Made by a program: the position numbers and the translations under genes. 64,000 bases of DNA from an uncultured bacterium. GTDB lineage: Bacteria > GCA-001730085. Location of the stretch: positions 44,300 to 108,299 of the forward strand of contig CAZMGY010000021.1 of NCBI GenBank assembly GCA_964565945.1, in the 5' to 3' direction. The notes beneath the pieces were generated by a model. That model ran no database searches and had not been told where the DNA came from. It worked only from the letters and a program-made list of their open reading frames with translations. Below are positions 1 to 64,000 of the stretch, one piece after another. Within the stretch, counting starts at the first letter, position 1. Each line of letters starts with the position of its first letter.

Positions 1-1
1 G

Positions 2-1309
<1,308 letters not shown>

Positions 1310-1360
1310 CGTAAGCTTAAGCTTAGTTCTGATGTGGCTTGGGGGGGGGGAGTGTAAAGG

Positions 1361-1684
1361 GTGCGACGACAACATTATCGTCAACATTGGGTAGAGAGAA
1401 TTTTTCTCGATAACAGGACTCTTGCCTGTGTTCTCGTTTTGGTAGGAATGGCTATGTTCCAGCTATTGTGGCCCATTGCACGTAAAAAACAAGAGTTACA
1501 GCAAGAAATCACTATTGTTAATCGCGATATTAATGAAGTGCGGCTCTGGCGGGATTACTTGGAACAGCAAATTGATATGCTCCAAAATGATCCAGAGCAT
1601 ATCGAACGTTTGGCTCGGGATAAGCTGGGCTTAGTACGTCAAGATGAGATCGTTTATCAAATCTTGGATTCAACTCCTCGCTAG
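1361..1684 (+). CDS. ftsB: septum formation initiator, FtsB/DivIC family
   Basis: 107-aa ORF directly downstream of eno (conserved eno-ftsB synteny); one N-terminal hydrophobic helix then a heptad-like coiled coil; apparent GTG start. Confidence 0.6.
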   Translation: MRRQHYRQHWVERIFLDNRTLACVLVLVGMAMFQLLWPIARKKQELQQEITIVNRDINEVRLWRDYLEQQIDMLQNDPEHIERLARDKLGLVRQDEIVYQILDSTPR

Positions 1685-3286
1685 TGTGGTTAATGGTTAG
1701 AAGCTTTGCTTACCTTTGGTGTTTTCACCCACTGGGTGAAAAGGTTTTTTTGTTGAAACCATTATACCAGTTGGGATTTCTGTGCTTTTTTGTTTTCTAT
1801 TTTTGGATGGGGGTTATAATAGAAAGGGTAGAGTGCGGAACTGTGAGGTCGCGCAGGGGGTCTTATGAGCTGGATAACCAAGCGGTCGCTCTAATGTTGA
1901 TATGCCCAACTTGAATGTGCAAAGAAATCAAGATTTTACAACCCAATTTACCCCTCATGAAACTTGGGAGGTGGATATTGCTTTTATTCTTCGCTTGCCC
2001 TGGGGTTTGTGAAAAGGGTGAATGCTTGTTTGTGCGTGAGTCTGCCATTTGGGCCGATAGTCAACTTTATAGGGGCCGAGAGGGTCTGTTGAGGGTGATT
2101 TTTAAGAAATTTTGGCTAATGCGGGTAGTGATTTCCTGGATCTTGAGCATTGTTTTTCGTTACAAAAATTATCCTTCTCGCCTCGAGGACTTGCAATGTC
2201 TGTATATGCCACAATCTTTGAAAGTGCCCAATAAATTGGTCAAACCTTTTTTGATTCCATTTACCTTGCCTACAAACTAGTATTTTCAAAGTTAACTGCT
2301 AGTATCTTTTTTAAATCTTCTTTCACAGTATTAGTGATATGTTCATTATCGTTTAAAGACTTGCATAAAATCTTAAGTTCTTTTTTTTGATCAGCATAAT
2401 CATCCGATATTGAAAATTTACTTATAGGGCTTCCTGTTTTTTGAGCTATTAAGCAATATAGTAACAATGAGGTTGTGTTATATCCACGAGCACTGCCAAA
2501 AACATCCCCTAGAGATATGAATCGAGATTCAAGCCCTGAAACATTTTGTGGATCAAAAGGCTTAGAATAAGCATTTTCAAAAATCTTTCTATAATTAACA
2601 TTTCACCGAATGGTTTTTGACCTATAAGAAAATCATAATATTCATCTTGAGTATATTTTTTAGGGGTTTCAATTTCATTAATCTTTTTACATTCTTCTAA
2701 AAAATCAAGTGGGCTTTCTTTATTTTCTAAAATAATTTTTAAGCCCTTTGCATAATCAAAATCTAAATCCAGATTTGTTTTAAAAATCTTAAAAGCTGAC
2801 TTTAATCTACCTTCTTTTAATTCTTTGTCTAATTTTTTTTGTAGCAAGTTTTTTGAATATTCCTGTGTGATTTTATTTATTCCTTTTTTAAATTTAAAAT
2901 ATAAGAATAATAATATCGCTAAAGATACAGCCCAAATTAAAAAGTCTAATGTTCGAATAAAACTTAGAATGCCATCAAAATCTTCATATATTAGAAAAAA
3001 ACTTGCTACAAAAAAAACGAAACAATAGAACTAACTATTCCTAGTTGAAGTCCCTGATTCCAATACAAATATTCTTTTTCTTGTTGCTTATTATTACTCA
3101 TACCCTAATATTTTCCTCACAAAATCAATATCAAAACCTTTGAAATTAGCATACAGTTATGATACAATCGTTTCGTTGAGCAGGGATGAAGGCAAGCAAA
3201 AAATAATCGTTTTCAGGAACGTATTTAAGAAAGACTTGATTTTTGTGCCCACTCTTCGATACAATGATCATTCTTTATGTTTTTGG

Positions 3287-3363
3287 CGCGGGGTGGAGCA
3301 GACTGGAAGCTCGTTGGGCTCATAACCCAAAGGTCGAGGGTTCGAATCCCTCCCCCGCTACCA
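3287..3363 (+). tRNA. tRNA-Met (CAT), initiator type
   Basis: 77-nt cloverleaf read by hand: acceptor CGCGGGG/CCCCGCU with a 1-72 mismatch, D-stem GAGC/GCTC, anticodon stem with three G-C pairs next to loop CTCATAA (anticodon CAT), T-arm GAGGG-TTCGAAT-CCCTC, encoded CCA. Near-identical in layout to E. coli tRNA-fMet. Confidence 0.85.
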
Positions 3364-4477
3364 ACTCTATAGACGGCTGGCTAGAATAATTGTCATTGGC
3401 AACTAATCTGGCGAGCCCTTTTTTTATGTCTGCGTTTTTCATAGGATTCTCCTGTGAGGCTATGCTTAAAATACCGGCCAAAGAGCCGTGAAGATCAATT
3501 GATAGATCATCCTGCCCAGCTTTTGGGGTGAGGGTGATTTTCTCGATCAGCCCCCTTAAAATCAGCGCAGCTTCCCCTCTGTTTTCTTCTTGGTCTAAAG
3601 ATGCGCGTAAATCACTGATTTGCCTGCGATAGCGCTCAGCCATGGCAGGGTGAAGCATAGGCGCGGATTTTGGCGTGGCTTCGAGCAAGGTTTCCAACTC
3701 TTTGAGGCGCTCTGAGGCTCTCTCCAGATCATCTTTTATCAAATCCACGGCTACACCGTCTTTGATGGCCTGGATGATGTTCTCGCGCTCCTTAGCGAGT
3801 TTAGCAGCCTCTGCGCGGTAGCCCTTTAAGCTCTGATCATGCTGGCTTTGCAGCTTATTAAAGTGCTTCGTATATTCCGCGCAAAACACCTTCAAGAGAT
3901 CATCTCTCATGAGATGGGTTTGTAAGGCTCCGAGCACCAGAGCCTCGATGCGCTCACGTTTGATGCTCTTTTTATTGGCGCACACGCTAGAGCCTTTATT
4001 GCGGGATTGTGAGCAGCCATAGCGCTCAGAATTGATCTTGGCATAGCCACCGCCGCATATTCCGCATTTTAGTAGCCCAGAGAGCAGATAATTGGGGCGG
4101 TTATTGCGGTGCAGCCCCTTAAGGCTGGTATCAAGGGTCTTTTGACGGGATTTGGCAGCATCCCAAAGCTCCTGATCAACAATCCGTAAATCAGGCACAT
4201 CTTGCCTGATCCAATCCGCCTCATCGTTTAGGCGGGTAACGCGCTTGCCCGTAGCTGGGTCTTTGATAAAATGCTGGCGGTTCCAGATTAATTCCCCAAT
4301 ATAAAGATGGTTATTTAAGATGCCGGTTCCGCGCCTGCGATTACCATTGATGGTCGATTGCCCCCAGGCCTTGCCTGAGGGGGCAGGGATGCCGTCTTTG
4401 TTCAGCGCATCGGCAATTGCCTTGGGAGATTTATTTTTAAGGGCGTATTCTTCGAATATGCGCTTAACGATTTTGGC
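3320..4477 (-). CDS. large serine recombinase, C-terminal recombinase/zinc-ribbon portion (downstream of an in-frame stop)
   Basis: Reading frame is open from 4477 to 3320 and continuous with the 4478..5011 ORF except for one TAA at 4478-4480. Translation includes 'WGQSTINGNRRRGTGILNNHLYIGELIWNRQ' (recombinase-domain signature) and a Cys-rich 'CGICGGGY...CSQSRNKGSSVC' zinc-ribbon. The 3' end overlaps the tRNA 3' end. Confidence 0.7.
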   Translation of the reverse strand, partial: AKIVKRIFEEYALKNKSPKAIADALNKDGIPAPSGKAWGQSTINGNRRRGTGILNNHLYIGELIWNRQHFIKDPATGKRVTRLNDEADWIRQDVPDLRIVDQELWDAAKSRQKTLDTSLKGLHRNNRPNYLLSGLLKCGICGGGYAKINSERYGCSQSRNKGSSVCANKKSIKRERIEALVLGALQTHLMRDDLLKVFCAEYTKHFNKLQSQHDQSLKGYRAEAAKLAKERENIIQAIKDGVAVDLIKDDLERASERLKELETLLEATPKSAPMLHPAMAERYRRQISDLRASLDQEENRGEAALILRGLIEKITLTPKAGQDDLSIDLHGSLAGILSIASQENPMKNADIKKGLARLVANDNYSSQPSIELVAGEGFEPSTFGL

Positions 4478-5011
4478 TTAGATTTCGTTGATCTCCCGAT
4501 CACCGCGTATGGCCTCGCCCTCAGAGTTAAATTGCTTCACGACTTTATAGCCGTAAGCAATGCCGCCTCCAGATTTCCCTTTTTCAACGCGCCCGCGAAG
4601 CCCGCGCCGCGTTTTATCTGCAAGGTCTTTCAGGCACATAGCGTTCATCGTGCCTTTAAGGCCGATATGCAATGTTGAGATTTCACCTTCGGACAGAGTG
4701 ATGATTTTAACGCCAGCAAATTCCATGCGCTTATAGATACCGGCAATATCTTCCTGATCACGGGACAGGCGATCCAGCGCCTCGCAGATTAGAATATCAA
4801 ACTCACCGTTCATGGCAGCCGTTAGTAGCGATTGAATACCAGGGCGCATAAGTGATGCGCCTGATATTCCTGCATCGCTATAGCAGTTTCCTAAATCCCA
4901 GCCTTCGGCTTTGGCTTTTTCTGACGCGAGGCGGATTTGATCTTCAATCGAAGCATCGCTTTGAAGATCAGAGCTATATCTGGCATAGATGCAGGCGCGT
5001 AATTTTTTCAT
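4478..5011 (-). CDS. large serine recombinase, N-terminal resolvase/invertase catalytic domain (ends at in-frame TAA)
   Basis: 177 aa; 'CIYARYSSDLQ' catalytic-serine motif, then 'DILICEALDRLSRD' and 'KRMEFAGVKIITL', typical of the serine recombinase catalytic domain. Confidence 0.75.
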   Translation of the reverse strand: MKKLRACIYARYSSDLQSDASIEDQIRLASEKAKAEGWDLGNCYSDAGISGASLMRPGIQSLLTAAMNGEFDILICEALDRLSRDQEDIAGIYKRMEFAGVKIITLSEGEISTLHIGLKGTMNAMCLKDLADKTRRGLRGRVEKGKSGGGIAYGYKVVKQFNSEGEAIRGDREINEI

Positions 5012-5202
5012 TATTCTTCACCTTCCAATTTCTGATTTGAGAGCTGATCAGCGCAAAGCTTGTAATCTTCTTCCGCACATGTGCGGGCTAAGAGCTTTAC
5101 GAGATTAATAAGGGCTAGGTCATGATTATGACTCTCTTCCTTATGACTCTTCAAGCGCGTCTGCTTGTTTTTCCGTGCAGACTTATTCATCTGATCCCCC
5201 AT
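5011..5202 (-). CDS. hypothetical small basic protein
   Basis: 63-aa ORF immediately upstream of the recombinase gene, same strand; no recognisable motif. A directionality-factor role is speculation only. Confidence 0.25.
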   Translation of the reverse strand: MGDQMNKSARKNKQTRLKSHKEESHNHDLALINLVKLLARTCAEEDYKLCADQLSNQKLEGEE

Positions 5203-5473
5203 ATAAGGGGCGAGAACAAGATAGACCTCGCCCCCGAGAGGGAATTGGCGCGAGCAGTGGGGCTGTAAGATGCAAAGACAGTGGGTGATAATGCGCTGGC
5301 TTTGCGTAAATTCGCGCCAAATAAAAAGGGGAACATATTGCCTTCACAAAATGTACCCCTAGACTTCATGCTAGGCAGCAAAAGCTTAATAAATCCTAAA
5401 GATGCACCGTCAAACATGGCTCTCACAGCCACATTCCAAGGAGTTATTAAGATATATTTAATGCTCATAGTGC

Positions 5474-7138
5474 TCATGCGTGCCCATTAAGGTATATGCG
5501 CACAGGCAAGTTTTTTGGATAATTATTTTTGTGATAAGGGCTTTTACCTGCTAATTTTCGCCATGGCTCTATCTGGAAGTAAGCTAATTTCTCAGCTCTA
5601 ATCAAAGCTTTTCCATCAATAGCGATAAGCTGGTGGCTCATATCCATGCGCCCGATCTCATCTATGCTCATCACGGATGCGGCGCGCTCGTTAATACTTA
5701 AACGCCATGGAGAAACCGGATTATTGGGATCACGGGTAAGAGAGCGGGCTTTCATGGTTTTATTACCAATGCGAGCGCTCCATGCTTTACGATCAAGTTC
5801 CCCGCGTATGCTCCAAGCCTGCATAAAGCTTGATTGCTCTTCGATCAGGCCTGCCATTTGCTGGCCATAAATCTCAATTGGTTGGCGGCGGCTTTGAAAC
5901 ACCATCCATAGGCGCACGCCCTTGCCAGGCAATAGTGATAGCGCTTTGGAAAGATTAGGTAGCTTGCCGATATTACCCATCTCTTCTAAAAGCATCATGA
6001 TTGGTGAAGGCTTTGGCGCGGCGGCAATGGTTTCTAGTAACAATGTAGCGATCAGGCCAAGGGCAGAGCCATGGGTTTCTAATTTTGCTTCTGGCAAAAT
6101 CACATAGAGCGTGGTTTTGCCATCCAGAATATCGGATAATTTAAAATCAGAGCTGCTCATTGCCGCGCCCATAGGTGAGTGCGCGTCATAAATCTCAAGA
6201 GCGTTCATGGCGTTATCTCTAAATGCGCCATAGGTCTTGATATATTCAGATCGCAACATCTCTGCTAAGCCATTGCCGTAATCTTGAAGTAATCCGTGCA
6301 GCCAATCGCTTGAGCGCATCTCAAAGGCAATGGCTTTTTGTTTATTGCTTCCAGCCCAGATAAGTTTGCGCAAAGTTGGCAGGGTGCATTGATCAGGCAT
6401 AAACACAGCCATATATAAAAGGAATGTAATGATTAGCCTGCGCCCACCATTACGGAAGAACATACCATCGCCCATATCATTAGGCCTTTCTGCAATGAGC
6501 TGGAAGGCAATAGAGCGCGCAAGATCATGCAAGTCCTTGCCTCCGTTCTTCATCACATCAACAACCAAGATGCGCAGTGGATTAAAATTCACGCCCTTAA
6601 TGCCAAGAACATTAAAGGGATTAAAGATCAAAACATTTTGACCTCGCGCTTTACGGTACTTGGCGGTGATAGCTGTTAGCTCGCCCTTAACATCGGTAAC
6701 AAACATCGAGCCTCCAAACCAGTGCAAAAGCGCAGGAATAATTACCGAGATTGTTTTACCGGTGCGTGAAGGCGCATAGGTCAGCATGTGACCATTGCCA
6801 GTTAGGTATGGATCGTAAAAGAGCGGGGCATCTGCCATGCTGCCAACATAAAAACCACTGCGGTTTTTAATTAGCTCTTTTATGAAGCTGTCTTGGATTT
6901 CGGCCAGTCTTGCATGACCATAGCTATCAGATAGCTTGCGACTTTCATGCAATAGATTGATCTGATGCGCGGTATGTAATGACAGGGAAAGAAACTCCAT
7001 TATCTTTTTGATAAAGATAAGCAGCGCCAAGCCCATCACTGCCACGCCCCAAACATAACCGCCATTCATAGCGGCCAGCCACAATCCTGCAAGAAGCAGG
7101 ATTAGTGGCATGAGCAGGAAAATGAGGGCGGTAAACAT
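5474..7138 (-). CDS. type IV secretion coupling protein (TraG/TraD/VirD4 family ATPase)
   Basis: 554 aa; two N-terminal TM helices; Walker A-like 'YAPSRTGKTISVIIPALL'; 'MMLLEEMGNIGKLP' matches the T4CP 'DEFxNLG' Walker B region. Confidence 0.75.
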   Translation of the reverse strand: MFTALIFLLMPLILLLAGLWLAAMNGGYVWGVAVMGLALLIFIKKIMEFLSLSLHTAHQINLLHESRKLSDSYGHARLAEIQDSFIKELIKNRSGFYVGSMADAPLFYDPYLTGNGHMLTYAPSRTGKTISVIIPALLHWFGGSMFVTDVKGELTAITAKYRKARGQNVLIFNPFNVLGIKGVNFNPLRILVVDVMKNGGKDLHDLARSIAFQLIAERPNDMGDGMFFRNGGRRLIITFLLYMAVFMPDQCTLPTLRKLIWAGSNKQKAIAFEMRSSDWLHGLLQDYGNGLAEMLRSEYIKTYGAFRDNAMNALEIYDAHSPMGAAMSSSDFKLSDILDGKTTLYVILPEAKLETHGSALGLIATLLLETIAAAPKPSPIMMLLEEMGNIGKLPNLSKALSLLPGKGVRLWMVFQSRRQPIEIYGQQMAGLIEEQSSFMQAWSIRGELDRKAWSARIGNKTMKARSLTRDPNNPVSPWRLSINERAASVMSIDEIGRMDMSHQLIAIDGKALIRAEKLAYFQIEPWRKLAGKSPYHKNNYPKNLPVRIYLNGHA

Positions 7139-7142
7139 GATT

Positions 7143-8177
7143 TTATTTACCTATATGCAGGACTTGTAGGCCGGATATAGAAACGCCTAAGCTCTGGAAG
7201 AAGTTTTGCAGATCAGCATCAAGGTTATTGGTAGAGACAATTTCAAGATCAGCCAGACCCTTTAAGTGACCAGTTTCGTAATTGCCCACCCAAAACACAA
7301 AGAGCTTGGAGTTTGTTTTTGCTTTGGTGGCATTAAGGCTTTCTAATGTTTGCCCGTAATTGGCGGTGTTTATACCGTCTGTTACAACAATCGTGATATT
7401 AGGAAGATCAGTAACAAAGCCCTGAATATCAGATTCAAAGCCAGTTTCTATGGCCTTGTAGAGCGCAGTAGCACCGCCAGCTTTGAGCGGTTTATTCAAA
7501 TGATAAATCATATAGGGGCAGCTTTTTAGATAACTCATACCATTATCCGAAAGCCGCACAACATCATTGCTAAAGGTAAATATCTGGCAGCGCGCAGAGC
7601 CTGGAAGTTTTTTCATAAAATCCCTTGTGGCGCTTACCACAGCGCCCAAATGCCAATCCATTGAGCCGCTAGTATCCAGCGCAATGGCAACAGGCATGTG
7701 CAATGAGCCAAGGGATTTCATTGGCGTGTAGTTAAAGCTCAGGGGCTTAAAATCTGCGTCAAACACAGCGATATCTTTAAGCTTTGGGCTGATGACTTTA
7801 TTGTTCGCACCATAAAACAGCACACCTGCATCGCGGCCTTTCTGCTTATCACTGACACTGGCAATGCTAAGGTGGGTTACATCGCCGCCAGCAATGATGA
7901 TTACCCCCGCTTTTTTATGAACGCCAAAGGCGGTAAAGCTTCTTCCATCTTTAAGCTTTAGATCAGAGCGACGAACTTTAAGAGCCAGCAAATCATCATG
8001 GGCAGCAGATAGATCAATCTGAAAGCTAACCGTGCCAAGCGTTTTTGTTAGCACATCAGGATCACTAATCTCGATAGAAGTTGTTTGTAACTCCTGCGGT
8101 TCGATAACTTCTATCGCAAAAGCTGGATTTACGAAGAAACAAAAAACTAAAACAAACAATCGTTTGAGCTTAATCAT
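7143..8177 (-). CDS. secreted von Willebrand factor A (vWA)-domain protein
   Basis: 344 aa with signal peptide; 'VAIALDTSGSMDW' fits the MIDAS DxSxS motif of vWA domains; overlaps the upstream gene stop (operon). Confidence 0.55.
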   Translation of the reverse strand: MIKLKRLFVLVFCFFVNPAFAIEVIEPQELQTTSIEISDPDVLTKTLGTVSFQIDLSAAHDDLLALKVRRSDLKLKDGRSFTAFGVHKKAGVIIIAGGDVTHLSIASVSDKQKGRDAGVLFYGANNKVISPKLKDIAVFDADFKPLSFNYTPMKSLGSLHMPVAIALDTSGSMDWHLGAVVSATRDFMKKLPGSARCQIFTFSNDVVRLSDNGMSYLKSCPYMIYHLNKPLKAGGATALYKAIETGFESDIQGFVTDLPNITIVVTDGINTANYGQTLESLNATKAKTNSKLFVFWVGNYETGHLKGLADLEIVSTNNLDADLQNFFQSLGVSISGLQVLHIGK

Positions 8178-8869
8178 TTTGAGACCTCCAATTTAAGTCC
8201 GCCCCGAAGAGCAAATTTACTGCGCTCAATATCCATCAAACTCATGGGAATGGAGCGCTGCGCCGCTGCATTAAAACTCGGTTCTAGGAATTCTTCCCAG
8301 ACGCGCTTTTGATGAGGTGATGCCCAGTAAAAAGCTATAGAGTGAATACTCTTGTATGTAGATAGAGCCTGATTGATATCTCCCTCCAATGGCGGAGGCT
8401 GGGGCAGGGTGATTTGCGTTGTATCACTGCACGGTATTGGCGTATGGATCAGCGAAGAAAATACAATCACATGAGCGCTGGTAAATCCCTGGCGCTCAAG
8501 CGCATTGATATTGCTGGCCAGTTCCATGAATGCCCCAGGCAGATTATTACAGTTCTCTGGATTGCTCTTAATCGCATTAACCAGCTCAAGTGCGCGTTCG
8601 GGCTTGCGCTTGAGATCACTGGGAACACCCGACCAGATGGTGCGGCCAATCGAAGTGCTAATCACATCGATATGCGCACGGGCAAACTCACGCTTACGGG
8701 TTAGCCCTTTTATATGCGAGAGCAAGACCAGCTTGTATTGATCAGCATCTATTGGATCAATCAGCACGCCGCTATCATCAATGATGAGCTGGATTGTGGT
8801 GTGCGTTCCTCTAGCCATTACTGGCATTGAGAAGCAAAGGATAATTAGTAATGCAATTTTGGTTTTCAT
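8174..8869 (-). CDS. hypothetical exported protein
   Basis: ORF with internal start 'MKTKIALLIILCFSMPVMA' (signal peptide); start overlaps the upstream gene stop, stop overlaps the downstream gene start. Confidence 0.45.
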   Translation of the reverse strand: MKTKIALLIILCFSMPVMARGTHTTIQLIIDDSGVLIDPIDADQYKLVLLSHIKGLTRKREFARAHIDVISTSIGRTIWSGVPSDLKRKPERALELVNAIKSNPENCNNLPGAFMELASNINALERQGFTSAHVIVFSSLIHTPIPCSDTTQITLPQPPPLEGDINQALSTYKSIHSIAFYWASPHQKRVWEEFLEPSFNAAAQRSIPMSLMDIERSKFALRGGLKLEVSK

Positions 8870-9504
8870 TGTTCTGATCCTCCTTTTAAGGCAAGTTTGG
8901 CGCTGGGAACCATATGCGCGGTTGCCAGACCCATGGCAGCATTGGTGATGATTAGTGCTACGCTCATAATCAGCATCGGCCAAAAACTCGCCTCACCACC
9001 TGAAAAGCCAGGAATGGGAGAAGGTGCGGTTTCTTCCTTGATGCGTATATATAATGTTGCGAACTCAGTGGAGATCACGAAGAAATAGAGCAGGGCAAAC
9101 ACAGCGGTGATTACAATATGCAGCCCGTCTTTAAAGAATTTACCGCCAGCTTCGAATATCTCGCCGTGGCGCTCTAATAACTGCCCGAATAAAAATACCG
9201 GCGTAGCAACAGCGGCCAAGCCGAGCACGCCATTGATCAGCGTGCCTACAGAGATGTTGGAAAGTGCGGAGATATCCGGCAGGCCAAGAACATCAAGCAC
9301 AAACAGGTCAGAGCCAACCGTATTGACCAATGCGTAGTTACTTGTATGTAACAGCCAGTTACCTGCTTCCGCCGAGAAGATCAGGGATAATTTGCCAAAT
9401 AGCCATAACTTGTCGCTTGGCTCCAAGGGGTGCTGGTTTGAGCCGTGTTCAGGCGGCTGCCAGCTCTCGAAATTGTCGTTACTATCACTCATAAAAGCCT
9501 CCAA
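8866..9504 (-). CDS. hypothetical integral membrane protein
   Basis: 212 aa with several hydrophobic helices; first gene of a four-gene minus-strand block ending in the T4CP. Confidence 0.45.
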   Translation of the reverse strand: MEAFMSDSNDNFESWQPPEHGSNQHPLEPSDKLWLFGKLSLIFSAEAGNWLLHTSNYALVNTVGSDLFVLDVLGLPDISALSNISVGTLINGVLGLAAVATPVFLFGQLLERHGEIFEAGGKFFKDGLHIVITAVFALLYFFVISTEFATLYIRIKEETAPSPIPGFSGGEASFWPMLIMSVALIITNAAMGLATAHMVPSAKLALKGGSEQ

Positions 9505-9696
9505 CCCCTTCTAGTAAGGGGAGTTGTTTGAAATAGAGGCTTTGCGCAAAGCTTGGGGAAACTTTAATTTATTGGTTTGATGGAAGCAAAGACAGGACAC
9601 AAGACTATATTTCACTGCTATTTGCATAACATTTTGATAAACAATGAAAAATACAGGTAGAATTGGAAATTCAAACAGCAGTATTTTGAGGTTTAA

Positions 9697-10644
9697 ATGG
9701 CTAATTTAAGGAAGAACTCAGCAAAATCTGAATTTTGGAAAAAGCATGTGCAGGAGTGGAAGAAGGGGAGGCTAATTCAATCTGAATATTGTATAAAAAA
9801 TAAAATATCAGAATCTGCATTTTCCAAATGGAAAACTAAATTATTCCCAAAACAAATTGGAACGCGGCGCTTAAAACAGCTTAAAAATAAATATTATAAA
9901 AACTCGAAATTGTCTAACCAGCAAATCGAAAATTTATTTGTAGGTTTTTTATGTGATGTGCCAGCGAAAGTTGCTGCTAAAGGGAGTGATATAAGTGAGG
10001 CTACTGCTTATAAATACTATAACAAAATACGATATGATTTAGTTAATGGAGCGCTAAATTATCCGCTTTTATTTTTTGGTTCAGGGATGCTTTTGATTTT
10101 AGGGGCACCACCAGATGTACATGAGTTAGCACGCAAATTTAAACCCATAAGCCCAAGTATAAAAGGCAGAGAAAAACATATATATTACGCGCTTTGTAAT
10201 GTTTTGATTTGTCATTCTTTTCGCAAATGGACAGTTTCCGAGATATATTATTTTTGGTTTCAGGGGTTACGGGCATATTTTTTAAAGCACTATGCTAAAA
10301 GTCATGGTCTAAATGAAAGTGATTGGAATATGGCTATGGCAGTTCAGATGCAAAATAAAATTTCAATTGCAAAAATGACAGTAACAATATGGCTGGATTG
10401 GATAAAAGAGGGAGGAAATACTACCCCTTTTTCTGAGGATGTATGGGAAGCTATTCGATATCAACATGACTATCATGCTGATGCTAAATCCTGGATAAAA
10501 CCTATGCTCCATGATTTAAAATGGGTCGTAGAGAGAAATAATAATTTAAAAAGAAGTACATACTGGGATTTCTTTAAACCTAGCAAGTCAGGTATTCTTG
10601 AAGTAAATAGAAGGATTCATGAATACCTAGAAAGAACAAACTAG
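9697..10644 (+). CDS. hypothetical protein with N-terminal transposase-OrfA-like HTH
   Basis: 315 aa, very AT-rich; N-terminus 'EFWKKHVQEWKKGRLIQSEYCIKNKISESAFSKWKTKL' resembles IS3/IS66 OrfA-type HTH; remainder unrecognised. Confidence 0.4.
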   Translation: MANLRKNSAKSEFWKKHVQEWKKGRLIQSEYCIKNKISESAFSKWKTKLFPKQIGTRRLKQLKNKYYKNSKLSNQQIENLFVGFLCDVPAKVAAKGSDISEATAYKYYNKIRYDLVNGALNYPLLFFGSGMLLILGAPPDVHELARKFKPISPSIKGREKHIYYALCNVLICHSFRKWTVSEIYYFWFQGLRAYFLKHYAKSHGLNESDWNMAMAVQMQNKISIAKMTVTIWLDWIKEGGNTTPFSEDVWEAIRYQHDYHADAKSWIKPMLHDLKWVVERNNNLKRSTYWDFFKPSKSGILEVNRRIHEYLERTN

Positions 10645-11933
10645 ATTCTGAGCGCTATCTTTTGCAGCCATTTATACTTCTGTTCAAGGCTAGGACCATC
10701 CCCATATCGGGGACGGTCATATCTATGTCCCATGAGTGCAGCCTGTACTTTGTCGGGCGGCTCTACTGCCGTCAGCCGATCCTCAAAACTGTGACGCAGA
10801 CTGTATAGGCTATGATCTTCACTTGGAAGTAAATTGTTATTACGCAGAAACTTATTCAGATTTCCTGATAGCTGATCAGGTTTGCGGTAATATCGCTCAA
10901 ATCCTTTTGGTAGATTTTGAAACGCATAGAGTGATGATCCCACCAATGGCATGTAGCGTTCACTGTAGGGTGTTTTAATTTCCTTGTCTTTTTCTGCATG
11001 AATATATATGTAGGGGATATCTGTATCCAGCCTAATATCTCCTGCCTTAAAATTCAGGCCAACTAGCTCAGAGGGGCGAGCACCTAAATCGGCCATAGCG
11101 AATAGAAATAACTGACACTCTCGTTCCAACCCTTTCAGGTTGTCCATGTTTAATAATACATCTCGAATATGGTTCACCTTAAAAGGTTGTCTTTTGCTCT
11201 TTATTTCTTTGAACCTTATACGGCTGAATAATTCATCGACGCTGATGTCTGCGCCGTGATTATCTTTTGCAAAGAACAGGAGTGTTCGTAGATGCGTAAA
11301 ATCCTTGTTTGGTGAATTGGGAGATAGGCTTTCTGATTCGACGCGTTCTTGCCACCATGACCGAAATGCTAATATATCGTTTCTGGTGATTTGCTCTACT
11401 GATAGGTCGCCACATATTTTAATAAAATTACTGACAGCTTTTACTTTAGGGTTTTTCCATTTTCTTAGTTGGGATTCATTTTTTCTTGTATGATTTGGTT
11501 TTTCAAACTCGATATATGAATCTAATGCTTCGCTTATAGGAAATTTAGGTTTTTCTTTTCCTCCTAGTAAGGCAGTAACGTTTTCATCGGTCTCGGGTAT
11601 ATCCGATTGTAGCGCATCTAAACGATCAATAATCTTGCTGACATCAGAACCTGCAAGCTCTGAAATAGATTTGTACGAGAAATTGAATGTTTGGGCTGTA
11701 TGAACGGCTTTGCTATATTCATAGTCCTTATCCATCGGTATATTTTTTACGATGTTATTCCAGTAATTATCTAATTCCTCTTTTAATACTGATGCACGCT
11801 GAATGGCAACAGATTCTGATGTCGTCTTCAAGCTTACCTGTATGATCTCCTGGCCATCATAATATTTCAGATACCGTTTTGGTATTCTGTGTTTAAAGTG
11901 GAACCAGCCTTTTATTTTTATAATATGGCGCAT
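10641..11933 (-). CDS. tyrosine-type site-specific integrase/recombinase
   Basis: 430 aa; C-terminal catalytic region with 'GARPSEL' (Arg), 'LYSLRHSFEDRL' (His-x-x-Arg) and 'MGHRYDRPRYG' (His/Tyr), typical of the phage integrase family. Confidence 0.8.
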   Translation of the reverse strand: MRHIIKIKGWFHFKHRIPKRYLKYYDGQEIIQVSLKTTSESVAIQRASVLKEELDNYWNNIVKNIPMDKDYEYSKAVHTAQTFNFSYKSISELAGSDVSKIIDRLDALQSDIPETDENVTALLGGKEKPKFPISEALDSYIEFEKPNHTRKNESQLRKWKNPKVKAVSNFIKICGDLSVEQITRNDILAFRSWWQERVESESLSPNSPNKDFTHLRTLLFFAKDNHGADISVDELFSRIRFKEIKSKRQPFKVNHIRDVLLNMDNLKGLERECQLFLFAMADLGARPSELVGLNFKAGDIRLDTDIPYIYIHAEKDKEIKTPYSERYMPLVGSSLYAFQNLPKGFERYYRKPDQLSGNLNKFLRNNNLLPSEDHSLYSLRHSFEDRLTAVEPPDKVQAALMGHRYDRPRYGDGPSLEQKYKWLQKIALRI

Positions 11934-12146
11934 GTGTGACGTTTTGTGTTAAAAATGTGTGATGTTTTACTGTAACCGAATTAAGTAAAAATTCAGTTTA
12001 CGTCAACAACTTATTCTGCAAGGTAAGCTCACAAAGCGTTTCAGAAGATAGCAATTGTTAATAAATAGAGGGGAAGTGGCGGAGACTGAGGGATTCGTTT
12101 GTTGTTTTTTTGCCCTGTAACATACTGTTATGAAACAATAAAAATA

Positions 12147-12506
12147 TTAGGGTAAATAATTTGTGTGTGAAACGTGTGAAAAAATGTGTGAAATATTTTC
12201 TATGTTTTTTCTGCTAGAAACTTCTGTTGATAAGTTTTTATGGCCTATGCTTTTAGCAATGTCCAGAAGCTCATGCTTCGATTTATATTCTGTTAGTTCA
12301 TTATGCAACCGTTCAAACAATGGAAGATATCTATCACCGTAAACAGCAATGATATTTGCAAGGTGGTTATAAGCTTCCTGTAATTCAGTAAACGTTATTT
12401 TTGAGCGTTTAATTCTAACTTTTGAAAAAACATTTGCCTTATTTGATGATAAGACGGGGCTGCATTGTTTCATGCACTTTTCAATATTCCAATCTAGTGT
12501 AGGCAT
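12147..12506 (-). CDS. hypothetical protein
   Basis: 119-aa ORF, adjacent to and on the same strand as the AlpA-like gene; its 3' end coincides with TGTGTGA repeats, so the C-terminus is uncertain. Confidence 0.3.
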   Translation of the reverse strand: MPTLDWNIEKCMKQCSPVLSSNKANVFSKVRIKRSKITFTELQEAYNHLANIIAVYGDRYLPLFERLHNELTEYKSKHELLDIAKSIGHKNLSTEVSSRKNIENISHIFSHVSHTNYLP

Positions 12507-12853
12507 CAGCTTGTTTCCTTGCCACTATCCTGGCGATACGTATGCGGGCTTTTGATCCATTCATGAATATCTTTGAGATAAAAAGCCTTACGCTTAGCTT
12601 TCTTGTGTGAAGATAGCATTCTTGGCCTGGGGAATGTACCGCGTGCAATGCGCCTTCTTATCTCTTGCCTTGATATACCACAGAGCCTGACTGCAAGCTT
12701 TATTGGGATTAAGGCATTAGATTGGATCATTAGCGCGGCAGTAACTTCTGCCTCGAATGTTTTCTTTAAGCTAAATGATTTAAGTAAAAGCGTTTTCATA
12801 GGTGATTCCTTTCTACGATGTGCAGCTATTGCCACATATCTGCGTTTACTCAC
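12506..12853 (-). CDS. AlpA-like HTH DNA-binding protein (possible excisionase/regulator)
   Basis: 'IKLAVRLCGISRQEIRRRIARGTFPRPRML...AFYLKDIHEWI' resembles the prophage AlpA family (MerR-like HTH); true start may be an internal Met. Confidence 0.4.
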   Translation of the reverse strand: MSKRRYVAIAAHRRKESPMKTLLLKSFSLKKTFEAEVTAALMIQSNALIPIKLAVRLCGISRQEIRRRIARGTFPRPRMLSSHKKAKRKAFYLKDIHEWIKSPHTYRQDSGKETS

Positions 12854-13035
12854 CCATCCTTAATGATTGTGACGATGCCAGAAGCCCTCACAGTCTGATC
12901 TGCCTGTGACAGAACATATCGCCATATATCCATTACACACCATAATTACTTAATATTTTATTAACAACTCCCTTAAAAGCTACAGTGACAGCCATCTTTG
13001 TTTGCTGCAAAGCCGCATTGATCTGTGCGGCGGCA

Positions 13036-13563
13036 CTAATATAAATAACAGCTACTCTCCCCATCAATGACAATGCTCATGGGCTTGGCTGTCATAGAGA
13101 TAAAATCATCTATTAGATGCCATTTAGCGCTTGTCTTCCATTCGTTAGAATTTAGCCTAAGGGAAGCTTCTTGAAAGTAATTTTGCACTGCGGCAACATT
13201 TTTGTAGCCAATCGCAAATTCCAGCAGCGTATCGCTTTTGATCTTCTCAAAATGCAAATAAAGCGCACCGTCGCGATATTGTGCATATTCGTATGGAGTG
13301 GCAAAACTATTATTGATTTTAAGGCCACAATCTAATGTTTCTGGAGCGGCGGCTTTGACTGCCTCTATCGATACATTGATCCTGATCCAAACATCTGAGA
13401 TATCGGCTAAGGGAGATCGGACGCTGTAGGATATCCATGTATGAGTTTTATTGCCTGTTTTGCTGATGCGCGCTTTGCCAATCAACTCCCCCGCCCAGGC
13501 TCCAGAGCACAGGATTAAAGCCAGGACAAAGATGATGGTATTTTTCATGGGATTTGGCCTCAT
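13036..13563 (-). CDS. hypothetical secreted protein
   Basis: 175 aa with N-terminal signal peptide 'IIFVLALILCSGAWA'. Confidence 0.45.
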   Translation of the reverse strand: MRPNPMKNTIIFVLALILCSGAWAGELIGKARISKTGNKTHTWISYSVRSPLADISDVWIRINVSIEAVKAAAPETLDCGLKINNSFATPYEYAQYRDGALYLHFEKIKSDTLLEFAIGYKNVAAVQNYFQEASLRLNSNEWKTSAKWHLIDDFISMTAKPMSIVIDGESSCYLY

Positions 13564-13800
13564 TTAGGGATCGCCATTTAATTGGGCAATATCGCCCTTG
13601 AATAATTGCCATATTTGAAGCCCGAGGGCTTTGGCAATCTTTTCAACGGTGCCAATCTCAGGGCTGACTTCTCCGTGTTCAATCGCCCCGATATGGGTGC
13701 GGTGAAGGCCAGCACTCAAAGCCAGAGCTTCCTGCAACCATCTGCGCATCGCCCGAGCCAGCCGGATTTGATCTCCAAGGGTCTGCCGATATGTTTGCAC
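13564..13800 (-). CDS. XRE-family HTH transcriptional regulator
   Basis: 78 aa; 'LSAGLHRTHIGAIEHGEVSPEIGTVEKIAKALG' is a Cro/cI-type HTH. Confidence 0.55.
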   Translation of the reverse strand: MQTYRQTLGDQIRLARAMRRWLQEALALSAGLHRTHIGAIEHGEVSPEIGTVEKIAKALGLQIWQLFKGDIAQLNGDP

Positions 13801-13818
13801 GTGGCCGCCAGCCTGCTA

Positions 13819-13879
13819 TGATTCACATATGAATCATTATTGTAACGTAAAAATACTCCATTGAGTCACATATGGGTCA
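13819..13879. promoter_or_regulatory. paired operator-like palindromes between divergent XRE regulator genes
   Basis: Site 1 TGATTCA-CATA-TGAATCA (13819-13836, perfect 7-bp arms); site 2 TGAGTCA-CATA-TGGGTCA (13862-13879). Both lie in the 85-bp gap between divergently transcribed HTH genes. Confidence 0.5.
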
Positions 13880-13885
13880 AATAAT

Positions 13886-14086
13886 ATGAGCGTTATTATT
13901 CAGCGTTTAGCCATGAATATTCGGCGAAGGAGGGGTGATATATCGCAGCGTGCCTTTGCCAGCAAGCTAGGTATATCTCAATCCACTTTGGCGCGCATAG
14001 AAAACGCTGGCCAGAACACAACGCTCTCGACATTAGAGCAGCTCATGAAATCACTGAAATGCGATATAGGCGGGTTGTTCAAATGA
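13886..14086 (+). CDS. XRE-family HTH transcriptional regulator
   Basis: 66 aa; 'ISQRAFASKLGISQSTLARIENAGQNTTLSTLEQLMKSL' is a canonical XRE HTH. Confidence 0.55.
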   Translation: MSVIIQRLAMNIRRRRGDISQRAFASKLGISQSTLARIENAGQNTTLSTLEQLMKSLKCDIGGLFK

Positions 14087-14430
14087 GGTGTATATATAGT
14101 GAAGTACGGGAGCAGTAGGCAAGGCCGGTAGTTCCCGTCATCGCTTGCCAGCCGGTAAGGTTGCACTCAGGGCATTGTGAGCAACAGCACAATAGTTCCG
14201 CTATTGGTAAGTGCTTACGATGGGCGCAAGAAGTCGGTTGTATTACAAATTTCTGCGAATTTGCCCTCCAACCGCTATCTTGAGAAGGACGTTTCCCCGT
14301 CCGTTCTATCCTCAGGAGGCGCGCTAAGCTATCGAATTATTATTCGAGAGCAAGGGCTTATATGGTGCATTACCGGCATTGAGCCGAGTGCTGCACCAGC
14401 GAACGTGTGGCCGTTCTAATCACCACTTAT

Positions 14431-14545
14431 GGGAGCCTTCAAGCTGCCCCCAAAACCCCCATGATCAGGGGAGACTTCGCTCTCCCCTAAAGCCCCATCG
14501 AGTCAGGAGCCTTCGTGCCCCTAACAACCCAGACCAACCGTACGC
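14431..14545. repeat. degenerate tandem repeat, ~35-bp unit, ~3 copies
   Basis: Adjacent units CCCCCAAAACCCCCATGATCAGGGGAGACTTCG / CCCCTAAAGCCCCATCGAGTCAGGAGCCTTCG / CCCCTAACAACCCAGACCAACCG inside a ~650-bp GC-rich ORF-poor segment. Confidence 0.45.
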
Positions 14546-14733
14546 CGTTTGGATGCCGTGAACATTTCGGTGTTCAATGCCTACCACTGTTTCGTCAGTG
14601 GAAAACGATCAACGAGCGCCCTTGGATGCAACTGAGTTATGAAACGTCATCGCCAATGATGCAATATTCGCTATTGACATAGAGTTCGTTTTCGATTCTA
14701 ATAATCTGCATCATCGTTAATGAAGGAATTATT

Positions 14734-15330
14734 TTGAAGCTCACTGATCTTGCAATTATATCCGCTGGACACCCATTCAGAGGGAAAATACTGGAAAAAT
14801 CCGGTAGCGGTATCCGTGCCGTGCAGATGAAAGACATCTCTATTGATCAGGGTGTTTGTTGGGAGAGCGTTATCGAAACGGAGCTTTCTGGCAAAAAAAA
14901 ACCTGCTTGGCTGATGAATGGGGATATCCTTTTCGCAGCCAGAGGCGCACGTAATTATGCCGTACTGGTAGATCATATTGTAGGGAAAGTCGTTAGTGCT
15001 CCTCATTTCTATATTCTCCGTGTGAACGAGCAATCGCTTTTGCCGGAATTTCTGGTCTGGCAGCTCAATCAAAAACCCCTGCAAAACTATTTCGACAGGG
15101 CAGCGCAAGGGTCGTTTACCAAGAGCATTAAACGCTCAATTTTAGAATGTGCTGAAATCACAGTACCGCCACTAGATAACCAAAAGCAAATCGTAGGCTT
15201 GCACATGACATTGATGCAAGAAAGAAAGCTCTATTCTGAATTGACCAGAAATGCGGATAAGTTAATGAATTCTATTGCCAGCAAACTTGCGGCAGGTAAA
15301 ACTCTACAGTTAAAAGGAATAAAAATATGA
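14734..15330 (+). CDS. hsdS: type I restriction-modification specificity subunit, single-TRD (half-size HsdS)
   Basis: 198 aa; one target-recognition-like region followed by an S-subunit-type conserved helix ('QKQIVGLHMTLMQERKLYSELTRNADKLMNSIA'); stop overlaps the hsdM start (ATGA). Confidence 0.55.
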   Translation: MKLTDLAIISAGHPFRGKILEKSGSGIRAVQMKDISIDQGVCWESVIETELSGKKKPAWLMNGDILFAARGARNYAVLVDHIVGKVVSAPHFYILRVNEQSLLPEFLVWQLNQKPLQNYFDRAAQGSFTKSIKRSILECAEITVPPLDNQKQIVGLHMTLMQERKLYSELTRNADKLMNSIASKLAAGKTLQLKGIKI

Positions 15331-16850
15331 ACACACCAATAAGCCAAGATGCTATCAACAAAGCCTTATGGGGGGCATGCGATACATTCCGTGGCACGGT
15401 CAGCGCTGACACATACAAAGACTTTATCCTAACCATGTTGTTCCTGAAATACATCTCTGATGTTTGGCAGGATCACTATGACAAATACAAAGAAGAGCAT
15501 GGTGACGAGCCAGAGCTTATTCATGAAATGATGAAGAATGAGCGCTTTGTTCTTCCCGATGGATCAAGCTTTTATACCCTTTATGAAAAACGCCATGAAC
15601 CCGGCAATGGTGAGCGTATCGACCAAGCTCTTCACGCATTGGAAGAGGCTAACGGCACTAAGCTTCGTGATGCATCAAAATCCGTGTTTCAGGATATCAG
15701 TTTTAACACTGATAAGCTCGGTGAAGAAAAACAAAAAAACACCATTCTTCGCCACTTGCTGGAAGATTTTGCCAAAGATGAATTAAACCTTCGCCCCAGT
15801 CGTGTTGGATCACTCGATGTGATCGGTAACGCCTACGAATATCTGATTAAGCACTTTGCCGCAGGTGGTGGGCAAAAAGCAGGAGAATTCTATACCCCGC
15901 CCGAAGTATCTGACCTGATTGCAGAATTGCTAGACCCACAAGAAGACGACACAATTTCTGATCCGGCTTGTGGTTCTGGTTCCTTGCTCATGAAATGTGG
16001 TCGTAAAATTAAAAAGCGTTTTAACAGCAAAAAATACGCACTCTACGGGCAAGAAGCTATTGGCTCTACTTGGTCTCTGGCGAAAATGAATATGTTCCTG
16101 CATGGCGAAGACAATCACAAAATAGAGTGGGGAGATACAATCAGAAACCCTAAGCTACTGAATAAGCATGGCGGCTTGATGCATTTTGATATTGTGACGG
16201 CTAATCCTCCATTCAGTCTCGATAAATGGGGGCATGATGAAGCTGATCATGATCCGTTTGGACGTTTTCGTCGTGGTATTCCTCCAAAGACCAAAGGTGA
16301 TTATGCCTTTATTTCGCATATGATCGAAACTATGGAGCCGACTACAGGGCGTATGGGCGTTGTTGTTCCGCATGGTGTTTTGTTTCGTGGTAGCTCAGAA
16401 GGAAAAATCCGCAAACAATTGATAGAAGAAAATTTGCTTGATACGGTGATAGGACTTCCTGAAAAGCTCTTTTACGGTACAGGGATACCGGCGGCGATTC
16501 TGATCTTTAAGAAAAATAAGGCGGATAGCAATGTCCTGTTCATTGATGCCAGCCGTGAATGTAAGACGGGTAAAAACCAAAACCTACTCACGCTTGATAA
16601 TATTAAAAAAATAGTCAAGACATATAAGGTGCGTAAAAGCTTTGATAAATATTCGTATTTGGCCAATTTTGAGGAGATTGAGGAAAACGACTTTAACCTT
16701 AATATCCCGCGTTATGTCGATACTTTTGAAGAGGAAGAAGAAATTGACCTATTGGCAGTGCGTAAAGAGCGTGAAGAACTAAAAACTCAACTCGTCGAAC
16801 TGGAAACGGAAATGGATGGTTATCTCAAGGAGCTGGGTTATGGTTCCTGA
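15327..16850 (+). CDS. hsdM: type I restriction-modification DNA methyltransferase subunit M
   Basis: 507 aa; 'YTPPEVSDLIAELL', 'DPACGSGSLL' (AdoMet motif I) and 'IVTANPPFS' (NPPF motif IV) of N6-adenine MTases. Confidence 0.92.
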   Translation: MNTPISQDAINKALWGACDTFRGTVSADTYKDFILTMLFLKYISDVWQDHYDKYKEEHGDEPELIHEMMKNERFVLPDGSSFYTLYEKRHEPGNGERIDQALHALEEANGTKLRDASKSVFQDISFNTDKLGEEKQKNTILRHLLEDFAKDELNLRPSRVGSLDVIGNAYEYLIKHFAAGGGQKAGEFYTPPEVSDLIAELLDPQEDDTISDPACGSGSLLMKCGRKIKKRFNSKKYALYGQEAIGSTWSLAKMNMFLHGEDNHKIEWGDTIRNPKLLNKHGGLMHFDIVTANPPFSLDKWGHDEADHDPFGRFRRGIPPKTKGDYAFISHMIETMEPTTGRMGVVVPHGVLFRGSSEGKIRKQLIEENLLDTVIGLPEKLFYGTGIPAAILIFKKNKADSNVLFIDASRECKTGKNQNLLTLDNIKKIVKTYKVRKSFDKYSYLANFEEIEENDFNLNIPRYVDTFEEEEEIDLLAVRKEREELKTQLVELETEMDGYLKELGYGS

Positions 16851-18075
16851 TGGGTGGAAAGAAGAAAATCTTGGAACTCTTTTTGAGTTTAAAAATGGCG
16901 CTAATACTGAGGCAGCCAATTACGGTTCTGGAATTAAGTTTGTTAATGTGATGGACGTGTTTGGTAATCACTTTATTACTAGCGAGAAAATTCGTGAAAG
17001 AGTTAATCTGCCTGAAAAAAAGATTAATTTATATTTGTTAAAAATGGGCGACGTATTATTTAATAGAACGTCAGAGGTTTTCGACGAAATTGCTCTAACT
17101 GCTGTTTATATGGATACTTCACCAGCAATATTTGGTGGCTTCGTTATTAGGGGGCGACCTAAGGCTAACGAACTTGACTTTAAATTTTGTATTTATTGTT
17201 TTTCATCTTATAGAGTCCGTAAGGAATCTATAAGAAGAGGGCAAGGGGTAATACGATCGAACATTGGTCAAAAAGACCTACAGTATGTTCCGTTGTTAGT
17301 TCCTCCTATTATAGAACAAAAGAAAATAGCCAAAATATTATTGACTTGGGATCGAGCGATTGAGGTAACAGAAAAACTAATCAGCAATAGTCAGCAACAA
17401 AAAAAGTCCCTCATGCAACAACTCATCACTGGCAAAAAACGCCTTCTGGGATTTAGTGATGAATGGGAAAAGATTCGATTAAAGCCTCTTTTAGAGGAGG
17501 GAAAGGCTAGAAATAAAGATAGTTCAATACAACGAGTATTAAGTGTTACTAATCATAGCGGTTTTGTATTACCAGAAGATCAATTTTCAAAACGTGTGGC
17601 GAGCAGTAATGTCAGTAACTATAAAATAGTTAAACGTGGAGAATTTGCATATAACCCATCTCGTATAAACGTTGGTTCATTTGCGCGTCTTGATGATTAT
17701 GATGAGGGTATTCTTAGCCCAATGTATGTTGTTTTCAGTGTTAAGAAAGATTCGCTATTTAGTGACTTTTTCTTTCAGTGGATGTCATCACATCACGCAA
17801 AACAACGTATTCTTTCAAGTACGCAGGGATCGGTAAGAGATTCAGTCAGTTTTCAAGCACTTTGTGCGTTCCCGTTTTTGCTTCCATCACTAAAAGAACA
17901 ACGAAAAATTGCGTCAGTTCTTTTATCTGCGGATAAAGAAATTGAAACTCTTCAACAAAAACTCGAATACCTCAGCCAAGAAAAAAAGGCGCTGATGCAA
18001 CAACTCCTCACTGGCAAACGCCGTGTGAAAATTGATGAAGATGGTATTTCTCAGAAGGAGGTTGTGCGTGCCTGA
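16840..18075 (+). CDS. hsdS: type I restriction-modification specificity subunit S (two TRDs)
   Basis: Two variable regions, each followed by a conserved repeat ('QKKSLMQQLITGKKRLLGF' and 'EKKALMQQLLTGKRRV'); start overlaps the hsdM 3' end. Confidence 0.85.
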   Translation: MVPDGWKEENLGTLFEFKNGANTEAANYGSGIKFVNVMDVFGNHFITSEKIRERVNLPEKKINLYLLKMGDVLFNRTSEVFDEIALTAVYMDTSPAIFGGFVIRGRPKANELDFKFCIYCFSSYRVRKESIRRGQGVIRSNIGQKDLQYVPLLVPPIIEQKKIAKILLTWDRAIEVTEKLISNSQQQKKSLMQQLITGKKRLLGFSDEWEKIRLKPLLEEGKARNKDSSIQRVLSVTNHSGFVLPEDQFSKRVASSNVSNYKIVKRGEFAYNPSRINVGSFARLDDYDEGILSPMYVVFSVKKDSLFSDFFFQWMSSHHAKQRILSSTQGSVRDSVSFQALCAFPFLLPSLKEQRKIASVLLSADKEIETLQQKLEYLSQEKKALMQQLLTGKRRVKIDEDGISQKEVVRA

Positions 18076-19144
18076 TATTATTTCATTTGAAGCCGCTATT
18101 GCGGAGTCAGAACAATATAAAAAACGTCATTTATTGCTAGGCAATGGTTTTAGTATTGGCTGTCGAGCTGACATATTTCATTATGAGTCTCTTTTTGGGG
18201 AAGCTGATTTTTCGGCAATTCCTGAGGCTAAACAGGTTTTTGAATCTTTACAGACACAGGATTTTGAAGTTGCAATTCGCGCACTTGAGAATGGTTCAAA
18301 AATTCTACCTATCTATGTGCCCAATGATGACGCAAGCGTTCAGGCAATGAGTAATCATGCTATTGCGCTTAAAGATTTGTTAGTTGCCACAATTGCTGGC
18401 AACCATCCTCCTAATCCTAATGCAATAGATGATCCAGAGTTTTGGGCTTGCCGACAGTTTTTAAGTTATTTCCTCGCTTCGGATAAGGGAGGACATGTCT
18501 TCACTCTAAACTATGACTTATTACTGTATTGGGCATTGATGCATGATGACAATCCATTTGATGAGGAAGTGGTGGAGCTGAACAAGAATGATGGGTTCGG
18601 AAATGATGAAGATGATCCAGAAGCGGATTATGTTCTCTGGCAAGGTGAGACCTCCGCGCATAGTGCAAATATACTTTTTCTGCACGGTGCACTTCATCTA
18701 TTTGACTCGGGTGCAGAGCTACAGAAATATACTTGGGTTCGTAAGGGTGAACCATTGGTGGATCAAGCGCGCACTGCAATAGCTGCGAATAAATTCCCTC
18801 TTTTTGTCGCGGAAGGAACAAGTACACAAAAGAAAAACAAAATTCGCCATAACGCATATCTTTACCAGTGTTTTAAGGTTCTGACAGCCAACGCACAGAC
18901 TGGCACGCACTGTTTTTTCATATTTGGACATTCGTTAGCTGATAGTGATGACCACATCCTAAAACGTCTTGGTAAAGGCCGTTTTAAGAAATTATATGTA
19001 GGTATTTTTGGTGATGCGGATACGCCAGAAAATAGGAATGTGATTGCACGCGCAAATGCTATCGCAGCACTTAGACATGATAGGTATCCTCTTGAGGTGG
19101 TGTTTTTCGATTCCTCATCCGCTAATGTTTGGGGGAATGATTAA
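18068..19144 (+). CDS. DUF4917 / SIR2-like domain protein embedded in the type I R-M operon
   Basis: Gly-rich 'LLLGNGFSIG', 'LFLHGALHLFD' and 'IFGHSLADSDDHIL' resemble the SIR2-like/DUF4917 arrangement (from memory, not searched). AGGAGG RBS and GTG at 18068; the track ORF starts at 18032. Overlaps hsdS and hsdR stops/starts. Confidence 0.6.
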   Translation: MPDIISFEAAIAESEQYKKRHLLLGNGFSIGCRADIFHYESLFGEADFSAIPEAKQVFESLQTQDFEVAIRALENGSKILPIYVPNDDASVQAMSNHAIALKDLLVATIAGNHPPNPNAIDDPEFWACRQFLSYFLASDKGGHVFTLNYDLLLYWALMHDDNPFDEEVVELNKNDGFGNDEDDPEADYVLWQGETSAHSANILFLHGALHLFDSGAELQKYTWVRKGEPLVDQARTAIAANKFPLFVAEGTSTQKKNKIRHNAYLYQCFKVLTANAQTGTHCFFIFGHSLADSDDHILKRLGKGRFKKLYVGIFGDADTPENRNVIARANAIAALRHDRYPLEVVFFDSSSANVWGND

Positions 19145-22100
19145 TGGCTTTGATTCCCAAATTCCAAGAAGAATACAGCGCGAAAATTCCAGCATTAACG
19201 CTGCTTCATAATCTTGGTTGGACGTTCTTATCACCCGAGCAAGCTTTATCCGCTCGCAATGGCAAAACCAGTGAGGTGGTTTTACGTGAAGTGTTGAGAG
19301 AAGAACTTCGAAAACGCCGTTTTACTTTTGCAGGGAAAGAACGCGTTTTTTCTGAAAATGCTATTGATAATGTTATTGCGGAACTATGCGCGCCAGCTTT
19401 GAACGAAGGCTTAGGTGTTGCTAATGAAAGAATATATAACCATTTGCTTTATGGTATATCGGTAAAAGAGTTTATTGACGGTAAGAAAGTAAATCCAACA
19501 ATCCAAATTATTGACTGGGACAATGTTGATAATAATAGTTTTCTTTTTACCGAAGAATTTAGTGTTTTAAGAACGGGTGAAGTTGAATCCCGTAGACCAG
19601 ATATTGTTTGTTTTGTGAATGGATTGCCATTTGCAGTGATCGAAGCAAAACGTCCTGATGGTCATACCAATAAGGGATTGACCATTGATGAAGGTATTTC
19701 CCAGAATATCCGCAATCAACGCAATGATGAAATCCCTCATTTATTTGCATACTCCCAACTTCTTTTTTCAATCAATGGGGCTGATGGTCGTTATGGCACG
19801 CAAGGTACATCAAAACCGTTTTGGGCACCTTGGCGCGAAGAAGATATTTCTGAAGGAGAATTTTATATCCTGAAAAATAAAGCATTGAGTTCTGATGCAA
19901 AAGATACACTGTTTTCGCATAGACCAAAGCAGGATCGTAAGTGGTATGAAGAGCTTATAGTTGGTGGCGAACTTGCCGTTACTGAACAAGACAAAATGCT
20001 CATAAGTCTTCTTTCTCCATCACGGTTGATTGAAATGACAAGATATTTTGTATTGTTCGATAAAAAAATAGGGAAAGTGGCAGCACGATATCAGCAAGTA
20101 TTTGGTATTAAGCGTCTGATCGAGAGAATTAATACAAAAGATAATAAGGGCGTGCGTCAGGGTGGTGTTATATGGCACACCACTGGCTCTGGTAAATCTT
20201 TTACCATGGTCTTCTTGTCGAAAGCTCTTATCTTGCATGGCTCATTGAAGCAGTGCCGTATCGTGGTCGTAACTGATCGTGTTGATTTGGAAAGCCAGTT
20301 AAGTACGACCTTTAGTACAGGCGGAGAACTTGCCAGCAAGAAGGATAAAGCAGCCGCTATTGCAACATCTGGAAGAATGTTAGCAGAACAGATTTCTAAA
20401 GGTAATGAGCGAATAATGTTTTCTATTATTAACAAATTTGCTGTCGCCGCCAAAATGCAAGAGTGTCATAACCTAAGCTCTGACATTATCGTTCTTATTG
20501 ATGAAGGACATCGTTCGCAAGGCGGTGAAAACTTTATCCGTATGCGCAATGCTCTGCCTAATGCAGCTTTTATTGCATTTACAGGAACGCCGTTGTTAAA
20601 AGATGATAAAACGGAAAATAAATTCGGCTCGATTGTTCATGCCTATACGATGCAAAGAGCAGTTGAAGACAAAGCTGTTACACCTCTGCTATATGAAGAA
20701 CGTATCCCTGATCTTGATGTAAATGAACGAGCGATTGATAGTTGGTTTGATCGGATTACAGAGGGTCTCACAGATGAGCAGAAGACGGATTTAAAAAAGA
20801 AATTTGCCAAGAAAGGACACCTTTATCAATCCGAAGATCGTATTCGTTTGATTGCTTATGATATAGCTAATCATTTTGTGAAGAATATTGATGATGGACT
20901 TAAGGGGCAGATTGCTTGTGATAGTAAATTATCAGCCATTAAATATAAGCAATTCATGGATGAGCTTGGTCTGTTTAAATCTGCGGTTGTAATGTCTGCG
21001 CCAGATACCAGAGAGGGCAACACAGATGTTGATGAAGCTACTATCCATGAGGTGGCTAAGTGGTGGAAGGAAAATGTAGGATCACAGGATGAGAAAAGTT
21101 ACACAAAAAATATTGTTAAGCGATTTGAGGAAGATAATGACCTTAAAATTATAATCGTAGTTGATAAGTTACTTACTGGATTTGATGAACCGAGAAATAC
21201 AGTTCTTTACATTGATAAGCCCCTCAAAGAGCACAGCCTGATTCAAGCTATAGCGCGAGTTAATCGTTTGCATGAGAAAAAGAAATTCGGTTTGCTTATT
21301 GATTATCGCGGTATTCTGGCAGAGCTTGATACCACAATAGCTAAATATCAGGATTTGGCTAGCCGTACTCAAGGTAGATTTGATATTGAAGACCTTGAAG
21401 GTCTCTATCAACAAATGAGCACCGAATATAAAAAACTACCGCGTTTGTATAAAGATTTATTAGCAATATTCAAGAATGTTAAAAATAAAGGCGATATTGA
21501 ACAGCTTCGTCAGGTTATAGTTCCAAAAGTACAAGAACAACATGGTGAAATGGTAGATATTAATTTAAAAGCACGTGAAGACTTCTATGATCGATTAAGT
21601 GAGTTTGCTAATTGTTTGAAAGTTGCTTTGCAATCAGCTAGTTTTTATGAAGATAAAAGCTTCACAGAACAGGACAGAAAGCACTACAAAGAAACTGTTA
21701 AACAATATTCATCATTGCGTCAACTTGCCAAGGCTGATGCGGGTGAGACAGTCGATTACGACGAATATGCCGAGCAAGTAAAGAAGCTGATGGATAAGCA
21801 TGTTGTCGGTGTGGAGGTTAAAGAACCTGATGGTGTTTATGAAGTAGGTAAGATGGGTAAATCTGATCCAAAAGACTGGTCAGAAGATAAAACTCGAAAC
21901 GAAACCGATATTATAAAAACTCGTATTACTCGCATGATAGAGCAAAGCTTGCGTGATGATCCTTATGCGCAAGAAGTTTTTTCTAAGCTACTTAAGCAGG
22001 TAATAGAGGAAGCAGAAACCTTGTTTGACCATCCGTTGAAGCAATACATGCTGTTTAAAGAATTTGAAGAAAAAGTCGAAAAACGTGAAGTCGATAGTTT

Positions 22101-22419
22101 GCCTGATAAGTTTGCAGATAATAAGCACGCACAAGCCTACTATGGTGTTTTGAAAATGTATGTTGGCGAAAACCTTTCTACCATAGATGAAGAACTATCT
22201 GACCGATGGGTGGGGCTTTCTTTCAATGTAGATGAGATTATTACGAATGCTATAGCCGAGCACTCAATAAATCCCCAAAACATTGAATCCGAAATTCGAA
22301 ACAAGCTACTTCCTATGATCTTTAGTGAGTGTAAGAAAGTAGGTTCAGGAATAGATCAGACTAAGGCAATAACTGAAAGAATTGTTCAGATTGTACGCGT
22401 AGGACTAAATCACTCATGA
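19144..22419 (+). CDS. hsdR: type I restriction enzyme R subunit (endonuclease/helicase)
   Basis: 1091 aa; helicase Walker A 'TTGSGKSFTM' and DEAD-box-like 'VLIDEGHRSQ'; start overlaps the upstream stop (TAATG). Confidence 0.92.
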   Translation: MALIPKFQEEYSAKIPALTLLHNLGWTFLSPEQALSARNGKTSEVVLREVLREELRKRRFTFAGKERVFSENAIDNVIAELCAPALNEGLGVANERIYNHLLYGISVKEFIDGKKVNPTIQIIDWDNVDNNSFLFTEEFSVLRTGEVESRRPDIVCFVNGLPFAVIEAKRPDGHTNKGLTIDEGISQNIRNQRNDEIPHLFAYSQLLFSINGADGRYGTQGTSKPFWAPWREEDISEGEFYILKNKALSSDAKDTLFSHRPKQDRKWYEELIVGGELAVTEQDKMLISLLSPSRLIEMTRYFVLFDKKIGKVAARYQQVFGIKRLIERINTKDNKGVRQGGVIWHTTGSGKSFTMVFLSKALILHGSLKQCRIVVVTDRVDLESQLSTTFSTGGELASKKDKAAAIATSGRMLAEQISKGNERIMFSIINKFAVAAKMQECHNLSSDIIVLIDEGHRSQGGENFIRMRNALPNAAFIAFTGTPLLKDDKTENKFGSIVHAYTMQRAVEDKAVTPLLYEERIPDLDVNERAIDSWFDRITEGLTDEQKTDLKKKFAKKGHLYQSEDRIRLIAYDIANHFVKNIDDGLKGQIACDSKLSAIKYKQFMDELGLFKSAVVMSAPDTREGNTDVDEATIHEVAKWWKENVGSQDEKSYTKNIVKRFEEDNDLKIIIVVDKLLTGFDEPRNTVLYIDKPLKEHSLIQAIARVNRLHEKKKFGLLIDYRGILAELDTTIAKYQDLASRTQGRFDIEDLEGLYQQMSTEYKKLPRLYKDLLAIFKNVKNKGDIEQLRQVIVPKVQEQHGEMVDINLKAREDFYDRLSEFANCLKVALQSASFYEDKSFTEQDRKHYKETVKQYSSLRQLAKADAGETVDYDEYAEQVKKLMDKHVVGVEVKEPDGVYEVGKMGKSDPKDWSEDKTRNETDIIKTRITRMIEQSLRDDPYAQEVFSKLLKQVIEEAETLFDHPLKQYMLFKEFEEKVEKREVDSLPDKFADNKHAQAYYGVLKMYVGENLSTIDEELSDRWVGLSFNVDEIITNAIAEHSINPQNIESEIRNKLLPMIFSECKKVGSGIDQTKAITERIVQIVRVGLNHS

Positions 22420-23165
22420 GGAATTTAGCTACACACAGGAATGGTTCAATTCAATATGGAGATACAGCCATTAATTTTTCTATTGAACCCAGAGCAACAG
22501 ATGCACCAAAAGTTTTAATAAAAGTACATCCAGATTGCCGCGTTGTAGCACTTGCACCACCGATGGCATCTCATGATGAAATTATGCAGGCGGTAAAGAA
22601 ACGAGCACGATGGGTTTGTAAACAAATGCGGTACTTTGATAAACAACGCGAAAATATTCTCCCGCGTCACTATGTTAGTGGCGAAAGTCATTTCTATCTT
22701 GGGCGTAGGCATCTATTAAAGGTTCAAGAAAATGCTCAAGATACTCCCAAGGTGAAGTTGCTACGGGGTGTTTTGGAAGTTCAAGTACGCAAAGTAAGCC
22801 CAGAAAAAATAAAAGCAATGCTTTTTGATTGGTATAGAGTTCGTGCTAAAGAAGTATTTGATCGTAGGCTAGAAGAAGTTGTTTCTAAAACATTGTGGGT
22901 AAATGATAAGCCATCTATTCACCTTCTTTCTATGCAGACGCAATGGGGGAGTTGCTCGCCGAAAGGTCAGTTGACAATTAATCCTCATTTGGTGAAAGCA
23001 CCAAGAGATTGTATTGATTATGTGCTACTTCATGAGCTTTGCCATATTGCAGAACATAATCATAGTGAACGGTTCTATCGGCTAATGAAGCAAGTTATGC
23101 CTCATTGGGAAAAAGTAAAAGAAAGACTCGATGGTATGGCTTACTTTTATTTGAACGATACTTAA
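22416..23165 (+). CDS. M48-family zinc metallopeptidase (DUF45/YgjP-like), R-M associated
   Basis: 249 aa; HExxH zinc motif in 'YVLLHELCHIAEHNHSERF'; ATGA overlap with the hsdR stop. Confidence 0.8.
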   Translation: MRNLATHRNGSIQYGDTAINFSIEPRATDAPKVLIKVHPDCRVVALAPPMASHDEIMQAVKKRARWVCKQMRYFDKQRENILPRHYVSGESHFYLGRRHLLKVQENAQDTPKVKLLRGVLEVQVRKVSPEKIKAMLFDWYRVRAKEVFDRRLEEVVSKTLWVNDKPSIHLLSMQTQWGSCSPKGQLTINPHLVKAPRDCIDYVLLHELCHIAEHNHSERFYRLMKQVMPHWEKVKERLDGMAYFYLNDT

Positions 23166-23283
23166 GGGTTTTCATTGATTACGCATTACTGGGAACTAAC
23201 GATTGCTTGATAAATGGCTATTCGCATAGTTTTTGTTAAAAATTGAGTGCTAACCAATAGCGGACATAAGCAAAGGAGATATC

Positions 23284-26200
23284 TTGGGGAAAAAAGAAGC
23301 AAGGCGCACTAAGTCAAAGTCAACACCGCGTCAAACAGGTGGGGCAGGATACGACTTCGAAGATTTGATTGCAGCCTGGATGATGGTGAAGATGCTGCGT
23401 GAGATTAGGTTGCCAGGTGTTGAGGAGTTTGGTACAGCGATTCAATGGCAAGCGGAAGTGTTAGGTTGGGAACAGATCGATGACCTTCTGGTTACATGTG
23501 TGGTTGAAGAAGAAAAGAAAAAGCAGCTAGCCATCTCTTGTAAAAGCAACATGCAAGTTAGTGGGTCTGGGCTTCCATTTGATTTTCTCAAAAATGCTTG
23601 GTCACTATGGATAAAAGGCGAGCCTTTTAATAAGGAAAATGATTGCATGATGTTGGTTCAGAAAGGCAGCAATCAAAATTTTTTTACTGCTTGGGCAGAC
23701 CTAAAATATTGGTGTTCTGAGGGCGATGTAGAAACGGCTCTAGCACGAATTACAGCTTCTCAGAAACATAGTAAAATATACAATGGCGTTAAGGCTCCTG
23801 ATAAAAGCAGTAATTATACAAACGAAGATACTATTGCGCTTATACGCAGTTTAGAAGTTATTCCTGCAGATTTTCATTTAGCTAGTTCGGAATACGAAGA
23901 CACTTCATTATCCCATTGTCGTGATCTTTTGCAGGATGGCTCTGAAGAGACTGCAAAAAAGCTATGGGACTGGCTTCTCAAGAAAGCTAAAGTCAAACGT
24001 ATCTCAGGTGGAACATTACAGCTATCAGAGTTGTGGCAAGAATTGGTTCCAGCATTTGATTTAAAAGACCATCCAAACTTTCTTTCATCATGGAAGTCTC
24101 TTAAAGCTATATCCGAAGAATATAAGAGATCAATCGAAATTGAATTGCCTAATGGTCATAGTGTCATAAGGCCTGCCGAAGAAGACCTGATAGAGCATCT
24201 TAGAGATGGTCCAATATGTATTGTATATGGTAGCTCTGGAAGGGGTAAATCGGCGGTTGTTAAATCTACTTTAGATAAGAAGCTATCTGATTGGAATCAG
24301 GTTTGGTTTTCTCCGGAAAACCTAGACTTAGCTTCAAGTGAAAGGACTCGCTCAGAAGTGGGATTGCTTAGACCTTTGCAGGATGTACTTGCTCACTCAT
24401 CGGAAGAAAAAAATGTCCTAATTATAGATTCTGCTGAGAGGATTAACCCCGATAGCAGAAAAATTGTAAAGTCGCTTATTTCCAACCTATTGATACACAA
24501 TGGCGAACAGAAGAGTCGTTTGAACTGGCGAGTTATCATTGTTGGGCAAACCGAGGCTTGGGCATCTGGCAATTTTCATGAAATTTCAGGACTCTCTTCT
24601 ATTCAGCCTATAGAAATTTCTTCCCTTGACCCTTCGGATGTCAGAGCAGCTTTGCATTCAAGCAATCACTTATCTTGGCTTGCTTCGGATAACGAAGCGC
24701 TTATAGCCTTAGGTAACTTGAAAACTTTGGCTTGGGTAATGCGAGCTGGAACCATTTTTCCAAAAGGGGGAATGAATAGCATATCGTTGCCTGCAATCGC
24801 TGATCGTTTATGGTCGTATTGGACAAAAGATAAAATAAAACTTCAGAATCTTCTGATGCAACTTGCTGAACGTGAAGCTCAATTTGAACGTAGCTTTCCT
24901 ATCAGTGGGTTTGGTATTGATGTAAGCCAAGCTCTTGATGAAGGTTTGGAATGCTTGCCACTACGAAAAAGAAAAGAGACTAATTCAATCGAGTTTGAGC
25001 ATGACCTGGGTGCTGATTGGGCAAGGTTTCAGCGTTTAAAAGAAATAAAAAATGACATAAGCTCTTGGGCACCATTTGCTAGCAACCCTCTCTGGCATAA
25101 TGCTTTGCGCATGATGGGGCAACTCCTATTACGAGAAAAAACTGAACAAGGAACACTATGGGATGTTGTTTATGATGAAGCAGAAAAAACAAAAGTTGAA
25201 AATCCTTTAGCAGCAGATATTCTCTTAGATTCTTTGTGCCTTGATCCATTTGCTGCGCATTATCTTAATGAGCGGTCGGATATACTTTTTGCAGATAACG
25301 GGGCTCGTTTAAACCGCTTATTAAAACGTTTTCATCATATAGCGACCGTTTCAAATGTCTCTAGCGAGTCCTTGGACATTGATCCCTCGCTAAAATTGTA
25401 TTTAGAAGACATGCAAAGGTTGCCAATCTATGGTCGTTGGCCACAAATTGCACAATTTCTTTCAGATCACAAAGAACAAGTTTCCAGCCTAATCTCACCA
25501 ACTATTTCAAAACTATGTGAGACTTGGCTTACAACAACACCTCTCTATCTTGATCCTGAGGCAAATACGCCGATGCCCTATAGAAAGGTATTTGCAGAGC
25601 TTGCTTTAAGCACGGTAAGGACTTTACAACTTGAGCAAAAGAAAGGGCACTTGTGGCTCACAGATGACAGCGAAAAGCCTCTTTATGGGGCAGCATTTGC
25701 GGCTGTAAACGATCTTCCTGACGAAGTCTGCGAATGGGCTTTAGAAATGGCCTGTAGAAGACCTTGCAAAAAAGAAATACCTGAAGCGCTTGCAGCCTAT
25801 CGAGAAGAAAGAAGAAAAGAACATAGAGAAAAATTGCGCACTGATAAGGCTTATCCTGAAAGGCACGAGCGTTTACGTTCAATGCCTTCCGGTATTTCAA
25901 GCCATAGAGATTTACCTCCATGGCCATTAGGGCCACAAGGTAGTGTAGATAATACTTTTCGAGATTATTGCTTGAACTCAAACTCCATGGCTAGGCTGAT
26001 GTATCTAAGGCCAGAAGTTGCAAGCGAGTGCCTTCTTGCAATGCTAATAGATTATTCGCGTAGCCCTCTCCGAGATGATTTAGGTCTAGTGTATAGTCAC
26101 ACAGGATACCCTACGGCATATTGGAAAAGTCCATTTTTCCAGTTTTTACAGTTGAATAGCACTATAGCCATGGATTCCCTTATTTCGCTCGTTAATTTTT

Positions 26201-28536
26201 GTACAGATCGATGGGCAGATGATTTTGAGAGCGATTATAGTCTAGAGGTAAGTCTACGAGATGGTCAAAAACAAAGTTTGAAAGGAAACGGACATGTTTT
26301 CTCCTGGTCTCAAGAAAGCTCCACATCTAACGGACAGCTCTACTGTGCGTTAGCAGCACTAGAAAAATGGATTTATATTGAAATTGATAAGGACGCAGAT
26401 GTAGAGCCTGCGCTCAAGAGACTTATCGAAAACTCAAATTCTGTTGCAATAATAGGCGTGCTCCTAAATGTCGGTAAATACAAACCAAGCTTATTTACAA
26501 GCGCATTACAACCTTTTTTAGGGGTATATGAATTCTATCAAGCCGATGACAACCGCCTTCTAGATGCCGGGCATTGGTATGATGCTGGGGCATGGCCGTG
26601 TGAGGGTGAAAAAATATTTGAAATGGCCAAAGAGTGGCACTTTGCTCCGCACCGGAAAATTCCGTTGCGGCAATTAGCTGTTCAACTTGCTCTCAGTGAT
26701 AAAGAGACAGCCTCTTTTATTAAGGAAGCTTCTGAAAGTTGGGAAACACATTCAGTCGAGGAAAAATATGATTTAGAGGTAAGGATATTAAAAGCTGAAC
26801 TTGATCCTGAAAATTATAAGCCAGAAAAAGACCAACAATCTGGGCAGACATTATTGAGGTGTTATTACCCAGACAAGCTACAGAAGGACATAGAAGATTT
26901 TCAGAAAAGAAAAAGTCCGAGATGGCATGCTGTTACTATACCTATTCAATGTGAAGAATTATTGGCTTCGTCTCATAACATTACTGATGAAGAGGCTGAG
27001 AGATTAGCTTCTGCACTCAATGTTGTTCCTATAGAAGAAGATGAAGAGAGCATCCTCGCGACAGAAGCGGCGATCGCAGCTACGTTGTTAATAAAGGCAC
27101 CTAGCTGGCTAGACAAAAACCCTGATCTTAAAAAGAAAACAAATGAAATTATTCAAAATATAATTTCTAGTATTGGAGACACCTTAGAATCTTTGAGAGC
27201 TACCGGACATCTTATGAGTGATAGGTCGCTTGCCTTTGCCACTCATGTTGTTGTTGAAGAATTTATAAACAACCCGTCCCATGATAGGGACGTAGATGCT
27301 TCTGTATTAAGAATTTTAACCAGTGGTGACAACCAGGCTGTCTTCATTTTGATGAATGCGGCTTATCAAAATAGAGATAAGCTAGGTGATCGCTGGTGGC
27401 GTCTCATACAAATATCAATCTTTTGTGCTGGACTTAATAGCCTTAGTCCGGGCTTTAGAGAAGATGAAGATAAATCGATTGAATTACGTTGGGCGCGTTG
27501 GTTGATATGGTTGCGCACCCGTGATTTAAACGTTTCAGTAAATGCAGAAGCTATTGACCCAATCGGATTAGCGGTTCGTGTGGATCGTTTAAAAATGGCT
27601 CGTATTAAACGGCTATTTGGAAAAGATACAGACGGACGTTTGCGTTACTATCATCGAGGGTTTTTTGGCCTTGAGACCTACACGTTGGATAAAATGTTTT
27701 CATGGATGCTGAGTGATCATGGGCAAGGGGCTGACAATAGTTCGGATGTGCGTCTCTTAACTCAAAAACTTTGGGTGTTCGAAGCTTGGAGAAAGCAAAA
27801 AAGCGAAGAAGCCAACGATGAAGATAATGACCGTGATAGCCTTCCAAGCGATTTAGGTTACTCGCTTCTTCAAAAGCTATCAAAGCTTATGCTGACTGCA
27901 CAAAAAGATGAAGCGTCTAAGATTTGGAAGCCGATACTTTCTATGGGCGTAGATGGTCATCATTCTATTGAGCATTTCATTGATGGGTGGCTGCTAGGAG
28001 TGGTTCAAACCAAAAATACAAACTCCCTTTCTCAGTTTTGGAGAGAATTAATTGAGTTTGCGCTCTTATCTCCCAACTGGTCTCCCAATAAATATTGGTA
28101 TAAAGGAGAAGAGTTATTTCGACATCTTTTAGGATTTGGCTTGATTAATCTTGCGGAGTTTGAAGGTGCTCAAAACATTATTTTCGAAATAAAGGATCTG
28201 TATAAACGTTGGGCTGATACACACCTTTCTCAGGAAGAGGAAAATATAGCAGGCTTTGCATATTTTCTTTCCTCTAAAGTGGGGGCACCTATTCGGTATG
28301 ATGGTCTGCTGTGGATCAGAGACTCCTTGCGACCTCCCAATCCTGCATATTGGCGTCGAATGGAAACCGGACGCTCTCTTGTTGATCTTTTGGATGTTAT
28401 CATTACCGAAGAAACTAAACAAATATCTTCAGATTCTGAGTTTCGCGATGCGTTATTGAGGGTTGCAGCACATTTGGCTGATAGGCAAGTTCCTATTGCA
28501 TTATTGTTGCAAGAGAAGATTCGCCAGGTGCATTAG
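23284..28536 (+). CDS. very large (1750 aa) P-loop NTPase of unknown function; candidate defense protein
   Basis: Single uninterrupted ORF, AAGGAG RBS and apparent TTG start; Walker A 'YGSSGRGKSAVVKS' near residue ~320 and Walker B-like 'VLIIDSAERI' ~60 aa later; long helical C-terminus; no family recognised by eye. Confidence 0.8.
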   Translation: MGKKEARRTKSKSTPRQTGGAGYDFEDLIAAWMMVKMLREIRLPGVEEFGTAIQWQAEVLGWEQIDDLLVTCVVEEEKKKQLAISCKSNMQVSGSGLPFDFLKNAWSLWIKGEPFNKENDCMMLVQKGSNQNFFTAWADLKYWCSEGDVETALARITASQKHSKIYNGVKAPDKSSNYTNEDTIALIRSLEVIPADFHLASSEYEDTSLSHCRDLLQDGSEETAKKLWDWLLKKAKVKRISGGTLQLSELWQELVPAFDLKDHPNFLSSWKSLKAISEEYKRSIEIELPNGHSVIRPAEEDLIEHLRDGPICIVYGSSGRGKSAVVKSTLDKKLSDWNQVWFSPENLDLASSERTRSEVGLLRPLQDVLAHSSEEKNVLIIDSAERINPDSRKIVKSLISNLLIHNGEQKSRLNWRVIIVGQTEAWASGNFHEISGLSSIQPIEISSLDPSDVRAALHSSNHLSWLASDNEALIALGNLKTLAWVMRAGTIFPKGGMNSISLPAIADRLWSYWTKDKIKLQNLLMQLAEREAQFERSFPISGFGIDVSQALDEGLECLPLRKRKETNSIEFEHDLGADWARFQRLKEIKNDISSWAPFASNPLWHNALRMMGQLLLREKTEQGTLWDVVYDEAEKTKVENPLAADILLDSLCLDPFAAHYLNERSDILFADNGARLNRLLKRFHHIATVSNVSSESLDIDPSLKLYLEDMQRLPIYGRWPQIAQFLSDHKEQVSSLISPTISKLCETWLTTTPLYLDPEANTPMPYRKVFAELALSTVRTLQLEQKKGHLWLTDDSEKPLYGAAFAAVNDLPDEVCEWALEMACRRPCKKEIPEALAAYREERRKEHREKLRTDKAYPERHERLRSMPSGISSHRDLPPWPLGPQGSVDNTFRDYCLNSNSMARLMYLRPEVASECLLAMLIDYSRSPLRDDLGLVYSHTGYPTAYWKSPFFQFLQLNSTIAMDSLISLVNFCTDRWADDFESDYSLEVSLRDGQKQSLKGNGHVFSWSQESSTSNGQLYCALAALEKWIYIEIDKDADVEPALKRLIENSNSVAIIGVLLNVGKYKPSLFTSALQPFLGVYEFYQADDNRLLDAGHWYDAGAWPCEGEKIFEMAKEWHFAPHRKIPLRQLAVQLALSDKETASFIKEASESWETHSVEEKYDLEVRILKAELDPENYKPEKDQQSGQTLLRCYYPDKLQKDIEDFQKRKSPRWHAVTIPIQCEELLASSHNITDEEAERLASALNVVPIEEDEESILATEAAIAATLLIKAPSWLDKNPDLKKKTNEIIQNIISSIGDTLESLRATGHLMSDRSLAFATHVVVEEFINNPSHDRDVDASVLRILTSGDNQAVFILMNAAYQNRDKLGDRWWRLIQISIFCAGLNSLSPGFREDEDKSIELRWARWLIWLRTRDLNVSVNAEAIDPIGLAVRVDRLKMARIKRLFGKDTDGRLRYYHRGFFGLETYTLDKMFSWMLSDHGQGADNSSDVRLLTQKLWVFEAWRKQKSEEANDEDNDRDSLPSDLGYSLLQKLSKLMLTAQKDEASKIWKPILSMGVDGHHSIEHFIDGWLLGVVQTKNTNSLSQFWRELIEFALLSPNWSPNKYWYKGEELFRHLLGFGLINLAEFEGAQNIIFEIKDLYKRWADTHLSQEEENIAGFAYFLSSKVGAPIRYDGLLWIRDSLRPPNPAYWRRMETGRSLVDLLDVIITEETKQISSDSEFRDALLRVAAHLADRQVPIALLLQEKIRQVH

Positions 28537-28597
28537 AAGTTTTATTGAATTATCAAACCAAACAATAACAATTTACGTTCACTTTGCACTTTAGTGA

Positions 28598-28810
28598 TTA
28601 CAGGTTACTTTGTGCGTAGTAATCGAGGTAAACCTCTTCAACCTTGTTTCCATTTGGTACTTTGACATCATGATGACCAGTGTCTAATTTTCCCTTTTCA
28701 ATTTGATCTGCAAGTGATCGTAATACCCAAGCCACGGCTTTGCCATTGCTGCAATCAATCTCTATATCGCATTTTAACCGTTCTTCGAAGTCTGGATCAC
28801 CATCGAGCAT
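28598..28810 (-). CDS. hypothetical small protein
   Basis: 70-aa ORF with AAGGAG RBS 9 nt upstream of ATG; convergent with the large NTPase gene. Confidence 0.4.
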   Translation of the reverse strand: MLDGDPDFEERLKCDIEIDCSNGKAVAWVLRSLADQIEKGKLDTGHHDVKVPNGNKVEEVYLDYYAQSNL

Positions 28811-28920
28811 GTTTTAAACTCCTTTGCTGAGCTTTTTTTATATTTGTAGGGCTTCGCTATAGAGCATGATGTGAAAACATTAATGACGAGGTCAGTTTCA
28901 GCTTTTTGACAGAAAAAGCT

Positions 28921-29100
28921 TCAAGGGCATGGTGGCATATAAGTCAATTCACTTTGAATATTTTCAATAGATGCTAAAGCATTTCTTCTTTGATGCGTAT
29001 GAGGTTCACTCATCGCAAGTTCGTTAAAAGCATTTCTTAAATATCCATGTAGCTCACTTTCGTTTTTTGCTGCCAATTCAAATCTTGTTACCAGTCTCAT
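28921..29100 (-). CDS. hypothetical small protein
   Basis: 59 aa from internal Met 'MRLVTRFELAAKNESELHGYLRNAF...' with AGGAGG RBS 6 nt upstream. Confidence 0.4.
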   Translation of the reverse strand: MRLVTRFELAAKNESELHGYLRNAFNELAMSEPHTHQRRNALASIENIQSELTYMPPCP

Positions 29101-29558
29101 TTTTACCTCCTGTTTGTGGAGGTCGCGTTTATTCACGACCTTTGTTAAAGCCGCTTGTGCGCTGGAAAAATGGACTGCACCTTTGGTCGAAATATATGGA
29201 GAAGCGTGGCAAATCTCATGCTTGCAGTTCTAATGATCTCAAGTGCTTAAATAGGTTTTATAAAAGTCTGATAAAAACGCCCCTCATACAAAAGAGTAAG
29301 AGAGGCTGAATAACTAAATTGTTGGCTCACTTGAAAAAAATAAGAGAGCCAGTTGGTTTAATAGAAAAGATGAAGGACGCTGCGCCCCCTCAAATTCAAG
29401 AATAATGACGGTTTCCATTTGGGTAAGTCTCAAATAGACCCTCCGCAATTTTTCTGGATTTTTTCACCCCCGCCTAGTCGCCCTAGTCGGCAGAAGTTCA
29501 GGCGCGAGGCAAAAACGCTTCGCTAAGAACTTCAAAACCGAATTTAGGAGATAATAAA

Positions 29559-30071
29559 ATGAGTGCAGAAATTAGAATTTATGTGGCATGTTTGGCAGCG
29601 TATAACGGCGGTAGATTGCATGGCGTTTGGATTGACGCAACCGATGAGCTGGACGATATTCAAGAGCAAGTAAATATGATGCTAAAAGAAAGCCCAGAGC
29701 CAGACGCAGAAGAATGGGCGATACATGATTACGAGGGTTTTGGTGGTTATAGCGTTAGCGAATATTCAGGGTTTGAAGAGCTTCACGATGTTGCGTCTTT
29801 TATTGAAGAATATCCAGAAATTGGTGGGGAGCTTTTAGATCATTGCTCAGACCTTGAAGAAGCCAGGAAAGCCATAGAAGAAAGCTATGCAGGATGCCAT
29901 AAATCACTTGCAGATTTTGCCGAGGAAACAACCGAGGAAACAACCGAAATTCCTGAGCATTTACGGTATTACATTGATTATGAAAAAATGGGGCGTGATA
30001 TGGAAATGAGCGGAGACGTTTACACAATTGAAACAGGTTATGAGGAAGTGCATATATTTTGGAATCATTAA
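29559..30071 (+). CDS. ardA: antirestriction protein ArdA
   Basis: 170 aa, acidic; 'IYVACLAAYNGGRLHGVWIDATD', 'EEWAIHDYEGFGG' and 'LRYYIDYEKMGRDMEMSGDVYTIE' parallel the conserved ArdA blocks (e.g. Tn916 ArdA). Confidence 0.85.
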   Translation: MSAEIRIYVACLAAYNGGRLHGVWIDATDELDDIQEQVNMMLKESPEPDAEEWAIHDYEGFGGYSVSEYSGFEELHDVASFIEEYPEIGGELLDHCSDLEEARKAIEESYAGCHKSLADFAEETTEETTEIPEHLRYYIDYEKMGRDMEMSGDVYTIETGYEEVHIFWNH

Positions 30072-30095
30072 AATAAATAATTATCCAAACATTTA

Positions 30096-30119
30096 AGGGC
30101 TCTTCGGAGCCTTTTTTTT
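30096..30119 (+). terminator. rho-independent terminator downstream of ardA
   Basis: GGGCTC-TTCG-GAGCCT hairpin (UUCG tetraloop) followed by a T8 run. Confidence 0.6.
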
Positions 30120-30349
30120 AGTGCTTAAAAAAATCGCCACCGAAAGATGGTACTTTTCGGCGGTTGGTGAGCGTTTCGTCGCTCAATCTCGACCACTGTT
30201 TTGCCAGTGGATTACGACAAGGGTAATATTTATTGTTTGGTAGTTATATGTTTATAGGTGTAACCACTTCTATAATTTGGTGCATTAAGATAGTCTAGTT
30301 ATGTGAGGGGTTAGATATGAAGATAATTGAAGTATCAGGAATATAGAAA

Positions 30350-31393
30350 ATGAAAACTGGTCGAAATGATCCTTGTCCTTGTGGTAGTGGAAAAAAATAT
30401 AAGCATTGTTGCCTATCTGTAGCGCGCGCAGTAAATGATGAATTAAGTGATTTGTTGTCAGAACAAGAATTTGACTCAATAGAAGAGATGCAGGCAGCAG
30501 CAGATACCCTTGTGGCAAAACAAAACCTGAAAGCACAAGATTATTTTCTTGGGCTGTCTTCTGAACAAGTTTATCGAATGCTTAATTTTGCCTATGACAC
30601 ACCTGAGCTTTTTCAATTTTCTGATCAACTATCCGTAGAGCCTGACGCACCCATCTTGATGTTAATGAATGGTATTGTTTCAGCTATTGATGACAAGGGA
30701 TTAACGGCAACAAAAGCCAGGGGTGGTCTGCCTCAAAAACTCTGTAGAGAAATATGGGATGATTACAGCAAATTATATGCTGATGATACTTTCGCTTCCT
30801 TTCACAAGGTCAATAAAGAAGATGATTTTTTTGAATTACATGTAACGCGCGTTATTCTTGAGTTGGCAGGATTTCTTCGCAAAACCAAGGGGCGCTTCTA
30901 TTTAACCAAAAAATATCAAAAGCTCGCCAGCAAGTCAGGGTTAAAAGGTCTTTATCCCATTATTTTTAAAACTTATTGTAGTGAGTTTAATTGGGGCTAC
31001 TGGGATCATTACAATGATGTTCTCTTTATACAGCAATCGTTTTTATTTACTCTGTATTTGTTAAAGCAACATGGCGAGAAGATGACTTTTACTTCGGTCT
31101 ATGAGGATGATTTTCTGCGAGCCGTCCCTATGGTGGTTGATAAAATGGAAGGGTCGTCTTATTCCACCCCAGAAGAAGACTTGCGCCGTTGTTATTCCTC
31201 TAGGGCGATTAAGCGCTTTTTAGTGTTTTTAGGGTTAGCAGAGCTAGAAGTCATTAAGAACAATAAACATTATGACTATCATTATAAGATCAAAAAAACA
31301 CCGCTTTTTGATGCTGTGGTACATTTCAATTTTTTAGGCTCAAAAATCGGTAAGACAATTCATTCAAGTGTTCACAGCGATCATTTGCATTGA
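30350..31393 (+). CDS. SEC-C motif domain protein
   Basis: 347 aa; N-terminal 'DPCPCGSGKKYKHCC' SEC-C metal-binding motif; remainder unrecognised. Confidence 0.55.
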   Translation: MKTGRNDPCPCGSGKKYKHCCLSVARAVNDELSDLLSEQEFDSIEEMQAAADTLVAKQNLKAQDYFLGLSSEQVYRMLNFAYDTPELFQFSDQLSVEPDAPILMLMNGIVSAIDDKGLTATKARGGLPQKLCREIWDDYSKLYADDTFASFHKVNKEDDFFELHVTRVILELAGFLRKTKGRFYLTKKYQKLASKSGLKGLYPIIFKTYCSEFNWGYWDHYNDVLFIQQSFLFTLYLLKQHGEKMTFTSVYEDDFLRAVPMVVDKMEGSSYSTPEEDLRRCYSSRAIKRFLVFLGLAELEVIKNNKHYDYHYKIKKTPLFDAVVHFNFLGSKIGKTIHSSVHSDHLH

Positions 31394-31625
31394 GCGGGGA
31401 AAATAGATCAATAAGTTTGAAACTAGCTGCATATGCACACTTAGAGTGTGCAAAAGCGCAGATATTTAAACTTACCTGGTGCCTGTTGGTTAGAAACCAT
31501 TTTAAAAAAACATAATAAAAACAAGGGAAAATGGTTCTGGCCCCTAATAACGTCATGTTAATAGAAGTAAAAACTTGACGATATTGGTGGTATAGAGTAC
31601 GCTATTAAGGTAAGGAGAAATAGCC

Positions 31626-32351
31626 ATGAGTATTGCACAAGCCATTGAAAATTCGGTTAAATCCATGCCTTCTGGCCAGATTTTTGGCTATCAGGAGTTG
31701 CCTAGCTACGCTAAATCACCAGGGGCTGTGATTAAGGCGATTAGCCGTCTGGTGGCTGATAAGAGGTTGGAACGGTTTTCTAAGGGCAAGTTTTACGTAC
31801 CCAAAAAAGGCATGTTAGGTGCTAGAAAACCCTCAGATAGTGAGTTGATCCGTTCAATGTTGTACAAGGACGGGCGTTTGCGTGGTTATGTGACTGGCCT
31901 ATCTCTCTATAATCAACTGGGTCTTACAACGCAGGTGCCGCGCACAATTACGGTTGCCTATAACGGTGGTCGTCAGAAAAAAGAATATGGAACAATTCGT
32001 ATTAAGACGGTCGTTACACGTGTTCCGATTAAGGAAAAGGACGTTAAGCTTCTTCAATATTTGGACGCGCTTAAAGACATAAAAAAAATTCTAGATTCTG
32101 ATGTAAATCTTTCTCTTAAGATTATTCGCGGCTATATATCTAAGTTATCTGATCGTGAGCGTAGTCGTTTGGTGGAACTGGCGCTAAATTACTATAACCC
32201 TCAAGTCAGAGCATTGGTTGGCTTATTGTTCACAGATTTAAAACTCTCGGTTCCAAGCTCTTTGGCTCACTCACTTAACCCAACAACGACCTATAAGCTT
32301 AAGCTGGATCGCTCAATGTGGCCAATGGCCAAAGAATGGAATATCCAATAA
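31626..32351 (+). CDS. AbiEi-like antitoxin / regulator (partner of the AbiEii nucleotidyltransferase)
   Basis: 241-aa gene with GGAG RBS; stop overlaps the AbiEii start (TAATG). Assignment is mainly by operon partner; the sequence may equally be a DUF6088-type partner. Confidence 0.5.
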   Translation: MSIAQAIENSVKSMPSGQIFGYQELPSYAKSPGAVIKAISRLVADKRLERFSKGKFYVPKKGMLGARKPSDSELIRSMLYKDGRLRGYVTGLSLYNQLGLTTQVPRTITVAYNGGRQKKEYGTIRIKTVVTRVPIKEKDVKLLQYLDALKDIKKILDSDVNLSLKIIRGYISKLSDRERSRLVELALNYYNPQVRALVGLLFTDLKLSVPSSLAHSLNPTTTYKLKLDRSMWPMAKEWNIQ

Positions 32352-33151
32352 TGAATTTACATGAGGATGATGAAGCATTTGCAGAATTAGTCGCTGTAAC
32401 CGCTGAAACAATAGGCTTGCCGCAGGTCTATGTTGAAAAAGATTATTGGGTTACAAAAGCGCTTAAGAATTTATCAGAATCCAAGCATGTAGGTGAAGTG
32501 GTCTTTAAGGGTGGTACATCTTTATCCAAGGCCTATAGGTTAATTGATCGTTTTTCAGAAGATATTGATTTGGCTGTACTTGCAGGCGGCAAAGGTGATT
32601 CTGCACGTAAGAAACTACTTAAGAGCGTAGAGACTACTGCCAGCGAAGGCCTGATATGTGTGAAAGATGATGCACGGGAATCCAAAGGCTCAAAATTTCG
32701 TAAAACAGTTTATCAATATCCGCGAAGTATAGAAGGTGGTGACTTTGGGCAAGCATCTCCTGAATTATTGATCGAGGTTAATACATTTACCAATCCTGAG
32801 CCTTTTGAAACGCGGGAGCTGCAAACATTTATTGCCGAAGTTCTTACTGAAAAAGGCGAAACAGATTTAATAGCACAATATGTGCTTGAAGGTTTTCCTG
32901 TAAATGTATTGTCGGTCAGGCGTACCCTTGTTGAGAAAATGCTTGGTGTAATTAAAGATAGTTATCATGAAGACCCCGTTGCAAGGATGTCTGTTCGAAT
33001 TCGACACATATATGATGTTTGTCTGATATTAAAGAATGATGAATATCGCGACTTTATTGCTAGCGATGAATTTATGTCGCTATGTAATATTTGTATTGAG
33101 GATGAAAAGGCAGGGTTTTTGCCCCCTCTGATTGTTTCGATACACCATTAG
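32351..33151 (+). CDS. nucleotidyltransferase AbiEii/AbiGii toxin family protein (DUF1814), apparently frameshifted near the 3' end
   Basis: 'VVFKGGTSLSKAYRLIDRFSEDIDL' is the DUF1814/AbiEii hallmark; a second frame (33106-33303) continues protein-like after a T5C5 tract. Confidence 0.7.
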   Translation: MNLHEDDEAFAELVAVTAETIGLPQVYVEKDYWVTKALKNLSESKHVGEVVFKGGTSLSKAYRLIDRFSEDIDLAVLAGGKGDSARKKLLKSVETTASEGLICVKDDARESKGSKFRKTVYQYPRSIEGGDFGQASPELLIEVNTFTNPEPFETRELQTFIAEVLTEKGETDLIAQYVLEGFPVNVLSVRRTLVEKMLGVIKDSYHEDPVARMSVRIRHIYDVCLILKNDEYRDFIASDEFMSLCNICIEDEKAGFLPPLIVSIHH

Positions 33152-33306
33152 TAGATGCGCCATTATTTTTCAGATTTAAGGATTGGAGTTCCTCTCTTAA
33201 TAATATATATACCGGCGCATTTTCAGATTTGGTGTATGGTGATCTACCAGCAATGGACGAGATTGAAGAAACGTTTAATTTTATCAAAGAGAATTTGAAG
33301 TAATTA

Positions 33307-33627
33307 CTAAAAAATCCTTGATATTGGGAATTCACTATCTAATAAATTTAAAATATCTTGTGGCAGATATTCCATTGGATCGTCATAGCCAATTCGATAT
33401 TGAGGATTATCAACTGGCATATATTCAATTCCATCTTTGCAAACTGAGTAGATGATTGTGTTATGCGGAGACCACCGCGAATATTTCACGGCGTAACCGG
33501 CATCTTCTAGAACCTGCGCAATGATCGGTGTTTTAACGTCGCCATCGCCATCATCAAAACCAAACTTAGAAAAAGCCTCGCTCCAGTGATAAGAATTGCC
33601 GCAGGATTTACATTTCAAATCGTTCAT
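33307..33627 (-). CDS. hypothetical protein
   Basis: 106-aa ORF with a 'CKSCGN' Cys pair; no recognised family. Confidence 0.35.
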   Translation of the reverse strand: MNDLKCKSCGNSYHWSEAFSKFGFDDGDGDVKTPIIAQVLEDAGYAVKYSRWSPHNTIIYSVCKDGIEYMPVDNPQYRIGYDDPMEYLPQDILNLLDSEFPISRIF

Positions 33628-33641
33628 ATTCTTTCCTTTCC

Positions 33642-34160
33642 TTAAATCTCCGGCTCAAAATCGATATCTTGAGCAGGGGTATCAAAGCCCATGCCTTGCT
33701 CCTGGCTTTTGCCGTGGGATTTACTGCGCTCTGCAACGCGGGCTTTCTTCTTCTCATGGGATTTTAGGTGCGATAAATCGCGGATTAACTTGGCACGCTC
33801 TTCCTCATGTTTTTTATGTAGCGAGTTAAACTGTATTTGTAGTTTCTGGCGCATTTCTAATTGCTTATGGATCAGCTCTTCACGCTCTGCTTGGTCGCGC
33901 TTATGCGCCTGCCAGGTTTCACCGTCATTAGCTTTGCGCTGCTTCCAATAGGAGCCATTTAGCTTGTCCCATAGACCTTTAAAACCTTTGCGTATCTGCG
34001 ATACCCTAAGGGCTTCTTCCTTTTGCCAGCGGGATTCCTGATAGGCGTTTTGCGCGGCTCGGTCTTTTCGGTGCTGCAATGTCATAGCGGCCTTGGTTTT
34101 AAGTAGAGGCACTAATTCTTTATTGTGATCTTTATCCAGCTCGCCGATGAATTTCTTCAA
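33642..34160 (-). CDS. mobilization relaxase, C-terminal charged portion (split gene)
   Basis: Highly charged K/R/E/Q-rich coiled-coil-like sequence; its frame stays open upstream to ~34278 and overlaps the end of the N-terminal relaxase ORF in a +1 frame. Confidence 0.5.
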   Translation of the reverse strand: MKKFIGELDKDHNKELVPLLKTKAAMTLQHRKDRAAQNAYQESRWQKEEALRVSQIRKGFKGLWDKLNGSYWKQRKANDGETWQAHKRDQAEREELIHKQLEMRQKLQIQFNSLHKKHEEERAKLIRDLSHLKSHEKKKARVAERSKSHGKSQEQGMGFDTPAQDIDFEPEI

Positions 34161-34272
34161 TAGGGTTGATGTTTTTCCACTGATCTTATTCTTAACTGTT
34201 TCAACGCTCGGCAGGTCTTCTGCTTTGCCAAGACGTTTTTCTATTTTTTTTTCTTCGCTGTGAGCTGGCGGG

Positions 34273-34962
34273 TTAGAGAATAAACCTCACCGTGTATATA
34301 TCTATAGCTACAAAGCCGCGCTTATCTCCTTTGGCCAGCCAGTAGCCAGATTCCAGGAGCGCTTGCTCAAAGCTTTTCTTATCATCCGACCTTGCCCAGC
34401 ATTGCTGTAAGTTGGCCTTGATGGTCTTGGGGTTTTGATTTGTGCGCGCCGCTTGCTGCCACTCAGCCCTTGTGAAGTTGAGCGGGTTTTTCTGGCTCTT
34501 ATCAATAAAGCCTTTGGGCAGTTGCCAACCATGATCTAAATAAAGCTGTTTTGATATATCTTTGAGCTTATTTTTAAAAAAGGGCTGATCAATTGCCTTC
34601 ATTTCTTTGGCATCAATGCGGCTCCAAACACAATGCGCATGACGGCGGCCATGTTTTTCATGAAAGACAATGACGCGGGGCTGATTTTCAAGCCCCAGCT
34701 TTTTCTCTATTTTTGTTAGTGCATCCTCAAATGCAGCTACCAGCACTTTTTCATTTTGTGGTGGTGATAGCGATAGGGAGAACATGAAACGTGAACATCT
34801 TGTACCTTTGCTAATCGCATGGATTTCATTAAGTGCGCCGCCTATTGTTTCACTGGCAAAACCCGATACTTCATGCACCCGCACATGCTCATTTTGCTCA
34901 CCATTCATGAGGTGCTTTGCCATTTGGCGTGCGCCGCCGCGTTTACTCGCCTTGATGATCAT
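34273..34962 (-). CDS. mobilization relaxase N-terminal nuclease domain (MobA/MobL-like)
   Basis: Start 'MIIKASKRGGARQMAKHLMNGEQ...' and three-His motif 'VIVFHEKHGRRHAHCVWSRID' typical of MOB relaxases. Confidence 0.65.
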   Translation of the reverse strand: MIIKASKRGGARQMAKHLMNGEQNEHVRVHEVSGFASETIGGALNEIHAISKGTRCSRFMFSLSLSPPQNEKVLVAAFEDALTKIEKKLGLENQPRVIVFHEKHGRRHAHCVWSRIDAKEMKAIDQPFFKNKLKDISKQLYLDHGWQLPKGFIDKSQKNPLNFTRAEWQQAARTNQNPKTIKANLQQCWARSDDKKSFEQALLESGYWLAKGDKRGFVAIDIYTVRFIL

Positions 34963-35353
34963 CTTCTTTTTCCTGCAAACCCAGAGCGCGGGTGAGGGTA
35001 TTTCTAATCCAGTGAACCGAGCGGCTGGCCTCATTTAAGGCCTTTAGCACATCTATATTCACAGGCAGGGAACCTGAATTTGCAGCCCTAGCAAGCTGAT
35101 TGATATTGTTAGCTATACGAGATTGCCCAAAGGCAGCTAGCAGTCTGGCTAATTCTTTTTGGTCTTTGACGGGCTTCTTGCCCCGTGTTCTATTTTTGGG
35201 GATTTCATCACCAAAGAGAAGAAAGCGAATATAGGCAGATAGCGGGCGATCACCTGCGGCCAGCTCTAATGTCTTTCTTTCATCCTCAGTGAAGCGAATA
35301 CAATATGGGGAGGGGTATGTATATTTTTGATCCGTAGGGGTTTTTTTAGACAT
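34943..35353 (-). CDS. mobC: mobilization protein MobC-like
   Basis: 'LARLLAAFGQSRIANNINQLARAANSG' resembles the MobC signature; sits immediately upstream of, and overlaps, the relaxase gene. Confidence 0.55.
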   Translation of the reverse strand: MSKKTPTDQKYTYPSPYCIRFTEDERKTLELAAGDRPLSAYIRFLLFGDEIPKNRTRGKKPVKDQKELARLLAAFGQSRIANNINQLARAANSGSLPVNIDVLKALNEASRSVHWIRNTLTRALGLQEKEDDHQGE

Positions 35354-35783
35354 TTTTCTGTCCCCCTGTTGCCGGAAGGGCAGAGTTACTGGTAGAATAC
35401 GCATCCTTTGAAGAGCGGACTCCCTCTATTGCAGATAGTAGCGCCTCTTCTTGTAGCGGATCAGCAGCAATATCATAGCAGTTACCAGCGGTAGATAGCG
35501 TTGGCAACCAGCCCCCGCTACCAAATATAATCTATACCACAGTAGCCTTTAAGCTTATTGTGGTTTTTTTGTTTATGCTCAAATTCGGTTTGGGCTAACA
35601 CTGTGCTAACAAAATATTTTTACTCTTCTTTATTGTTATCTCACCCACTCTTTAATTTTTAACCTTTTTGTAACTTCAATTTATTAAATTCCTTATTACA
35701 AAAAAACTTTTAAATAAAAAGTCCCCCTGAGTAGATATGATATAATCACTTAAATTATGCACTGTTATAAGGATTAAACTTTA

Positions 35784-36038
35784 ATGAACATAGAAACTTT
35801 AAATCTATTAATTAAAGATGGCGAAGGCATTCGTGTCAAATTTAAGGAGAAATATTCTTCTAAAATAGCCCGTGATATAGTCGCATTTTCACATACTAAA
35901 GGCGGATATATTTTGCTTGGGGTTACGGAAAAGCTTATTGAAAGAAAATATCCCTTTTTTTTTCAACAGAACCCCCTAAATCCCCCTTATCAGAGGGTAT
36001 CTTATGTTTGTTTAAGAACTAAGTCAGCACCAAGTTAA
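35784..36038 (+). pseudogene. truncated AlbA_2/Schlafen-like (divergent AAA) domain gene fragment
   Basis: 84 aa; 'EGIRVKFKEKYSSKIARDIVAFSHTKGGYILLGVTE' resembles the N-terminus of AlbA_2-domain proteins, but the ORF stops after ~80 aa; flanked by 22-bp direct repeats. Confidence 0.35.
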
Positions 36039-36119
36039 AAATCTCGGCTAACACCATGCTAACAAAACACCCCAAACCATCAAAAAGCAACATCAACCAA
36101 GACAAAAATAAAAAGCCCC

Positions 36120-36161
36120 TAACCCAAAGGCCGAGGGTTCGAATCCCTCCCCCCGCTACCA
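36120..36161 (+). repeat. attR-like direct repeat of the tRNA-Met 3' end
   Basis: TAACCCAAAGGCCGAGGGTTCGAATCCCTCCCCCCGCTACCA matches tRNA positions 3323-3363 with one substitution and one extra C. Confidence 0.8.
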
Positions 36162-36187
36162 AAAATTCATTTTTAAAGGAGACAGCT

Positions 36188-37291
36188 ATGTGGAATCGTC
36201 ATAATCAGGATGGTTTAGCTCGCACTGGTTCACTTCATTTATCTCATGGTGATGTGCCCACTCCAGCCTTTATGCCTGTAGGGACACAAGCTAGCGTCAA
36301 AACAGTTACCCCCGATGAGCTTAAAGCCATCGGGTATCAGCTTATTTTAGGCAATACGTATCATTTGAATTTGCGCCCAGGAATAGCCCTAATTCAAGAG
36401 TTCGGTGGGTTACACCGTTTTATGAATTGGGACCGAGGAATATTGACCGACAGCGGGGGCTTTCAGGTGTTTAGTTTGGCGCCTTTACGCAAAATCACCT
36501 CTGAAGGGGTAATTTTTCAGTCGCATATCGATGGCTCGACTCACCTTTTAACTCCAGAAAACGTGATTGATAAACAGCTCGCGATGGGAGTGGATATTGC
36601 TATGGTTTTGGATGAATGTCCACCTTTTCCTGCGGAGCGCTCTTATGTAGAAACATCGATGCAGGTCACCCTCGATTGGGCCAAACGCAGCCGGACTTAT
36701 CATCCTAAGGGAAGCTCTGGACCTAAACTTTTTGGCATTGTGCAAGGAGGCATGCATGCCGATTTACGTAAGCAATGTGTGGAGCAACTAATCGATTTGG
36801 ATTTTGAGGGCTATGCAATGGGGGGGCTTAGCGTTGGGGAAAATAAAGCGCTTATGTATGAGATGTTTAGTTTAGTGGCGGATATCCTTCCCCAAGATTC
36901 TCCTCGCTATCTGATGGGTATTGGAACACCCGAAGACCTTCTTGAAGGAGTGGCTTGTGGTGTTGACATGTTTGATTGTGTTTTGCCGTCACGCAATGCG
37001 CGCAATGGGACTCTTTTCACGTGGCAAGGTAAGGTAATAATTAAAAATCAGCGTTGGGAAAAAGTGCAAGATCCGATTGACCCAACATGTACTTGTTACA
37101 CGTGCAAAAATTTCAGTGCGGGTTATTTGCGTCATTTATTTCGCTCTAGAGAAATCTTATCGTTGCGCTTGAATACCTTGCATAATTTGCACTTTTTTTA
37201 TCAACTCATGCATCAAGCGAGACAAGCGATTAGCGAACAAAGGTTTGGGCTATTTAAGGAAAAGTGTTTGGAGGCCTGGTCCCAAACTTAA
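36188..37291 (+). CDS. tgt: queuine tRNA-ribosyltransferase
   Basis: 'GGFQVFSL', 'MGIGTPEDLLEGVACGVDMFDCVLPSRNARNG' and zinc site 'CTCYTCKNFSAGYLRHL'; AGGAG RBS upstream of ATG at 36188 (track ORF starts earlier at 36056, across the att repeat). Confidence 0.9.
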   Translation: MWNRHNQDGLARTGSLHLSHGDVPTPAFMPVGTQASVKTVTPDELKAIGYQLILGNTYHLNLRPGIALIQEFGGLHRFMNWDRGILTDSGGFQVFSLAPLRKITSEGVIFQSHIDGSTHLLTPENVIDKQLAMGVDIAMVLDECPPFPAERSYVETSMQVTLDWAKRSRTYHPKGSSGPKLFGIVQGGMHADLRKQCVEQLIDLDFEGYAMGGLSVGENKALMYEMFSLVADILPQDSPRYLMGIGTPEDLLEGVACGVDMFDCVLPSRNARNGTLFTWQGKVIIKNQRWEKVQDPIDPTCTCYTCKNFSAGYLRHLFRSREILSLRLNTLHNLHFFYQLMHQARQAISEQRFGLFKEKCLEAWSQT

Positions 37292-37327
37292 TTAAAATAA
37301 ACGACTAATAAAGATCAACAAGAGGCG

Positions 37328-38003
37328 CTACCAAATAAAGAATACTTTGTTAGCTGGGTTTTTATATGTATCGAATGTTGAATAGGCCTTATCTCTGCCG
37401 TTGTCTTTGAATGCCCCAGTGCTCCCCATCAAGTTTTGGTGACTAAATTTAGAGAAACTGCTTTGCCTCCAAGGCTTGCCCGAGGCGGTAATAATACCCT
37501 CTTTGTTTAGTTCAGCCACTATCGCTTTTGGGGATTTATTTTTATAGGCGTAATCTTCAAATATGTGCCAACTGATACTGGCTTGCTCCCCGATGATTTC
37601 ACAATCACCTCGAATAGCCTCACCTTCGGAATTCTGTTTTTTCATCACCTTATAACCATAAGTTAAACCACCGCTGGATTTTCTTTTTTCAACACGTTCT
37701 CGTAATCCACGGCCTGTTTTATCGGCAAGGTTTTTGAGGAAACAGGGCATTCATCGTTCTTTTTAGCCTAATATGAAGTGCTAAGATTTTACCTTTGCTG
37801 AGCGTAAAAATTTAAACTCCTGCAAATTCCATGCGTTTAAACAGACCCGCAATATTTTCCTGATCACGAAAAAGATAATTGAACGCCTCGGCTACCAAGA
37901 TATCAAATTCATCATTCATGGCAGCCGCCATAAGGGCTTGAATACCTGGACACAAAAGGGAGAGGCCCCCAGATATTCCAGCATCGATGTATGACATACC
38001 CAT
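37328..38003 (-). pseudogene. degraded large serine recombinase (remnant paralog of the island recombinase)
   Basis: Two short ORFs (37812-38003, 37328-37750) align to residues ~45-320 of the 3320-5011 recombinase ('DILVAEAFNYLFRDQENIAGLFKRMEFAGV' vs 'DILICEALDRLSRDQEDIAGIYKRMEFAGV'); catalytic N-terminus missing, frame broken. Confidence 0.6.
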
Positions 38004-38585
38004 GTTCCACCCTTGGCGTTGTGCTTTTTCGTTGCAAAGTCTGATTTGATCTTCGCAAGCCTAAAAAAGAACTGGTACAGTAGTAGCATTATCAGACTCG
38101 TAGTGAAACTTAACAGGATATTTTAAATTACATAGTGATATTTTATAATGGCCTGCGTTTGCATTCTCATTTGGGTTATATCAGCCCCAATGACTACGAA
38201 GCAGTAACATGGCCAAACTGAGTAAAGTTGCTTAACTGGCCTGTACACATCCATTAGACCATTCCATTTAGAAGATGATGTGCTAAACCATAGCAGCCGT
38301 TCTCACTTTAGGACTTACATGACCCAATACAATGGATGTGACCAATTAGCAAAAATCGTTATATTTTAGAAAAATGTAATGCTTGAGAGTGTATGGGTAG
38401 ATTTTAGTTTATTTTGCAAATACAGCTACAATCATATATACTCGTCAAGGATTATTTATACTTGGAGATACGTTGTGGACATGTCTAAGTTCTCTGAGCT
38501 TTGATTCACAGCAAAGCTTCAAATAAAAAGTTAAGGAACTTTCAAAGAAAATAGCTTTTATCATCAAAAACAGAAGGATGTCATT

Positions 38586-39701
38586 GTGAGACTCGTTGTA
38601 TTGTTTAGTGGATTATTATTGTTAGGGCTAGGGATCTCACAAGTCTCTGATCTCGGATCTTACATGCCCTTTTTAACCAACATAACACTAATATGTTTAG
38701 CCTATATTATGATTGAAGTGGGCTTAGAATTTAAAATTCGTAAAGATAAGCTAGCAGAATATGGGAAAGATTATCTGATCGCAGCAACAGCCGCCAGCTT
38801 CCCGTGGATTCTCTGTGCCTTATACTTTATTTTCGTTCTTAATGTTCCTTATAAAGAAGCTTGGCTCGTTAGCCGATTTTCGGCGCCGACATCAGCAGGA
38901 TTACTATTTGCAATGCTTCTAGCAGCAGGATTAGGGTCCACTTGGGTTTTTAAAAAAGTTGAGGTTTTGGCGATCTTCGACGACTTAGATACCATTCTTC
39001 TGCTGATTCCTTTACAGTTTATACTCGTAGGCTTTAAGCCAGAACTCCTCATCGCCATCATTGTCATTGCTGCGCTCTTGAGCGTCGCTTATAAACTTCT
39101 TCATCAGGTCAATTTTCCGTATACCAAAGGCTGGATGATTTTTTATTCGGTCGCCATTGTTTCTATATGTAAAGGATTGGAACATATAGCACACATCCAC
39201 ATTGAAGTGCTTATCCCTGCTTTCTGCTTTGGTTGCGTGATAAAACACAACGTCTCCCAAGCCAAAGCAACCAAAGAACAATCCAGTCCGTTTGATATTG
39301 CCTTAAAGTCTCTTTTTATGTTTTTGGTCGGTACCTCCTTGCCCAAAATTGACTTTACGGCCTTAGATTGGCAAACAACGGCTCTTCATGTCATCATCAT
39401 TACGATCATTTCCAACATCGGCAAATGCTTTCCGATTTTGTGCTACAAAAACCAAGCAACACTCAAAGAGAGAATTGCCGTTGGCATTAGTCTCTTCCCT
39501 CGAGGAGAAGTTGGTGCAGCCGTTCTTCTTATAGCTATTGGTTATAAATTTACTGGCATCGCCACGACACTTGCAGGGCTTAGCCTTGCGCTTAACCTGA
39601 TTCTGACTGGTTTATTTATTATGATTGTAATTTCACTGGTTAAACCAAAAACAGACGATAAAAAGAACGACAACAACGCTTATGCCTCTTCGAGAAACTG
39701 A
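38586..39701 (+). CDS. cation:proton antiporter-like integral membrane protein
   Basis: 371 aa, ~10-12 predicted TM helices; 'EVGLEF' and 'FPRGEVGAAVLLIAIG' resemble Na+/H+ exchanger family motifs. Confidence 0.5.
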   Translation: MRLVVLFSGLLLLGLGISQVSDLGSYMPFLTNITLICLAYIMIEVGLEFKIRKDKLAEYGKDYLIAATAASFPWILCALYFIFVLNVPYKEAWLVSRFSAPTSAGLLFAMLLAAGLGSTWVFKKVEVLAIFDDLDTILLLIPLQFILVGFKPELLIAIIVIAALLSVAYKLLHQVNFPYTKGWMIFYSVAIVSICKGLEHIAHIHIEVLIPAFCFGCVIKHNVSQAKATKEQSSPFDIALKSLFMFLVGTSLPKIDFTALDWQTTALHVIIITIISNIGKCFPILCYKNQATLKERIAVGISLFPRGEVGAAVLLIAIGYKFTGIATTLAGLSLALNLILTGLFIMIVISLVKPKTDDKKNDNNAYASSRN

Positions 39702-40741
39702 GTATCCTTAATCCATAAAGCTAAGTAGGGCTCCGTTTCTCCCTGGTGTCGCATTAAACACAAAAAGGGTTTATCAACGATATATCGACGGTCCGACACA
39801 AAATCCAAATGGTTCATGTGAATATTTTGCGTCATAAAAGGGATGTCTTTCACTTGCCAGTACTCCCCATCGGCACGAACTTCAAAGCGATAATCTTGAA
39901 CAACCTTGGATAAAAACCAACTCTTTTTTGTTTTATTTTGCACACCATTATCTTGAAGGTCGGGAACAAGTGAATGGCTATCAACGGCTATTTGAGGAAT
40001 ATGAAGTTGATCTCCTGGCATAAAAAACATTTGCTGCCCGCCATCAACAATTCTCTTAAGAACATATTTAACCGTATCTTGAAAGGTCGCCAAAGGCGCA
40101 ACCTTAGCAATGTACATCTCATCGTTATAATCCTGCAACGTTAAACCAACAATAAAATCATCAGGGTTGTTATACTCAATCACATTTACTTTTTGCATAG
40201 GATCTTCTCCTAAGTTACCCTGATAGTCCAACAACATTCCTTTCACAGGGGTATGTTTATCTCCTACCGAAAACAATAAAGGCTGTCCCGTAGAAAATAA
40301 AGTTTGAGGCAAAGATACATGCCGACCCAATCCGATATAACCGAGGACATCCAAAAGCCCTAGCCCTCCCTCAAAATCTGGCATTTCAACACCTATAGAA
40401 CTTTCTCTTTTTTGTTTAAATGTTTCTGCAATATCTTTCAATAAGTATCCATAAAATACATCAGTCATGGCAACCTTTTCGGGAAAAAGTGTTTTAGAAA
40501 TTTTAGACTGATTCATGCGATCTTGATAAGACACATTCCTAAAAAACTGCACATCTTCTTTAACAATATCTTCTTGCATAATCTTCCAAAACTGGATCAT
40601 TAACGGAGAATAAAGAATATTTTGGGTTGTCAGTAAATCATCCAGCCACCACACCGTCGAAGAAGATTTGCTTGTTTCAGCAGCAAAACTTATGGCCGTT
40701 CCACACAGTAAAATTAACGCAATCAAATATTTTCCAATCAT
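39680..40741 (-). CDS. hypothetical exported protein
   Basis: ORF with signal-peptide-like start 'MIGKYLIALILLCGTAISFA'; no confident family assignment. Confidence 0.45.
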   Translation of the reverse strand: MIGKYLIALILLCGTAISFAAETSKSSSTVWWLDDLLTTQNILYSPLMIQFWKIMQEDIVKEDVQFFRNVSYQDRMNQSKISKTLFPEKVAMTDVFYGYLLKDIAETFKQKRESSIGVEMPDFEGGLGLLDVLGYIGLGRHVSLPQTLFSTGQPLLFSVGDKHTPVKGMLLDYQGNLGEDPMQKVNVIEYNNPDDFIVGLTLQDYNDEMYIAKVAPLATFQDTVKYVLKRIVDGGQQMFFMPGDQLHIPQIAVDSHSLVPDLQDNGVQNKTKKSWFLSKVVQDYRFEVRADGEYWQVKDIPFMTQNIHMNHLDFVSDRRYIVDKPFLCLMRHQGETEPYLALWIKDTQFLEEA

Positions 40742-40994
40742 AACCACAGCTTCCTTTTTTTTGCCACCCATTGCTATTCGACTCCACGATCCACCCATAA
40801 GTATTCTTGAATATTGCGTTCATAAGAGCATTGAAAAGCCCTCCACAAAACACACGCCACTTTGGGAACATTGTCAGATAAAGTCACCGAGGAAAGCTCC
40901 CAACGATTACGAGACAAATAAATATCTTTGCACGGTAAAACACCCCCCAAGAGCTGCCCTTCAGGAGTTAAAGAGTCTCACAATGTGTCTGTTG

Positions 40995-41324
40995 TCATAA
41001 AACAGACACATTGTCCTTTAGCCATTGTTCATACGCAGGATTAAGAATATTCATCGACCCTTCCAAAATGCAGGGACATTGATAGGGGTGCTGTTCAAGA
41101 ATTTTATCAATCATACTTTGTTTGAATTTATCTAAGGTCTTAAATATAACCACAACTTCTTGAGTTTCTTCCAACTGCCCATCCCAAGCATAAAAACACT
41201 CAACTCCAGGCAAAATCTGAACACAGGCCACTTTACGCTCAACAACAAGCTGGCGCGACACACTACGTGCGCTTTCAATATCGGGGAACGTCACATACAA
41301 AATAGCGAGCCTGGCCATGATCAC
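40995..41324 (-). CDS. cutA: divalent-cation tolerance protein CutA
   Basis: 109 aa; 'VACVQILPGVECFYAWDG' and 'HPYQCPCI' match conserved CutA1 blocks. Confidence 0.7.
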   Translation of the reverse strand: MIMARLAILYVTFPDIESARSVSRQLVVERKVACVQILPGVECFYAWDGQLEETQEVVVIFKTLDKFKQSMIDKILEQHPYQCPCILEGSMNILNPAYEQWLKDNVSVL

Positions 41325-41342
41325 ACTTTCTTCATTTATAAT

Positions 41343-42383
41343 TTAAACAAACTCTGTCATCAAATCTAAGGAGGTTTTCTGCCTCCAAGAATCTATATTA
41401 TAGCCCAACTCTTTTGCCTGATCAAAACCTTGTTGACTCTGGTTAGTTTGTCCCAATACAGCATACGCTGCCGCTCGAGCAGCCAAAGCTGACGCAAATT
41501 GAGGATCGATCTCAATGGCTCGCGATAAATCTTGAATGGCTGTAGATATATTACCTAGTTTTAAATAATTCAAAGCACGATGATAGTAAGCATCCTCACG
41601 ACGAGGAGACTCCTCTAATAAGAGATCCCAATCTAACACTGTTAGGCGAATCGTTTTATACCTTTCTAAAAAATTCCCTCCACCATACCTGGGAAGTAAC
41701 AAATTAAACACAGGTTCCTTATCAAACAAATGTTCCTCAATCACAACCTCACCATCAATGAAAAAACGGTTTGATTTGTGAAGTCCCTGCTCTGTATAAA
41801 TTTTGGCCACCCCCTGTTTTTGACCATGAACATAGTTGATTTCAAAAGCCAAAATACCCTTAGCGAAAAACTCTTTCATGACCCCTTGTAATTTCCCTTG
41901 AACAAACAACATTTCTCGTCGTAAGGTCCCTTGCTCATCATACTCACGCACTTCTCCATCCCATAACCCATTTTTGAAATAATACTCCGCTAATGTCGTA
42001 CCATCCAGGTAGTATTCAATATACTTTCCATGTTTTTGACCTTGTTTATGTTGTACAAAAACCTGTAACTGTCCATTTTCGTAATACTGATAGCTATCAC
42101 CATCTAGAATATCATTTTGATAGCGATAGGAATAATGAACTTGCCCATTCGGATAAAATTCCTGTGCAACACCCTGCTTTTTGCCTTTTTCAAAGTGAAC
42201 AATCTGCATGAGCGATCCATCTTCAAAATAAACACGGCTCTCTCCTTGCTCAAGGCTATTCTCCAAAGTTTGTTCAAAACGCAAAGCCCCGCTAGGATAA
42301 TACTCTTGAATAGCTTCTGCGCACAAATCACCTGCATAGAAGTTTATGAACCACAAGATAGACAACGCTGCAATGTATTTCAT
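41343..42383 (-). CDS. MORN/YwqK-like repeat protein with C-terminal TPR-like region
   Basis: Signal peptide, then repeated ~23-aa 'YxxNGQ...G..xxYYENG' units and a C-terminal TPR-like 'AYYHRALNYLKLGNISTAIQDLSRAIEIDP'. Confidence 0.55.
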   Translation of the reverse strand: MKYIAALSILWFINFYAGDLCAEAIQEYYPSGALRFEQTLENSLEQGESRVYFEDGSLMQIVHFEKGKKQGVAQEFYPNGQVHYSYRYQNDILDGDSYQYYENGQLQVFVQHKQGQKHGKYIEYYLDGTTLAEYYFKNGLWDGEVREYDEQGTLRREMLFVQGKLQGVMKEFFAKGILAFEINYVHGQKQGVAKIYTEQGLHKSNRFFIDGEVVIEEHLFDKEPVFNLLLPRYGGGNFLERYKTIRLTVLDWDLLLEESPRREDAYYHRALNYLKLGNISTAIQDLSRAIEIDPQFASALAARAAAYAVLGQTNQSQQGFDQAKELGYNIDSWRQKTSLDLMTEFV

Positions 42384-42504
42384 ACCTCTCCGTCTGCTAT
42401 CTAGAGGCTTCATTTCCTTGCATCATATCTTAAGATATAAAAACGAGCAGGGCTGTACCCCTGCTCGTTTTTAACTCGCAACCCTCGACCCAAGAGGCCC
42501 CACA

Positions 42505-42831
42505 TTATCTAAAAACAATGTTTTCAGGCTCAATAATAGGCTCATATGCATCTGGAATAGGTAAAGGAAACGTCACAACTTCATAAGCACCTACAAGGCC
42601 TCTTGCAACAGTCATTCCAATTCCTCGAGCTAATCCTAAAGTAATTCCCATAATAGGATTAGACTCTTTGGTCTCCTCCATCACCTGATAAGGAACTTCG
42701 ACCCAACCAGTTACGATGTTACCTACCCCACGAACAAGTTTATTTCCAGCATGATCTGCATGCCCAGAACCAGCCCCAACAGACAGACCTACAACCAATA
42801 CAAATGCTACTAGTACGCAAGCCTTATTCAT
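42505..42831 (-). CDS. small exported hypothetical protein
   Basis: 108 aa with signal peptide and Gly-rich 'VRGVGNIVTGWVEVP' segment. Confidence 0.45.
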   Translation of the reverse strand: MNKACVLVAFVLVVGLSVGAGSGHADHAGNKLVRGVGNIVTGWVEVPYQVMEETKESNPIMGITLGLARGIGMTVARGLVGAYEVVTFPLPIPDAYEPIIEPENIVFR

Positions 42832-42933
42832 CTGGTTTCTCCTTTATGTTTATTACTAAACGTAAGCATAGCACAAAATGTTTCAACGAAACAAGTTTCA
42901 TTATATAAAATGCAATAAGAATTATTAATTCCC

Positions 42934-44340
42934 TTATAACCGATAAATTCGATAACCTTTCGCCACCATAATTTCCTCGCAAGTATCCAAAATATGGTTC
43001 AAAAAATCTTTGTGATGCCCATAGTTTTCCACTTCTGTCATCACAAAATACCGCGCCCCTTGCGCACGATAAGCCTCAAACTCTGTAATCAAATGCTTCG
43101 TATCCAAGCCCTTAAAGAGATTAATGGTCCAACCTTGGCGGTGACAATAATACAAGCGACGGGTCGCAATCACCAAATCATCTTTTTCAGCATAGTTTTG
43201 CAAATCTTCACCAGCCTCTTGCGTATATCGATAATGCTCGGACAAGGAATAGGCCCTCGACAACTGCATCACCACGGAAATAATCAAAATAACATTTACC
43301 GTAGTCTTGATCCACTTGGCCACTTCTTTGGAAAAACCCATTTCCCCCTTACCCAGCTCAGCACCGATATAAATCGAAGCCATCGCCAAAAAAGGAAGCA
43401 AATAAAACTTCTCTCGAACCCCCGTTTGATCCGTCATCAACAAAAGATAAATACCAAAACTCCCCATCCATATCGGCACAACACCTAAGTCCTCTTTCCG
43501 ATTTTTCCATAACGCCCAGAAAAAAAAGAAAAACCCTAATGGTGTTAATGTTTTCCCCGCCAAAAAGCCAAACATTTTTTCCCAATACCGCCCTGAAATT
43601 AAAAGATCCAAGGAAAAAAAGCGCCACAAGTCTCCTCCTAATAAAGCATGCCCTTGTCCAGTATCCCCCTGGGTTAAGTACTGCCAAATGCCCACAAGGA
43701 AAAAGGGAACAAAACACAAAACCCAAATCTGTTTTTGCCACAAAAATTCGCGCCTATTTTTTCGATAAAGCTGATACACCAAAGGAACCATTAAATAACA
43801 AGAAGACGGCCTGAGCAGCATTGCACAAGCACACAACAATGTCGACCAAAGCCATTCCCAGCGTCCTCCATGAGATGTCCAGCAATGCATGTAATACAAA
43901 GCACCTAGGGAACAACAGACAATCGCTGATTCAGGCAAATAAACCCGGGTGTACAAAATGCTCAAAGGCGATAACCAATAGACCAAACAGGCCCATATTG
44001 CTTCTTTACGTCCCAACATCATTTTAGTCCACAAAAAGAGGAAACGTAAACTTGCTAAACCAAACATAATCGCCAATAAACGTCCCCCCCATTCATGTAC
44101 ATTCCCCGTCAAAATATAGGTGAGGCCTAAAAGATAGGGATAAACCGTGCTGTGAGCAAAATCATAGAACAGCACAGATCGATGAAAGTGCCCTAAATAC
44201 AAATCCCTGGCTAACCAAGCCATTTGTGTTTGCGCCAGGGGCTCAACTTCCAATAAAGGTAATGTTATATAGGTAAGTCTTAAAATAAGCCCTCCAATAA
44301 CGCCCCATAGTAAACGGCGACTATACGTTTCCAACATCAC
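42934..44340 (-). CDS. polytopic membrane glycosyltransferase (GT39/ArnT-PMT-like)
   Basis: 468 aa, many TM helices; N-terminal region resembles ArnT/PMT-type GT-C transferases. Confidence 0.5.
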   Translation of the reverse strand: MMLETYSRRLLWGVIGGLILRLTYITLPLLEVEPLAQTQMAWLARDLYLGHFHRSVLFYDFAHSTVYPYLLGLTYILTGNVHEWGGRLLAIMFGLASLRFLFLWTKMMLGRKEAIWACLVYWLSPLSILYTRVYLPESAIVCCSLGALYYMHCWTSHGGRWEWLWSTLLCACAMLLRPSSCYLMVPLVYQLYRKNRREFLWQKQIWVLCFVPFFLVGIWQYLTQGDTGQGHALLGGDLWRFFSLDLLISGRYWEKMFGFLAGKTLTPLGFFFFFWALWKNRKEDLGVVPIWMGSFGIYLLLMTDQTGVREKFYLLPFLAMASIYIGAELGKGEMGFSKEVAKWIKTTVNVILIISVVMQLSRAYSLSEHYRYTQEAGEDLQNYAEKDDLVIATRRLYYCHRQGWTINLFKGLDTKHLITEFEAYRAQGARYFVMTEVENYGHHKDFLNHILDTCEEIMVAKGYRIYRL

Positions 44341-45260
44341 GAGTCAAAGCCTCCACAAGAGAATTTCTAACACATATCATCCCACTTAAATTGCGATCTT
44401 CAGGATAAAGTTACGTCGAATCAGAAGAAAAACAACCACCCTTCAAATAAAGATGCACATCAACAATAGGCTTATGCTTTAAAGCAAAAGAATAAAACAA
44501 CATCAACAAACCGTAGCTTAGCCAAGTCAATGCAAAAAAGGCTTCCCCAAAAAACCCCCCAAAGTTAACGAAAGCACCCCAAGAGATGGAGCAATCATAG
44601 CCACTTGCTTAATCAAGATAAGTCTCGAAGCAAAATGATTGGGATCAACAATATCATTGATCATATATATAATGGAAGACAATAGGCAAAAAGGATTAAA
44701 TTCTTGATCCACTGCTGAACCCTCATCAGACAAATAATAACCACAATTCAACTCCCGTCTTCGCTTCTTTGGATCCGTATATTATCCCATACTACTGGTT
44801 ATTTTTAAACTTCTGACGCAATGCCCGAAGAGGCTATCGTTTAATTTGCTTTAAAGCATCAATAAATGGCGTTTAGATCACTTTAAAATAGTCATTCTAG
44901 GGTTCACTTCGAAATTGTCACATGCCAGTTAAAGCTTTTAACTGCTCACAGTGGTAAGCCTTGGGCCATTTGAATGCCATCACGATCCACAGACATCGGT
45001 TTCCCCAAAAAACAACCCACAAGCCTAAGAAGCCCAACAAGCCTCCAAACTTTTCTGGCTATCGCCGTGTTAACACATTATTCTCAGCATCAGCCACAAG
45101 ATCACCCTATTTATTCTGAGAGTTCTCACCCCAGATCAAAAGTGGAATATTCATTTGCACCGCAATCCGCACAGGAATCGTAAAAATGATCAAATGTTCT
45201 GGCTAAGCGATTAACTCGTGAGCACACATGTTGAAGACTCTTATATCGTGACCCAAAATC

Positions 45261-46019
45261 TCAGTAAATACAGCCTGTTCGATGTAAAACTCTCTTGCGC
45301 CGTACTTTGATCCGCCACTTGTGCCACTTGCGCCAAGGATAGCGCCTCCACCACTTGCGCCAAAACACGCGCCGATTGGCCTTTTCGAAGTTATAGTTTA
45401 ATTGTTCTTTAACAGCGTCCACCGTTTTGCTCCCATAATGATGAATACAAACATCCGTTGTCACTGCCGTTTTTAAACCACAAGACTGCATCCTTAAAAA
45501 AAAGTCTTCATCCTCATATTTGCCCCAGCGAAAATTTTCATCAAAAAGACCCACCTCATCAAAAAGCGTCTTTCTTGCAAACAAAGCAACCCCACGAAAT
45601 TCATCTTCGAACACAGTGCCCTCAAATACTTTACGATAACGCTTATTTTCTTGCTCCAAGTCGTAATCCATGGAACCTTCTTTTATCGCTGGAGAAACCA
45701 ACGCATAGGCATGCGATTGATAAAAGTGCTTAAGGCGCAGCAACCAATCACAAGGCACGTCAATATCATTGTTCACAATGCACACAAACTCACCACGTGC
45801 CGCACGCACACCTTGATTCCATGCTGCCGCACAACCTTGGTTCTTTTCGTTACGAATAAGTATTGCCTCAACACCTTCTAAATAATGTTGCGTTTCCTCC
45901 TGAGAGCCATTATCAATTAAAATCAACTCCAAGGACTCAAGAGGCGTCTTGAGGATCGAAACGATGCTTTGCTCTGTCCATTCCAAGTTATCTTTAACCG
46001 CCATAACCACCGATATCAT
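45261..46019 (-). CDS. glycosyltransferase family 2
   Basis: 'ILIDNGSQEETQ' and 'VCIVNNDIDV' fit GT2 DxD-type motifs; start overlaps the upstream gene stop. Confidence 0.65.
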   Translation of the reverse strand: MISVVMAVKDNLEWTEQSIVSILKTPLESLELILIDNGSQEETQHYLEGVEAILIRNEKNQGCAAAWNQGVRAARGEFVCIVNNDIDVPCDWLLRLKHFYQSHAYALVSPAIKEGSMDYDLEQENKRYRKVFEGTVFEDEFRGVALFARKTLFDEVGLFDENFRWGKYEDEDFFLRMQSCGLKTAVTTDVCIHHYGSKTVDAVKEQLNYNFEKANRRVFWRKWWRRYPWRKWHKWRIKVRRKRVLHRTGCIY

Positions 46020-48532
46020 AACGCCAACTCCACATCCTGATCCACATAACCTGCATCGAGCAAGAGTGCTTGTTTTTGGGCATATAAATAATTTCGGTGC
46101 GTCAAAATATGCTGCGCATAGATGGGACATTTTTTTTGATAGGCTTTGAAAAAGGCTATCTCATGAAGAAGCAATAAACCTTCGGGAAAAGCACCCCACA
46201 TTTGTGAAATATTCTTTAACAACTGTCGTTGCGTCAAAGCACCGTTCAAGCGAACATGCCCATGATCTATTAAGTAAAACGTCCATTTGTGCTCGAAACT
46301 TTTAAGCACCAAGATATTGTCAGGCGTAAGATCATTGTGAAAAACATCCTTAGCATGCAAATCCCCAATAAAATCCCCAAGGTGACTCATAAACTGCAGT
46401 CTTTCTTTTTCGGTTTTGAGTGAACTGTAAAAAAATTTATCCGCATTTTGACTATCTGCCAAATAACGCATCACCAAGATACGCTTACGATAAAGATAAG
46501 CAATAGGCTTAGGAACTCGAACGCCAGCAAAAAAAAGGTTCACCGAATGTTGCCACTCGCGATGCATTTGCCCAATTTTCTTTAAAGACATACCCTTAAT
46601 TTGTTTGCAACACAGGTGTCCCGTCAGGCTTAACTCGTGAAACACACGATAGGAGTGACTTTGTTTCAAAATATGCTCAGCACCAACATAGTCGGCTGAA
46701 CGAACAAGATTGGGAAGTTGAGCAAAAACACGTTTATAGCGAGGCATCCACTCGCCAATCATATTTCTTTGAACTTGAGCAATCTTGAGTGGGTACACGC
46801 GCAAAAAAGGTTTTTGATTGGCACATATTTTTTGAGAGATTCTATCAATATTTTCAAAGTACTTGCGCCAATGATGTGGAAAAAAGTTACGTTCCTTTTG
46901 GTATTGATTTAAAAAATAAAATTTTTCCGCCAAGGACAAAGCATCGCCAATAGAGCTATAAAGATAAACAAAGTTCATGACGACATTGTTAAGCGATATG
47001 TGTTCTACAAAATGAACCCGATGCAAATCGATAACATAAAACCATCTTTGCCCTTTGTCGTCATCCACTAATATGTTCGCGACATCTAAGTCCCGATGAT
47101 AAAAACCGTGATTATGCATATGCGCCATAAAATCTGCAAACTGCTTAATGATAGCACGCCGTTCTAAAACAGTTTTTTTCTTAAAGGTCTCACGATACTC
47201 CAAACCATCTTTCATAGGCATCATATCTTCAACAATAAAAATACTTTCTTGAACGACTCCAAACCTTCTTCGTTCTGCATACAAAATAGGGGTAGGTGTC
47301 AATATCCTTCTATGCTTTAATTGCCAAGAGGTCTTCCACTCGGTAAATCCTTTGGCTTTTTGTTTAAAAGTTTTAAGTTTATCTTTAAACCGTTTGAACA
47401 AATACACCTTAACAACTAATGGGTACGTCACTCCTTTGTATTCGTAAGAGCGCCTAAGCACCTGGTGATAATCCGATTGACGTATAGATTCGCCCACACA
47501 AATCGTTTGATCCATCACATCTCGTTCAATCATATGCAGCAGGTTGGGGGGGTAACCTTCGTTACCTATAAAGTTCCATCCATGTTTATTTTCGCACACA
47601 TGAGGCAATATATCATTCAAATGAGACAAGCCTTCGTGAAGAGGACAGCCACGCAAATGCCAGTAGATCAACCGCCAATAGGTTTGAGACTTAGACGAAA
47701 CCACGCCATGAAACACAGCATTCACAGCATAACGAAAGAAAAGCCATTGTTTAATAAAACGTAAAGTCCCCGCTTTAAAACCGCGCCGCCTCAAAAAAAG
47801 GTAAAGACTTTTGTGGTACTCTATCCGCGAAGCTAAGGGATACTTTTTCGCACTCTGTCCAGAATGATGAACAACCGTGACCTGAGGCAAAAACATAACC
47901 CGATAACCTTGCCGATTCAAACGCCAACACAAGTCGGTTTCTTCCATATAAAAAAAGTAACCTTCGTCATAACCTTGCATAGTATGAAAGATCTCTTTAC
48001 GAATACAAAAACAAGCCCCGACAAGACTCTCAACTTTTATAGGTTGAGAGTAAGTTTTTCGTTTATGAGGAAATTTTTTGGGGTGCAAAAATCTTAAAAT
48101 ATTTTTGTTGAGCAATAAAGATGCTATCGACGGATAATTGTCCACACTATTTCTCTTACGACCTTGAGCATCAACAAAGGCGGGCCCACAAGCGCCCACA
48201 TCGGGGTTGTCTTTTAAAAACCGAATCATCAATTCAATACTTTTCGGCAAAACCCTGGTATCGACATTCAGAAAAATGAGATATTCCCCTTTGGCCTTAC
48301 GAGCGGCCTTATTGCAAGCTTTAGCAAACCCATAGTTGGTTGTATTTTGAATCCAGAGGATCTTCTCACTCTCTTTAAGTGCAACATAGGGATCATCGTT
48401 AGAAGCATTGTCGATCACAATTACTTCATAAGACAACTCAGTCTGTGCTGATCGAATCGCTTGCAAGCATTCTTTCAGCAGCAGTGCAGAATTAAAGTTA
48501 ACAATAATAATAGAAATATCACATTTCTTCAT
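46016..48532 (-). CDS. fusion protein: N-terminal GT2 glycosyltransferase + C-terminal lipopolysaccharide-kinase-like domain(s)
   Basis: 838 aa; N-terminus 'ISIIIVNFNSALLLKECLQ...VIVIDNASND' is GT2; C-terminal part has two kinase-like catalytic loops, 'FYHRDLDVANILVDD' and 'VFHNDLTPDNILVL'. Confidence 0.65.
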   Translation of the reverse strand: MKKCDISIIIVNFNSALLLKECLQAIRSAQTELSYEVIVIDNASNDDPYVALKESEKILWIQNTTNYGFAKACNKAARKAKGEYLIFLNVDTRVLPKSIELMIRFLKDNPDVGACGPAFVDAQGRKRNSVDNYPSIASLLLNKNILRFLHPKKFPHKRKTYSQPIKVESLVGACFCIRKEIFHTMQGYDEGYFFYMEETDLCWRLNRQGYRVMFLPQVTVVHHSGQSAKKYPLASRIEYHKSLYLFLRRRGFKAGTLRFIKQWLFFRYAVNAVFHGVVSSKSQTYWRLIYWHLRGCPLHEGLSHLNDILPHVCENKHGWNFIGNEGYPPNLLHMIERDVMDQTICVGESIRQSDYHQVLRRSYEYKGVTYPLVVKVYLFKRFKDKLKTFKQKAKGFTEWKTSWQLKHRRILTPTPILYAERRRFGVVQESIFIVEDMMPMKDGLEYRETFKKKTVLERRAIIKQFADFMAHMHNHGFYHRDLDVANILVDDDKGQRWFYVIDLHRVHFVEHISLNNVVMNFVYLYSSIGDALSLAEKFYFLNQYQKERNFFPHHWRKYFENIDRISQKICANQKPFLRVYPLKIAQVQRNMIGEWMPRYKRVFAQLPNLVRSADYVGAEHILKQSHSYRVFHELSLTGHLCCKQIKGMSLKKIGQMHREWQHSVNLFFAGVRVPKPIAYLYRKRILVMRYLADSQNADKFFYSSLKTEKERLQFMSHLGDFIGDLHAKDVFHNDLTPDNILVLKSFEHKWTFYLIDHGHVRLNGALTQRQLLKNISQMWGAFPEGLLLLHEIAFFKAYQKKCPIYAQHILTHRNYLYAQKQALLLDAGYVDQDVELAL

Positions 48533-49388
48533 AAGAAGACCTCTCCTTTACCTGTGCCTCCCACAACTTTGCATATTTATAAAAGTCATGCGCCGCACTT
48601 AGACCAGAAAAAATCAATCCACTGACTCCATCCAAAAAGCCCCTTTTTAGCAGATAAAGCTTAAAAAAACGTACATGCCAAATAAATAGCAAGCGAATAA
48701 AGTTCATTCGTTTACCACGCCCTAGCTCTTTCTGCACATAAAGGTCACCATAGGTTTTAAACTTACTTAAATAATGACTTAAATTTTGATAAGGGTAATG
48801 TTCGATTACAACTTCAGACATAGGAAGCACCAGACCTTTAATATCCAAAGACTCATGCACAGGTGTTTGTTCAAAGCGGTGCTCAGATTGATTGCGAAAT
48901 AGCCTAACAATAAGTTCACGCCCCAAACAATGATCCAACCATCGTCCTAAAAAAAAGGTGCGACGACGAAGCAGTACCCCCGCAGCGGACTTCTTATGTT
49001 CAAGAACCTGCTTCAGATCAAACCCCTCCTTAACTTTAAGAATCTCGTCCGAGTCCATCCACAAAACCCAATCTGAGGATACCTGGTTGAGAGCGATATT
49101 TTTTTGCTCGGCATAGCCCAACCATTCTTGCTCAATCACCTTGGCGCCCAAAGATTTGGCATATGTCACCGTCTCATCGCTGCTTCCCGAATCAACCACA
49201 ATAAGCTCATCCGCCCAGGGCTTAACACTATCCAAGCACTTCTTTAAGGCTTCGGCACAATTCAACGTTATAACAATGACACTTAAATGAATCAACTTAA
49301 AACCACTTTCTTCATTAGAGGAGCTACCGTCTTTAACACTTGCTCGACACGAATATCTTTCATACACGCCATTGTTCCCAAAGGACAT
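48519..49388 (-). CDS. glycosyltransferase family 2
   Basis: 'LSVIVITLNCAEALKKCLDSV...LIVVDSGSSDETV' GT2 motif; 5' end overlaps the heptosyltransferase gene, so the true start is probably internal. Confidence 0.6.
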   Translation of the reverse strand: MSFGNNGVYERYSCRASVKDGSSSNEESGFKLIHLSVIVITLNCAEALKKCLDSVKPWADELIVVDSGSSDETVTYAKSLGAKVIEQEWLGYAEQKNIALNQVSSDWVLWMDSDEILKVKEGFDLKQVLEHKKSAAGVLLRRRTFFLGRWLDHCLGRELIVRLFRNQSEHRFEQTPVHESLDIKGLVLPMSEVVIEHYPYQNLSHYLSKFKTYGDLYVQKELGRGKRMNFIRLLFIWHVRFFKLYLLKRGFLDGVSGLIFSGLSAAHDFYKYAKLWEAQVKERSSYEEM

Positions 49389-50335
49389 GTTCGCTTAAAA
49401 CAAGGCGAACAATCGAGCTTAGAATACACCACATTAACCGTGCTGCCTAGGGGCTGTGTGAATTCTGGCAACGTCGACCCAAAAATCACAACGGTTTCTA
49501 CATCAAGGGCAGCTGAAACATGCGCCAGTCCAGAATCATTGCCAATAAAAATCCGACATAAAGCCAACAATATTTGCACTTCTTTTAAATCTGTTTGCCC
49601 ACAAAGGTTAATAAAAACGTGTTCCGATCCTCTCATCACAAACCTAGCCTTGTCGGCATCTTTCGCCATTCCTAGCAACAAAATTTTAGCATTATACTTT
49701 TTGTGAAGCTCCAAACCCAAATAGCGATATCGCTCAGGGGACCAATCCTTAGCGGGCCCATAGGCTGAACTAATACCCAAAGCCATCAGGGGTTGATCTA
49801 CCCATTGATAAATTTTTTTCAATTGAGCTTTCTTTTTTTGCTTTTCCAAACTAGGCACAGTCAACGAAAGGGATATTTTTGGAGGCTCTTTCTTGGTCCA
49901 TAAAGGAAAAGCAAGAGCCATAAAGTGACGGCTTTGGTGTTTTTGACGCTGATCTTTGGGAAAGGGCAAAGCTTTGTTCAATAAAAACCCTCGCCCTTCT
50001 TTTTGGTAACCGATACGGTAGCTTATGCTGGCACAAGCAATTAATAAGGCCGAAAAAAAAGAGTTGGGGCACAGGATAGCAAGATCAATTTTATCTTTCC
50101 TAAGCATGCGAGCCGTTAACAACAATGCTTTCAAGCGATATTTTTTATCCCATACAACAACACGATCCGCTTGGTCTTGAAACAAATAGATATCCTTCAA
50201 ATGCTTAGGCGTTAAAACAATAAGCTCCGCTTGAGGGTACATATCTCTCAGCAATCCTAAAAGAGGCCTGGCCATCACAGCATCACCCAGCCAATTAGGC
50301 ATCATTAATAAAATACGTTCTACTTTTTCCATCAC
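49292..50335 (-). CDS. ADP-heptose:LPS heptosyltransferase (GT9)
   Basis: 'LLMMPNWLGDAVMARPLL' and 'FIGNDSGLAHVSAALDVETVVIFGST' are typical of the WaaC/WaaF family. Confidence 0.75.
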   Translation of the reverse strand: MMEKVERILLMMPNWLGDAVMARPLLGLLRDMYPQAELIVLTPKHLKDIYLFQDQADRVVVWDKKYRLKALLLTARMLRKDKIDLAILCPNSFFSALLIACASISYRIGYQKEGRGFLLNKALPFPKDQRQKHQSRHFMALAFPLWTKKEPPKISLSLTVPSLEKQKKKAQLKKIYQWVDQPLMALGISSAYGPAKDWSPERYRYLGLELHKKYNAKILLLGMAKDADKARFVMRGSEHVFINLCGQTDLKEVQILLALCRIFIGNDSGLAHVSAALDVETVVIFGSTLPEFTQPLGSTVNVVYSKLDCSPCFKRTCPLGTMACMKDIRVEQVLKTVAPLMKKVVLS

Positions 50336-50499
50336 TTATGTAACCAAAACCACCTCTCTGCATCCTTTTCTCCAACGAGACGCTAAACACCTTTGTGTTA
50401 GATGCTCAATAGCCTCATCCCACTCATAGCCTTCCTGATAATCTAGAGACTCAATCTCCAGATCAAATTAAAACACATGCTGACCATACTTTATCTCGT

Positions 50500-50862
50500 T
50501 CATTGTAGAACATCACAAGAGAGACGCCCAACTTTACCGCCAAAGTTGCATGTGTCGTAAACGTTTGTGCTTTTCGCCAAAAAAAAAGTCCTCGCATCTC
50601 CATGATCTCCAGTATTTTGATCCACCACTTCTCTCACCTGAGCCACCTCTTGCACCTCATACATTACGTAACGCTTCCAAGTTGTTTGAAACTTAGCAGA
50701 ACAGCGAATCTCCCCTACAGTGATCATAAATTCTTGAAACACCGCTTGCACGGTTCGATCAATATCATGCGGATTTGGCCCCACAGGAAGATTAGATTGT
50801 CTTAAATCATTCTCCACTACCTTTTGCTCGTGAAGATAATAAACGTGACAGTATAGTCCCAA
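50500..50862 (-). CDS. hypothetical protein
   Basis: 120-aa ORF between the heptosyltransferase and waaA genes; no recognised motif. Confidence 0.25.
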   Translation of the reverse strand: MGLYCHVYYLHEQKVVENDLRQSNLPVGPNPHDIDRTVQAVFQEFMITVGEIRCSAKFQTTWKRYVMYEVQEVAQVREVVDQNTGDHGDARTFFLAKSTNVYDTCNFGGKVGRLSCDVLQ

Positions 50863-50999
50863 GACCTCTCCCTAGGATCCTCATCCACGTATAGGGCAAA
50901 CAGAAACAAACCGCTTGAACTCCCCTCAAACCAAGGTAACCTAAATAGTCAAGACAACGCATACCCCATTATAATATAAAAAAGACTGCGCTTACAGGC

Positions 51000-52289
51000 C
51001 TAATGAGGCAAGGTGCGCCTAATCACGTCGAGCGCTTGATCAATCACATGTTTATCGCGACTCACGCACGCCCAAGCGTTTTGTCCCAAAGTTTCTCTCG
51101 TTAACTCATTTTGGGCCAAGCGAAGAACAGCACCCTTAAGATCTTCACGAGAAGCAAGCTGCTCCACAGCATGGTGACGCAATAGATCTTCGACAATATC
51201 TGTGAAATTAAACATATACGGCCCACAAATGATCGCTCGACTCCAAACGGCAGCCTCCAAAGGATTTTGTCCACCATGCTTGACCCAACTCCCCCCCATC
51301 ACAACCATATCGGCCAAAGCATACAAATCAAATAAGTCTCCAATCGTATCCACCAAGCAAACATCCTTGCTCCATATCTCGGCACCACTCTGTTGACAAT
51401 CTGACAAATACGCCCAAGACAAAGACGTTTGAGCAAGCAAATATTCCACCTCAGGACATCGTTCAGGGTGACGTGGCGCCAAAATAAGCCTCCACTTTGC
51501 ATCCATCTGGTTATTTAGGTTTTCAAAAGCTGCTAGCATCACCTCATCTTCTCCAGCGTGAGTGCTTGCTGCAAGCAAAATTCGCACAGACGCCTCCTCT
51601 TTATTTTTGACCGAATACACGGGCTTTTGCTGCTCTTTGCGAGCTAGGGCCGCTTCATACTTAAAATGCCCTAAAGCAAGAACTTGCTCAGCGCAAACTC
51701 CTAAAGCCTCAAAACGCTCCTTGTCGCGAGACGTTTGCACCAAAATTATCGTCAACTTCTTGAGGAACGGACGTAAAAACCATCGACCTTTACGATAGTT
51801 TTGAAATGACCCGTCCGACAAGCGCGCGTTCATTAGAATCACGGGACAAGGCGATAAATGTAAAAGACTAGGCCAAATCTCTGTTTCCATAATCAACGTG
51901 AGTCTTGGGCTGACAATTTGATAAAATGACCTAAGAGCGAAAGGAAAATCAAGAGGAACATAAAGAACCTGTGCAATGTCTTTCAATCGCTTTTGAGCCA
52001 AGTTCTGGCCAGTTCGTGTGGTTGTAGTCACAACGAGCTGAAAAGGTGGCCAATCGGCCTTAAGACGACGAATAAGTGGCTCGGCTGCAAGGAACTCTCC
52101 CACTGAAACACAATGCACCCACAGGTTCGCTTGCCGAACAAGCTGTTGCTTAAGCGGTTCACTATACAGCCCCAAGCGCTGCTTTAAACCCGCACGATGC
52201 TTTGGACTCCTCCACAAATGAAGTGCGATCAAGGGCAAGCCCAACAAACTGATTAATTGTAAAGCAAACGAATAAACAAAAAAGACCAT
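51000..52289 (-). CDS. waaA: 3-deoxy-D-manno-octulosonic acid (Kdo) transferase
   Basis: 'LWVHCVSVGEFLAAEPLIRRL' matches the WaaA/KdtA 'HxxSxGE' N-terminal signature. Confidence 0.8.
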   Translation of the reverse strand: MVFFVYSFALQLISLLGLPLIALHLWRSPKHRAGLKQRLGLYSEPLKQQLVRQANLWVHCVSVGEFLAAEPLIRRLKADWPPFQLVVTTTTRTGQNLAQKRLKDIAQVLYVPLDFPFALRSFYQIVSPRLTLIMETEIWPSLLHLSPCPVILMNARLSDGSFQNYRKGRWFLRPFLKKLTIILVQTSRDKERFEALGVCAEQVLALGHFKYEAALARKEQQKPVYSVKNKEEASVRILLAASTHAGEDEVMLAAFENLNNQMDAKWRLILAPRHPERCPEVEYLLAQTSLSWAYLSDCQQSGAEIWSKDVCLVDTIGDLFDLYALADMVVMGGSWVKHGGQNPLEAAVWSRAIICGPYMFNFTDIVEDLLRHHAVEQLASREDLKGAVLRLAQNELTRETLGQNAWACVSRDKHVIDQALDVIRRTLPH

Positions 52290-52331
52290 ACATTACCCTC
52301 TCACAAGGTGAGCCTAATATACCAGGTTCAG

Positions 52332-52371
52332 AAAAAAAGCAACCCCAGCTTTGCAAGAAAACCAGGGTTGC
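52332..52371 (-). terminator. rho-independent terminator downstream of the outer-membrane protein gene
   Basis: On the minus-strand transcript, GCAACCCUGG...CUGGGGUUGC forms a ~10-bp stem followed by U7. Confidence 0.55.
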
Positions 52372-52404
52372 TTTAATATGTAAAGACTTTGTATTAAGTA
52401 AGTC

Positions 52405-53766
52405 TTAGAATTCAACAGTTACGCTGCTAACCAATTCGTAAGCGTCGTCAGAGTGAGCATCTGTGAACCCATTACCTGAATTAAGGAAAGATCCTTGGAA
52501 AGAGAACATTACATCTTCTGTGTAATCATAAGTCACAGAACCAATAAGTTCAACACCCAAGTTTTTTCCAGGACCATCATGGATTTTTTCATCGAAATGA
52601 GCATACACCAAGCTTACACCAGCTTCGATATCTTCGAAAGGTACGAAAGAAACAGAAGCAGTCACACCATGAATGTTTCCAGATCCACCTCTTAGATTAT
52701 CATCGATCACAGCATCTGTACGATTAGCCAATTGATCAATGAGGTTTCCAATTCCACGAACATAGTGAGTCGCAGACCAAGCTTTGTTCTTACCATCGCC
52801 AAGGTCACCATCACCAGAACGATAATCATAGTACAAGCTTACTTTTGGCTCATACTCATTGTGAAATACGTAAGAACCACCAATGATCGCAGCCCAAGCT
52901 TTGCGGTCTTCATGCACCCTGAAGATATCCTCTCCCTGATTAAAAGCCACGATTTCATTCCCAAATTGGTAAGCCAATTCAGCTTCCATATGAAGGCTTT
53001 CGTCTATCGAGACCACTGGCCCCTCAATACGAGCACCAATCGTGTGGATACCATCATCCTGAAGGTTAGATGTGCTACCTTCTTGAGTTATACGATCTTC
53101 AGCATGTTGAAAAACCCAGTATCCAGAAGCCATAACTTCGGAAGGGAATATATAGTCAACGTTGATACCGTAAAGAGTTGTGTCAGCCTCATCGGACATA
53201 CTCCCTGCACCAGTAGCAGCTTCAAAACTTTCATCGATACGAGCGATGAAGAAATCAAGCATTACCAGATCCAAGTCCAATTGAGCACGGATCGCATCGA
53301 ATCCAGACTCAAGACCATACCAAGCGTTATCCAAGCCAGAGTTAATATTAACGTTAGGAATACCATCAGCGATAACCAATCCAGATCCCCATACAATCTC
53401 TTGACGACCAATGGTCAATGTCAAAGGAGAGTATAAGAACTCAGACAATTGTACGTAAGCCAAGTCAATATCAATATCATCTTCACTAACATTGCTACCG
53501 ATGTTATCCGCACCGTCCCATTCGCGTTGATTCAAGAAACGAACGTAAGTTTTTACGTTATCTGTCAAATCAGCTTCAAAGTAAACGCGAGTTTGAGAGA
53601 AAAAAGAGTTGCCAGAAACTTTCTCCTTATCGCTCAAAGTCATCGTACTGTTTTTCAAATAAGTCGCGGTGAAATCCCCACCCACTTTAATCGACTGCGT
53701 TTCCGCAAACGCAGGCGTTGCAACGGCAAAAGCCAAAGCAACGGCACTTAGTAACATTCTTTTCAT
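52405..53766 (-). CDS. outer-membrane beta-barrel protein (porin-like)
   Basis: 453 aa; signal peptide 'LLSAVALAFAVATPAFA'; alternating-polarity strands; C-terminal '...SVTVEF' ending in Phe. Confidence 0.65.
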   Translation of the reverse strand: MKRMLLSAVALAFAVATPAFAETQSIKVGGDFTATYLKNSTMTLSDKEKVSGNSFFSQTRVYFEADLTDNVKTYVRFLNQREWDGADNIGSNVSEDDIDIDLAYVQLSEFLYSPLTLTIGRQEIVWGSGLVIADGIPNVNINSGLDNAWYGLESGFDAIRAQLDLDLVMLDFFIARIDESFEAATGAGSMSDEADTTLYGINVDYIFPSEVMASGYWVFQHAEDRITQEGSTSNLQDDGIHTIGARIEGPVVSIDESLHMEAELAYQFGNEIVAFNQGEDIFRVHEDRKAWAAIIGGSYVFHNEYEPKVSLYYDYRSGDGDLGDGKNKAWSATHYVRGIGNLIDQLANRTDAVIDDNLRGGSGNIHGVTASVSFVPFEDIEAGVSLVYAHFDEKIHDGPGKNLGVELIGSVTYDYTEDVMFSFQGSFLNSGNGFTDAHSDDAYELVSSVTVEF

Positions 53767-54091
53767 TGTCTTTACTCCTTAAAAGTAACCTCCGAACCTC
53801 CCAGTTCAAAGTATCTATCCTTAACAATCAACACCATTGCTGATTGAATATTTCAAGCACCAGGTAAAGCATTCGGCGACAAAGCGAAACTGCCTCCACC
53901 TCCCTTCTTGTCTTTTTTCGACTACTCTACGATGTTATAAGCATTTTACAAAGATCATAAGCACACATTCCTACAAGAGAAAATGTAACACGCACAACAA
54001 TTTGTGTCAACTCTTTTTTCTTTTAACTTGACAACTATTTTGGCTTCGTATTATTCTACATGCGACCTAAGCGAAAAATAGGATAAGGCTT

Positions 54092-54817
54092 ATGATCTAT
54101 TTTCTTATACCAATATACAATGATGCCAACAATATACTTAATATCATTAAGGAGTACAAACAGTTCTTTAAAAAAAAAGACAGTAGTTATCTATTGCTAT
54201 TTATCAATGACTGTAGCAGCGATAATATCAAAGATATTTTTTCCACCATTAATTCACCAAAGGTGAAATGTATCCACTTTGATCACAATCGTGGCCCAGG
54301 AGCTGTTATCAAAGACGCTATTCACTTAATTGCCCCCAAACTCAAAGACGACGATATTGTGATTGTTCGCGAAGCCGACCAAGCCAATAATGGCTCACAA
54401 ACACTGCACATGATGCTCAACAAAATGCACGAAGGCTATGATGTTGTCACTGCGTCTATCTTTGCACCTGGAGGACGTATGGTCGGAGTTCCTTTCCACC
54501 GTTTCTTAATGACACAAGTTTGCAACGCCCTCTATCGCATCTTTTTTTACGTGCGTGGCGTTAAACTTTTCACGATTTTTTTTCGAGCTTACCGCGGTCA
54601 AGTCCTCAGACAACTAGTCAAGCAAGAACCCGAAACATTTATTAGCTCCAACGGTTTTGGGTTTTCCTCGGAGTTGCTCGTTAAATGCATCCAAAATCAT
54701 TATCTGATTTGTGAAGTCCCTATCGTCCTTCGTTTGGATTTAAACCAGAAAAAAAGTACTCTCAAAATCAAAAGAACCCTTCAAGAGCATATTCGCATCA
54801 TACGGAACAACTTATGA
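54092..54817 (+). CDS. glycosyltransferase family 2 (polyprenyl-phosphate sugar transferase-like)
   Basis: 241 aa; N-terminal 'IYFLIPIYND...LLLFINDCSSDN' GT2-type fold signature; stop overlaps the next gene start. Confidence 0.5.
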   Translation: MIYFLIPIYNDANNILNIIKEYKQFFKKKDSSYLLLFINDCSSDNIKDIFSTINSPKVKCIHFDHNRGPGAVIKDAIHLIAPKLKDDDIVIVREADQANNGSQTLHMMLNKMHEGYDVVTASIFAPGGRMVGVPFHRFLMTQVCNALYRIFFYVRGVKLFTIFFRAYRGQVLRQLVKQEPETFISSNGFGFSSELLVKCIQNHYLICEVPIVLRLDLNQKKSTLKIKRTLQEHIRIIRNNL

Positions 54818-56076
54818 TTCGCTTCATATCCCTCGCCCTTATTATTCGAATAGTTCTGATCCCCATCACATTTCATGGCGATCTAATCTGGGTGCAAACA
54901 TGGCCAAGCCTCTGGGCTTTCTTTGGACACTTTGATGGGTACGGCTACATGGTTGAAAACTATGCCGAACTTTTGCAAACTTATGGCGTTTTTTATTATG
55001 GACCTTTCACCTACCTTACCATAGGTCTCTGGCAACATATCGCCCAACTGTTTGCTCCCGACATGGGCATGTGGCTCATCGATGTGCTCAATCAAACCCA
55101 GGACACACTCACATCTCAAACCCTTCTTACCACACCAACAGCCTCAATCAAATCTTTTCTGACATGGTTTAAAATCCCCTATCTTCTGGCCGATCTCACG
55201 TGCGGAGCACTCCTTTGGATCTTAGCCCCTTCGCAACGCAAAACCTCTCTCCTGCTGTGGGGACTAAATCCCGCTCTCATTTATGCCACCTACATGTTTG
55301 GTCAGCTTGATATTTTTATCGCTCTTAGTCTTCTCGGTTTTTTCTATTCTTATAAAAGAAATCGCCTCCACTTGGCCTTTATTTGCTTAGGTATCGGCTT
55401 TGCTTATAAGAATGCCACCTTGTTTGTTATCGCTCCAGCTCTTATTTTGTGTAACACCAATTTGCGAAGTTTTATTCGCTATTCGCTATGTTTTGCCATA
55501 CCGATTGTGCTAAGCACGGGTCTGTTTTGGATTCATTCACCATCTATTTTAGGCTGGCTACTGCCAGGTGTTATTCAGGACAAGCTCGTAGGTCACAACG
55601 AAGTGGAATGGGGCAAAATTATCAAGCTAGGCCTTCTGGCTTTTAACTACGGCCTTTTACTTATCCATTGTTTCCGTATTAAACTTCGCGCACCCCACGT
55701 AGATATCTATCAACAACTGATTTATACGTTCACAGCATCGTTTCTACTCGTCTATTGTTTTTTATCCGTCACGGTTCACTATTTTGTTTGGAGCTTACCT
55801 TGCCTTATCCTTTTAGCTCTCAACGAACCCAAATACACCAAATACATTTGGATTTTGACTGGATGCATGATGCTTTACAAAATCAAAAAAGCATCTATGT
55901 GCTTAGGCTTGTTTGCTCCCCTCAATCCCGAATTTTTTTATGCACTTCCAGGACTTCAAGACATCCCTGGCCCCATTACGTGGAAAAACCTCGTCAAAAT
56001 CTTTCGCGTCGGTTTTATTGTGACCAGTTTTTTTATTATGTATGAGTGCTTCAAGCCCGCACAAGCTAAGAAATAG
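54814..56076 (+). CDS. polytopic integral membrane protein (possible GT-C-type transferase)
   Basis: 420 aa, ~10 hydrophobic helices; translationally coupled to the preceding GT2 gene. Confidence 0.45.
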   Translation: MIRFISLALIIRIVLIPITFHGDLIWVQTWPSLWAFFGHFDGYGYMVENYAELLQTYGVFYYGPFTYLTIGLWQHIAQLFAPDMGMWLIDVLNQTQDTLTSQTLLTTPTASIKSFLTWFKIPYLLADLTCGALLWILAPSQRKTSLLLWGLNPALIYATYMFGQLDIFIALSLLGFFYSYKRNRLHLAFICLGIGFAYKNATLFVIAPALILCNTNLRSFIRYSLCFAIPIVLSTGLFWIHSPSILGWLLPGVIQDKLVGHNEVEWGKIIKLGLLAFNYGLLLIHCFRIKLRAPHVDIYQQLIYTFTASFLLVYCFLSVTVHYFVWSLPCLILLALNEPKYTKYIWILTGCMMLYKIKKASMCLGLFAPLNPEFFYALPGLQDIPGPITWKNLVKIFRVGFIVTSFFIMYECFKPAQAKK

Positions 56077-56683
56077 CCTCTAATTTTTGCATCAGCTCTT
56101 GCGCCGACATTTTTTTGCTGGCATCTAGCGGTTCCCCTAAAGTAATCATCACCGTAGAAAAAGGCTTAGGGATATAATGCCGATCCCATGATGAATTCAA
56201 ACGCCAGTATGACGTCAATTGGCACGACAGGGGGTAAATAGGACGCTGGAGCGCTTTGGCAAGAAAAAGCGCTCCAGGTTTTACCTGATGCGCGGGCCCG
56301 CTAGGACCATCCACCGCAATTACATAACAGGGATTATGGGCCTCTTGCTTAAGCATGTACAGCAGGGCTTTAGCACCGCCGCGAGTACTGGAACCATGAA
56401 TCGCCCTATAGCCCAAATAGTTACTGATCTTGGCAACCAGTCGCCCCTCGGGGCTTCCGCTCACAAGAGCGCCTATATCATAAAAACAGAAGGGTCCCAC
56501 CATAGAAAGGATCCGGTCATGCCATATAATAAAAACGGCCTTCGACAAAGGTCTGTTGTCCAAAAACGTTTGAGCCTCTTCACTACTCCAACGAATACGT
56601 AGCGTTCGACTCCACAACCACACAAGGAACGCTACATAAGGGGCTAATAGATGAAGGAAACATTTAAGATGAGAGTTTTTCAT
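56066..56683 (-). CDS. lysophospholipid acyltransferase-family protein (DUF374-like)
   Basis: 'VFIIWHDRIL', 'GYRAIHGSSTRGGAKAL' and 'VIAVDGPSGPAHQVKPG' resemble the DUF374 acyltransferase family often linked to lipid A genes. Confidence 0.6.
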   Translation of the reverse strand: MKNSHLKCFLHLLAPYVAFLVWLWSRTLRIRWSSEEAQTFLDNRPLSKAVFIIWHDRILSMVGPFCFYDIGALVSGSPEGRLVAKISNYLGYRAIHGSSTRGGAKALLYMLKQEAHNPCYVIAVDGPSGPAHQVKPGALFLAKALQRPIYPLSCQLTSYWRLNSSWDRHYIPKPFSTVMITLGEPLDASKKMSAQELMQKLEAIS

Positions 56684-58529
56684 GACTAACCTGCATTTGA
56701 TACATTTTTTTGTAGACCCCGTTTCGCTCGATAAGTTCTTGATGCGTTCCCCTTTCGACGACATGATGATTATCGAACACCAAAATATAGTCAGCATGTT
56801 GCACCGTCGCTAAACGATGCGCCACGACAAAAACTGTTCGTCCTTCCATCAGTAGATCAATAGCTTCTTGAACCATCCGTTCGGTCTGTATATCCAACGC
56901 CGATGTCGCTTCGTCCAAGATAAGAATCTGCGGGTTCTGATACAAGGCGCGTGCAATCGCTAATCGTTGTCGTTCTCCTCCTGAAAGTCTTATACCTCGA
57001 TCACCAATAATGGTGTAATACCCTTTATCCATCTTTTCAATGAACGAGGACGCCTTGGCTAACGCAGCCACCGATTGAACCTTTTGCTCATCCACATCAT
57101 CAGAACCATAGGCAATGTTTGCCATCACTGTATCGTGAAACATCATAACGTCTTGAGAAACTATTCCCATCAAAGAACGCAAATCTTGCAACCAGTAATC
57201 TTTGATATTATAGCCATCAATCAAAATACGTCCTTCGGCAGGGTCATAGAAACGAGGCAACAAGTTCAACAAAGAGGTTTTACCCGAACCACTCGGTCCA
57301 ACCAAGGCGATCACCTGTCCTTTGTTGACCTTAAAGTCAATATCGTGCACCACATAATCGCCTTCTTGGTAGGCCACAGCGATATTTTCAAACACAATAT
57401 CGGACTGAAACACAACGATGGGCTGAGGTTTAGCCACCTCTCGAATACGCGGTTGTTCCTTAAAAATTTCAAAAACACGATCGGCCGAAGCCAAAGCCTG
57501 TTGAATCATGCCGTAGGCTTTCCCAATTCTTTTAAAAGGCTGCAACAAGGATCCCACCACGACAATAAATAAAAAGAATTCTCCTGTCGTTAACCCTCCC
57601 GACAAAACTTCCCGCCCCCCAACAATCAAAAAGAAGACTATACTGACCCCAACCATCACTTCCATCAAAGGAGAAATCACCGCATGCCGCTTGACAATCT
57701 TCAGAGTCATGCGATAAAAACGCTTCGTTTCGTCGGTAAATTTTTGCACTTCACGCTTCTCACTGCAAAAAGCCTTCACCTCCTTCACTCCTGTTAAACC
57801 TTCTTGCAAAATACTTGTCATGCGACCTAGCTTCTCTTGACTTTGATCGCTCATACGACGAATCCTAGAACCAATGCGTATAATGGGCCAAACAAACAAG
57901 GGAAAAAGAATCAAAGCAAAAATCGCCAACCTCCAATTAAGCCACAAAGCCATCGCAGCATACATAAATACATTGAACGTATGAAACAAGATCATCGCCC
58001 ACCCCTCAGCCACCGCATGATGCACTTGAGCTGTATCGTTAGTCACACGGGTCATCAAGTGCCCCACATGCTGTTTATGAAAATAATCTAAAGATAGGCA
58101 ATGTAAATGCGCATAAACATCATCTCGAATATCTTTTACCACTTGATGACTAATGCTCTCCATGAGGTATTCTTTAAAAAACATGAATGCCCCTTTCAAA
58201 AAAAGCATCGTCATTAAAAGTATCGCTATCCAGAGCAACAACTCTTTGCAAGACTTTTGAGCCACAAAATGATCGACTCTTTGCTTAAAACTTTTTTCCA
58301 CATGTTCCAAATAAGTCCCTTTTAGAACAGCTTCGTCTTTTTCTAAATCAAAAACAACCCCATCAAAACTTTGATTCACAAACACACGATCCATCAAAGG
58401 CACCACTAAACTAATAGAACTTCCACTCATAATCGTGGTTCCTAAAATGGCAAAAATGGCCACGATTAATTTCGTCCAATGGTGACCAATATAAGTATAA
58501 ATTGGATGAATAGATCCCTTAAAATTCAT
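56664..58529 (-). CDS. msbA: lipid A export ABC transporter ATP-binding/permease protein
   Basis: N-terminal six-helix permease domain plus ABC ATPase with 'GPSGSGKT' and signature 'LSGGERQRLAIARAL...LILDEATSALD'. Confidence 0.85.
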   Translation of the reverse strand: MNFKGSIHPIYTYIGHHWTKLIVAIFAILGTTIMSGSSISLVVPLMDRVFVNQSFDGVVFDLEKDEAVLKGTYLEHVEKSFKQRVDHFVAQKSCKELLLWIAILLMTMLFLKGAFMFFKEYLMESISHQVVKDIRDDVYAHLHCLSLDYFHKQHVGHLMTRVTNDTAQVHHAVAEGWAMILFHTFNVFMYAAMALWLNWRLAIFALILFPLFVWPIIRIGSRIRRMSDQSQEKLGRMTSILQEGLTGVKEVKAFCSEKREVQKFTDETKRFYRMTLKIVKRHAVISPLMEVMVGVSIVFFLIVGGREVLSGGLTTGEFFLFIVVVGSLLQPFKRIGKAYGMIQQALASADRVFEIFKEQPRIREVAKPQPIVVFQSDIVFENIAVAYQEGDYVVHDIDFKVNKGQVIALVGPSGSGKTSLLNLLPRFYDPAEGRILIDGYNIKDYWLQDLRSLMGIVSQDVMMFHDTVMANIAYGSDDVDEQKVQSVAALAKASSFIEKMDKGYYTIIGDRGIRLSGGERQRLAIARALYQNPQILILDEATSALDIQTERMVQEAIDLLMEGRTVFVVAHRLATVQHADYILVFDNHHVVERGTHQELIERNGVYKKMYQMQVSHEKLSS

Positions 58530-59631
58530 ACAACACTTCCCTTGCCGCTCGCACATTTGCGCCTGGGGGGCCCAGTTGTTTTTTCACATCATTCATATCG
58601 GCAATCATCCGTTCGTATGTATCGCGATCTTGCACAATAGCTAAAACGTTATGAGCCATATCTTCGGCTTTTGCACGCCCCTGGATCATTTCGGGAACAA
58701 TTATCTTTTTGGCAAGGATATTCACAATGCCAATATGTTTAATTTTAAGCAAGAATTTACTCATGGCCCACGTTATCCACGTGGTTGTGTAGACAATCAC
58801 CATAGGAACGCCCAAACAAGCACATTCCAACACCGCCGTTCCCGCAGCCACAATAACCGCCGCACTTTGCTTCATCACATCATAGGCGGACGTTACAACT
58901 TTAACATGAATGCCCTCTTGGTTCATCACATTCTCAATTTCTAGTTGGCATGAGTCATTGACCGCAGGAATTACAAAAGAAAATTCTTTAGGGAAAAACC
59001 GTGTTGACTTAAGCATTTCTGGAAGATTTTTTTGAATTTCTTTCACACGACTCCCTGGCAACAAACCAATCTGCTTAGAATACGCTGGGAAGCTTCGCAA
59101 AGGTACATCTTGAAACTCTTTGCGGTCTAACAAAGGATGTCCAACAAAAACCGCTCTGTCATAGCCCCTCGTCCGATAGAACTCTTCTTCGAAGGGCAAA
59201 ATCACCAAAACTTTATCCATAAACTGCTTAATTTGTATCAAACGACTTTCGCGCCACGCCCAAATTTGAGGAGAAATATAATAGACCATCCTAATCTTCA
59301 TCAATTTTGCAATTTTGGCCACTCGCATATTAAATCCCGGGTAATCGATAAAAATAAGCGTATCGGGATTGTATTCCTTAAGCCACTTCACCGTTTGCCC
59401 CAGCAAGTGACGAAACACAACATAATGGCGCAACACTTCAACAAAACCAACAACGGCCAACGGCATCATATTGTACAGAAGTTCGCACCCAGCTTCCTTC
59501 ATTTTAGCACCACCCAAACCGACAATCCGAATATTTGGATCCTTATCTTTGAGCGAACGAATCAACGCGGCACCATGCATATCCCCAGAAGGTTCACCTG
59601 CAATGATAAAAAGGGTTTTAGAGTCACTCAC
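58519..59631 (-). CDS. lpxB: lipid-A-disaccharide synthase
   Basis: 'LFIIAGEPSGDMHGAALIRSL' N-terminal LpxB signature; start uncertain (GTG near 59631 or upstream ATG at 59679). Confidence 0.8.
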   Translation of the reverse strand: MSDSKTLFIIAGEPSGDMHGAALIRSLKDKDPNIRIVGLGGAKMKEAGCELLYNMMPLAVVGFVEVLRHYVVFRHLLGQTVKWLKEYNPDTLIFIDYPGFNMRVAKIAKLMKIRMVYYISPQIWAWRESRLIQIKQFMDKVLVILPFEEEFYRTRGYDRAVFVGHPLLDRKEFQDVPLRSFPAYSKQIGLLPGSRVKEIQKNLPEMLKSTRFFPKEFSFVIPAVNDSCQLEIENVMNQEGIHVKVVTSAYDVMKQSAAVIVAAGTAVLECACLGVPMVIVYTTTWITWAMSKFLLKIKHIGIVNILAKKIIVPEMIQGRAKAEDMAHNVLAIVQDRDTYERMIADMNDVKKQLGPPGANVRAAREVLYEF

Positions 59632-60446
59632 AATATTTTTCCTTCCGTATACCCATAAAGAAGAATACCTTTGCCACATGCCGTCTGAATAACCAGGTCT
59701 TTGTCCGCCAAAATGGTTTTCTGAGCCTCAACAGCCAAAACAGCACCCCCCGCTTGCTCCATGGTAATCAATGTATCGCAACCAATCGTCGGAACATCAA
59801 AGCGCATATCCTGATCTGGCTTACTAACTTTAATCACGACAAAACCTCGCCCCACAAGATGTCCCGCCCGTACAATGGCTTGATCCGTTCCCTCCAGGGC
59901 CTCCACCGCTATAACATTTTTTTGCTTAACAACCAAAGCCTGCCCAATATCTAAACCCGCCACTTGCTTGGCCAAAGAAAATCCAAACAGAATATCTTCA
60001 CGTTGCTCATCGGTCAAAGATAAATCAGTCATCCTTCCCCGACAAGCCATATGATCTTTAAGAAAGTGCGTTGAGTCCATAATGGAAAATCCATAAGTCT
60101 CAATTGTTCGAACAACACTTAAAAGAAGTGTATCATCCTGAAAAGAAGACGCATTTTGCAATATATTCTCTACATCTTCGTCGTGAGGAACATTATTATA
60201 AATATGAGTTTTGTGAATTTTTCCCACTAAAGTTATATGCTTCACCTGATTGAGCTTAAAAAAAAGCATGGCTTTTTTAAGCTCACCAACACTTAACCAC
60301 GTGACTTTGTCAGCAAAAGCTTCAATTTCTTCGGAAGCTTCTTCCTTAATAGCAACAACATAAACCTTAACACCTCGCATTTTAGCACTTTGCATAACAA
60401 GACGCGGCACAATACCATAGCCTGCAATCAAACCAATTTTTTTCAT
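59628..60446 (-). CDS. lpxI: UDP-2,3-diacylglucosamine hydrolase, LpxI family (DUF1009)
   Basis: 272 aa; 'IGLIAGYGIVP' N-terminus and 'DMRFDVPTIG' C-terminal block; located between lpxA and lpxB as in lpxI-containing clusters. Confidence 0.6.
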   Translation of the reverse strand: MKKIGLIAGYGIVPRLVMQSAKMRGVKVYVVAIKEEASEEIEAFADKVTWLSVGELKKAMLFFKLNQVKHITLVGKIHKTHIYNNVPHDEDVENILQNASSFQDDTLLLSVVRTIETYGFSIMDSTHFLKDHMACRGRMTDLSLTDEQREDILFGFSLAKQVAGLDIGQALVVKQKNVIAVEALEGTDQAIVRAGHLVGRGFVVIKVSKPDQDMRFDVPTIGCDTLITMEQAGGAVLAVEAQKTILADKDLVIQTACGKGILLYGYTEGKIL

Positions 60447-61225
60447 CGAGTGTATCCTCTTTGTGAACGCCCCTCCCCTAAAAAGTCTAGAATAACCTGA
60501 ATTACAGGCCCTGAAGCATATTTTTGATGTATTTTAGATATGGCATCTGCTACGGTTAACGTACTACGAAAAATCCATTTATGCGCCTGCTTGATAGCCA
60601 TAATATCATCTTCACTAAACCCACGTCTTTTCAAACCCACAATATTAACACTGCTCATTTTGGAAGGGTTCCCCCCCACAAGCCCATAAGGAACAACATC
60701 CTGCAGAATAGGGCTCATTCCTCCAATCATGGCATGAGCGCCAATCCGAACAAACTGATGAATTCCTGAAAGCCCACCAATCATGGCATAATCATCAACA
60801 GTCACATAGCCCCCCAGAGTTGCGAGATTAGCCAAAGTCACATTATTTTTAATCTTACAATTATGTGCCACATGAGAAAAGGCCATCAGAAAACAATCCC
60901 TCCCCACCGAAGTAACCTCTCCCTCAGAAGCTCCAGGATTAATCGTTACACTCTCACGAACGGTGGTGCGCTCACCAATAGTTAAATAACTTTCACATGG
61001 CTTATATCTTAAATCTTGCGGTGCCGAACCAATGCTGGCATGCGGATAAATAAGACTCTCTTTGCCAATGGTCGTATAGCCCTCCACCACAACGTGACTC
61101 ATAATCTTAGCCCTTGCATGGATTTTGACATGAGGACCAATGACAGCATAGGAACCAACAGTCACATCACTATCAAGCTGAGCTTGCGGATCAATAATAG
61201 CTGTGGGGTGAATTTGCGACGGCAT
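60443..61225 (-). CDS. lpxA: acyl-ACP:UDP-N-acetylglucosamine O-acyltransferase
   Basis: 260 aa; hexapeptide-repeat left-handed beta-helix; 'IHPTAIIDPQAQL' start typical of LpxA. Confidence 0.9.
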   Translation of the reverse strand: MPSQIHPTAIIDPQAQLDSDVTVGSYAVIGPHVKIHARAKIMSHVVVEGYTTIGKESLIYPHASIGSAPQDLRYKPCESYLTIGERTTVRESVTINPGASEGEVTSVGRDCFLMAFSHVAHNCKIKNNVTLANLATLGGYVTVDDYAMIGGLSGIHQFVRIGAHAMIGGMSPILQDVVPYGLVGGNPSKMSSVNIVGLKRRGFSEDDIMAIKQAHKWIFRSTLTVADAISKIHQKYASGPVIQVILDFLGEGRSQRGYTR

Positions 61226-62556
61226 TATTGAATCTCGTCAACAAATGCAAACTTAAACTGTCCTTCTGCAACTACTTCATCATTCACAAAGGCCTGCCCT
61301 TCGATAGCTTTTATCTTGTTGCGCATCCGAACTATCTCTACTTTAAGAAGTAAGGTATCTCCAGGGCGAACCGGGCGACGAAATTTAACCTGATCCAAAC
61401 TCATGAAATAAGCTATTTTCCCATCATTCCCACTTTTCTCTGTCATCAAACAAGCTGCCGTCTGGGCCAAAGCTTCTAAAATAAGAACGCCCGGCATAAC
61501 AGGGTGTCCTGGGAAGTGTCCTTGAAAAAAGGACTCATTAATCGACACATTTTTTAAACCCGTCGCTTTCGTGTGGCCATCAGTTTCAATAATGCGATCA
61601 ATCAATAAAAAAGGATATCGATGAGGAATAATTTTTTTAATTTGGTTAATATCTAAAGGCTCCCCAGACTTAATTAAGCTCTCTTCTCCACTCGTACCTT
61701 CTCCTGTCTGAGTTATTTTGTGCTTCTTTAAAGCTTTGACTAATTCTACATTCAAGCTGTGCCCCGACTTATGTGCAATCACATGAGCCTTAACTCTTTG
61801 CCCTAGCAAAGTCAGGTCTCCTATTATATCTAAAATTTTGTGCCGCACAAACTCATCCTCGAAACGAATACTTTCGTTAAGCACTCCCGTCTCGGTCACA
61901 ACCACCGCATTATCTAAACTACCACCTTTAATTAAGTCGGCTTTACGCAAAAAATCAATCTCAAAGTCAAAACAAAAGGTCCGTGCCGAAGAAATCTCTT
62001 CCAAAAAGCTTTCTTCCGAATAATTATACGATTTGGCCTGTTGTGCCAAATAGGAATGGTCATACTCGATGGTGAAAGAAATTCGAAGCCCATCATAAGG
62101 CAAAGCCACCATAAACATATCCTTCGTCTCGATCGTCACAGGCTCCTTCAAGTTCAAATAAGACCTTGGCTTGGTTTGTTCAACAAGTCCCACTTCGAGA
62201 AAGGCTCGACAAAAGTCTACGCTGCTACCATCTAAAGCAGGAATCTCATCACTAGTTAATTCTAAAATAGCATTATCCATCCCAATCCCAGTTAAAGCCG
62301 ACATCAAGTGCTCTATCGTATGAACCACTGCACCATCCTTGGCAACCGTTGTTCCTCGGGATGTATTAACAACATAATCAACTTCCACAGGAATTTCGGG
62401 GCAACCATCCAAGTCCGTGCGAACAAAAACAAAGCCCTTATCTTCAGGAGCAGGCTTTACCACTAAAGACACTTCGTGTCCCGTATGCAAACCTATTCCC
62501 TTAAACAAAACACACGAAGCAAGGGTGTGCTGCATTGGTGTATTAGTGAGAGTCAC
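61225..62556 (-). CDS. lpxC/fabZ: bifunctional UDP-3-O-acyl-GlcNAc deacetylase / 3-hydroxyacyl-ACP dehydratase (LpxC-FabZ fusion)
   Basis: 443 aa; N-terminal '[16 protein letters not shown]...[11 protein letters not shown]' (LpxC) and C-terminal '[11 protein letters not shown]...[23 protein letters not shown]' (FabZ hotdog). Confidence 0.9.
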
Positions 62557-63607
62557 GCAACTTCTCCTCTAGTTGCTCAATTTGTAATTGCAAGGCCTTT
62601 AACGTTTGGTACATTTCTGGAAGTTTACTTCTTAAGACCATTCTCTTTTTTTCCTCATTATGCTTAATCGCGGGAAACCCGAAATAATGGCCTTTGCTTT
62701 TAAGCGTCTTTGTTACACAGCTCCTAGCCGCCAAGGTAATATGTGAAGCAACCTTCAAATGACCGAGCACAAGCGATCTTGCAGCCATAGTCACATAATT
62801 TCCTATCGACACGCTCCCGGCAATCCCCGACTGCGCCACAATAATACAACCCCAACCAATTTTAACATTGTGAGCAATTTGAACCTGATTATCAATTTTG
62901 GTTCCTACTCCAACCACCGTCGCATCAAAACGGGCCCGATCAATGGTCACATTGGCACCTATTTCAACATCATCTTCAATACGCACAATGCCCAACTGAG
63001 GGATCTTAACAACCTGCTTCTGTATCGTCACGTATCCAAAACCATCACTGCCAAGCACAGACCCACTGTGAATAATAACACGATCACCTAGCCAAGATCC
63101 TTCTCGAATAACAACCGAAGGATAAATATAACAGTCAACTCCCAGTCTTGAACGTGCACCCACAAAAGAACCCGCTTCTATAACAGTCCCCGCACCAACC
63201 TCAACCCCAGCTTCAATAACAACGTAAGGTCCAATGCTCACGTCCTTAGCCACAACGGCAGATGCATCAATTTCAGCCTTATCCGAAATTCCAGTCGGCA
63301 ATGACCGCAAAGGTTCTAAATATTTTTCCGCGATTTTGGCAAACGACCAGGAAGCATTTTGGGTCACAATGCAGGTCTTGCCTTCAAGGAGACTTTCGCT
63401 CTCAACAACAAACACCGACGCTTGACTTTGTTGGGCAAAAAAGCGATACCTCTGATCCGAAAAAAAAGTAATATCTCCTGGTTGTGCATCTTCAATTCTG
63501 CCTAAACGCTGGACAACCAAATTGGCATCACCCACAACCCGACCATTGACCCATGCGGCCAAATCCGCAACTGTCGGACATGGGGATACAAAAGACTTAG
63601 ACTCCAT
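62543..63607 (-). CDS. lpxD: UDP-3-O-acylglucosamine N-acyltransferase
   Basis: N-terminal '[14 protein letters not shown]' region and long hexapeptide-repeat beta-helix; position between skp and lpxC. Confidence 0.85.
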
Positions 63608-64000
63608 AAGATGACGCCAGCTCTTGCAACACTTCATCGGTTATATCTAGTCCTTTTTTCGAAAACAAAACAAAGGCTTCACTATTGTTTAAAATTAGGT
63701 CATAACCTTTATTATCGCCCACAGAGGTGACGACTTTTTTAACATCATTAATCACTTTTTCTCTTAGACGCATATCTAAGGTTTTAAGCTCTTTATTAAT
63801 ATTAATGACGTATTCTTGAAGCTTTTTGATTTTGGTATCAATCTCTTCGCTTTTCTTCTCTTTTTCGGAGTCACTCAAAATTACCGATTTGTTTTCGTAA
63901 TCTTCGCGCAACTTAGCCACTTCTTGCTTTTGAGCATCAATTTCGGCTTGATGTTCCGACGTCTCCTTTTTGAGCTGTTCAACCACATCTCTCATTCCTT
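63597..64000 (-). CDS. skp: OmpH/Skp-family periplasmic chaperone (5' end beyond window)
   Basis: Coiled-coil K/E-rich sequence upstream of lpxD in the conserved skp-lpxD arrangement; the ORF runs off the window edge. Confidence 0.55.

What the first reader, a model, noticed from the sequence alone, without database searches (positions are those of the whole stretch)
14734..23165. Six-gene translationally coupled type I R-M operon with an extra half-S gene and an M48 peptidase
Half-hsdS, hsdM, hsdS, the DUF4917 gene, hsdR and the M48/DUF45 peptidase all overlap by 1-11 nt at successive stop/start junctions (ATGA at 15327 and 22416, TAATG at 19144). The solo single-TRD S gene upstream of hsdM has the same orientation and no nearby invertase, so it may be an alternative specificity module or a remnant of S-gene shuffling.
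Basis: partly seen in the sequence, partly recalled or inferred. Interest (0 to 1): 0.5.

Follow-up and report, generated by a model that had tools for sequence, protein, structure and literature searches.

The report
Type I restriction operon with short-S gene
This is a real, intact type I restriction-modification operon of a widespread family carrying an embedded defence gene and a peptidase. Its extra "half-S" gene is a conserved stand-alone gene that always travels with a paired palindromic operator around the operon promoter, so it most likely regulates the operon rather than being a leftover specificity module.

Summary
Six same-strand genes (half-S, hsdM, hsdS, DUF4917, hsdR, YgjP/M48 peptidase) overlap by 4, 11, 8, 1 and 4 nt.

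The operon belongs to a common, horizontally mobile, EcoR124-like type I family:
- M48 follows hsdR in 49 of 50 related loci.
- The hsdS–hsdR gap is a cargo slot, filled in 54 of 58 loci. Here it holds DUF4917, which is PADLOC candidate PDC-S21 and has a SIR2-like fold.
- This layout is already published as the EPEC RptR-RMS-DarTG-M48 island.

The half-S is not a remnant. It has dN/dS of 0.10–0.26, sits directly upstream of hsdM in about 70% of close relatives, and belongs to a large family of about 200-aa proteins that was never seen as part of a two-TRD HsdS.

The new result concerns the promoter. Loci with this half-S class, and only those, carry two copies of a 21-bp palindrome (TGCATCAT-N5-ATGATGCA) flanking a TTGACA promoter. 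Distant half-S clades keep the layout but change both arms symmetrically.

My best reading is inferred, not shown: a half-S homodimer, possibly with HsdM, binds these operators and autoregulates the operon. The rivals are a second palindromic restriction specificity, or an assembly factor like staphylococcal hsdS_short.

The parts
14644..14663 (.). Distal operator-like palindrome (ACGTCATCGCCAATGATGCA; family consensus TGCATCAT-N5-ATGATGCA), just upstream of the -35 box
   Evidence: Copies cluster at -86 to -104 from the half-S start in class A loci. They are absent from class B loci and from loci without a half-S.
14674..14702 (+). Sigma-70-like promoter: TTGACA (14674-14679), 17-nt spacer, TCTAAT (14697-14702)
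   Evidence: Read from the sequence. TTGAC is conserved between the two palindromes in 33 of 41 genome loci and 52 of 61 metagenome loci. The promoter is not tested experimentally. The consensus scan did not list it because position 2 of the -10 hexamer is C.
14707..14723 (.). Proximal operator-like palindrome (TGCATCATCGTTAATGA); its right arm runs into the Shine-Dalgarno sequence GAAGGA
   Evidence: The position (-27 to -35 for the 21-mer) is conserved across class A loci.
14734..15330 (+). Short S-like gene (half-S, class A): one TRD plus one long C-terminal helix, 198 aa, TTG start
   Evidence: Pfam Methylase_S and PADLOC Specificity_I. AF2 model with pLDDT 91.6. Best solved fold match is the homodimeric half-S-like protein Esub1, 8VSQ/8VSR. 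dN/dS is 0.10-0.26. The family consists of stand-alone proteins of about 200 aa.
15327..16850 (+). hsdM, N6-adenine methyltransferase subunit (507 aa)
   Evidence: TIGR00497 hsdM at 275 bits, above its cut-off. Nearest solved relatives are PacII M and EcoR124II M (E 4.5e-66), far ahead of EcoKI M.
16840..18075 (+). hsdS, canonical two-TRD specificity subunit (411 aa from ATG 16840)
   Evidence: Two Methylase_S stretches. TRDs are hypervariable and the helices conserved across 69 relatives. The 42-nt CR1/CR2 direct repeat lies at 17395-17436 and 17977-18018.
18068..19144 (+). Embedded cargo gene: DUF4917, equal to PADLOC candidate PDC-S21, with a SIR2-like fold (358 aa from GTG 18068)
   Evidence: PF16263 at E 1.6e-66. 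PDC-S21 at E 2.4e-119. AF2 model (pLDDT 66.6) matches antiphage SIR2 of SIR2-HerA and SPARSA. This slot holds other defence genes in relatives.
19144..22419 (+). hsdR, restriction/translocase subunit (1091 aa)
   Evidence: TIGR00348 at 476 bits. Domains HSDR_N, SWI2_SNF2 and T1R_D3-like.
22416..23165 (+). YgjP-like (M48/SprT/WLM-related) zinc peptidase with HELCH motif (249 aa)
   Evidence: PF01863 at E 3.4e-55. It follows hsdR in 49 of 50 relatives, and HELCH is invariant in 55 of 55.

Best explanation
The region is an intact type I restriction-modification operon of a widespread, horizontally mobile, EcoR124-like (type IC-related) family. The family's core layout is [first-gene module]-hsdM-hsdS-[cargo]-hsdR-M48 peptidase.

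HsdM2·HsdS methylates a bipartite target set by the two hypervariable TRDs of the 411-aa HsdS. With HsdR it restricts unmodified DNA. These roles are established for the protein families. The recognition site itself is unknown.

The hsdS-hsdR gap is a cargo slot. Here it holds a DUF4917/PDC-S21 protein with a SIR2-like fold. I infer that it is a second-line, NAD-consuming abortive-infection effector co-expressed with the R-M genes.

The 198-aa half-S is a conserved stand-alone member of a distinct short-S family. My inferred mechanism is that it dimerises through its single long helix into an S-like body with two identical DNA-binding heads. Alone or loaded with two HsdM, it then binds the two 21-bp palindromes (TGCATCAT-N5-ATGATGCA) that flank the operon's TTGACA promoter. 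This would give negative autoregulation. The half-S would then play the part that the repressor RptR plays as the first gene of half-S-less relatives.

Whether the operators are also methylated is open. The core TCAT-N5-ATGA has adenines 8 bp apart, the same geometry as the engineered half-S enzyme EcoR124I-NT.
For: Shown by computation:

Family and layout:
- Domain assignments.
- 80 genome loci with HsdM 80-91% identical share the layout.
- M48 follows hsdR in 49 of 50 loci.
- Cargo is present in 54 of 58 loci, including SMODS/SLATT, RhuM, AbiEii-type ATPases, GmrSD, Abi_2, KwaB and DUF4917.
- The same layout occurs on Gluconobacter, Proteus, Bartonella, Vibrio and Acinetobacter plasmids.

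Half-S gene:
- Present in 54 of 78 loci, in two classes.
- hsdM lies directly after it in 67 of 67 metagenome loci.
- dN/dS is 0.10-0.26.
- All top relatives are short.
- One 716-aa half-S::HsdM fusion exists.
- The half-S TRD has a median pairwise identity of 46%. The HsdS TRDs are at 16-17%, although HsdM is 86% identical across the same loci.

Operators:
- The consensus, with at most 3 of 16 mismatches, occurs in 31 of 41 class A loci, and twice in 20 of them. Copies sit at -27 to -35 and -86 to -104.
- Background is 0.0055 per kb. Class B loci score 0 of 14 and loci without a half-S 0 of 27.
- This was replicated in 61 independent non-redundant metagenome loci: 45 with at least one copy and 30 with at least two.
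- Distant half-S clades keep the 8-N5/6-8 layout around TTGACA but change both arms symmetrically: TGCATGAA/TTCATGCA, CTCTGTAT/ATACAGAG, GTCTGTAG/CTACAGAC and TGCTGTAA/TATACAGCA.
- Upstream neighbours differ between loci, so no other regulator is shared.

Structure:
- The AF2 model (pLDDT 91.6) best matches Esub1, a crystallographic homodimer shaped like a full S subunit (PMC11754733).

Literature:
- The RRDM island has the same layout, with the repressor RptR as first gene (PMC12255303).
- PDCs were defined by being embedded in BREX, DISARM or type I R-M systems (10.1101/2024.01.29.577857).
- EcoR124I-NT recognises GAAY-N5-RTTC (PMC3874165).
Against: - No experiment links the half-S to the palindromes. 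The operators lie in the gene's own promoter, so they would be inherited together even if another protein bound them.
- Conserved 8-bp half-sites are longer than the 3-5 bp usually read by one TRD.
- According to the review PMC3874165, canonical S subunits do not bind DNA without HsdM.
- A minority of class A loci (for example L035, L068, L076, L142, L144, L155) carry a non-palindromic repeat (GTGCAGTA...AAGAAAC) instead of the palindrome.
- In the staphylococcal analogue the short S acted after transcription, affecting methylation efficiency (PMC10030836). In S. pyogenes, Esub1 did not clearly bind HsdM (PMC11754733).
- The promoter and transcription start are predicted only.
- The SIR2/NADase role of DUF4917 rests on a mid-confidence model. 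The one characterised DUF4917 member is reported as a deacetylase (PMC10421069).
Confidence: 0.5

Rival explanations
1. The half-S is a second, alternative specificity subunit. A half-S homodimer assembles with HsdM2 (and HsdR2) into a symmetric enzyme that methylates and restricts a palindromic bipartite site genome-wide, for example TCAT-N5-ATGA. The operon would then have two specificities. The promoter palindromes would simply be two instances of that site, perhaps used for methylation-sensitive control.
For: - Engineered half-S subunits of type IC enzymes do exactly this: EcoR124I-NT recognises GAAY-N5-RTTC, and there are EcoDXXI derivatives (PMC3874165, PMC3320862).
- HsdM here is EcoR124-like.
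- The half-S helix has the same length as each conserved helix of the cognate HsdS and aligns with it without gaps.
- The core TCAT-N5-ATGA places adenines 8 bp apart.
- One half-S::HsdM fusion exists.
- Two half-S classes and variant clades exist, so some diversification has occurred.
Against: - The TRD is much less variable than the neighbouring HsdS TRDs.
- It never recombines into two-TRD S genes.
- The conserved operator is 16 specified bases, far more than a type I site.
- The operator is found at the promoter and essentially nowhere else (0.0055 per kb).
- The core motif is neither avoided nor enriched elsewhere in the window: 2 sites outside the promoter against 1.7 expected for the whole window.
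- The half-S helix is only about 25% identical to the cognate HsdS helices, which are themselves 69-78% conserved across the family.
- The S. xylosus hsdSMS construct gave no extra palindromic motif (PMC10030836).
- About 30% of close relatives work without any half-S; for example, the EPEC island is active (PMC12255303).
Confidence: 0.2
2. The half-S is a non-specificity accessory subunit, an assembly or fidelity factor for the HsdM2·HsdS methyltransferase, as proposed for staphylococcal hsdS_short. The promoter palindromes are bound by something else.
For: - S. xylosus hsdS_short (191 aa) lies immediately upstream of hsdM, is conserved, and is never part of a long S.
- It is needed for full, correct methylation of the motif set by hsdS_long, at equal transcript levels (PMC10030836).
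- That HsdM is 43% identical to the window's HsdM over its full length, and the synteny is the same.
Against: - The staphylococcal protein is only marginally similar to the window's half-S (BLASTP E 2e-4 over 69 aa; hhalign probability 78%), so orthology is not established.
- Many close relatives with 85-87% identical HsdM lack any half-S.
- HsdM and HsdR identity is the same within and between half-S classes, so HsdM is not adapted to it.
- This reading does not explain the operator pair that is specific to the class and co-varies with the clade.
Confidence: 0.2
3. The half-S is a decaying remnant of an hsdS gene left by TRD shuffling or truncation, with no function.
For: It is annotated only as "restriction endonuclease subunit S" in public records. 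It scores weakly against Pfam Methylase_S (26.7 bits).
Against: - dN/dS is 0.10-0.26 in 12 pairs.
- The reading frame is intact and the position conserved in well over 100 loci from Alpha-, Beta- and Gammaproteobacteria.
- At least 127 distinct 50%-identity clusters match at E<=1e-30.
- It has its own conserved promoter architecture.
- No repeats are shared with hsdS.
Confidence: 0.02

Closest known systems
RRDM island of EPEC E2348/69 (RptR-HsdM-HsdS-DarT-DarG-HsdR-M48; Zhang et al. 2025, PMC12255303)
   Same: - The operon skeleton is the same: hsdM-hsdS-[cargo]-hsdR-M48 peptidase.
- Cargo sits between hsdS and hsdR.
- A small first gene lies upstream of hsdM, and repeated palindromic sites overlap the promoter.
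- That island was shown to be active against phages.
- E. coli relatives of the window's hsdM with the hsdM-hsdS-(cargo)-hsdR-M48 layout were found in 451 of 5426 genomes.
   Different: - The first gene there is RptR, a 79-aa helical repressor binding TAGCTA. Here it is a 198-aa S-fold protein with 21-bp palindromes.
- The cargo there is DarTG2, here DUF4917.
- I did not directly align the EPEC proteins with the window's. The family link rests on layout and on E. coli relatives of the same hsdM.
Staphylococcal hsdRSMS systems with hsdS_short (Schiffer et al. 2023, PMC10030836)
   Same: - A conserved single-TRD S-like gene of about 190 aa lies immediately upstream of hsdM, and a two-TRD hsdS overlaps the 3' end of hsdM.
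- The short S never occurs as part of a long S.
- HsdM is 43% identical.
   Different: - The gene order has hsdR first, and there is no M48 and no cargo.
- The short S is at best a very distant homologue.
- I saw no operator pair in the one plasmid I examined, only the hsdR terminator hairpin.
- The function proposed there is stabilisation of the methyltransferase, not regulation.
Engineered or truncated half-HsdS enzymes of type IC (EcoR124I-NT, EcoDXXI derivatives; PMC3874165, PMC3320862)
   Same: The subunit is one TRD plus one helix and homodimerises into an S-like body. The symmetric target has a 4+5+4 geometry, as in GAAY-N5-RTTC.
   Different: - Those are laboratory truncations of a two-TRD gene and replace the full S.
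- Here the short S is a separate, naturally conserved gene co-existing with a full S.
- Its candidate target is confined to the promoter.
Esub1 of Streptococcus pyogenes (PDB 8VSQ/8VSR; PMC11754733)
   Same: It is the best structural match to the half-S model (Foldseek E 8e-12, TM about 0.70-0.74). It is a homodimer through the C-terminal helix, with two identical TRD-like heads. Its authors suggested a transcription-factor-like role.
   Different: - Sequence identity is only 16%.
- It is an orphan gene far from any hsd genes.
- It has an insertion helix bound by the phage protein Prx.
- Its DNA target and function are unknown, and binding to HsdM was not demonstrated.
Embedded defence genes in type I R-M loci (PrrC in EcoprrI; PADLOC PDC candidates; Payne et al. 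2024, 10.1101/2024.01.29.577857)
   Same: A single same-strand gene lies between hsdS and hsdR. DUF4917 matches the PDC-S21 model (E 2.4e-119), and PDCs were defined by such embedding.
   Different: No phage-defence activity has been reported for PDC-S21 or DUF4917 in what I could read. The one characterised DUF4917 protein, C. jejuni SliP, is described as a secreted sirtuin deacetylase (PMC10421069).

Membership tests
Type I restriction-modification system | Separate HsdM (gamma-class N6-adenine methyltransferase), HsdS (two TRDs with two conserved helices) and HsdR (nuclease plus SF2 translocase) genes in one locus | tested here: met
   hsdM scores 275 bits against TIGR00497 (cut-off 242.75). 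hsdR scores 476 bits against TIGR00348 (cut-off 284.55). hsdS has two Methylase_S stretches and matches PADLOC Specificity_I at E 5e-103.
Type I restriction-modification system | Bipartite asymmetric recognition sequence, with ATP-dependent cleavage away from the site | not testable with these tools
   This needs a methylome and biochemistry. No recognition site can be read from the sequence.
Type IC (EcoR124-like) family | HsdM and HsdR closer to the EcoR124 proteins than to the IA, IB, ID or IE references, with complementation within the family | tested here: inconclusive
   Among solved structures, HsdM matches EcoR124II M over its full length (E 4.5e-66), against EcoKI M at E 2.6e-25 and only in part. 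PacII M and 3LKD are closer still. HsdR and the ID and IE references were not compared. The gene order (M-S-...-R in one operon) differs from EcoR124, where to my knowledge hsdR has its own promoter.
RRDM-like layout (hsdM-hsdS-cargo-hsdR-M48) | YgjP/M48-type peptidase gene immediately after hsdR, and cargo between hsdS and hsdR on the same strand | tested here: met
   The window has both. M48 follows hsdR in 49 of 50 relatives, and cargo is present in 54 of 58.
RRDM-like layout (hsdM-hsdS-cargo-hsdR-M48) | RptR repressor as first gene, with TAGCTA repeats in the promoter | tested here: not met
   In the window the gene immediately upstream of hsdM is the half-S, not a small helical repressor. 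The nearby XRE genes (13564-13800, 13886-14086) are not conserved with the operon. RptR itself was not available for a direct comparison, and TAGCTA sites were not searched for.
Short S family (stand-alone TRD plus helix upstream of hsdM) | About 190-225 aa, a single TRD plus one helix, never part of a two-TRD S, immediately upstream of hsdM | tested here: met
Short S family (stand-alone TRD plus helix upstream of hsdM) | Homodimerisation and binding to the promoter palindromes and/or to HsdM | not testable with these tools
   Support is indirect only: the Esub1-like fold, one fusion protein and the co-occurrence and co-variation of the operators.
Phase-variable / shufflon-type hsdS loci | Inverted repeats shared by hsdS copies, plus a nearby recombinase or simple sequence repeats | tested here: not met
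   The half-S gene and hsdS share no repeat. The only repeat is the 42-nt CR1/CR2 direct repeat inside hsdS. The nearest recombinase genes are about 10 kb away.
SIR2-type antiphage effectors (for DUF4917) | SIR2/Rossmann fold with an NAD-binding pocket, and NADase activity on activation | tested here: inconclusive
   The Pfam SIR2_2 hit is weak (E 0.0088). The AF2 model has pLDDT 66.6, and residues 148-227 are poorly modelled. The best PDB matches are SIR2 of SIR2-HerA and SPARSA, at E 1e-5 to 1e-2 and TM about 0.45. Catalytic residues were not mapped.

The most novel reading that the evidence does not exclude
A large family of S-subunit-fold proteins has been recruited as the transcriptional controller of type I R-M operons. 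The short S homodimer, perhaps carrying two HsdM, reads a 21-bp palindromic operator pair at its own promoter. Protein and operator co-evolve clade by clade. This would be the type I counterpart of the C-proteins of type II systems, built from the system's own DNA-recognition module. It could also couple operon expression to HsdM level or to operator methylation.
Probability: 0.4. Interest if true: 0.75.

Novelty: new variant of a known kind. Interest (0 to 1): 0.6.

Why it matters
Type I R-M systems were long thought to be controlled only after translation. The first dedicated transcriptional repressor, RptR, was described in 2025.

If the short S is the controller here, three things follow:
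- A second, unrelated solution exists in the same operon family, made from the specificity fold itself.
- Thousands of genes now annotated as "restriction endonuclease subunit S" would be misread as specificity determinants. This matters when methylome motifs are assigned to genes.
- It would give a testable explanation for staphylococcal hsdS_short and for orphan half-S proteins such as Esub1.

Independently of that, the locus is a clean example of the hsdS-hsdR cargo slot. It offers DUF4917/PDC-S21 and the universally linked M48 peptidase as untested defence components.

Tried and rejected
- Near-identical DNA in E. coli genomes and plasmids: only hsdM matched, at 73-76%. The organism of the window was not identified. 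Identical contigs exist only in Logan assemblies.
- Rfam over the whole window and over the 14050-14760 spacer: only tRNA-Met was found, and no RNA family in the spacer.
- A conserved HTH regulator upstream of the half-S: the window's two XRE genes are not conserved with the operon, and only generic XRE hits occur in a few loci.
- Orthology with S. xylosus hsdS_short: only marginal similarity. No operator pair was seen there, and the palindrome found is the hsdR terminator.
- An operator of its own for class B half-S: class B genes are preceded by another small ORF, either Cas2-like of about 95 aa or an unknown ORF of about 136 aa. Upstream of that ORF lies a different element, GCGACAGGTGGCAGCCTGTCGC plus CTACTGTAT boxes. 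I did not follow this further.
- The consensus promoter/terminator scan gave counts no higher than shuffles and missed the TTGACA/TCTAAT pair.
- The core motif TCAT-N5-ATGA is neither depleted nor enriched elsewhere in the window, so this gives no help in choosing between regulator and restriction specificity.
- Sequence search of DUF4917 against solved structures gave nothing. For M48 it gave only proabylysin, weakly.
- Literature on the function of the YgjP/M48 peptidase in type I systems: none was found. My idea that this SprT/WLM-like protease removes stalled or excess HsdR is speculation only.

Full report
**1. Observation**

The six ORFs are real, on the + strand, at the coordinates given. 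Domain searches confirm each:
- 14734-15330: a single-TRD Methylase_S protein.
- 15327-16850: HsdM (TIGR00497, 275 bits).
- 16840-18075: a two-TRD HsdS.
- 18068-19144: DUF4917.
- 19144-22419: HsdR (TIGR00348, 476 bits).
- 22416-23165: a YgjP-like zinc peptidase with HELCH.

The junctions overlap by 4 nt (ATGA 15327), 11 nt (ATG 16840, stop 16850), 8 nt (GTG 18068 behind AAGGAGG, stop 18075), 1 nt (TAATG at 19144) and 4 nt (ATGA 22416). An independent gene call on identical contigs uses the same starts. A 118-nt gap separates the peptidase gene from a 1750-aa Avs4-like STAND NTPase gene.

**2. What family it is**

A scan of one genome per species with HsdM returned 80 loci with 80-91% identical HsdM. 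They come from many Gamma- and Betaproteobacteria, plus a few MAGs labelled as other phyla. A script that labelled ORFs by similarity to the window's proteins shows one skeleton:
- hsdM-hsdS-(0-4 variable genes)-hsdR-M48.
- M48 follows hsdR in 49 of 50 testable loci, and HELCH is invariant in 55 of 55.
- The 11-nt hsdM/hsdS overlap recurs in 33 loci.
- The hsdS-hsdR gap has a median of 2.3 kb and holds cargo in 54 of 58 loci, almost always on the same strand.
- A Pfam census of 109 cargo proteins gives SMODS/AGS_C with SLATT_6, RhuM, AAA_21/AAA_15 ATPases, SEC-C/UPF0149, Schlafen-AlbA_2, GmrSD, MoxR-VWA, Abi_2, KAP NTPase, KwaB and DUF4917. DUF4917 accounts for 4 members, the window included.
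- Some loci also have a gene between hsdM and hsdS (RhuM, Fic, Bro-N) or between half-S and hsdM (Bro-N).

The same layout occurs on plasmids of Acinetobacter, Gluconobacter, Proteus, Bartonella and Vibrio. Relatives of the same hsdM occur in 451 of 5426 complete E. coli genomes; the four examined have the hsdM-hsdS-(cargo)-hsdR-M48 layout and no half-S.

Among solved structures, HsdM is nearest to PacII M, 3LKD and EcoR124II M (E 4.5e-66, full length). It is far from EcoKI M. The family is therefore EcoR124-like.

This skeleton is published. The EPEC RptR-RMS-DarTG-M48 island is active against phages, and its authors call the hsdS-hsdR site a likely hotspot (PMC12255303). The PADLOC PDC models, including the PDC-S21 model that DUF4917 hits at E 2.4e-119, were defined from genes embedded in BREX, DISARM and type I R-M loci (10.1101/2024.01.29.577857).

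**3. The cargo and the peptidase**

DUF4917 is a very large, well conserved family: 4757 hits at E<=1e-10, the best 120 at 67-90% identity. It occurs in several settings:
- Stand-alone inside a prophage (L185).
- Next to an HD/HD_assoc gene (L186).
- Embedded in the same operon type in Hyphomonas (L187), again with a class A half-S and its operator.

An AF2 model of moderate quality (pLDDT 66.6) matches the antiphage SIR2 of SIR2-HerA and of SPARSA. Pfam gives a weak SIR2_2 hit. The one studied member, C. jejuni SliP, is reported as a sirtuin (PMC10421069). I therefore infer an NAD-dependent effector. This is not shown.

For the M48/YgjP peptidase I found no functional literature. Its strict linkage to hsdR and its SprT/WLM-like motif suggest that it acts on the R-M complex itself. 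That is speculation.

**4. The half-S is a gene in its own right**

- Of 78 loci with enough upstream sequence, 54 have an S-like ORF of about 190-226 aa immediately upstream of hsdM. Forty belong to the window's class (A) and 14 to a divergent class (B, as on the Acinetobacter plasmid, 28% identical). The other 24 have none (one mis-assigned locus was corrected).
- Junctions are mostly -4 to +100 nt, with ATGA in 13 loci.
- In the reverse direction, every half-S relative whose context I read sits upstream of an hsdM, with a full hsdS downstream wherever the contig reached far enough. hsdM follows directly in 67 of 67 metagenome loci.
- dN/dS is 0.10-0.26 for the half-S, against 0.03-0.09 for hsdM in the same pairs.
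- A word-indexed search gave 136 relatives. The 120 listed are 160-227 aa.
- An exhaustive phmmer search of 1.84 billion representatives gave 4803 hits at E<=1e-3 and 127 at E<=1e-30. The best 150 are 89-270 aa, except one 716-aa half-S::HsdM fusion. None is a two-TRD HsdS.
- No DNA repeat links the half-S gene to hsdS.

The remnant and shuffling reading is therefore rejected.

**5. It does not behave like a classical specificity subunit**

Median pairwise identities across the family are as follows:

| Region | Median identity |
|---|---|
| HsdS TRD1 / TRD2 | 17% / 16% (97% of pairs below 30%) |
| HsdS conserved helices (CR1 / CR2) | 78% / 69% |
| Half-S TRD | 46% |
| Half-S helix | 31% |
| HsdM / HsdR / M48 | 86% / 76% / 64% |

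The half-S figures pool classes A and B. By eye, the helix is well conserved within class B.

HsdM and HsdR identities are the same within and between half-S classes. The half-S is thus a patchy accessory, and HsdM is not adapted to it. The half-S helix is only about 25% identical to the helices of its own HsdS, though of equal length.

The only experimental analogue I found is S. xylosus hsdS_short. It is 191 aa, lies upstream of hsdM, is conserved and is never part of a long S. Without it the hsdS_long motif is poorly methylated, and no extra palindromic motif appears when it is present (PMC10030836). That HsdM is 43% identical to the window's. The short S proteins are barely similar.

**6. 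The operator pair**

I searched 300 nt upstream of half-S genes for bipartite inverted repeats. TCAT-N5-ATGA occurred in 24 of 40 class A loci, against a maximum of 4 in shuffles, and in none of 14 class B loci.

The full element is a 21-bp palindrome, TGCATCAT-N5-ATGATGCA, present twice. The two copies flank a conserved TTGACA: one just upstream of the -35 box and one between the -10 region and the Shine-Dalgarno sequence. In the window these elements are:
- Distal palindrome: 14644-14663.
- TTGACA: 14674-14679.
- TCTAAT: 14697-14702.
- Proximal palindrome: 14707-14723.

Allowing at most 3 mismatches in 16 positions:
- 31 of 41 class A loci have one copy and 20 have two.
- Positions cluster at -27 to -35 and -86 to -104.
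- The rate elsewhere in the same loci is 0.0055 per kb.
- Class B loci score 0 of 14 and loci without a half-S 0 of 27.

An independent metagenome scan with the half-S alignment gave 61 non-redundant loci. Of these, 45 have one copy, 30 have two and 52 have TTGAC[ATG].

More distant half-S relatives on plasmids keep the same layout but with different half-sites, changed symmetrically in both arms:
- Gluconobacter: TGCATGAA-N5-TTCATGCA.
- Mameliella: CTCTGTAT-N5-ATACAGAG, with a second similar copy.
- Mesorhizobium: GTCTGTAG-N6-CTACAGAC, with a second copy.
- Methylocystis: TGCTGTAA-N5-TATACAGCA.
- Bartonella and Proteus keep the TGCATCAT type.

Symmetric changes in both arms are what is expected of a site read by a symmetric dimer. 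The genes upstream of these operons differ from locus to locus. The only gene product that always accompanies the operator is therefore the half-S.

The half-S model (pLDDT 91.6) is one TRD plus a 48-residue helix. Its best solved match is Esub1, which crystallises as a helix-mediated homodimer shaped like a full S subunit (PMC11754733). In every variant the seventh base of the half-site is A. This places two symmetric adenines 8-9 bp apart, as in GAAY-N5-RTTC of EcoR124I-NT (PMC3874165).

**7. Interpretation and its limits**

The best-supported reading is that the class A short S is the operon's own controller. It would bind the operator pair as a homodimer, with or without HsdM. This is the position and role held by RptR in half-S-less relatives.

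It is an inference from co-occurrence, co-variation, position and fold. Four points count against it:
- Operator and gene are physically linked, so they would co-occur in any case.
- The half-sites are long for a TRD.
- Canonical S subunits need HsdM to bind DNA.
- A minority of loci have a non-palindromic repeat instead of the palindrome.

The two live rivals are a second, palindromic restriction specificity, and an assembly factor of the staphylococcal kind. I searched open-access papers for S-fold regulators or operators of type I operons and found only RptR.

**8. Context**

The operon lies on an integrative mobile element next to tRNA-Met (3287-3363). The element carries:
- Serine-recombinase pieces, a TraG-like coupling protein and a relaxase.
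- ArdA.
- An AbiEi/AbiEii pair.
- The Avs4-like gene.

The 650-nt spacer upstream of the operator contains a frameshifted remnant of an ORF that, in a Nitrosomonas MAG, precedes a RES-domain gene.

**9. Verdict**

As submitted, the finding is an ordinary member of a known, published operon type. It is correctly observed but partly misread.

The second look adds something not described in the literature I could search: a large short-S family tied to a co-varying operator pair. I rate the whole as a new variant of a known kind, with interest 0.6.

Noticed in passing
window 23284-28536 (+): A 1750-aa protein with a STAND/AAA_16 P-loop near residue 300 and weak similarity to Avs4 (NCBIfam E 1.6e-20, far below cut-off; PADLOC Avs4 E 2.9e-16). 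It lies 118 nt after the peptidase gene on the same strand. Its N-terminal effector domain was not identified.
   Followed up: partly
window 29559-30071 (+); also L187:14528-14780: An ArdA anti-restriction gene (PF07275, E 4.8e-48) sits on the same mobile element as the type I R-M operon. A Hyphomonas locus with the same operon type also has ArdA just downstream. ArdA inhibits type I enzymes, so the pairing is curious.
   Followed up: no
window 13819-13836 and 13862-13879: Two copies of an 18-bp palindrome (TGATTCACATATGAATCA / TGAGTCACATATGGGTCA) lie between divergent XRE-family genes (13564-13800 on the minus strand, 13886-14086 on the plus strand). They look like the operators of that regulator pair. 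These genes are not conserved with the R-M operon in other loci.
   Followed up: partly
window 14340-14600: This stretch is a non-coding, GC-richer spacer. It is 80% identical over 255 nt to a region of a Nitrosomonas MAG (L010:7316-7567), which there encodes a 110-aa ORF preceding a HEPN/RES-domain gene. In the window it is frameshifted, so it looks like a pseudogene remnant. Three CCCC(A/T)AA..CCCA repeats lie at 14448-14531.
   Followed up: partly
window 31626-33151 (+) and 30350-31393 (+): A DUF6088 (AbiEi-like) plus AbiEii nucleotidyltransferase toxin-antitoxin pair, and a 347-aa protein with an N-terminal SEC-C motif. These are further defence-type cargo of the element.
   Followed up: no
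window 3287-5011 and 37328-37750: tRNA-Met (3287-3363) is overlapped by a minus-strand ORF with a recombinase zinc-ribbon domain (3320-4198). Next to it is a separate resolvase-domain ORF (4478-5011), and a further recombinase-domain fragment lies at 37328-37750. The serine recombinase appears split or duplicated at the two ends of the element. The element borders were not mapped.
   Followed up: no
L018, L022, L082, L085, L086, L003 (ORF of about 95 aa before the class B half-S); L038, L042, L046, L066 (ORF of about 136 aa): Class B half-S genes are preceded by a further small gene. It is either a Cas2-like ferredoxin-type ORF (MKVYQINYDLR...; weak Pfam Cas2 hit) or an unrelated 136-138-aa ORF. 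Upstream of these lie a GC-rich palindrome (GCGACAGGTGGCAGCCTGTCGC) and CTACTGTAT boxes that resemble half a LexA site.
   Followed up: partly
P0248 (716 aa, from the representative search): A single protein that joins a class A-like half-S (residues 17-189) through a linker of about 50 residues to a full HsdM. It is either a natural fusion or a frameshift/assembly artefact in a high-GC organism.
   Followed up: partly
L035, L068, L076, L142, L144, L145, L155 (upstream of half-S): A sub-group of class A loci has, in place of the palindromes, two copies of a non-palindromic element (GTGCAGTA-N6/7-AAGAAAC) in the same two positions around TTGACA. This is unexplained by a simple homodimer model.
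   Followed up: no
L186:9074-10408 and L187:6629-7990: DUF4917 is twice found next to an HD/HD_assoc (dGTPase-like) gene, once stand-alone and once inside the type I operon. This suggests a two-gene module in some lineages.
   Followed up: no

Follow-up and report, generated by a model that had tools for sequence, protein, structure and literature searches.

The families behind the PDC (phage-defence candidate) models of PADLOC are ones that had been found inside BREX, DISARM or type I restriction-modification (R-M) systems (Payne et al. 2024), and the site between hsdS and hsdR was proposed earlier as a hotspot for defence systems. The RRDM island of enteropathogenic Escherichia coli (EPEC), which exhibits a gene order equal to that of the operon described here, carries DarTG2 in this slot (PMC12255303). 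The accessible part of Payne et al. mentions neither PDC-S21 nor DUF4917 nor SIR2, and a full-text search retrieved no report of an anti-phage phenotype for DUF4917/PDC-S21, with none of the DUF4917 papers dealing with defence. A DUF4917 protein of Campylobacter jejuni, SliP, consumes NAD+ in vitro (about 2-fold) and depends on the glycines of its GNG motif; these residues, G24 and G26, are equivalent to the GxGxS glycines of the protein studied here, and the authors explained the NAD+ data by a secreted effector that deacetylates proteins (PMC10421069).

The window, a stretch of 64,000 nucleotides from an uncultured bacterium, contains a type I R-M operon of six genes on the + strand in which all junctions overlap. 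The operon is opened by a half-size hsdS-like gene with one target-recognition domain (14734..15330; Methylase_S E=7.7e-6, PADLOC Specificity_I E=6.7e-19), which overlaps the hsdM start via ATGA and retains this place ahead of hsdM in the majority of related loci, followed by hsdM, the type I methyltransferase subunit (15327..16850; Pfam N6_Mtase E=1.4e-105, HsdM_N E=2.4e-22); hsdS, the specificity subunit with two target-recognition domains (16816..18075, with the true start probably at ATG 16840; two stretches matched by Methylase_S, PADLOC Specificity_I E=5.4e-103); the DUF4917/PDC-S21 gene (18068..19144); and hsdR, the type I restriction/translocase subunit (19144..22419; Pfam HSDR_N, SWI2_SNF2, ResIII and T1R_D3-like, PADLOC REase_I 1407 bits). 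It is closed by a gene for a YgjP/M48/SprT-like metallopeptidase (22416..23165; Pfam YgjP-like E=3.4e-55), which overlaps the hsdR stop (ATGA) and was observed 3' of hsdR in all complete related loci. Between the HTH proteins encoded upstream of this operon and of the Acinetobacter operon, no similarity was detected. An ardA gene is located within the same island (29559-30071).

The DUF4917 gene is a 358-aa open reading frame extending from GTG 18068 to TAA 19144, and its longest version in the ORF listing spans 18032..19144. GTG 18068 was the best start, with a Shine-Dalgarno sequence AAGGAGG (18055..18061, + strand, inside hsdS, read from the sequence) 6 nt upstream, and the two closest homologues (89-90% identical) display the equivalent start codon and the same 8-nt overlap with hsdS. 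The overlaps with both neighbours described in the earlier note were confirmed: the hsdS stop TGA (18073-18075) lies within an 8-nt overlap, GTGCCTGA, and at the TAATG junction the DUF4917 stop TAA (19142-19144) and the hsdR ATG (19144-19146) have 1 base in common. A stop/start overlap as the mark of a special tie to hsdS and hsdR was considered and rejected, as every junction in the six-gene cluster overlaps. In a promoter and terminator scan of the operon, sites were no commoner than in shuffled sequence, and no evidence of an internal promoter ahead of the DUF4917 gene was obtained; the gene is translated from the R-M polycistronic message by means of overlapping stop/start codons and its own Shine-Dalgarno sequence.

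The encoded protein matched Pfam DUF4917 (PF16263) with E=1.4e-66, residues 22-355 covering profile positions 1-311 of 311 and thus marking a full-length member, and the PADLOC model PDC-S21 (PDLC04960) with E=5.6e-120 and 398.8 bits over profile positions 1-335 of 336. Since the Pfam score reaches 225.5 bits against a cut-off of 28 and at least 2383 cluster representatives match the family at E≤1e-3 (clusters at 50% identity, a lower bound on family size), the open reading frame is not a chance one. The profile search proposed in the earlier note therefore succeeded for DUF4917 and fell short for SIR2: Pfam SIR2_2 (PF13289) gave 16.7 bits (E=0.008), below its gathering threshold of 24.5, which indicates kinship at the level of the superfamily rather than membership in Pfam SIR2_2. 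Matches to SIR2_2 at E≤0.01 were observed in 21 of 78 relatives (best 3.5e-6), and AbiH (PF14253) was matched in 11 of the 78 (best E=7.1e-7) and not by the protein of the window at E≤0.01, while the SIR2 deacetylase family (PF02146) was matched neither by this protein nor by any of the 78 relatives. No NCBIfam model was found for the protein, and searches of the PDB by single sequence and by profile returned nothing significant (best SIR2 match E=0.58). The family ranges over free-living Alpha-, Beta- and Gammaproteobacteria, cyanobacteria, Thermodesulfobacteriota and Bacteroidota metagenome-assembled genomes; no homologue was detected among 50,697 phage records, and the subfamily of this gene was not detected in E. 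coli complete genomes by a DNA-level search.

An AF2 model built from 78 diverse sequences predicts a Rossmann fold of the SIR2 type in which the NAD-binding loop is intact, together with a putative Asn/Asp/His catalytic set, and the SIR2 protein of SIR2-HerA was the closest structural relative in the fold comparison; a model from a shallow alignment (19 sequences, ≥68% identical) was unusable (pLDDT 51). The SIR2-like fold put forward earlier is thus borne out by the predicted fold together with the conserved NAD-binding and catalytic motifs. The three blocks named then are present as LLLGNGFSIG at residues 22-31, LHGALH at 205-210 and GHSLADSD at 287-294, and a fourth, TLNYDLLLY at 146-154, is added here. 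Conservation was assessed in 78 sequences, down to 32% identity with the protein of the window. The GxGxS loop G25-N26-G27-F28-S29 (18140..18154, + strand), predicted to bind the NAD phosphate, is invariant; N148-Y149-D150 (18509..18517, + strand), the counterpart of the (T)NYD of immune SIR2 enzymes, comprises the putative catalytic Asn N148, kept in ≥90% of sequences, and the invariant Y149 and D150; and H206-G207 of the LHG motif (18683..18688, + strand), with H206 as the putative catalytic His, is invariant. In sub-threshold profile alignments with PsSIR2 (8w9l), the NYD motif aligns with TNYDLL and the LHG motif with LHGS. The protein contains four cysteines (32, 128, 268 and 282) and no CxxC, and a separate sensor domain is absent, unlike in most characterised immune SIR2 effectors.

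These features bear on a reading in which the protein would be a non-suicidal NAD-dependent modifier, a deacylase or ADP-ribosyltransferase resembling SirTM or CobB, that acts on a specific target without NAD+ depletion; the target might come from the phage, as a protein or nucleic acid, or might be HsdR/HsdM (for example in restriction alleviation with the M48 peptidase). Such an activity would agree with the report that SliP deacetylates lysine peptides with NAD+ (PMC10421069) and with the presence of DarT, an NAD-dependent ADP-ribosyltransferase, in the same slot in EPEC; but the CxxC pair and Zn module of deacylase sirtuins are missing, no Pfam SIR2 deacetylase match exists, and the solo copies described below imply that no R-M substrate is needed, so that we regard a modifier as unlikely.

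Differential genomic contexts were observed for the close relatives of the gene. Of the 80 close relatives, which span several phyla, 47 display the hsdS-DUF4917-hsdR placement within the same operon family, which has the order half-S, hsdM, hsdS, slot, hsdR and M48 peptidase. Pairwise DUF4917 distances show correlations of r=0.84 with the hsdM distances and r=0.83 with the hsdR distances. Only one gene of the operon is better conserved than DUF4917, which has a mean distance of 0.35 compared with 0.46 for hsdR and 0.56 for the M48 peptidase gene. The gene has thus been co-inherited with hsdM and hsdR over a long time, and its membership of the R-M operon, as claimed before, holds. Outside the operon, too, the gene has survived in conserved form, standing alone in defence islands or on plasmids: 31 of the 80 relatives (39%) have no type I R-M genes within 8 kb, and these solo loci share no recurrent partner gene and include AIPR, an OLD-like nuclease, DndB, integrase and transposase genes among their neighbours, with the plasmid-borne copies standing among toxin-antitoxin genes. 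In the tree, solo lineages nest inside embedded ones. Neither residues conserved only in the embedded copies nor fixed differences between embedded and solo copies were detected. Type I R-M systems of other families are adjoined too, with the gene located before hsdM in Rhizobium and after hsdR in Methylobacter, and the member at locus L040 likewise stands beside a type I R-M system of another family.

These contexts lend no support to the suggestion of the earlier note of a second effector layer wired into the R-M complex. In its most explicit form, by analogy with PrrC and Ronin, DUF4917 would be held inactive on HsdM2S or HsdR2M2S, and an anti-restriction protein (Ocr, ArdA or Stp-like) would free it and lead to NAD+ depletion. 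Position speaks for such a guard, prrC being located between hsdS and hsdR as well, and so do the precedents of anti-restriction-triggered, R-M-linked abortive-infection effectors (PrrC, Ronin/RonA and EcoR22I), the co-inheritance with hsdM and hsdR coupled to high conservation, and the adjacency of family members to type I R-M systems of other families. An analogy may further be drawn with SIR2-HerA, whose SIR2 is a NADase run by a partner DNA-translocating ATPase, HsdR also being a translocase. However, PrrC is almost exclusively embedded, whereas close to two in five of the closest relatives of DUF4917 are solo; the solo clades nest within the embedded ones, and the sequences carry no signature of embedding. 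The adjacency to hsdS and hsdR is moreover often broken, by DUF2188 in 11 loci and by 1-6 kb of other cargo in 17, and in some loci Abi_2, RhuM, HD, McrBC or Schlafen-like genes are placed between DUF4917 and hsdR. The same R-M family works with wholly different slot genes, and the island's own ardA would make an ArdA-triggered suicide module risky. Release of the protein by anti-restriction proteins therefore seems improbable, and we give the same low weight to the analogous idea that DUF4917 is the SIR2 NADase counterpart of PrrC/RonA, docked on HsdM2S or HsdR as SIR2 is on HerA and firing when Ocr/ArdA or stalled complexes disturb the enzyme. If such docking were true, the operon would be an integrated restriction-plus-suicide machine, and the solo copies would be derived forms guarding type I enzymes whose genes lie at other genomic sites.

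The slot itself is variable. Elsewhere in the R-M family to which the hsdR of the window belongs, it is filled by a YecA-like gene or by NucS-like and Abi genes, and nearly all of the other occupants are defence genes. The window displays the order hsdM-hsdS-[cargo]-hsdR-M48 on one strand, with cargo that differs among relatives, and the DUF4917 gene is best explained as one of the exchangeable cargoes in this slot of a type I R-M operon family that is widespread. Such a recombination hotspot, whose occupants are many and unrelated, could also harbour a passenger with no role in defence, that is, a selfish or neutral insertion, such as an addiction-type toxin, at a junction that tolerates insertions, and no defence phenotype was found in the literature. 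Low mean distance and invariant catalytic residues indicate strong long-term purifying selection on enzymatic function, however, which argues against such a passenger, as do the missing antitoxin-like partner beside the gene at most loci and the defensive nature of the other cargo; we consider a passenger without a defence role quite unlikely. The gene is a genuine passenger of the R-M operon, and its role is probably defensive.

The contexts of family members, always R-M, defence or mobile-element genes, also bear on the interpretation put forward for C. jejuni SliP, a secreted, host-directed sirtuin. SliP is a DUF4917 protein with reported secretion by the flagellar apparatus and host histone deacetylation (PMC10421069), but it is itself encoded in an operon with a type I restriction subunit gene (Cjj81176_0780), the family is widespread in free-living bacteria, and the N-terminus of the protein of the window, judged by eye, has no hydrophobic signal-like stretch. 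A secreted host-directed role is accordingly very improbable for the gene studied here.

The reading that we favour, with a confidence that is modest yet on the positive side, is that of an abortive-infection effector, AbiH-like and autonomous, that consumes NAD+, is expressed together with the R-M system and senses infection itself. DUF4917, that is PDC-S21, would be a single-domain immune-type SIR2 enzyme, distantly AbiH-like, and it would be kept inactive until infection by analogy with ThsA, DSR1/2, SIR2-HerA, SPARSA, Avs5 and probably AbiH. On infection, which would be sensed by the DUF4917 protein alone and not via the R-M complex, NAD+ would be consumed and phage replication halted by abortive infection. 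Embedding would provide co-regulation and co-transfer of the effector with the R-M system, and phages escaping restriction through modified DNA or anti-restriction proteins would meet a second, mechanistically different barrier. The earlier idea of a defence effector is thereby retained as plausible, given the PDC-S21 match, the AbiH matches in relatives and the defence-gene neighbours, and separated from the wiring into the R-M complex that accompanied it. Co-inheritance and the neighbouring type I R-M systems of other families also fit a functional tie to type I R-M.

Embedding of this kind is already catalogued as "guilt by embedding" in the accessible part of Payne et al. (2024), and the window adds another member; because both the family and the embedding principle were catalogued before, the finding is confirmatory rather than surprising. 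The locus represents one more clean case of the hsdS-hsdR junction as an exchangeable slot for second-line defence in M48-associated type I R-M operons, a pattern that is useful for discovery by embedding. If the favoured reading is true, DUF4917/PDC-S21, which comprises at least 2383 clusters (50% identity), would represent a minimal SIR2 immune effector of one domain that is very common, its switch-on mechanism would reveal how a SIR2 NADase senses infection without a sensor domain, and SliP, the sole characterised family member, which sits in a type I R-M locus, would merit re-examination.

Among the known systems, the PDC-S21/DUF4917 family is the closest, as the protein matches it over the full length with a high score, shares with the PDC seed sequences the location within a type I R-M operon and exhibits no structural difference from the family, for which an anti-phage role is a candidate one. 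SliP (Cjj81176_0779) belongs to the same Pfam family, possesses the GNG motif, adjoins hsdR and consumes NAD+ in vitro; it was read as a virulence factor that is secreted and deacetylates histones, whereas the comparative genomics of the family here point to an intracellular, defence-linked role. Canonical sirtuin deacylases (PF02146) are set apart by their Zn-binding four-Cys module and their PF02146 match, both absent from the protein of the window. The immune SIR2 proteins of SIR2-HerA (Nezha), ThsA, DSR2, SPARSA, Avs5 and KomC share with it the SIR2 Rossmann core with a helical insertion, and the immune SIR2 NADases exhibit the same GxGxS, N-x-D and H-G motif set and likewise have no Zn module, although sequence identity amounts to 13-16% only. 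The protein of the window has no HerA, SLOG, pAgo, STAND or other sensor partner or domain, its neighbours being hsdS and hsdR, and a Pfam search found no HerA domain in the operon, so that the partner of SIR2-HerA is absent. AbiH of Lactococcus (PF14253) is also a single SIR2-fold protein of about 350 aa, which acts alone in abortive infection and is often located on ICEs; in the sources consulted it is not described as embedded in R-M, unlike the gene of the window.

With regard to gene arrangement, the EPEC RRDM island (RptR-HsdM-HsdS-DarTG2-HsdR-M48; PMC12255303) likewise contains an accessory gene between hsdS and hsdR and an M48 gene after hsdR, and the TgvAB genes in a type I R-M cluster of Vibrio cholerae (PMC11411939) and the rlo genes of C. 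jejuni are accessory genes placed between hsdS and hsdR in the same orientation, as here. Here the slot carries one gene only, with a SIR2-fold product, compared with DarTG2 or a GmrSD-like pair in the RRDM/TgvAB group; the extra half-size hsdS before hsdM distinguishes the locus from RRDM-type islands, and a divergent Cro/C1 HTH pair is located upstream in place of RptR (compared by description). PrrC/EcoprrI and Ronin (RonA-HsdMS) also place an effector gene with or inside type I hsd genes as a back-up layer behind restriction, but PrrC is an ABC-ATPase joined to an anticodon nuclease and RonA a 61-aa membrane peptide, while the protein of the window has a SIR2 fold. PrrC is almost always embedded and DUF4917 often solo, and, unlike in PrrC and Ronin, evidence for masking of DUF4917 by the R-M complex was not observed here.

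The ORF listing of the window gives an open reading frame at 18032–19144 on the plus strand, and a GTG at 18068 lies in the same frame, preceded at a spacing of 6 nt by an AAGGAGG at 18055–18061. Because of this motif and because the closest homologues, L001 and L002 (89–90% identical), have the equivalent start codon and an equal 8-nt hsdS overlap, the DUF4917 start was taken as 18068 (358 aa), so that the gene which the earlier note had placed between hsdS and hsdR, with start options from 18032 to 18068, is present at 18068–19144 (+). The TGA stop of hsdS occupies 18073–18075 and the TAA stop of DUF4917 (19142–19144) lends its final A to the hsdR ATG at 19144 (TAATG), as the note had described for both overlaps, and all of its peptide motifs were found, at residues 22–31, 205–210 and 287–294; a fourth, TLNYDLLLY (residues 146–154), which the note lacked, is the most diagnostic. 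Domain and PADLOC searches identified a half-size hsdS-like gene (half-S; 14734–15330, +), hsdM (15327–16850), hsdS (16816–18075), DUF4917 (+), hsdR (19144–22419) and a YgjP/M48-like peptidase gene (22416–23165, +), and every junction of this cluster overlaps by 1–11 nt or more. The stop/start overlaps are thus cluster-wide and nothing peculiar to the DUF4917 gene, which is integrated in the R-M operon; a consensus scan found no promoter or terminator signals above shuffled controls within the cluster. The half-S gene encodes one target-recognition domain, overlaps the start of hsdM from its 5' side (ATGA), is kept in most related loci and is annotated as 'restriction endonuclease subunit S' in an Acinetobacter plasmid, while a full two-domain hsdS is present in the same operon.

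The protein matches the whole of the Pfam DUF4917 domain (E=1.4e-66), as the note had expected, and PADLOC PDC-S21, a single-gene phage-defence candidate (E=5.6e-120), while NCBIfam gave no match and searches of PDB sequences gave no significant match. Pfam SIR2_2 was reached below threshold only (E=0.008), and the SIR2-like claim stands on fold and conserved motifs instead: AlphaFold gave a confident model (pLDDT 95.1, pTM 0.92) from 78 diverse sequences, and the top Foldseek match of this model is the SIR2 subunit of E. coli SIR2-HerA (E=7.6e-10, TM about 0.6), followed by DSR2, SPARSA and sirtuins. Among 78 DUF4917 members, some as little as 32% identical to the window protein, G25-N26-G27-F28-S29, H113, Y149-D150, D175, H206-G207, K220, K255, G287 and D294 are invariant (78/78), and conservation is at least 90% at N148 and S289. 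In a sub-threshold profile alignment, N148-Y-D and L-H206-G align with TNYDLL and LHGS of PsSIR2, and N148 and H206 presumably correspond to the Asn and His that serve catalysis in immune SIR2 NADases, by comparison with ThsA (N112/H152) and DSR2 (N133/H171). The window protein has no CxxC pair, so the sirtuin Zn module is absent. When the 78 members were scanned individually, SIR2_2 was matched by 21 and AbiH, a single-gene abortive-infection protein of lactococci by now regarded as SIR2-like, by 11. The family is large, with 2383 representatives of 50%-identity clusters matching at E<=1e-3, and its members are nearly always single-domain proteins of about 350 aa.

The one-genome-per-species scan returned 261 confirmed relatives, and 47 of the best 80 loci carry DUF4917 between the hsdS and hsdR genes of the same R-M family, which bears out the claimed operon membership. 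The embedded order is half-S, hsdM, often RhuM, hsdS, DUF4917, either nothing or 1–6 kb of other genes, hsdR and M48, in Alpha-, Beta- and Gammaproteobacteria, a cyanobacterium, a Thermodesulfobacteriota genome and a Lentimicrobiaceae genome. In 31 embedded loci the beginning of DUF4917 overlaps the stop of hsdS (-1, -4, -8 or -11 nt); in 11 loci of one clade (L062, L065–L068, L070–L074 and L078) a DUF2188 gene (76 aa; e.g. L070:7767-7997) separates the two and ends just 5' of the DUF4917 ATG, and could encode a small regulator or partner. DUF4917 overlaps hsdR or lies within 5 nt of it in 29 loci, and 17 carry a 1–6 kb insert, with Abi_2, RhuM, HD/HD_assoc phosphohydrolase, McrB/McrC or Schlafen/AlbA_2 proteins in the loci sampled. 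The hsdM-hsdS junction is a second cargo position, filled in most alphaproteobacterial relatives by a RhuM-family gene of ~344 aa (L009, L016, L066 and about 25 other loci; e.g. L016:5747-6781), which the window does not have. The pairwise distances between DUF4917 copies track those of hsdM (r=0.84) and of hsdR (r=0.83), about as closely as M48 tracks hsdM (r=0.84), while hsdS, which shuffles, reaches about 0.57; DUF4917 is also more conserved than hsdR and M48. Judged from these distances, DUF4917 has long been co-inherited with the R-M operon and is an established member of this operon family, kept by selection, beside which a passenger without a defence role seems quite improbable.

The position between hsdS and hsdR, the co-inheritance and the recurrence near other type I systems would all suit a guard of the R-M enzyme of the PrrC or Ronin type, and R-M-linked cell-death effectors fired by anti-restriction proteins have precedents in PrrC, Ronin and EcoR22I. 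Such a guard is nevertheless unlikely, as solo copies exist, embedded-specific residues are absent and adjacency to hsd genes is variable. No hsd genes occur within 8 kb at 31 of the best 80 loci, which share no recurrent neighbour; their surroundings include AIPR, an OLD-like ATPase-nuclease, DndB, an IrrE-HTH protein, integrase and transposase, and an Inquilinus MAG (L011:127-1975) carries a tandem solo pair. Solo lineages are nested several times inside embedded ones in the neighbour-joining tree, no alignment column is conserved in embedded copies only, no embedded/solo difference is fixed, and both groups retain the full catalytic set. The 36 plasmid records with members include solitary copies among toxin-antitoxin and mobilisation genes (Leptospira, E. 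coli, Leisingera), one in a Vibrio defence region, and others beside type I R-M of other families, 3' of hsdR in Methylobacter and 5' of hsdM in Rhizobium pRL11; none was found in 50,697 phage records, nor, at the DNA level, any of the window's subfamily in E. coli genomes. DUF4917 is thus viable as a solo gene, and the proposal of an effector wired into the R-M complex was not borne out, given the 31/80 solo loci, the variable adjacency, the lack of embedded-only residues and the exchangeable slot; the observation in the earlier note holds, its interpretation in part only. With slightly better than even confidence, we regard DUF4917 as an autonomous immune-type SIR2 enzyme, an exchangeable slot cargo transcribed and transferred together with the R-M system, which would sense infection by itself, deplete NAD+ and lead to abortive infection; a non-suicidal NAD-dependent modifier is improbable.

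From the window genes, the operon lies in a defence-rich region with an integrase and conjugation-related genes, beside a tRNA gene: tRNA-Met (3287–3363), a TraG/VirD4-like coupling protein (5477–7138, -) and a DUF6538/SAM-like integrase (10644–11933, -) suggest a defence cluster on an integrative (conjugative or mobilisable) element. Directly 3' of the operon, a STAND-type NTPase of 1750 aa (23284–28536, +; AAA_16/nSTAND1 around residues 300–400; domain, PADLOC and NCBIfam searches) is probably another defence gene, its Avs4-like region being weak (PADLOC E=2.9e-16; NCBIfam Avs4 72 bits, the cut-off being 1500 bits). An ArdA anti-restriction gene (29559–30071, +) shares the island with the apparently intact type I R-M system and bears on every model that makes DUF4917 a sensor of anti-restriction proteins. 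Overlapping DUF6088 (AbiEi-like) and AbiEii nucleotidyltransferase toxin genes (31626–33151, +) form an AbiE-type toxin-antitoxin/abortive-infection pair, and a SEC-C-motif protein is encoded at 30350–31393.

Just 5' of the operon, divergent small Cro/C1-type HTH genes (13567–13800, -, and 13886–14086, +) may regulate it, by analogy with RptR in EPEC; the plus-strand protein shows no resemblance to the HTH protein that precedes the Acinetobacter homologue. The YgjP/M48/SprT-like metallopeptidase gene overlaps the hsdR stop, follows hsdR in all complete related loci and is co-inherited with it (r=0.89), and restriction alleviation is one possibility for its role in type I R-M.

The only studied DUF4917 protein, SliP of C. 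jejuni, is encoded by a gene that shares an operon with Cjj81176_0780, the type I restriction subunit gene; in vitro SliP gave about 2-fold NAD+ consumption and modest deacetylation, the GNG glycines being needed, and it was read as a secreted virulence sirtuin (PMC10421069). The comparative picture of the slot is at odds with that view, and this picture, with the tension it creates, is the main value of the analysis; a secreted, host-directed sirtuin is very improbable here. Our literature search found no defence test of DUF4917 or PDC-S21.

The R-M family is far commoner than its DUF4917 cargo, its hsdR being found on 444 plasmid records and, in E. coli, in 553 of 5426 complete genomes, and there its slot holds a YecA-family (UPF0149 plus SEC-C) gene or a NucS-like nuclease with an Abi gene. 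The YecA-family gene, unrelated to the window's SEC-C-motif protein, fills the slot in the enterobacterial version of the R-M family, which is very common and was seen in a Klebsiella plasmid (L092) and E. coli chromosomes (L097, L098). Slot occupants are thus interchangeable. Payne et al. (bioRxiv 2024) introduced 'guilt by embedding', derived the PADLOC PDC models from families that occur inside BREX, DISARM and type I R-M systems, and described PrrC as almost exclusively type I R-M-embedded; type I R-M operons in V. cholerae and C. jejuni carry further inserts, TgvAB (PMC11411939) and RloF respectively. DUF4917 is accordingly a catalogued candidate defence family in an already recognised cargo slot, and the EPEC RRDM island, whose authors regard the site as a likely recombination hotspot for defence systems (PMC12255303), has the same gene order as the window operon, including the position of its M48 gene, but carries DarTG2 where the window carries DUF4917.

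Follow-up and report, generated by a model that had tools for sequence, protein, structure and literature searches.

A probable Avs receptor related to Avs4, with a predicted Cap4-type nuclease domain, encoded in a tRNA-Met island

The window that we analysed (the whole stretch of DNA, 64,000 nucleotides) contains a 32.8-kb island, which lies between a tRNA-Met on one side and a repeat of the tRNA-Met 3' end on the other. The island is integrative and mobilisable, sits at tRNA-Met, and carries a relaxase, MobC, a TraG-like coupling protein, and recombinases. It also carries a type I R-M system, DUF4917/PDC-S21, ArdA, and AbiEi/AbiEii. The initial annotation had described a mobile island full of defense and anti-defense genes, and the R-M, PDC-S21, ArdA, AbiE, relaxase, MobC, and recombinase genes that we found bear this out. 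Among the island's cargo is a gene for a protein of 1750 amino acids, and this gene is our subject.

The gene is preceded by a type I R-M/YgjP operon. Its immediate upstream neighbor on the same strand is an open reading frame for a YgjP-like/WLM/SprT-like zinc peptidase, which ends at 23165 and leaves a gap of 118 bp. The features of the gene are listed below. The alignments are with EcAvs4 (AVAST type 4 of E. coli; PDB entry 8DGF, bound to the PhiV-1 portal).

23272-23279, forward strand: Shine-Dalgarno sequence AAAGGAGA, strong, read from the sequence, 4 nt (TATC) before the TTG start
23284..28536, forward strand: complete gene for the 1750-aa Avs4-like STAND protein, with a TTG start, 1750 codons, and a TAG stop
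23284..24153, forward strand: predicted N-terminal Cap4-type PD-(D/E)xK nuclease effector domain, aa 1-290
23338..23364, forward strand: helix-1 motif GGAGYDFED, aa 19-27, with E26 and D27 as candidate metal ligands
23479..23484, forward strand: D66-D67, the putative "D" of PD-(D/E)xK, placed from the model just before strand 2
23536..23544, forward strand: S85-C-K87, the putative "(D/E/Q)xK" half-motif at the end of strand 3, with Ser replacing Gln/Glu
24169..25083, forward strand: STAND P-loop NTPase with a helical/winged-helix extension, aa ~296-600
24229..24252, forward strand: Walker A, GSSGRGKS, aa 316-323, aligned with GEGGVGKT of EcAvs4
24415..24438, forward strand: Walker B, VLIIDSAE, aa 378-385, aligned with VIVVDSAE of EcAvs4
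25084..28533, forward strand: C-terminal Avs4-type helical sensor, aa 601-1750

The uninterrupted reading frame, the good ribosome-binding site, and the distance of 118 bp from the R-M/M48 operon had all been reported correctly, and the Walker A, Walker B, and N-terminal motifs that had been quoted lie where they were said to lie. The same TTG start was chosen in an independent gene call for P0001 (a Logan contig, ~99% identical). Furthermore, one search found about 100 full-length homologues, so the reading frame is not due to chance. When we scanned the 118-bp gap and the ends of the gene for promoter and terminator consensus sequences, nothing convincing emerged, and the counts were about those expected from shuffled sequence. 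The scan was uninformative and decides neither for nor against co-transcription with the R-M operon.

A compact NTPase core had been proposed for the protein, and by computation it is a P-loop of the STAND type. With the whole protein, Pfam gave only sub-threshold P-loop matches (AAA_16, nSTAND1, and AAA_22); a profile built from the family aligned residues 276-579 with residues 188-475 of EcAvs4. Across 51 homologues that are 22-78% identical, G316, G319, G321, K322, and S323 of Walker A are invariant, as is D382 of Walker B, and E385 is conserved in at least 90%.

The N-terminal motif that the initial annotation thought could be a PD-(D/E)xK nuclease core is IDDLLVTCVVEEEKKKQLAISCK, or residues 65-87. 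In a structural model of the N-terminal domain (pLDDT 88), these residues (IDDLL...SCK) fall on strands 2 and 3 of an alpha-beta-beta-beta-alpha-beta core of just this type, so the suggestion seems to be sound. The modelled core matches Cap4-type nuclease effectors, and together with a helical subdomain it superposes on Cap4 and on the N-terminus of SeAvs3. The domain is also homologous to the N-terminus of P0107, which is a Bacteroidota-type Avs4 with a Cap4-like nuclease and ~375 relatives (99.4% probability from hhalign). D66-D67 aligns with the DD of P0107, and S85-C-K87 aligns with its IQVK. For 18 N-terminal domains, Pfam matched no nuclease family at E ≤ 10. A profile of the N-terminus, compared with PDB sequences, found only HamA (E = 0.18), with a weak match of the helix-1 motif to the HamA helix GFLFQDCVAAY.

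The conservation of this domain is what one would expect of an active site. In the same 51 homologues (22-78% identity), D67 and S85 are invariant, and D66 and K87 are each conserved in at least 90%. E26 and D27 are invariant in an alignment of 18 sequences and nearly so across the wider clade. Across ~190 proteins, strict purifying selection acts on E26, D27, Q56, D66, D67, S85, K87, and D120. We propose that D66/D67 and K87 form the catalytic center and that E26/D27 on helix 1 are candidate metal ligands. Set against the nuclease motif D...(E/Q)xK, the domain has D67 and K87 in place, and an invariant Ser occupies the middle position, where Avs4 relatives have Gln. This serine is characteristic of the clade: of 192 N-termini that could be aligned, 181 have D/SxK and 4 have D/SxR, while QxK is found only in six distant Avs4-like relatives.

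The initial annotation noted that the C-terminus of ~1200 residues looks helical. Our model of residues 600-1750 (pLDDT 85.3, pTM 0.72) is indeed a large, mainly alpha-helical sensor, with a few beta-hairpins. A Foldseek search with this model matched EcAvs4 (8DGF) with E = 7e-19 and a query TM-score of 0.58 over ~1260 columns and ~1150 residues. The runners-up were generic solenoids with TM-scores of at most 0.23, so 8DGF is the sole specific match. Sequence identity with the EcAvs4 sensor is about 13%.

By eye, the protein could not be placed in any named family; the comparisons that follow make it a distant relative of Avs4. Searching the PDB with the single sequence gave no match, and homology to EcAvs4 emerged only with the family profile. 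The best PDB match of the profile is 8DGF (E = 7e-23), in three collinear stretches: the NTPase, the middle of the sensor (residues 924-1226 with 761-1088 of EcAvs4), and the C-terminus (1506-1740 with 1351-1576). BLASTP against P0107 gave a single alignment that includes the nuclease (residues 12-1093 with 4-1050, 21% identity, E = 1e-34). P0107 is a canonical Avs4 by PADLOC's reckoning: it covers positions 151-1570 of the 1570 in the Avs4 model, at 516 bits. In contrast, our protein covers only positions 757-976 of that model (E = 2.9e-16, 56 bits), and its score against the NCBIfam model for Avs4, NF041815, is 72 bits (E = 1.6e-20), which is far short of the equivalog cut-off of 1500 bits. 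Both models match residues 932-1208. In matched segments, EcAvs4 and the P0107 clade score 84-103 bits against each other, while our protein scores 34-53 bits against either, so by these pairwise scores, rather than by a rooted tree, it lies outside their cluster.

The protein does have the architecture of Avs4, in which one polypeptide begins with an effector, continues with a STAND P-loop NTPase, and ends in a long sensor, and the tripartite layout that the initial annotation compared to STAND/Avs proteins was matched computationally in all three modules. These modules are collinear and homologous with those of a canonical Avs4 that bears a Cap4-like nuclease. It also shares the Walker A and B motifs and the sequence and fold of the sensor with Avs4. 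However, the curated models do not recognize it and it does not group with the canonical cluster, so strictly speaking it is not an Avs4. Judging from these sequence comparisons, its clade is sister to canonical Avs4 and not nested within it. Taking the sequence matches and the models together, we think it quite probable that the 1750-aa protein is a single-polypeptide Avs receptor from an unnamed sister lineage of Avs4.

How does it compare with the systems that are already known? EcAvs4 likewise has an N-terminal nuclease, a STAND NTPase, and a helical sensor (~1100 aa). The Walker motifs align, and the sensors have motifs (at the profile's E of 7e-23) and a fold (TM 0.58) in common. But the first ~187 residues of EcAvs4, which are its effector region, have no match in the family profile, whereas our protein has a Cap4-type domain of ~290 residues there. 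The effector of EcAvs4 is said to be Mrr-like, and Avs effectors are reportedly diverse. In matched segments, EcAvs4 scores 34-37 bits against our protein, as compared to ~100 bits against other Avs4 proteins. P0107 is more alike: its three modules, the nuclease among them, are homologous to those of our protein and come in the same order, and the lengths are similar (1684 and 1750 residues). Nevertheless, its half-motif is QVK where our clade has S-x-K, and P0107 groups with EcAvs4 while our clade does not. SeAvs3 (8DGC) and SeAvs7 share the logic of effector, NTPase, and sensor and have Cap4 effectors, whose tetramerization activates DNA cleavage, but their NTPases are from other clades and their sensors are unrelated (terminase for Avs3; a TPR sensor for capsid protein, with EF-Tu, for Avs7). 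HamA of Hachiman has the helix-1 motif GFxF(E/Q)D..AA in common with our protein. However, what activates HamA, Cap4 of CBASS, and LmuA of Lamassu is not a fused STAND sensor but cyclic nucleotides or partner helicase or SMC-like proteins. (The contrast between S-x-K and Q-x-K is drawn from those alignable Avs4-like relatives that are closest to the clade.)

We also considered the genes around six homologues. No neighbor is conserved among these six loci, and we found no hsd genes (hsdR/M/S) within 10 kb of any of them. Three of the six adjoin defense, toxin-antitoxin, or mobile-element genes: one has a Shedu SduA_C gene and HipA and lies inside an integrative element, one has a second STAND gene, a PRTase/RT pair, and an integrase, and one adjoins HigB. 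The other three are solitary insertions, with defense genes absent nearby. This is a small sample (six loci and the copy in the window), and we judged the enrichment of defense and mobile genes without statistics. Still, because the neighboring genes vary, the gene looks like a stand-alone unit, often in defense islands or mobile elements, and it most likely works alone, in keeping with the idea of a single-protein system. The initial annotation also stressed that the gene is directly downstream of the type I R-M system. Its position is as described, but the linkage is incidental, as it is not kept at the six homologue loci.

As the protein is a distant relative of Avs4, both its kind and the way in which it is likely to act have been described before, and what follows is predicted by analogy, including the defense function, the nuclease activity, and the trigger. 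Avs3 and Avs4 are phage-activated DNA endonucleases (PMC11564622), and in SeAvs7 and SeAvs3, Cap4 nuclease tetramers assemble upon target and ATP binding (bioRxiv 10.64898/2026.01.04.697583). Judging from the characterized SeAvs3, EcAvs4, and SeAvs7, our protein would be monomeric, autoinhibited, and bound to ADP in an uninfected cell. A conserved phage protein would bind inside the C-terminal sensor. Because EcAvs4 senses the portal, the phage portal is the default candidate, but it is a default guess only: given a sensor identity of ~13% and a position outside the cluster of EcAvs4 and P0107, the argument for transferring portal specificity is weak. Binding of ATP at Walker A (K322) and Walker B (D382) would then lead to oligomerization, probably as a tetramer. 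This would bring the N-terminal nuclease domains together, and the assembled nuclease would degrade double-stranded DNA indiscriminately, which would abort the infection and sacrifice the cell.

The alternative that we take most seriously keeps this architecture and the nuclease output, but the diverged sensor would recognize a conserved phage or plasmid protein other than the portal, so that these proteins would be a functionally separate Avs family and not a subtype of Avs4. The sensor is only ~13% identical to that of EcAvs4 and ~21% identical to that of P0107, and the clade appears to be sister to canonical Avs4 and not nested in it. Also, the specificity of Avs proteins drifts: KpAvs2 recognizes several different phage proteins (PMC11564622). 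And because the unrelated Avs11 also senses the portal (bioRxiv 10.64898/2026.01.04.697583), trigger and sensor fold are not tied one-to-one. On the other hand, the sensor fold is kept along its whole length (TM 0.58), and Avs sensors typically recognize a fold across phages with little sequence identity (bioRxiv 10.64898/2026.01.04.697583), which favors a conserved class of target. On balance, a trigger other than the portal seems possible, but we would not bet on it. More tentatively still, the clade could deserve recognition as a distinct, as yet unnamed Avs family that shares its ancestry with Avs4, as it comprises hundreds of clusters at 50% identity with a fixed architecture and a Cap4-like nuclease whose D...SxK motif defines it. 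In that case, its sensor may recognize another conserved protein of phages or plasmids, or portals that canonical Avs4 fails to detect, and the serine in the active site may alter the regulation or the target of the nuclease.

We consider three other explanations to be improbable. Ser is found throughout the clade at the Glu/Gln position of Cap4-type sites, and Pfam did not find a nuclease family, so the N-terminal domain might be catalytically dead and the protein might act as a scaffold or decoy, by consuming ATP or by recruiting a separate effector. But D66, D67, K87, E26, D27, Q56, and D120 are essentially invariant down to 22% identity, which is the pattern of an active site and makes this reading unlikely. 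Because the closest relatives have Gln at this position, which is not a carboxylate either, no acidic ligand was lost in SxK. In addition, Cfr10I and NgoMIV are documented examples of active PD-XXK-E variants, whose carboxylate comes from another place (PMC551604), and no conserved partner gene at the six homologue loci could supply another effector. Could the gene instead be an accessory of the adjacent type I R-M/YgjP operon that is co-transcribed with it and works with HsdR/M/S? It is on the same strand, 118 bp downstream, and by the consensus scan no convincing promoter or terminator separates the two. Nevertheless, none of the six homologue loci has an adjoining R-M system, the gene has a strong ribosome-binding site of its own, and the characterized Avs proteins act alone. 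We reject this explanation, as the linkage is not conserved, and give it very little credence. About as implausible is a STAND NTPase without a role in defense, for example in signal transduction or regulation. Defense and non-defense STAND clades are interspersed in the superfamily (bioRxiv 10.64898/2026.01.04.697583), several homologues lie among housekeeping genes, and a few (P0022 and P0027) have an N-terminal extension with an XRE helix-turn-helix. But the effector fold is that of the Avs3, Avs7, CBASS Cap4, Hachiman, and Lamassu defense systems, the sensor fold is that of Avs4, and the proteins occur patchily, in association with islands and mobile elements. So an Avs receptor from a sister lineage of Avs4 remains our preferred explanation.

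The clade is large. At E ≤ 1e-30, it includes at least 494 representatives of clusters at 50% identity, and the sensor is matched by 1237 cluster representatives at E ≤ 1e-3. Its members are spread over several phyla, Proteobacteria and Acidobacteria among them. They keep a fixed architecture and have D...SxK as their putative catalytic motif, as compared to D...QxK in the Avs4 relatives. All of the homologues that we checked are named "hypothetical" or "ATP-binding" at NCBI. Since the PADLOC and NCBIfam models for Avs4 miss the clade, censuses of defense systems under-count it. In two supplement files of the 2026 STAND survey, we found none of the homologues WP_139238625, WP_182575736, WP_198364146, KVZ49458, PKN35391, and RLW65771, nor the term "Avs4," but this says little.

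Avs proteins are the bacterial counterparts of NLR immune receptors. The protein that we describe would not be a new category of immunity, as its architecture and likely mechanism are those of Avs3, Avs4, and Avs7. Rather, with its natural change from Q to S, the clade would offer a variant Cap4-type active site for study, and its placement beside Avs4 leads to predictions that can be tested, for the trigger (with the portal first) and for the output (cleavage of DNA). Each Avs family reveals one phage protein that serves bacteria as a signature of infection.

The 1750-aa protein encoded at 23284-28536 is a divergent Avs4-like antiviral STAND protein with a Cap4-type nuclease, where the antiviral role is assigned by homology. 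The initial annotation could not place it in a named family by eye, and that can now be done; its impression of an effector-NTPase-sensor layout resembling STAND/Avs proteins was sound, as the modules match Avs4 and Cap4-type effectors. The gene and its motifs are laid out as follows (window coordinates, then protein residues):

Ends 23165, +: YgjP-like/WLM/SprT-like zinc peptidase gene, the upstream neighbor
23272-23279, +: AAAGGAGA, ahead of the TTG start codon, with a spacing of 4 nt
23284-28536, +: the target gene, a single uninterrupted frame of 1750 codons with stop codon TAG
Residues 65-87: IDDLLVTCVVEEEKKKQLAISCK
Residues 316-323: GSSGRGKS
Residues 378-385: VLIIDSAE

These coordinates bear out the earlier description of an uninterrupted, same-strand ORF with a ribosome-binding site, 118 bp past the R-M/peptidase operon (the gap follows from the end of the peptidase gene), and its three quoted motifs are where it put them. 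The peptidase gene is the last of a type I R-M cluster (hsdS fragment, hsdM, hsdS, DUF4917 gene, and hsdR). Given 113 relatives from one search, about 100 of them full length (~1700-1830 aa), the target gene is clearly real as judged by homology. Its G+C content is 41.2%, versus 41.5% for the window. P0001, an independently called and ~99% identical homolog from a Logan contig, has the same first residue. P0001 also differs by a few substitutions and by the loss of 5 residues from the sensor (VDRLKMARIKRL to VDRIKRL), which is sensor micro-variation among very close strains.

A Pfam scan, as suggested initially, did find the P-loop at residues ~300-425 (AAA_16, nSTAND1, and AAA_22), but only below threshold. 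The proposed scan with defense HMMs provided the initial clue, matches to the Avs4 models of PADLOC (E = 2.9e-16) and NCBIfam (E = 1.6e-20, 72 bits against a cut-off of 1500 bits), but these are confined to residues ~932-1208 and lie far under the family thresholds. Searching the PDB with the single sequence gave no match. With a profile built from 51 homologs, the top match was E. coli Avs4 (8DGF; E = 7e-23), in three collinear stretches (276-579 with 188-475, which is the NTPase; 924-1226 with 761-1088; and 1506-1740 with 1351-1576), and the only other matches were generic P-loops. The C-terminus had been described as helical, and the AlphaFold model of residues 600-1750 is indeed confident and largely helical (pLDDT 85.3, pTM 0.72). 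When this model was compared to the PDB with Foldseek, 8DGF chains A and B matched over ~1260 columns (E = 7e-19, query-normalized TM 0.58), while the runners-up, CAND1 and karyopherins (E ~ 1e-4, TM 0.15-0.23), reflect generic solenoid similarity. So the C-terminal 1150 residues are predicted to have the Avs4 sensor fold.

The N-terminal domain is of the Cap4 type, an effector that is common to several defense systems. It is invisible to sequence methods alone: Pfam matched none of the N-termini of 18 family members, and comparing the N-terminal profile to PDB sequences gave only a weak match to helix 1 of HamA (E = 0.18). In the confident model of residues 1-295 (pLDDT 87.9), a helix (23-38), three strands (49-55, 68-74, and 78-87), another helix (99-111), and a strand (121-127) follow in the order of the PD-(D/E)xK core. 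D66/D67 immediately precede strand 2, and S85-C-K87 lie where strand 3 ends. The guess of a PD-(D/E)xK nuclease in this stretch was right, according to the model.

A further link to Avs4 is P0107, a protein of 1684 aa that was among the weakest matches of our first homolog search (E = 3e-20) and that matches positions 151-1570 of the 1570 in PADLOC's Avs4 model (516 bits). BLASTP gives a single alignment (E = 1e-34, 21% identity) of residues 12-1093 to residues 4-1050 of P0107, which includes the N-terminal domain, and hhalign aligns the N-terminal family profile to residues 1-288 of P0107 (probability 99.4%, E = 5.8e-21, 272 columns). By these alignments, all three modules have homologs in an Avs4 whose nuclease is Cap4-like. 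The corresponding motifs are GGAGYDFED and GGGGTNFEQ, IDDLL and TDDLL, and AIS-C-K and LIQ-V-K. Nevertheless, the protein lies outside of canonical Avs4: across matched segments, E. coli Avs4 scores 84-103 bits against P0107 and its relatives, while our protein scores just 34-37 bits against E. coli Avs4 and 44-53 bits against P0107. On this evidence, which is from pairwise scores rather than a rooted tree, the clade is a sister lineage of Avs4. Three distant relatives of ~1790-1810 aa (P0108, P0109, and P0112) retain the QVK nuclease motif, and PADLOC's DUF626_VIII and PDC-M54A models score better on them than Avs4 does. This hints that the Avs4-like superfamily is broader and has several branches without a name.

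The clade is large. With sensor residues 600-1750 as the query, an exhaustive phmmer search of 1.84 billion cluster representatives matched 1237 proteins at E <= 1e-3, of which 864 reach E <= 1e-10 and 494 reach E <= 1e-30. Nearly all of the full-length matches are ~1700-1830 aa with the sensor beginning near residue 600. Among 209 fetched proteins of at least 1400 aa, 200 matched an HMM of the N-terminal domain. In that alignment, the catalytic positions are D/SxK in 181 proteins, D/SxR in 4, D/NxK in 1, and D/QxK in 6, the last being the distant Avs4-like proteins P0107-P0113; nine further rows are truncated N-terminally and lack these positions. E26, D27, Q56, D66, and D120 are at least 94% conserved where aligned. 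Some Avs families swap effectors. In contrast, these counts and this conservation indicate that the effector is constant across the clade, and the serine in the catalytic half-motif, where relatives have glutamine, defines it. P0022 (1826 aa) and P0027 (1838 aa) exceed our protein by ~80 residues and match an XRE-type helix-turn-helix (PF01381), presumably as an extension before the nuclease domain.

What we computed is the three-module anatomy, the homology to Avs4 and Cap4-type effectors, and the invariance of the NTPase and nuclease residues. The mechanism is by analogy. Avs3 and Avs4 are non-specific DNA endonucleases that are activated by phage (PMC11564622). SeAvs7 and SeAvs3 are released from autoinhibition when they bind their target, and ATP binding leads to an NTPase tetramer whose assembled Cap4 domains cut DNA (bioRxiv 10.64898/2026.01.04.697583). 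If our protein behaves like these relatives, then a phage protein would bind the sensor, the protein would oligomerize in an ATP-dependent manner, the nuclease would switch on, and the infection would be aborted. We think that this scheme is quite probable. That the trigger is specifically the phage portal is not quite an even bet, because the sensor is just 13-21% identical to the Avs4 sensors we compared, because Avs specificities are known to drift (PMC11564622), and because the portal is also sensed by an unrelated family (bioRxiv 10.64898/2026.01.04.697583). A different trigger, which would make this a separate Avs family, is plausible, if on the doubtful side; it overlaps with the scheme just described and alters only the trigger.

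With serine in the half-motif, the nuclease domain might be dead, but this is unlikely: the relatives' glutamine is no carboxylate to begin with, which means that serine in its place costs no acidic ligand, and "PD-XXK-E" enzymes such as Cfr10I and NgoMIV are active with a carboxylate from elsewhere (PMC551604). We infer that the nuclease is active. It is very improbable that the protein is an accessory to the R-M system, as six homolog loci share no neighbor, and a STAND protein with a role outside of defense strikes us as just as improbable.

The neighbors at those six loci vary, which speaks against a functional link with the R-M genes; we sought a conserved neighbor across them and found none, and this is the behavior of a mobile single-gene unit. 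P0007 lies in an integrative element (with ParA, SSB, RadC, a TraG-like gene, and an integrase), with a Shedu SduA_C gene directly upstream and an HTH-HipA pair farther upstream. P0044, from Mesorhizobium, adjoins another STAND NTPase (1509 aa) as well as a PRTase-CE/reverse-transcriptase pair and an integrase. P0038 is close to a HigB/HTH pair, and P0069 (from Polaromonas), P0010, and P0008 each stand alone, inserted amid housekeeping genes. In the Mesorhizobium sp. YR577 locus (L003, 1-18224), an 1841-aa protein and the 1509-aa nSTAND1 NTPase come before the homolog, and a PRTase-CE/wHTH gene comes after it, along with a reverse transcriptase and an integrase; the locus looks like a dense defense island in which several large STAND genes follow one another.

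The target gene itself was thought to lie in a mobile island with defense and anti-defense genes, and R-M, PDC-S21, AbiE, ArdA, and relaxase genes do lie between tRNA-Met repeats:

3287-3363: tRNA-Met gene; the repeated segment, 3318-3369, includes its 3' end
3320-4198 (-) and 4478-5011 (-): serine recombinase ORFs, adjoining tRNA-Met
34273-35404 and 5474-7138, -: MobA/VirD2-type relaxase and MobC, and TraG-like type IV coupling protein
14734-15330, +: hsdS-like fragment (198 aa, single target-recognition domain), just upstream of hsdM
16816-18075: full hsdS
17395-17436 and 17977-18018: 42-nt direct repeat (88% identity) inside the full hsdS
18032-19144, +: DUF4917 gene, between hsdS and hsdR
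29559-30071, +: ArdA anti-restriction gene, downstream of the target
31626-33151, +: AbiEi/AbiEii toxin-antitoxin pair, downstream of the target
35497-35529: weaker partial copy of the tRNA-Met 3' end
36056-37291: tgt ORF as listed (411 aa), overlapping the tRNA-Met repeat
36115-36166: repeat of the tRNA-Met 3' end (92% identity over 39 nt)

By these repeats, the integrated island spans ~32.8 kb. Besides the R-M cluster with its DUF4917 gene and the target gene, it contains a DUF6538/integrase-SAM-like protein, an AlpA-like HTH, and a SEC-C protein. The TGT domain begins only at residue 53, so the real start of tgt is probably downstream of the listed one. With ArdA on the same element as a type I R-M system, the island bears restriction and anti-restriction functions together. 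The DUF4917 protein matches PADLOC's "phage defence candidate" PDC-S21 at full length (397 bits) and may be an extra defense gene inside the R-M operon. The repeat within hsdS presumably corresponds to its conserved central and C-terminal repeats, and the fragment and the repeat might be a remnant or a substrate of specificity shuffling. The relaxase, MobC, and the coupling protein, with no full mating-pair apparatus seen in the window, suggest an integrative mobilizable element rather than a self-transmissible one. The serine recombinase appears to be divided, with its Resolvase N-terminal domain in one ORF and its Zn_ribbon_recom domain in the other. A frameshift or decay into a pseudogene may account for this; if so, the island could be immobilized.

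All of the clade members that we checked are named "hypothetical protein" or "ATP-binding protein" at NCBI, and P0107's own clade is likewise without a name there. Our protein represents a large unannotated sister clade of Avs4 with a D...SxK active site. This placement would not surprise a specialist, but it should serve annotation and the discovery of triggers.

Follow-up and report, generated by a model that had tools for sequence, protein, structure and literature searches.

The open reading frame at positions 29559 to 30071 of the window, i.e., of the whole 64,000-nt stretch of DNA analysed here, encodes a genuine and full-length ArdA, as judged by its sequence, its charge and the predicted fold of two of the three domains. 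The gene lies within the segment 3365-35524, which has the predicted make-up of a tRNA-integrated mobilizable island combining defence cargo with an anti-defence gene in its backbone. We consider it likely that ardA is a backbone inhibitor of type I restriction which acts upon entry of the island, that the type I restriction-modification (R-M) system of the island itself is cargo, and that ardA is normally silent or expressed at a low level. Here, we infer the timing of ArdA expression, its target enzymes and the role of a structured cassette located directly upstream of the gene.

The ardA gene and its terminator are located as follows:

29559 to 30071, plus strand: ardA, open reading frame of 170 aa with ATG start, encoding a predicted DNA-mimic anti-restriction protein
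30095 to 30122, plus strand: intrinsic terminator 3' of ardA with an 8-bp stem, a UUCG loop and a T8 tail

An AGGAG Shine-Dalgarno sequence is located 9 nt upstream of the ATG, and the terminator consists of AAGGGCTC-TTCG-GAGCCTTT followed by T8. Upon searching with the Pfam profile PF07275 (ArdA), the translated reading frame was matched with an E-value of 4.8e-48 and 164 bits over profile positions 1-155 of 155; the curated cut-off of this profile is 27 bits. Using phmmer, residues 4-161 were aligned to residues 3-160 of the 2w82 chain (Orf18 of Tn916) with an E-value of 2.1e-15, and the same chain is also present in the EcoR124I-ArdA complexes 7bto and 7btr. An AF2 model, for which an alignment of 25 relatives was used as input, reached a mean pLDDT of 73.6; residues 1-100 were predicted confidently and residues 126-160 in the C-terminal, dimer-forming part had values below 50. 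A Foldseek search with this model returned 2w82_B and 2w82_A as top matches (E 1.6e-8, probability 1.00, TM about 0.5), and 2w82 was the sole significant match in the PDB, with the next E-value being >2. The assignment to ArdA and the UUCG-tetraloop terminator, both proposed previously in a reading of the sequence without database searches (the sequence-only reading), were thereby confirmed. Furthermore, the protein contains 43 Asp and Glu as compared to 9 Lys and Arg residues, with a pI of 4.14 and a net charge at pH 7 of -33.7 (about -34), as is expected of a DNA mimic. Among ArdA proteins, a C-terminal "antirestriction motif" is conserved at the interface of the dimer. The block YYIDYEKMGRDMEMSGD of the protein studied here aligns with NYIDYQAYGRDLDLSGT of Orf18 and is nearly invariant across the clade; the model is poor in this part.

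At E-values up to 1e-3, 5770 homologues of this ArdA were found. The best 120 of these 5770 are 67-95% identical to it, and those which carry a name originate from Gamma-, Beta- and Alphaproteobacteria. In a sample alignment of 25 close homologues, 56 columns were invariant. Determination of dN/dS (Nei-Gojobori) for ardA gave 0.087, 0.087 and 0.078 at dS values of 0.28, 0.98 and 1.83, respectively, and a dN/dS of about 0.09 indicates strong purifying selection. Plasmids rarely carry members of this ArdA clade; in PLSDB, 199 records matched with a best identity of 62%, and no plasmid of Enterobacteriaceae was among the PLSDB matches listed for this ArdA.

The limits of the island are given by a tRNA gene and two direct repeats:

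3287 to 3363: tRNA-Met gene, the attachment target of the island
3352 to 3364, plus strand: left direct repeat CCCCCGCTACCAA, the 3' end of tRNA-Met
35512 to 35524, plus strand: right direct repeat CCCCCGCTACCAA, the right end of the island

The last 11 bases of tRNA-Met recur at 35513-35523 and at 36151-36161. An exact match of the Tgt protein led to contigs from other samples (L085-L091), in which window positions 2740-3364 are joined to 35512-37399 with 100% identity and a 13-nt overlap. At least seven contigs thus contain the empty attachment site, and their junction defines 3365-35524 as one insertion of 32,160 bp with 13-nt direct repeats. In addition, a metagenome contig of 32,192 nt which encodes an identical ArdA spans exactly this 32,160-bp unit. 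Hence, ArdA, the type I R-M system, a STAND NTPase, AbiE, relaxase and MobC, an integrase and a coupling protein share one insertion, and the earlier claim that ardA and the type I system reside on the same element proved to be correct. The presence or absence of the island between flanks of 100% identity implies a recent gain or loss.

From left to right, the island comprises serine-recombinase pieces, the VirD4/TraG-type coupling protein, a VWA protein, the tyrosine-recombinase-like integrase and the type I module, followed by the STAND NTPase, two small reading frames named o70 and o59, ardA, a SEC-C protein, the AbiEi/AbiEii pair, a reading frame named o106, the relaxase and mobC. Its left part contains the following genes:

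3323 to 5011, minus strand: split serine recombinase with Resolvase domain (4481-5011) and zinc ribbon (3323-4198), inside the island and adjoining the tRNA
5474 to 9504, minus strand: VirD4/TraG-type coupling protein, VWA protein and two further open reading frames, which form a left-end block with a G+C content of 0.45-0.48
10641 to 11933, minus strand: tyrosine-recombinase-like integrase with DUF6538 and Phage_int_SAM_5 domains

The G+C content along the island varies from 0.37 to 0.48, which is in line with a mosaic origin, and the composition of the left-end block 5474-9504 suggests a separately acquired module. A reading frame of 315 aa (9697-10644, plus strand) converges on the integrase gene and resembles, over a short N-terminal stretch, the accessory protein TnpA of the IS66 family (E 4e-9). 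A Recombinase-domain fragment is also located outside the island at 37331-37750 on the minus strand. Furthermore, the 3' end of tRNA-Met is repeated as a 36-nt copy with one indel at the end of the segment 35525-36161, about 640 bp in size and directly right of the island. This segment is an older remnant and is kept in the strains with an empty site; it makes the tgt reading frame called by the program 44 codons too long, the real start being at 36188.

The cargo of the island consists of the type I R-M module, a STAND NTPase and an abortive-infection pair:

14734 to 23165, plus strand: type I R-M module identified by Pfam and PADLOC, consisting of a partial hsdS, hsdM, hsdS, a DUF4917 gene, hsdR and a YgjP-like gene
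14734 to 15330, plus strand: extra partial hsdS of 198 aa with one target-recognition domain, located just 5' of hsdM
15327 to 16850, plus strand: hsdM with N6_Mtase and HsdM_N domains
16816 to 18075, plus strand: hsdS, with two Methylase_S stretches corresponding to two target-recognition domains
18032 to 19144, plus strand: DUF4917 gene between hsdS and hsdR, PADLOC candidate PDC-S21 (E 2e-119)
19144 to 22419, plus strand: hsdR with HSDR_N, SWI2_SNF2 and T1R_D3 domains
22416 to 23165, plus strand: YgjP-like metallopeptidase gene directly 3' of hsdR
23284 to 28536, plus strand: STAND NTPase of 1750 aa, regarded as cargo; Avs4 is matched in part (residues about 930-1210), and P-loop domains are hit weakly
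31626 to 33151, plus strand: toxin-antitoxin pair AbiEi/AbiEii for abortive infection, located as cargo between ardA and the relaxase gene

HsdM of the island could be aligned over its full length to HsdM of EcoR124II (E 4.5e-66), which ranks among its nearest solved chains, and HsdR matches HsdR of EcoR124I (E 3e-29). With an intact hsdM, a two-domain hsdS and an hsdR encoding both a nuclease and an SF2 motor, the type I system is complete. The partial hsdS might be a spare specificity cassette. A distant copy of the DUF4917 gene is found at the equivalent position in the related locus L060. The sequence-only reading had placed ardA about 6.4 kb downstream of a complete type I system; completeness held, and the distance of 6.4 kb applies to the end of the YgjP-like gene, with the ardA start being located 7.1 kb from the hsdR stop codon.

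On the other side of ardA, the right end of the island carries the mobilization genes:

33642 to 35034, minus strand: MOB relaxase gene with frame breaks between about 34305 and 34244 and an N-terminal open reading frame at 34273-35034
34943 to 35404, minus strand: mobC, relaxosome accessory gene, whose conserved upstream region runs into the att core

Relaxase and mobC are located 4.2 kb 3' of ardA on the minus strand, in agreement with the close vicinity noted earlier. The relaxase gene carries frame breaks, which had escaped the sequence-only reading: it contains an in-frame stop (34275-34273), the frame is broken within a (TA)n tract and again at A9 (34252-34244), and tblastn assigned its N-terminal 236 and C-terminal 204 residues to different frames. 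These breaks are common to the window and to four near-identical metagenome contigs obtained from different sequencing runs. In relatives, the relaxase is encoded by a single open reading frame of 436-448 aa; the N-terminal nuclease domain of the window relaxase is intact. The split gene could be a pseudogene or could be expressed in a slippage-prone manner, and the breaks render present-day self-mobilization of the island doubtful. Among the island reading frames scanned, relaxase and MobC domains and the coupling protein were present and no mating-pore genes were seen.

Related loci were analysed to distinguish backbone from cargo. Loci of species-representative genomes with 10-kb flanks (80 in total) were mapped with the proteins of the window, and 64 metagenome contigs were included additionally. 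Two small reading frames upstream of ardA had to be considered:

28598 to 28810, minus strand: o70, seen solely in near-identical copies
28921 to 29100, minus strand: o59, small open reading frame divergent from ardA

A recurrent layout was observed, in which o59 is located on the opposite strand about 600-850 nt 5' of ardA, followed by ardA, 0-9 kb of variable genes, in some cases o106, and finally relaxase and mobC opposite in strand to ardA. By tblastn, o59 was found alongside ardA in 39 of 80 relatives; it has no match in Pfam or NCBIfam. In a subgroup of relatives, a reverse-complemented 3' end of tRNA-Met or tRNA-fMet adjoins mobC. Hence, the family integrates at tRNA-Met/fMet genes with mobC at the right end, as the island of the window does. 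Judged from these alignments, o59, ardA, relaxase, mobC and the tRNA-Met att site form a backbone which is conserved across many Proteobacteria. No description of a tRNA-Met/fMet island family with an o59-ardA-relaxase-mobC backbone was found in the literature searched.

The region 5' of o59, by comparison, is a variable cargo site. Among the 59 loci with a flank of at least 8 kb, 20 have an hsdR-like gene 5' of ardA; without exception it shares the strand of ardA, and it ends 1.8-8.3 kb short of this gene. The HsdR proteins of the relatives are 23-93% identical to that of the window, hence several hsdR lineages are paired with ardA. A PADLOC analysis of 94 upstream reading frames from 23 loci revealed that type I components dominate. 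In the closest relative (L093), in which ArdA is 95% identical, the relaxase is intact (445 aa) and the AbiE pair is a different one; at positions 1-9346 of this locus, a BREX system consisting of a PglX-like methyltransferase, GmrSD, PglZ, BrxL and HATPase replaces the type I R-M system and the STAND NTPase. Two further relatives (L094 and L095, ArdA 84% identical) have the relaxase module directly after ardA with no cargo in between. Because ardA recurs and the upstream block varies, ardA is backbone and the type I R-M system is exchangeable cargo. The composite island considered in the sequence-only reading is thus supported, with a conserved ardA backbone and an upstream block that swaps between type I (20 of 59) and BREX.

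Directly 5' of ardA, a structured non-coding cassette was identified, which comprises the following elements:

29372 to 29558 (not assigned to a strand): structured non-coding cassette of about 190 nt directly 5' of ardA
29371 to 29392: hairpin H0, GAGGGG...CCCCTC
about 29392 to 29465: domain I, a long hairpin with a stem of about 20 bp and the near-invariant arms AAAATCAAGAAAAATGACGG and CCGCAATTTTTCTGGATTTT
29467 to 29485: two tandem copies of the CCTAGTCG box
29487 to 29535: domain II, a hairpin adjoining the Shine-Dalgarno sequence

Domain I encloses an apical hairpin which varies freely. The flanks of domain II, TCGG/CCGA or TCGC/GCGA, covary and do so together with the first CCTAGTCG box. 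In many loci, H0 continues into a T-rich tail when read on the minus strand, and in locus L007 a second minus-strand terminator follows. Folding furthermore indicated that part of the CCTAGTCG box region is able to pair with the Shine-Dalgarno region.

This leader, termed class A, shows nucleotide-level conservation in 41 of 80 loci; nhmmer detected one copy per locus, always directly 5' of ardA. An unrelated leader (class B) is present about 130 nt before ardA in 25 loci (L014, L017, L039, L044 and 21 more). It contains the mutually exclusive hairpins GGGGTT..AACCCC and CCCC-AAAA-GGGG followed by a T-run and looks like an attenuator. For class A, a consensus structure of 53 pairs was obtained, in which 92% of the pair cells were paired as compared to 43-53% in slid controls. 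Both sides were changed in 18 pairs, as compared to 4-11 for slid partners, and 97 double-change cells were counted as compared to 9-19. The last 122 nt of the cassette are identical in the window and in the closest relative L093, although dS of ardA is 0.28 for this pair, and roughly half of the pairwise sequence comparisons show a difference at synonymous sites of ardA beyond codon 8. The cassette is thus far more conserved than the synonymous sites of ardA.

An independent metagenome scan for a 22-nt cassette motif, in which ardA was not used as a criterion, yielded 64 contigs. Among the 54 of them with at least 300 nt downstream of the motif, 52 contained ardA on the same strand, with a distance from motif to ardA start of 92-132 nt and, in one case, 243 nt. 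The two remaining contigs carry a truncated ardA and an ardC (L118), respectively, the ArdC protein having an ArdcN domain (E 2e-38) and a zincin-like peptidase domain. The occurrence of ardC behind the cassette argues for a module of anti-restriction genes which is not specific for ArdA. The cassette matched no family in Rfam 15 at the gathering threshold, with hits at E-values up to 5 being chance hits alone, and nothing on its sequence was found in the searchable literature.

Several functions of the cassette were considered. It contains a variable inverted repeat followed 8 nt further on by ACCCTCC, an arrangement which we take to resemble the nick region of RSF1010. A function as oriT was rejected as the main reading and is considered unlikely: class B relatives keep the same relaxase, mobC and att region, yet they have the other ardA leader, and in Pseudomonas loci the cassette is present although this relaxase is absent from the surrounding 10 kb. 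Small minus-strand genes (MKKSRKIAEG..., METVI...) were discarded, as their frames are not conserved and indels in the variable hairpin shift them. The same holds for an upstream open reading frame on the plus strand, which varies in length and frame and, upon inspection, has no ATG in Pseudomonas loci. Scans and inspection of the hairpin stems on either strand revealed no acceptable -35/-10 pair as in an Frpo-like promoter, nor did they reveal any sigma-70-like promoter within the cassette that could serve ardA. An antisense promoter inside ardA was rejected as well, with synonymous variation being normal beyond about codon 8. Counts of G-U versus A-C combinations (52 versus 61) favour neither strand as the folded one, and folding energies are similar on both strands.

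We propose, tentatively and with clearly less than even confidence, that the cassette is a hitherto undescribed cis-regulatory module which times the expression of anti-restriction genes on proteobacterial islands to entry. Two versions may be envisaged. In the one that we prefer, with low confidence, a short cis-encoded minus-strand RNA ending at H0 would control the alternatively pairing ardA leader and switch it between a free and an occluded Shine-Dalgarno sequence. As the main alternative, the cassette may be a promoter active on single-stranded DNA or a priming signal. Either version would result in a burst of ArdA after transfer followed by silence.

Dimers of ArdA imitate a stretch of bent DNA of about 42 bp and fill the DNA-binding groove of the type I methyltransferase core; restriction is blocked, and so is modification when the dose is higher (PMC2731889, PMC12707154). 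Early expression of ardA from entering DNA has been described (PMC12707154, PMC11541004). For the island, we assume that after transfer the new host would produce ArdA, which would occupy the DNA-binding groove of the HsdM2S1 and HsdR2M2S1 type I complexes of the recipient; with these complexes blocked, the unmodified island would survive. ArdA would be needed once the unmodified island DNA becomes double-stranded and would be off later, such that the cargo R-M system can defend the host. A silent or low state of ardA, probably brought about by the conserved structured cassette, would avoid the conflict between ArdA and the R-M system of the island. This temporal reading is based on the constraint on the cassette and on a precedent from Enterococcus faecium AUS0233, in which 15 kb separate ardA1 of Tn916 from a type I R-M system on the chromosome and deletion of ardA had no effect on the resident type I system (PMC12323599). 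The homology of the island HsdM to HsdM of EcoR124II, which has been solved with ArdA bound, makes such a target plausible; no hint of immunity of the island's own type I enzyme to ArdA was seen in its sequence. The location of ArdA beside a type I R-M system is no paradox, as action on recipient enzymes at entry is expected.

ArdA might instead serve as an establishment factor for the type I system of its own island, as the sequence-only reading suggested with the term regulated self-inhibition. It would then transiently block both incoming and resident HsdR complexes while the chromosome becomes methylated and would be shut off afterwards. The same-strand hsdR 5' of ardA in 20 of 59 relatives, with divergent hsdR lineages, speaks for such a role, and a tightly constrained cassette is compatible with a timer of this kind. 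Furthermore, establishment of a new R-M system requires a delay of restriction, and mutations in the ArdA dimer interface abolish anti-modification selectively and retain anti-restriction (PMC12707154). However, about two thirds of the relatives have no hsdR within 10 kb, and the BREX system of L093 as well as the relatives without cargo argue that ardA is independent of a linked type I system. Type I systems moreover possess establishment controls of their own, namely proteolysis by ClpXP and tuning of assembly (PMC12707154). We therefore consider an establishment role unlikely.

Two further explanations appear much less probable. The breaks of the relaxase gene at (TA)n and A9, which are shared by the window and four metagenome contigs, and the recombinase fragments flanking the region would fit an island decaying in place, with ardA as a leftover without a role. 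Such decay is hard to reconcile with the intact state of the ardA reading frame, its ribosome-binding site, its terminator and the cassette, with a dN/dS of about 0.09, and with the recent gain or loss implied by identical flanks; we regard it as very improbable. Even less credence is given to the idea that ArdA mainly titrates DNA-binding regulators of the host and thereby alters host gene expression, rather than acting against restriction. Two reports describe effects of ArdA on the transcriptome and on reporters in E. coli (PMC10746416; PMC13300388), whereas the cassette of L118 precedes the unrelated anti-restriction gene ardC, which ties the locus to anti-restriction, and ardA always travels with transfer genes. 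An action of ArdA against recipient type I enzymes at entry of the island remains the explanation that we favour.

Among known systems, ArdA of the island resembles Orf18 of Tn916: both belong to the same Pfam family, their lengths are 170 and 165 aa, respectively, and 158 residues can be aligned with about 30% identity including the YIDY..GRD..SG block. The predicted fold of two of the three domains matches, the protein is very acidic, and the gene is located on an integrated transferable element. It differs from Orf18 in belonging to a proteobacterial clade, the members of which are 62-95% identical to each other and are mostly found on chromosomal islands. The leading-region ardA genes of the enterobacterial conjugative plasmids ColIb-P9 and pKM101 are expressed early from the single-strand promoters Frpo/ssi. 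Here as well, an anti-restriction gene is located near transfer functions with a conserved, hairpin-rich non-coding element 5' of it, and by analogy the functional logic may likewise be a burst of expression at entry. In contrast to these plasmids, the element described here is an integrated mobilizable island, and no -35/-10 pair could be placed in the stems of the cassette.

The island also resembles integrative mobilizable elements and defence islands with its integrase, the tRNA att repeats, relaxase and MobC, with no mating-pore genes among the reading frames scanned, and a cargo of type I R-M, STAND NTPase, AbiE and DUF4917; it differs from the former by the frame breaks in the relaxase gene of this copy. 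An ardA gene on a mobilizable defence island fits present views on mobile elements and on anti-defence functions in leading regions (PMC11541004). As in AUS0233, an ardA of the presumed active type and an intact type I system are located close together in one genome. There, however, the two reside on separate elements, whereas they share one insertion here and the pairing recurs across the family.

The presence of ArdA on a transferable element with restriction cargo is expected biology, so that the finding itself changes little. Two aspects merit further work, namely the repeated occurrence of ardA together with type I systems and the cassette associated with anti-restriction genes. If the cassette indeed acts as a timer, this would account for how ArdA and a type I R-M system can coexist on one island, as they do in about one third of the relatives. 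The cassette may further provide a handle on the question of how anti-restriction genes are confined to entry, which so far has been answered mainly for F-like and IncI plasmids. The island family is well delimited and contains a hot spot for defence genes, most commonly occupied by type I R-M, for which BREX can be exchanged, and these tRNA-Met islands offer a natural system for studying how mobile elements combine genes for attack and counter-attack.
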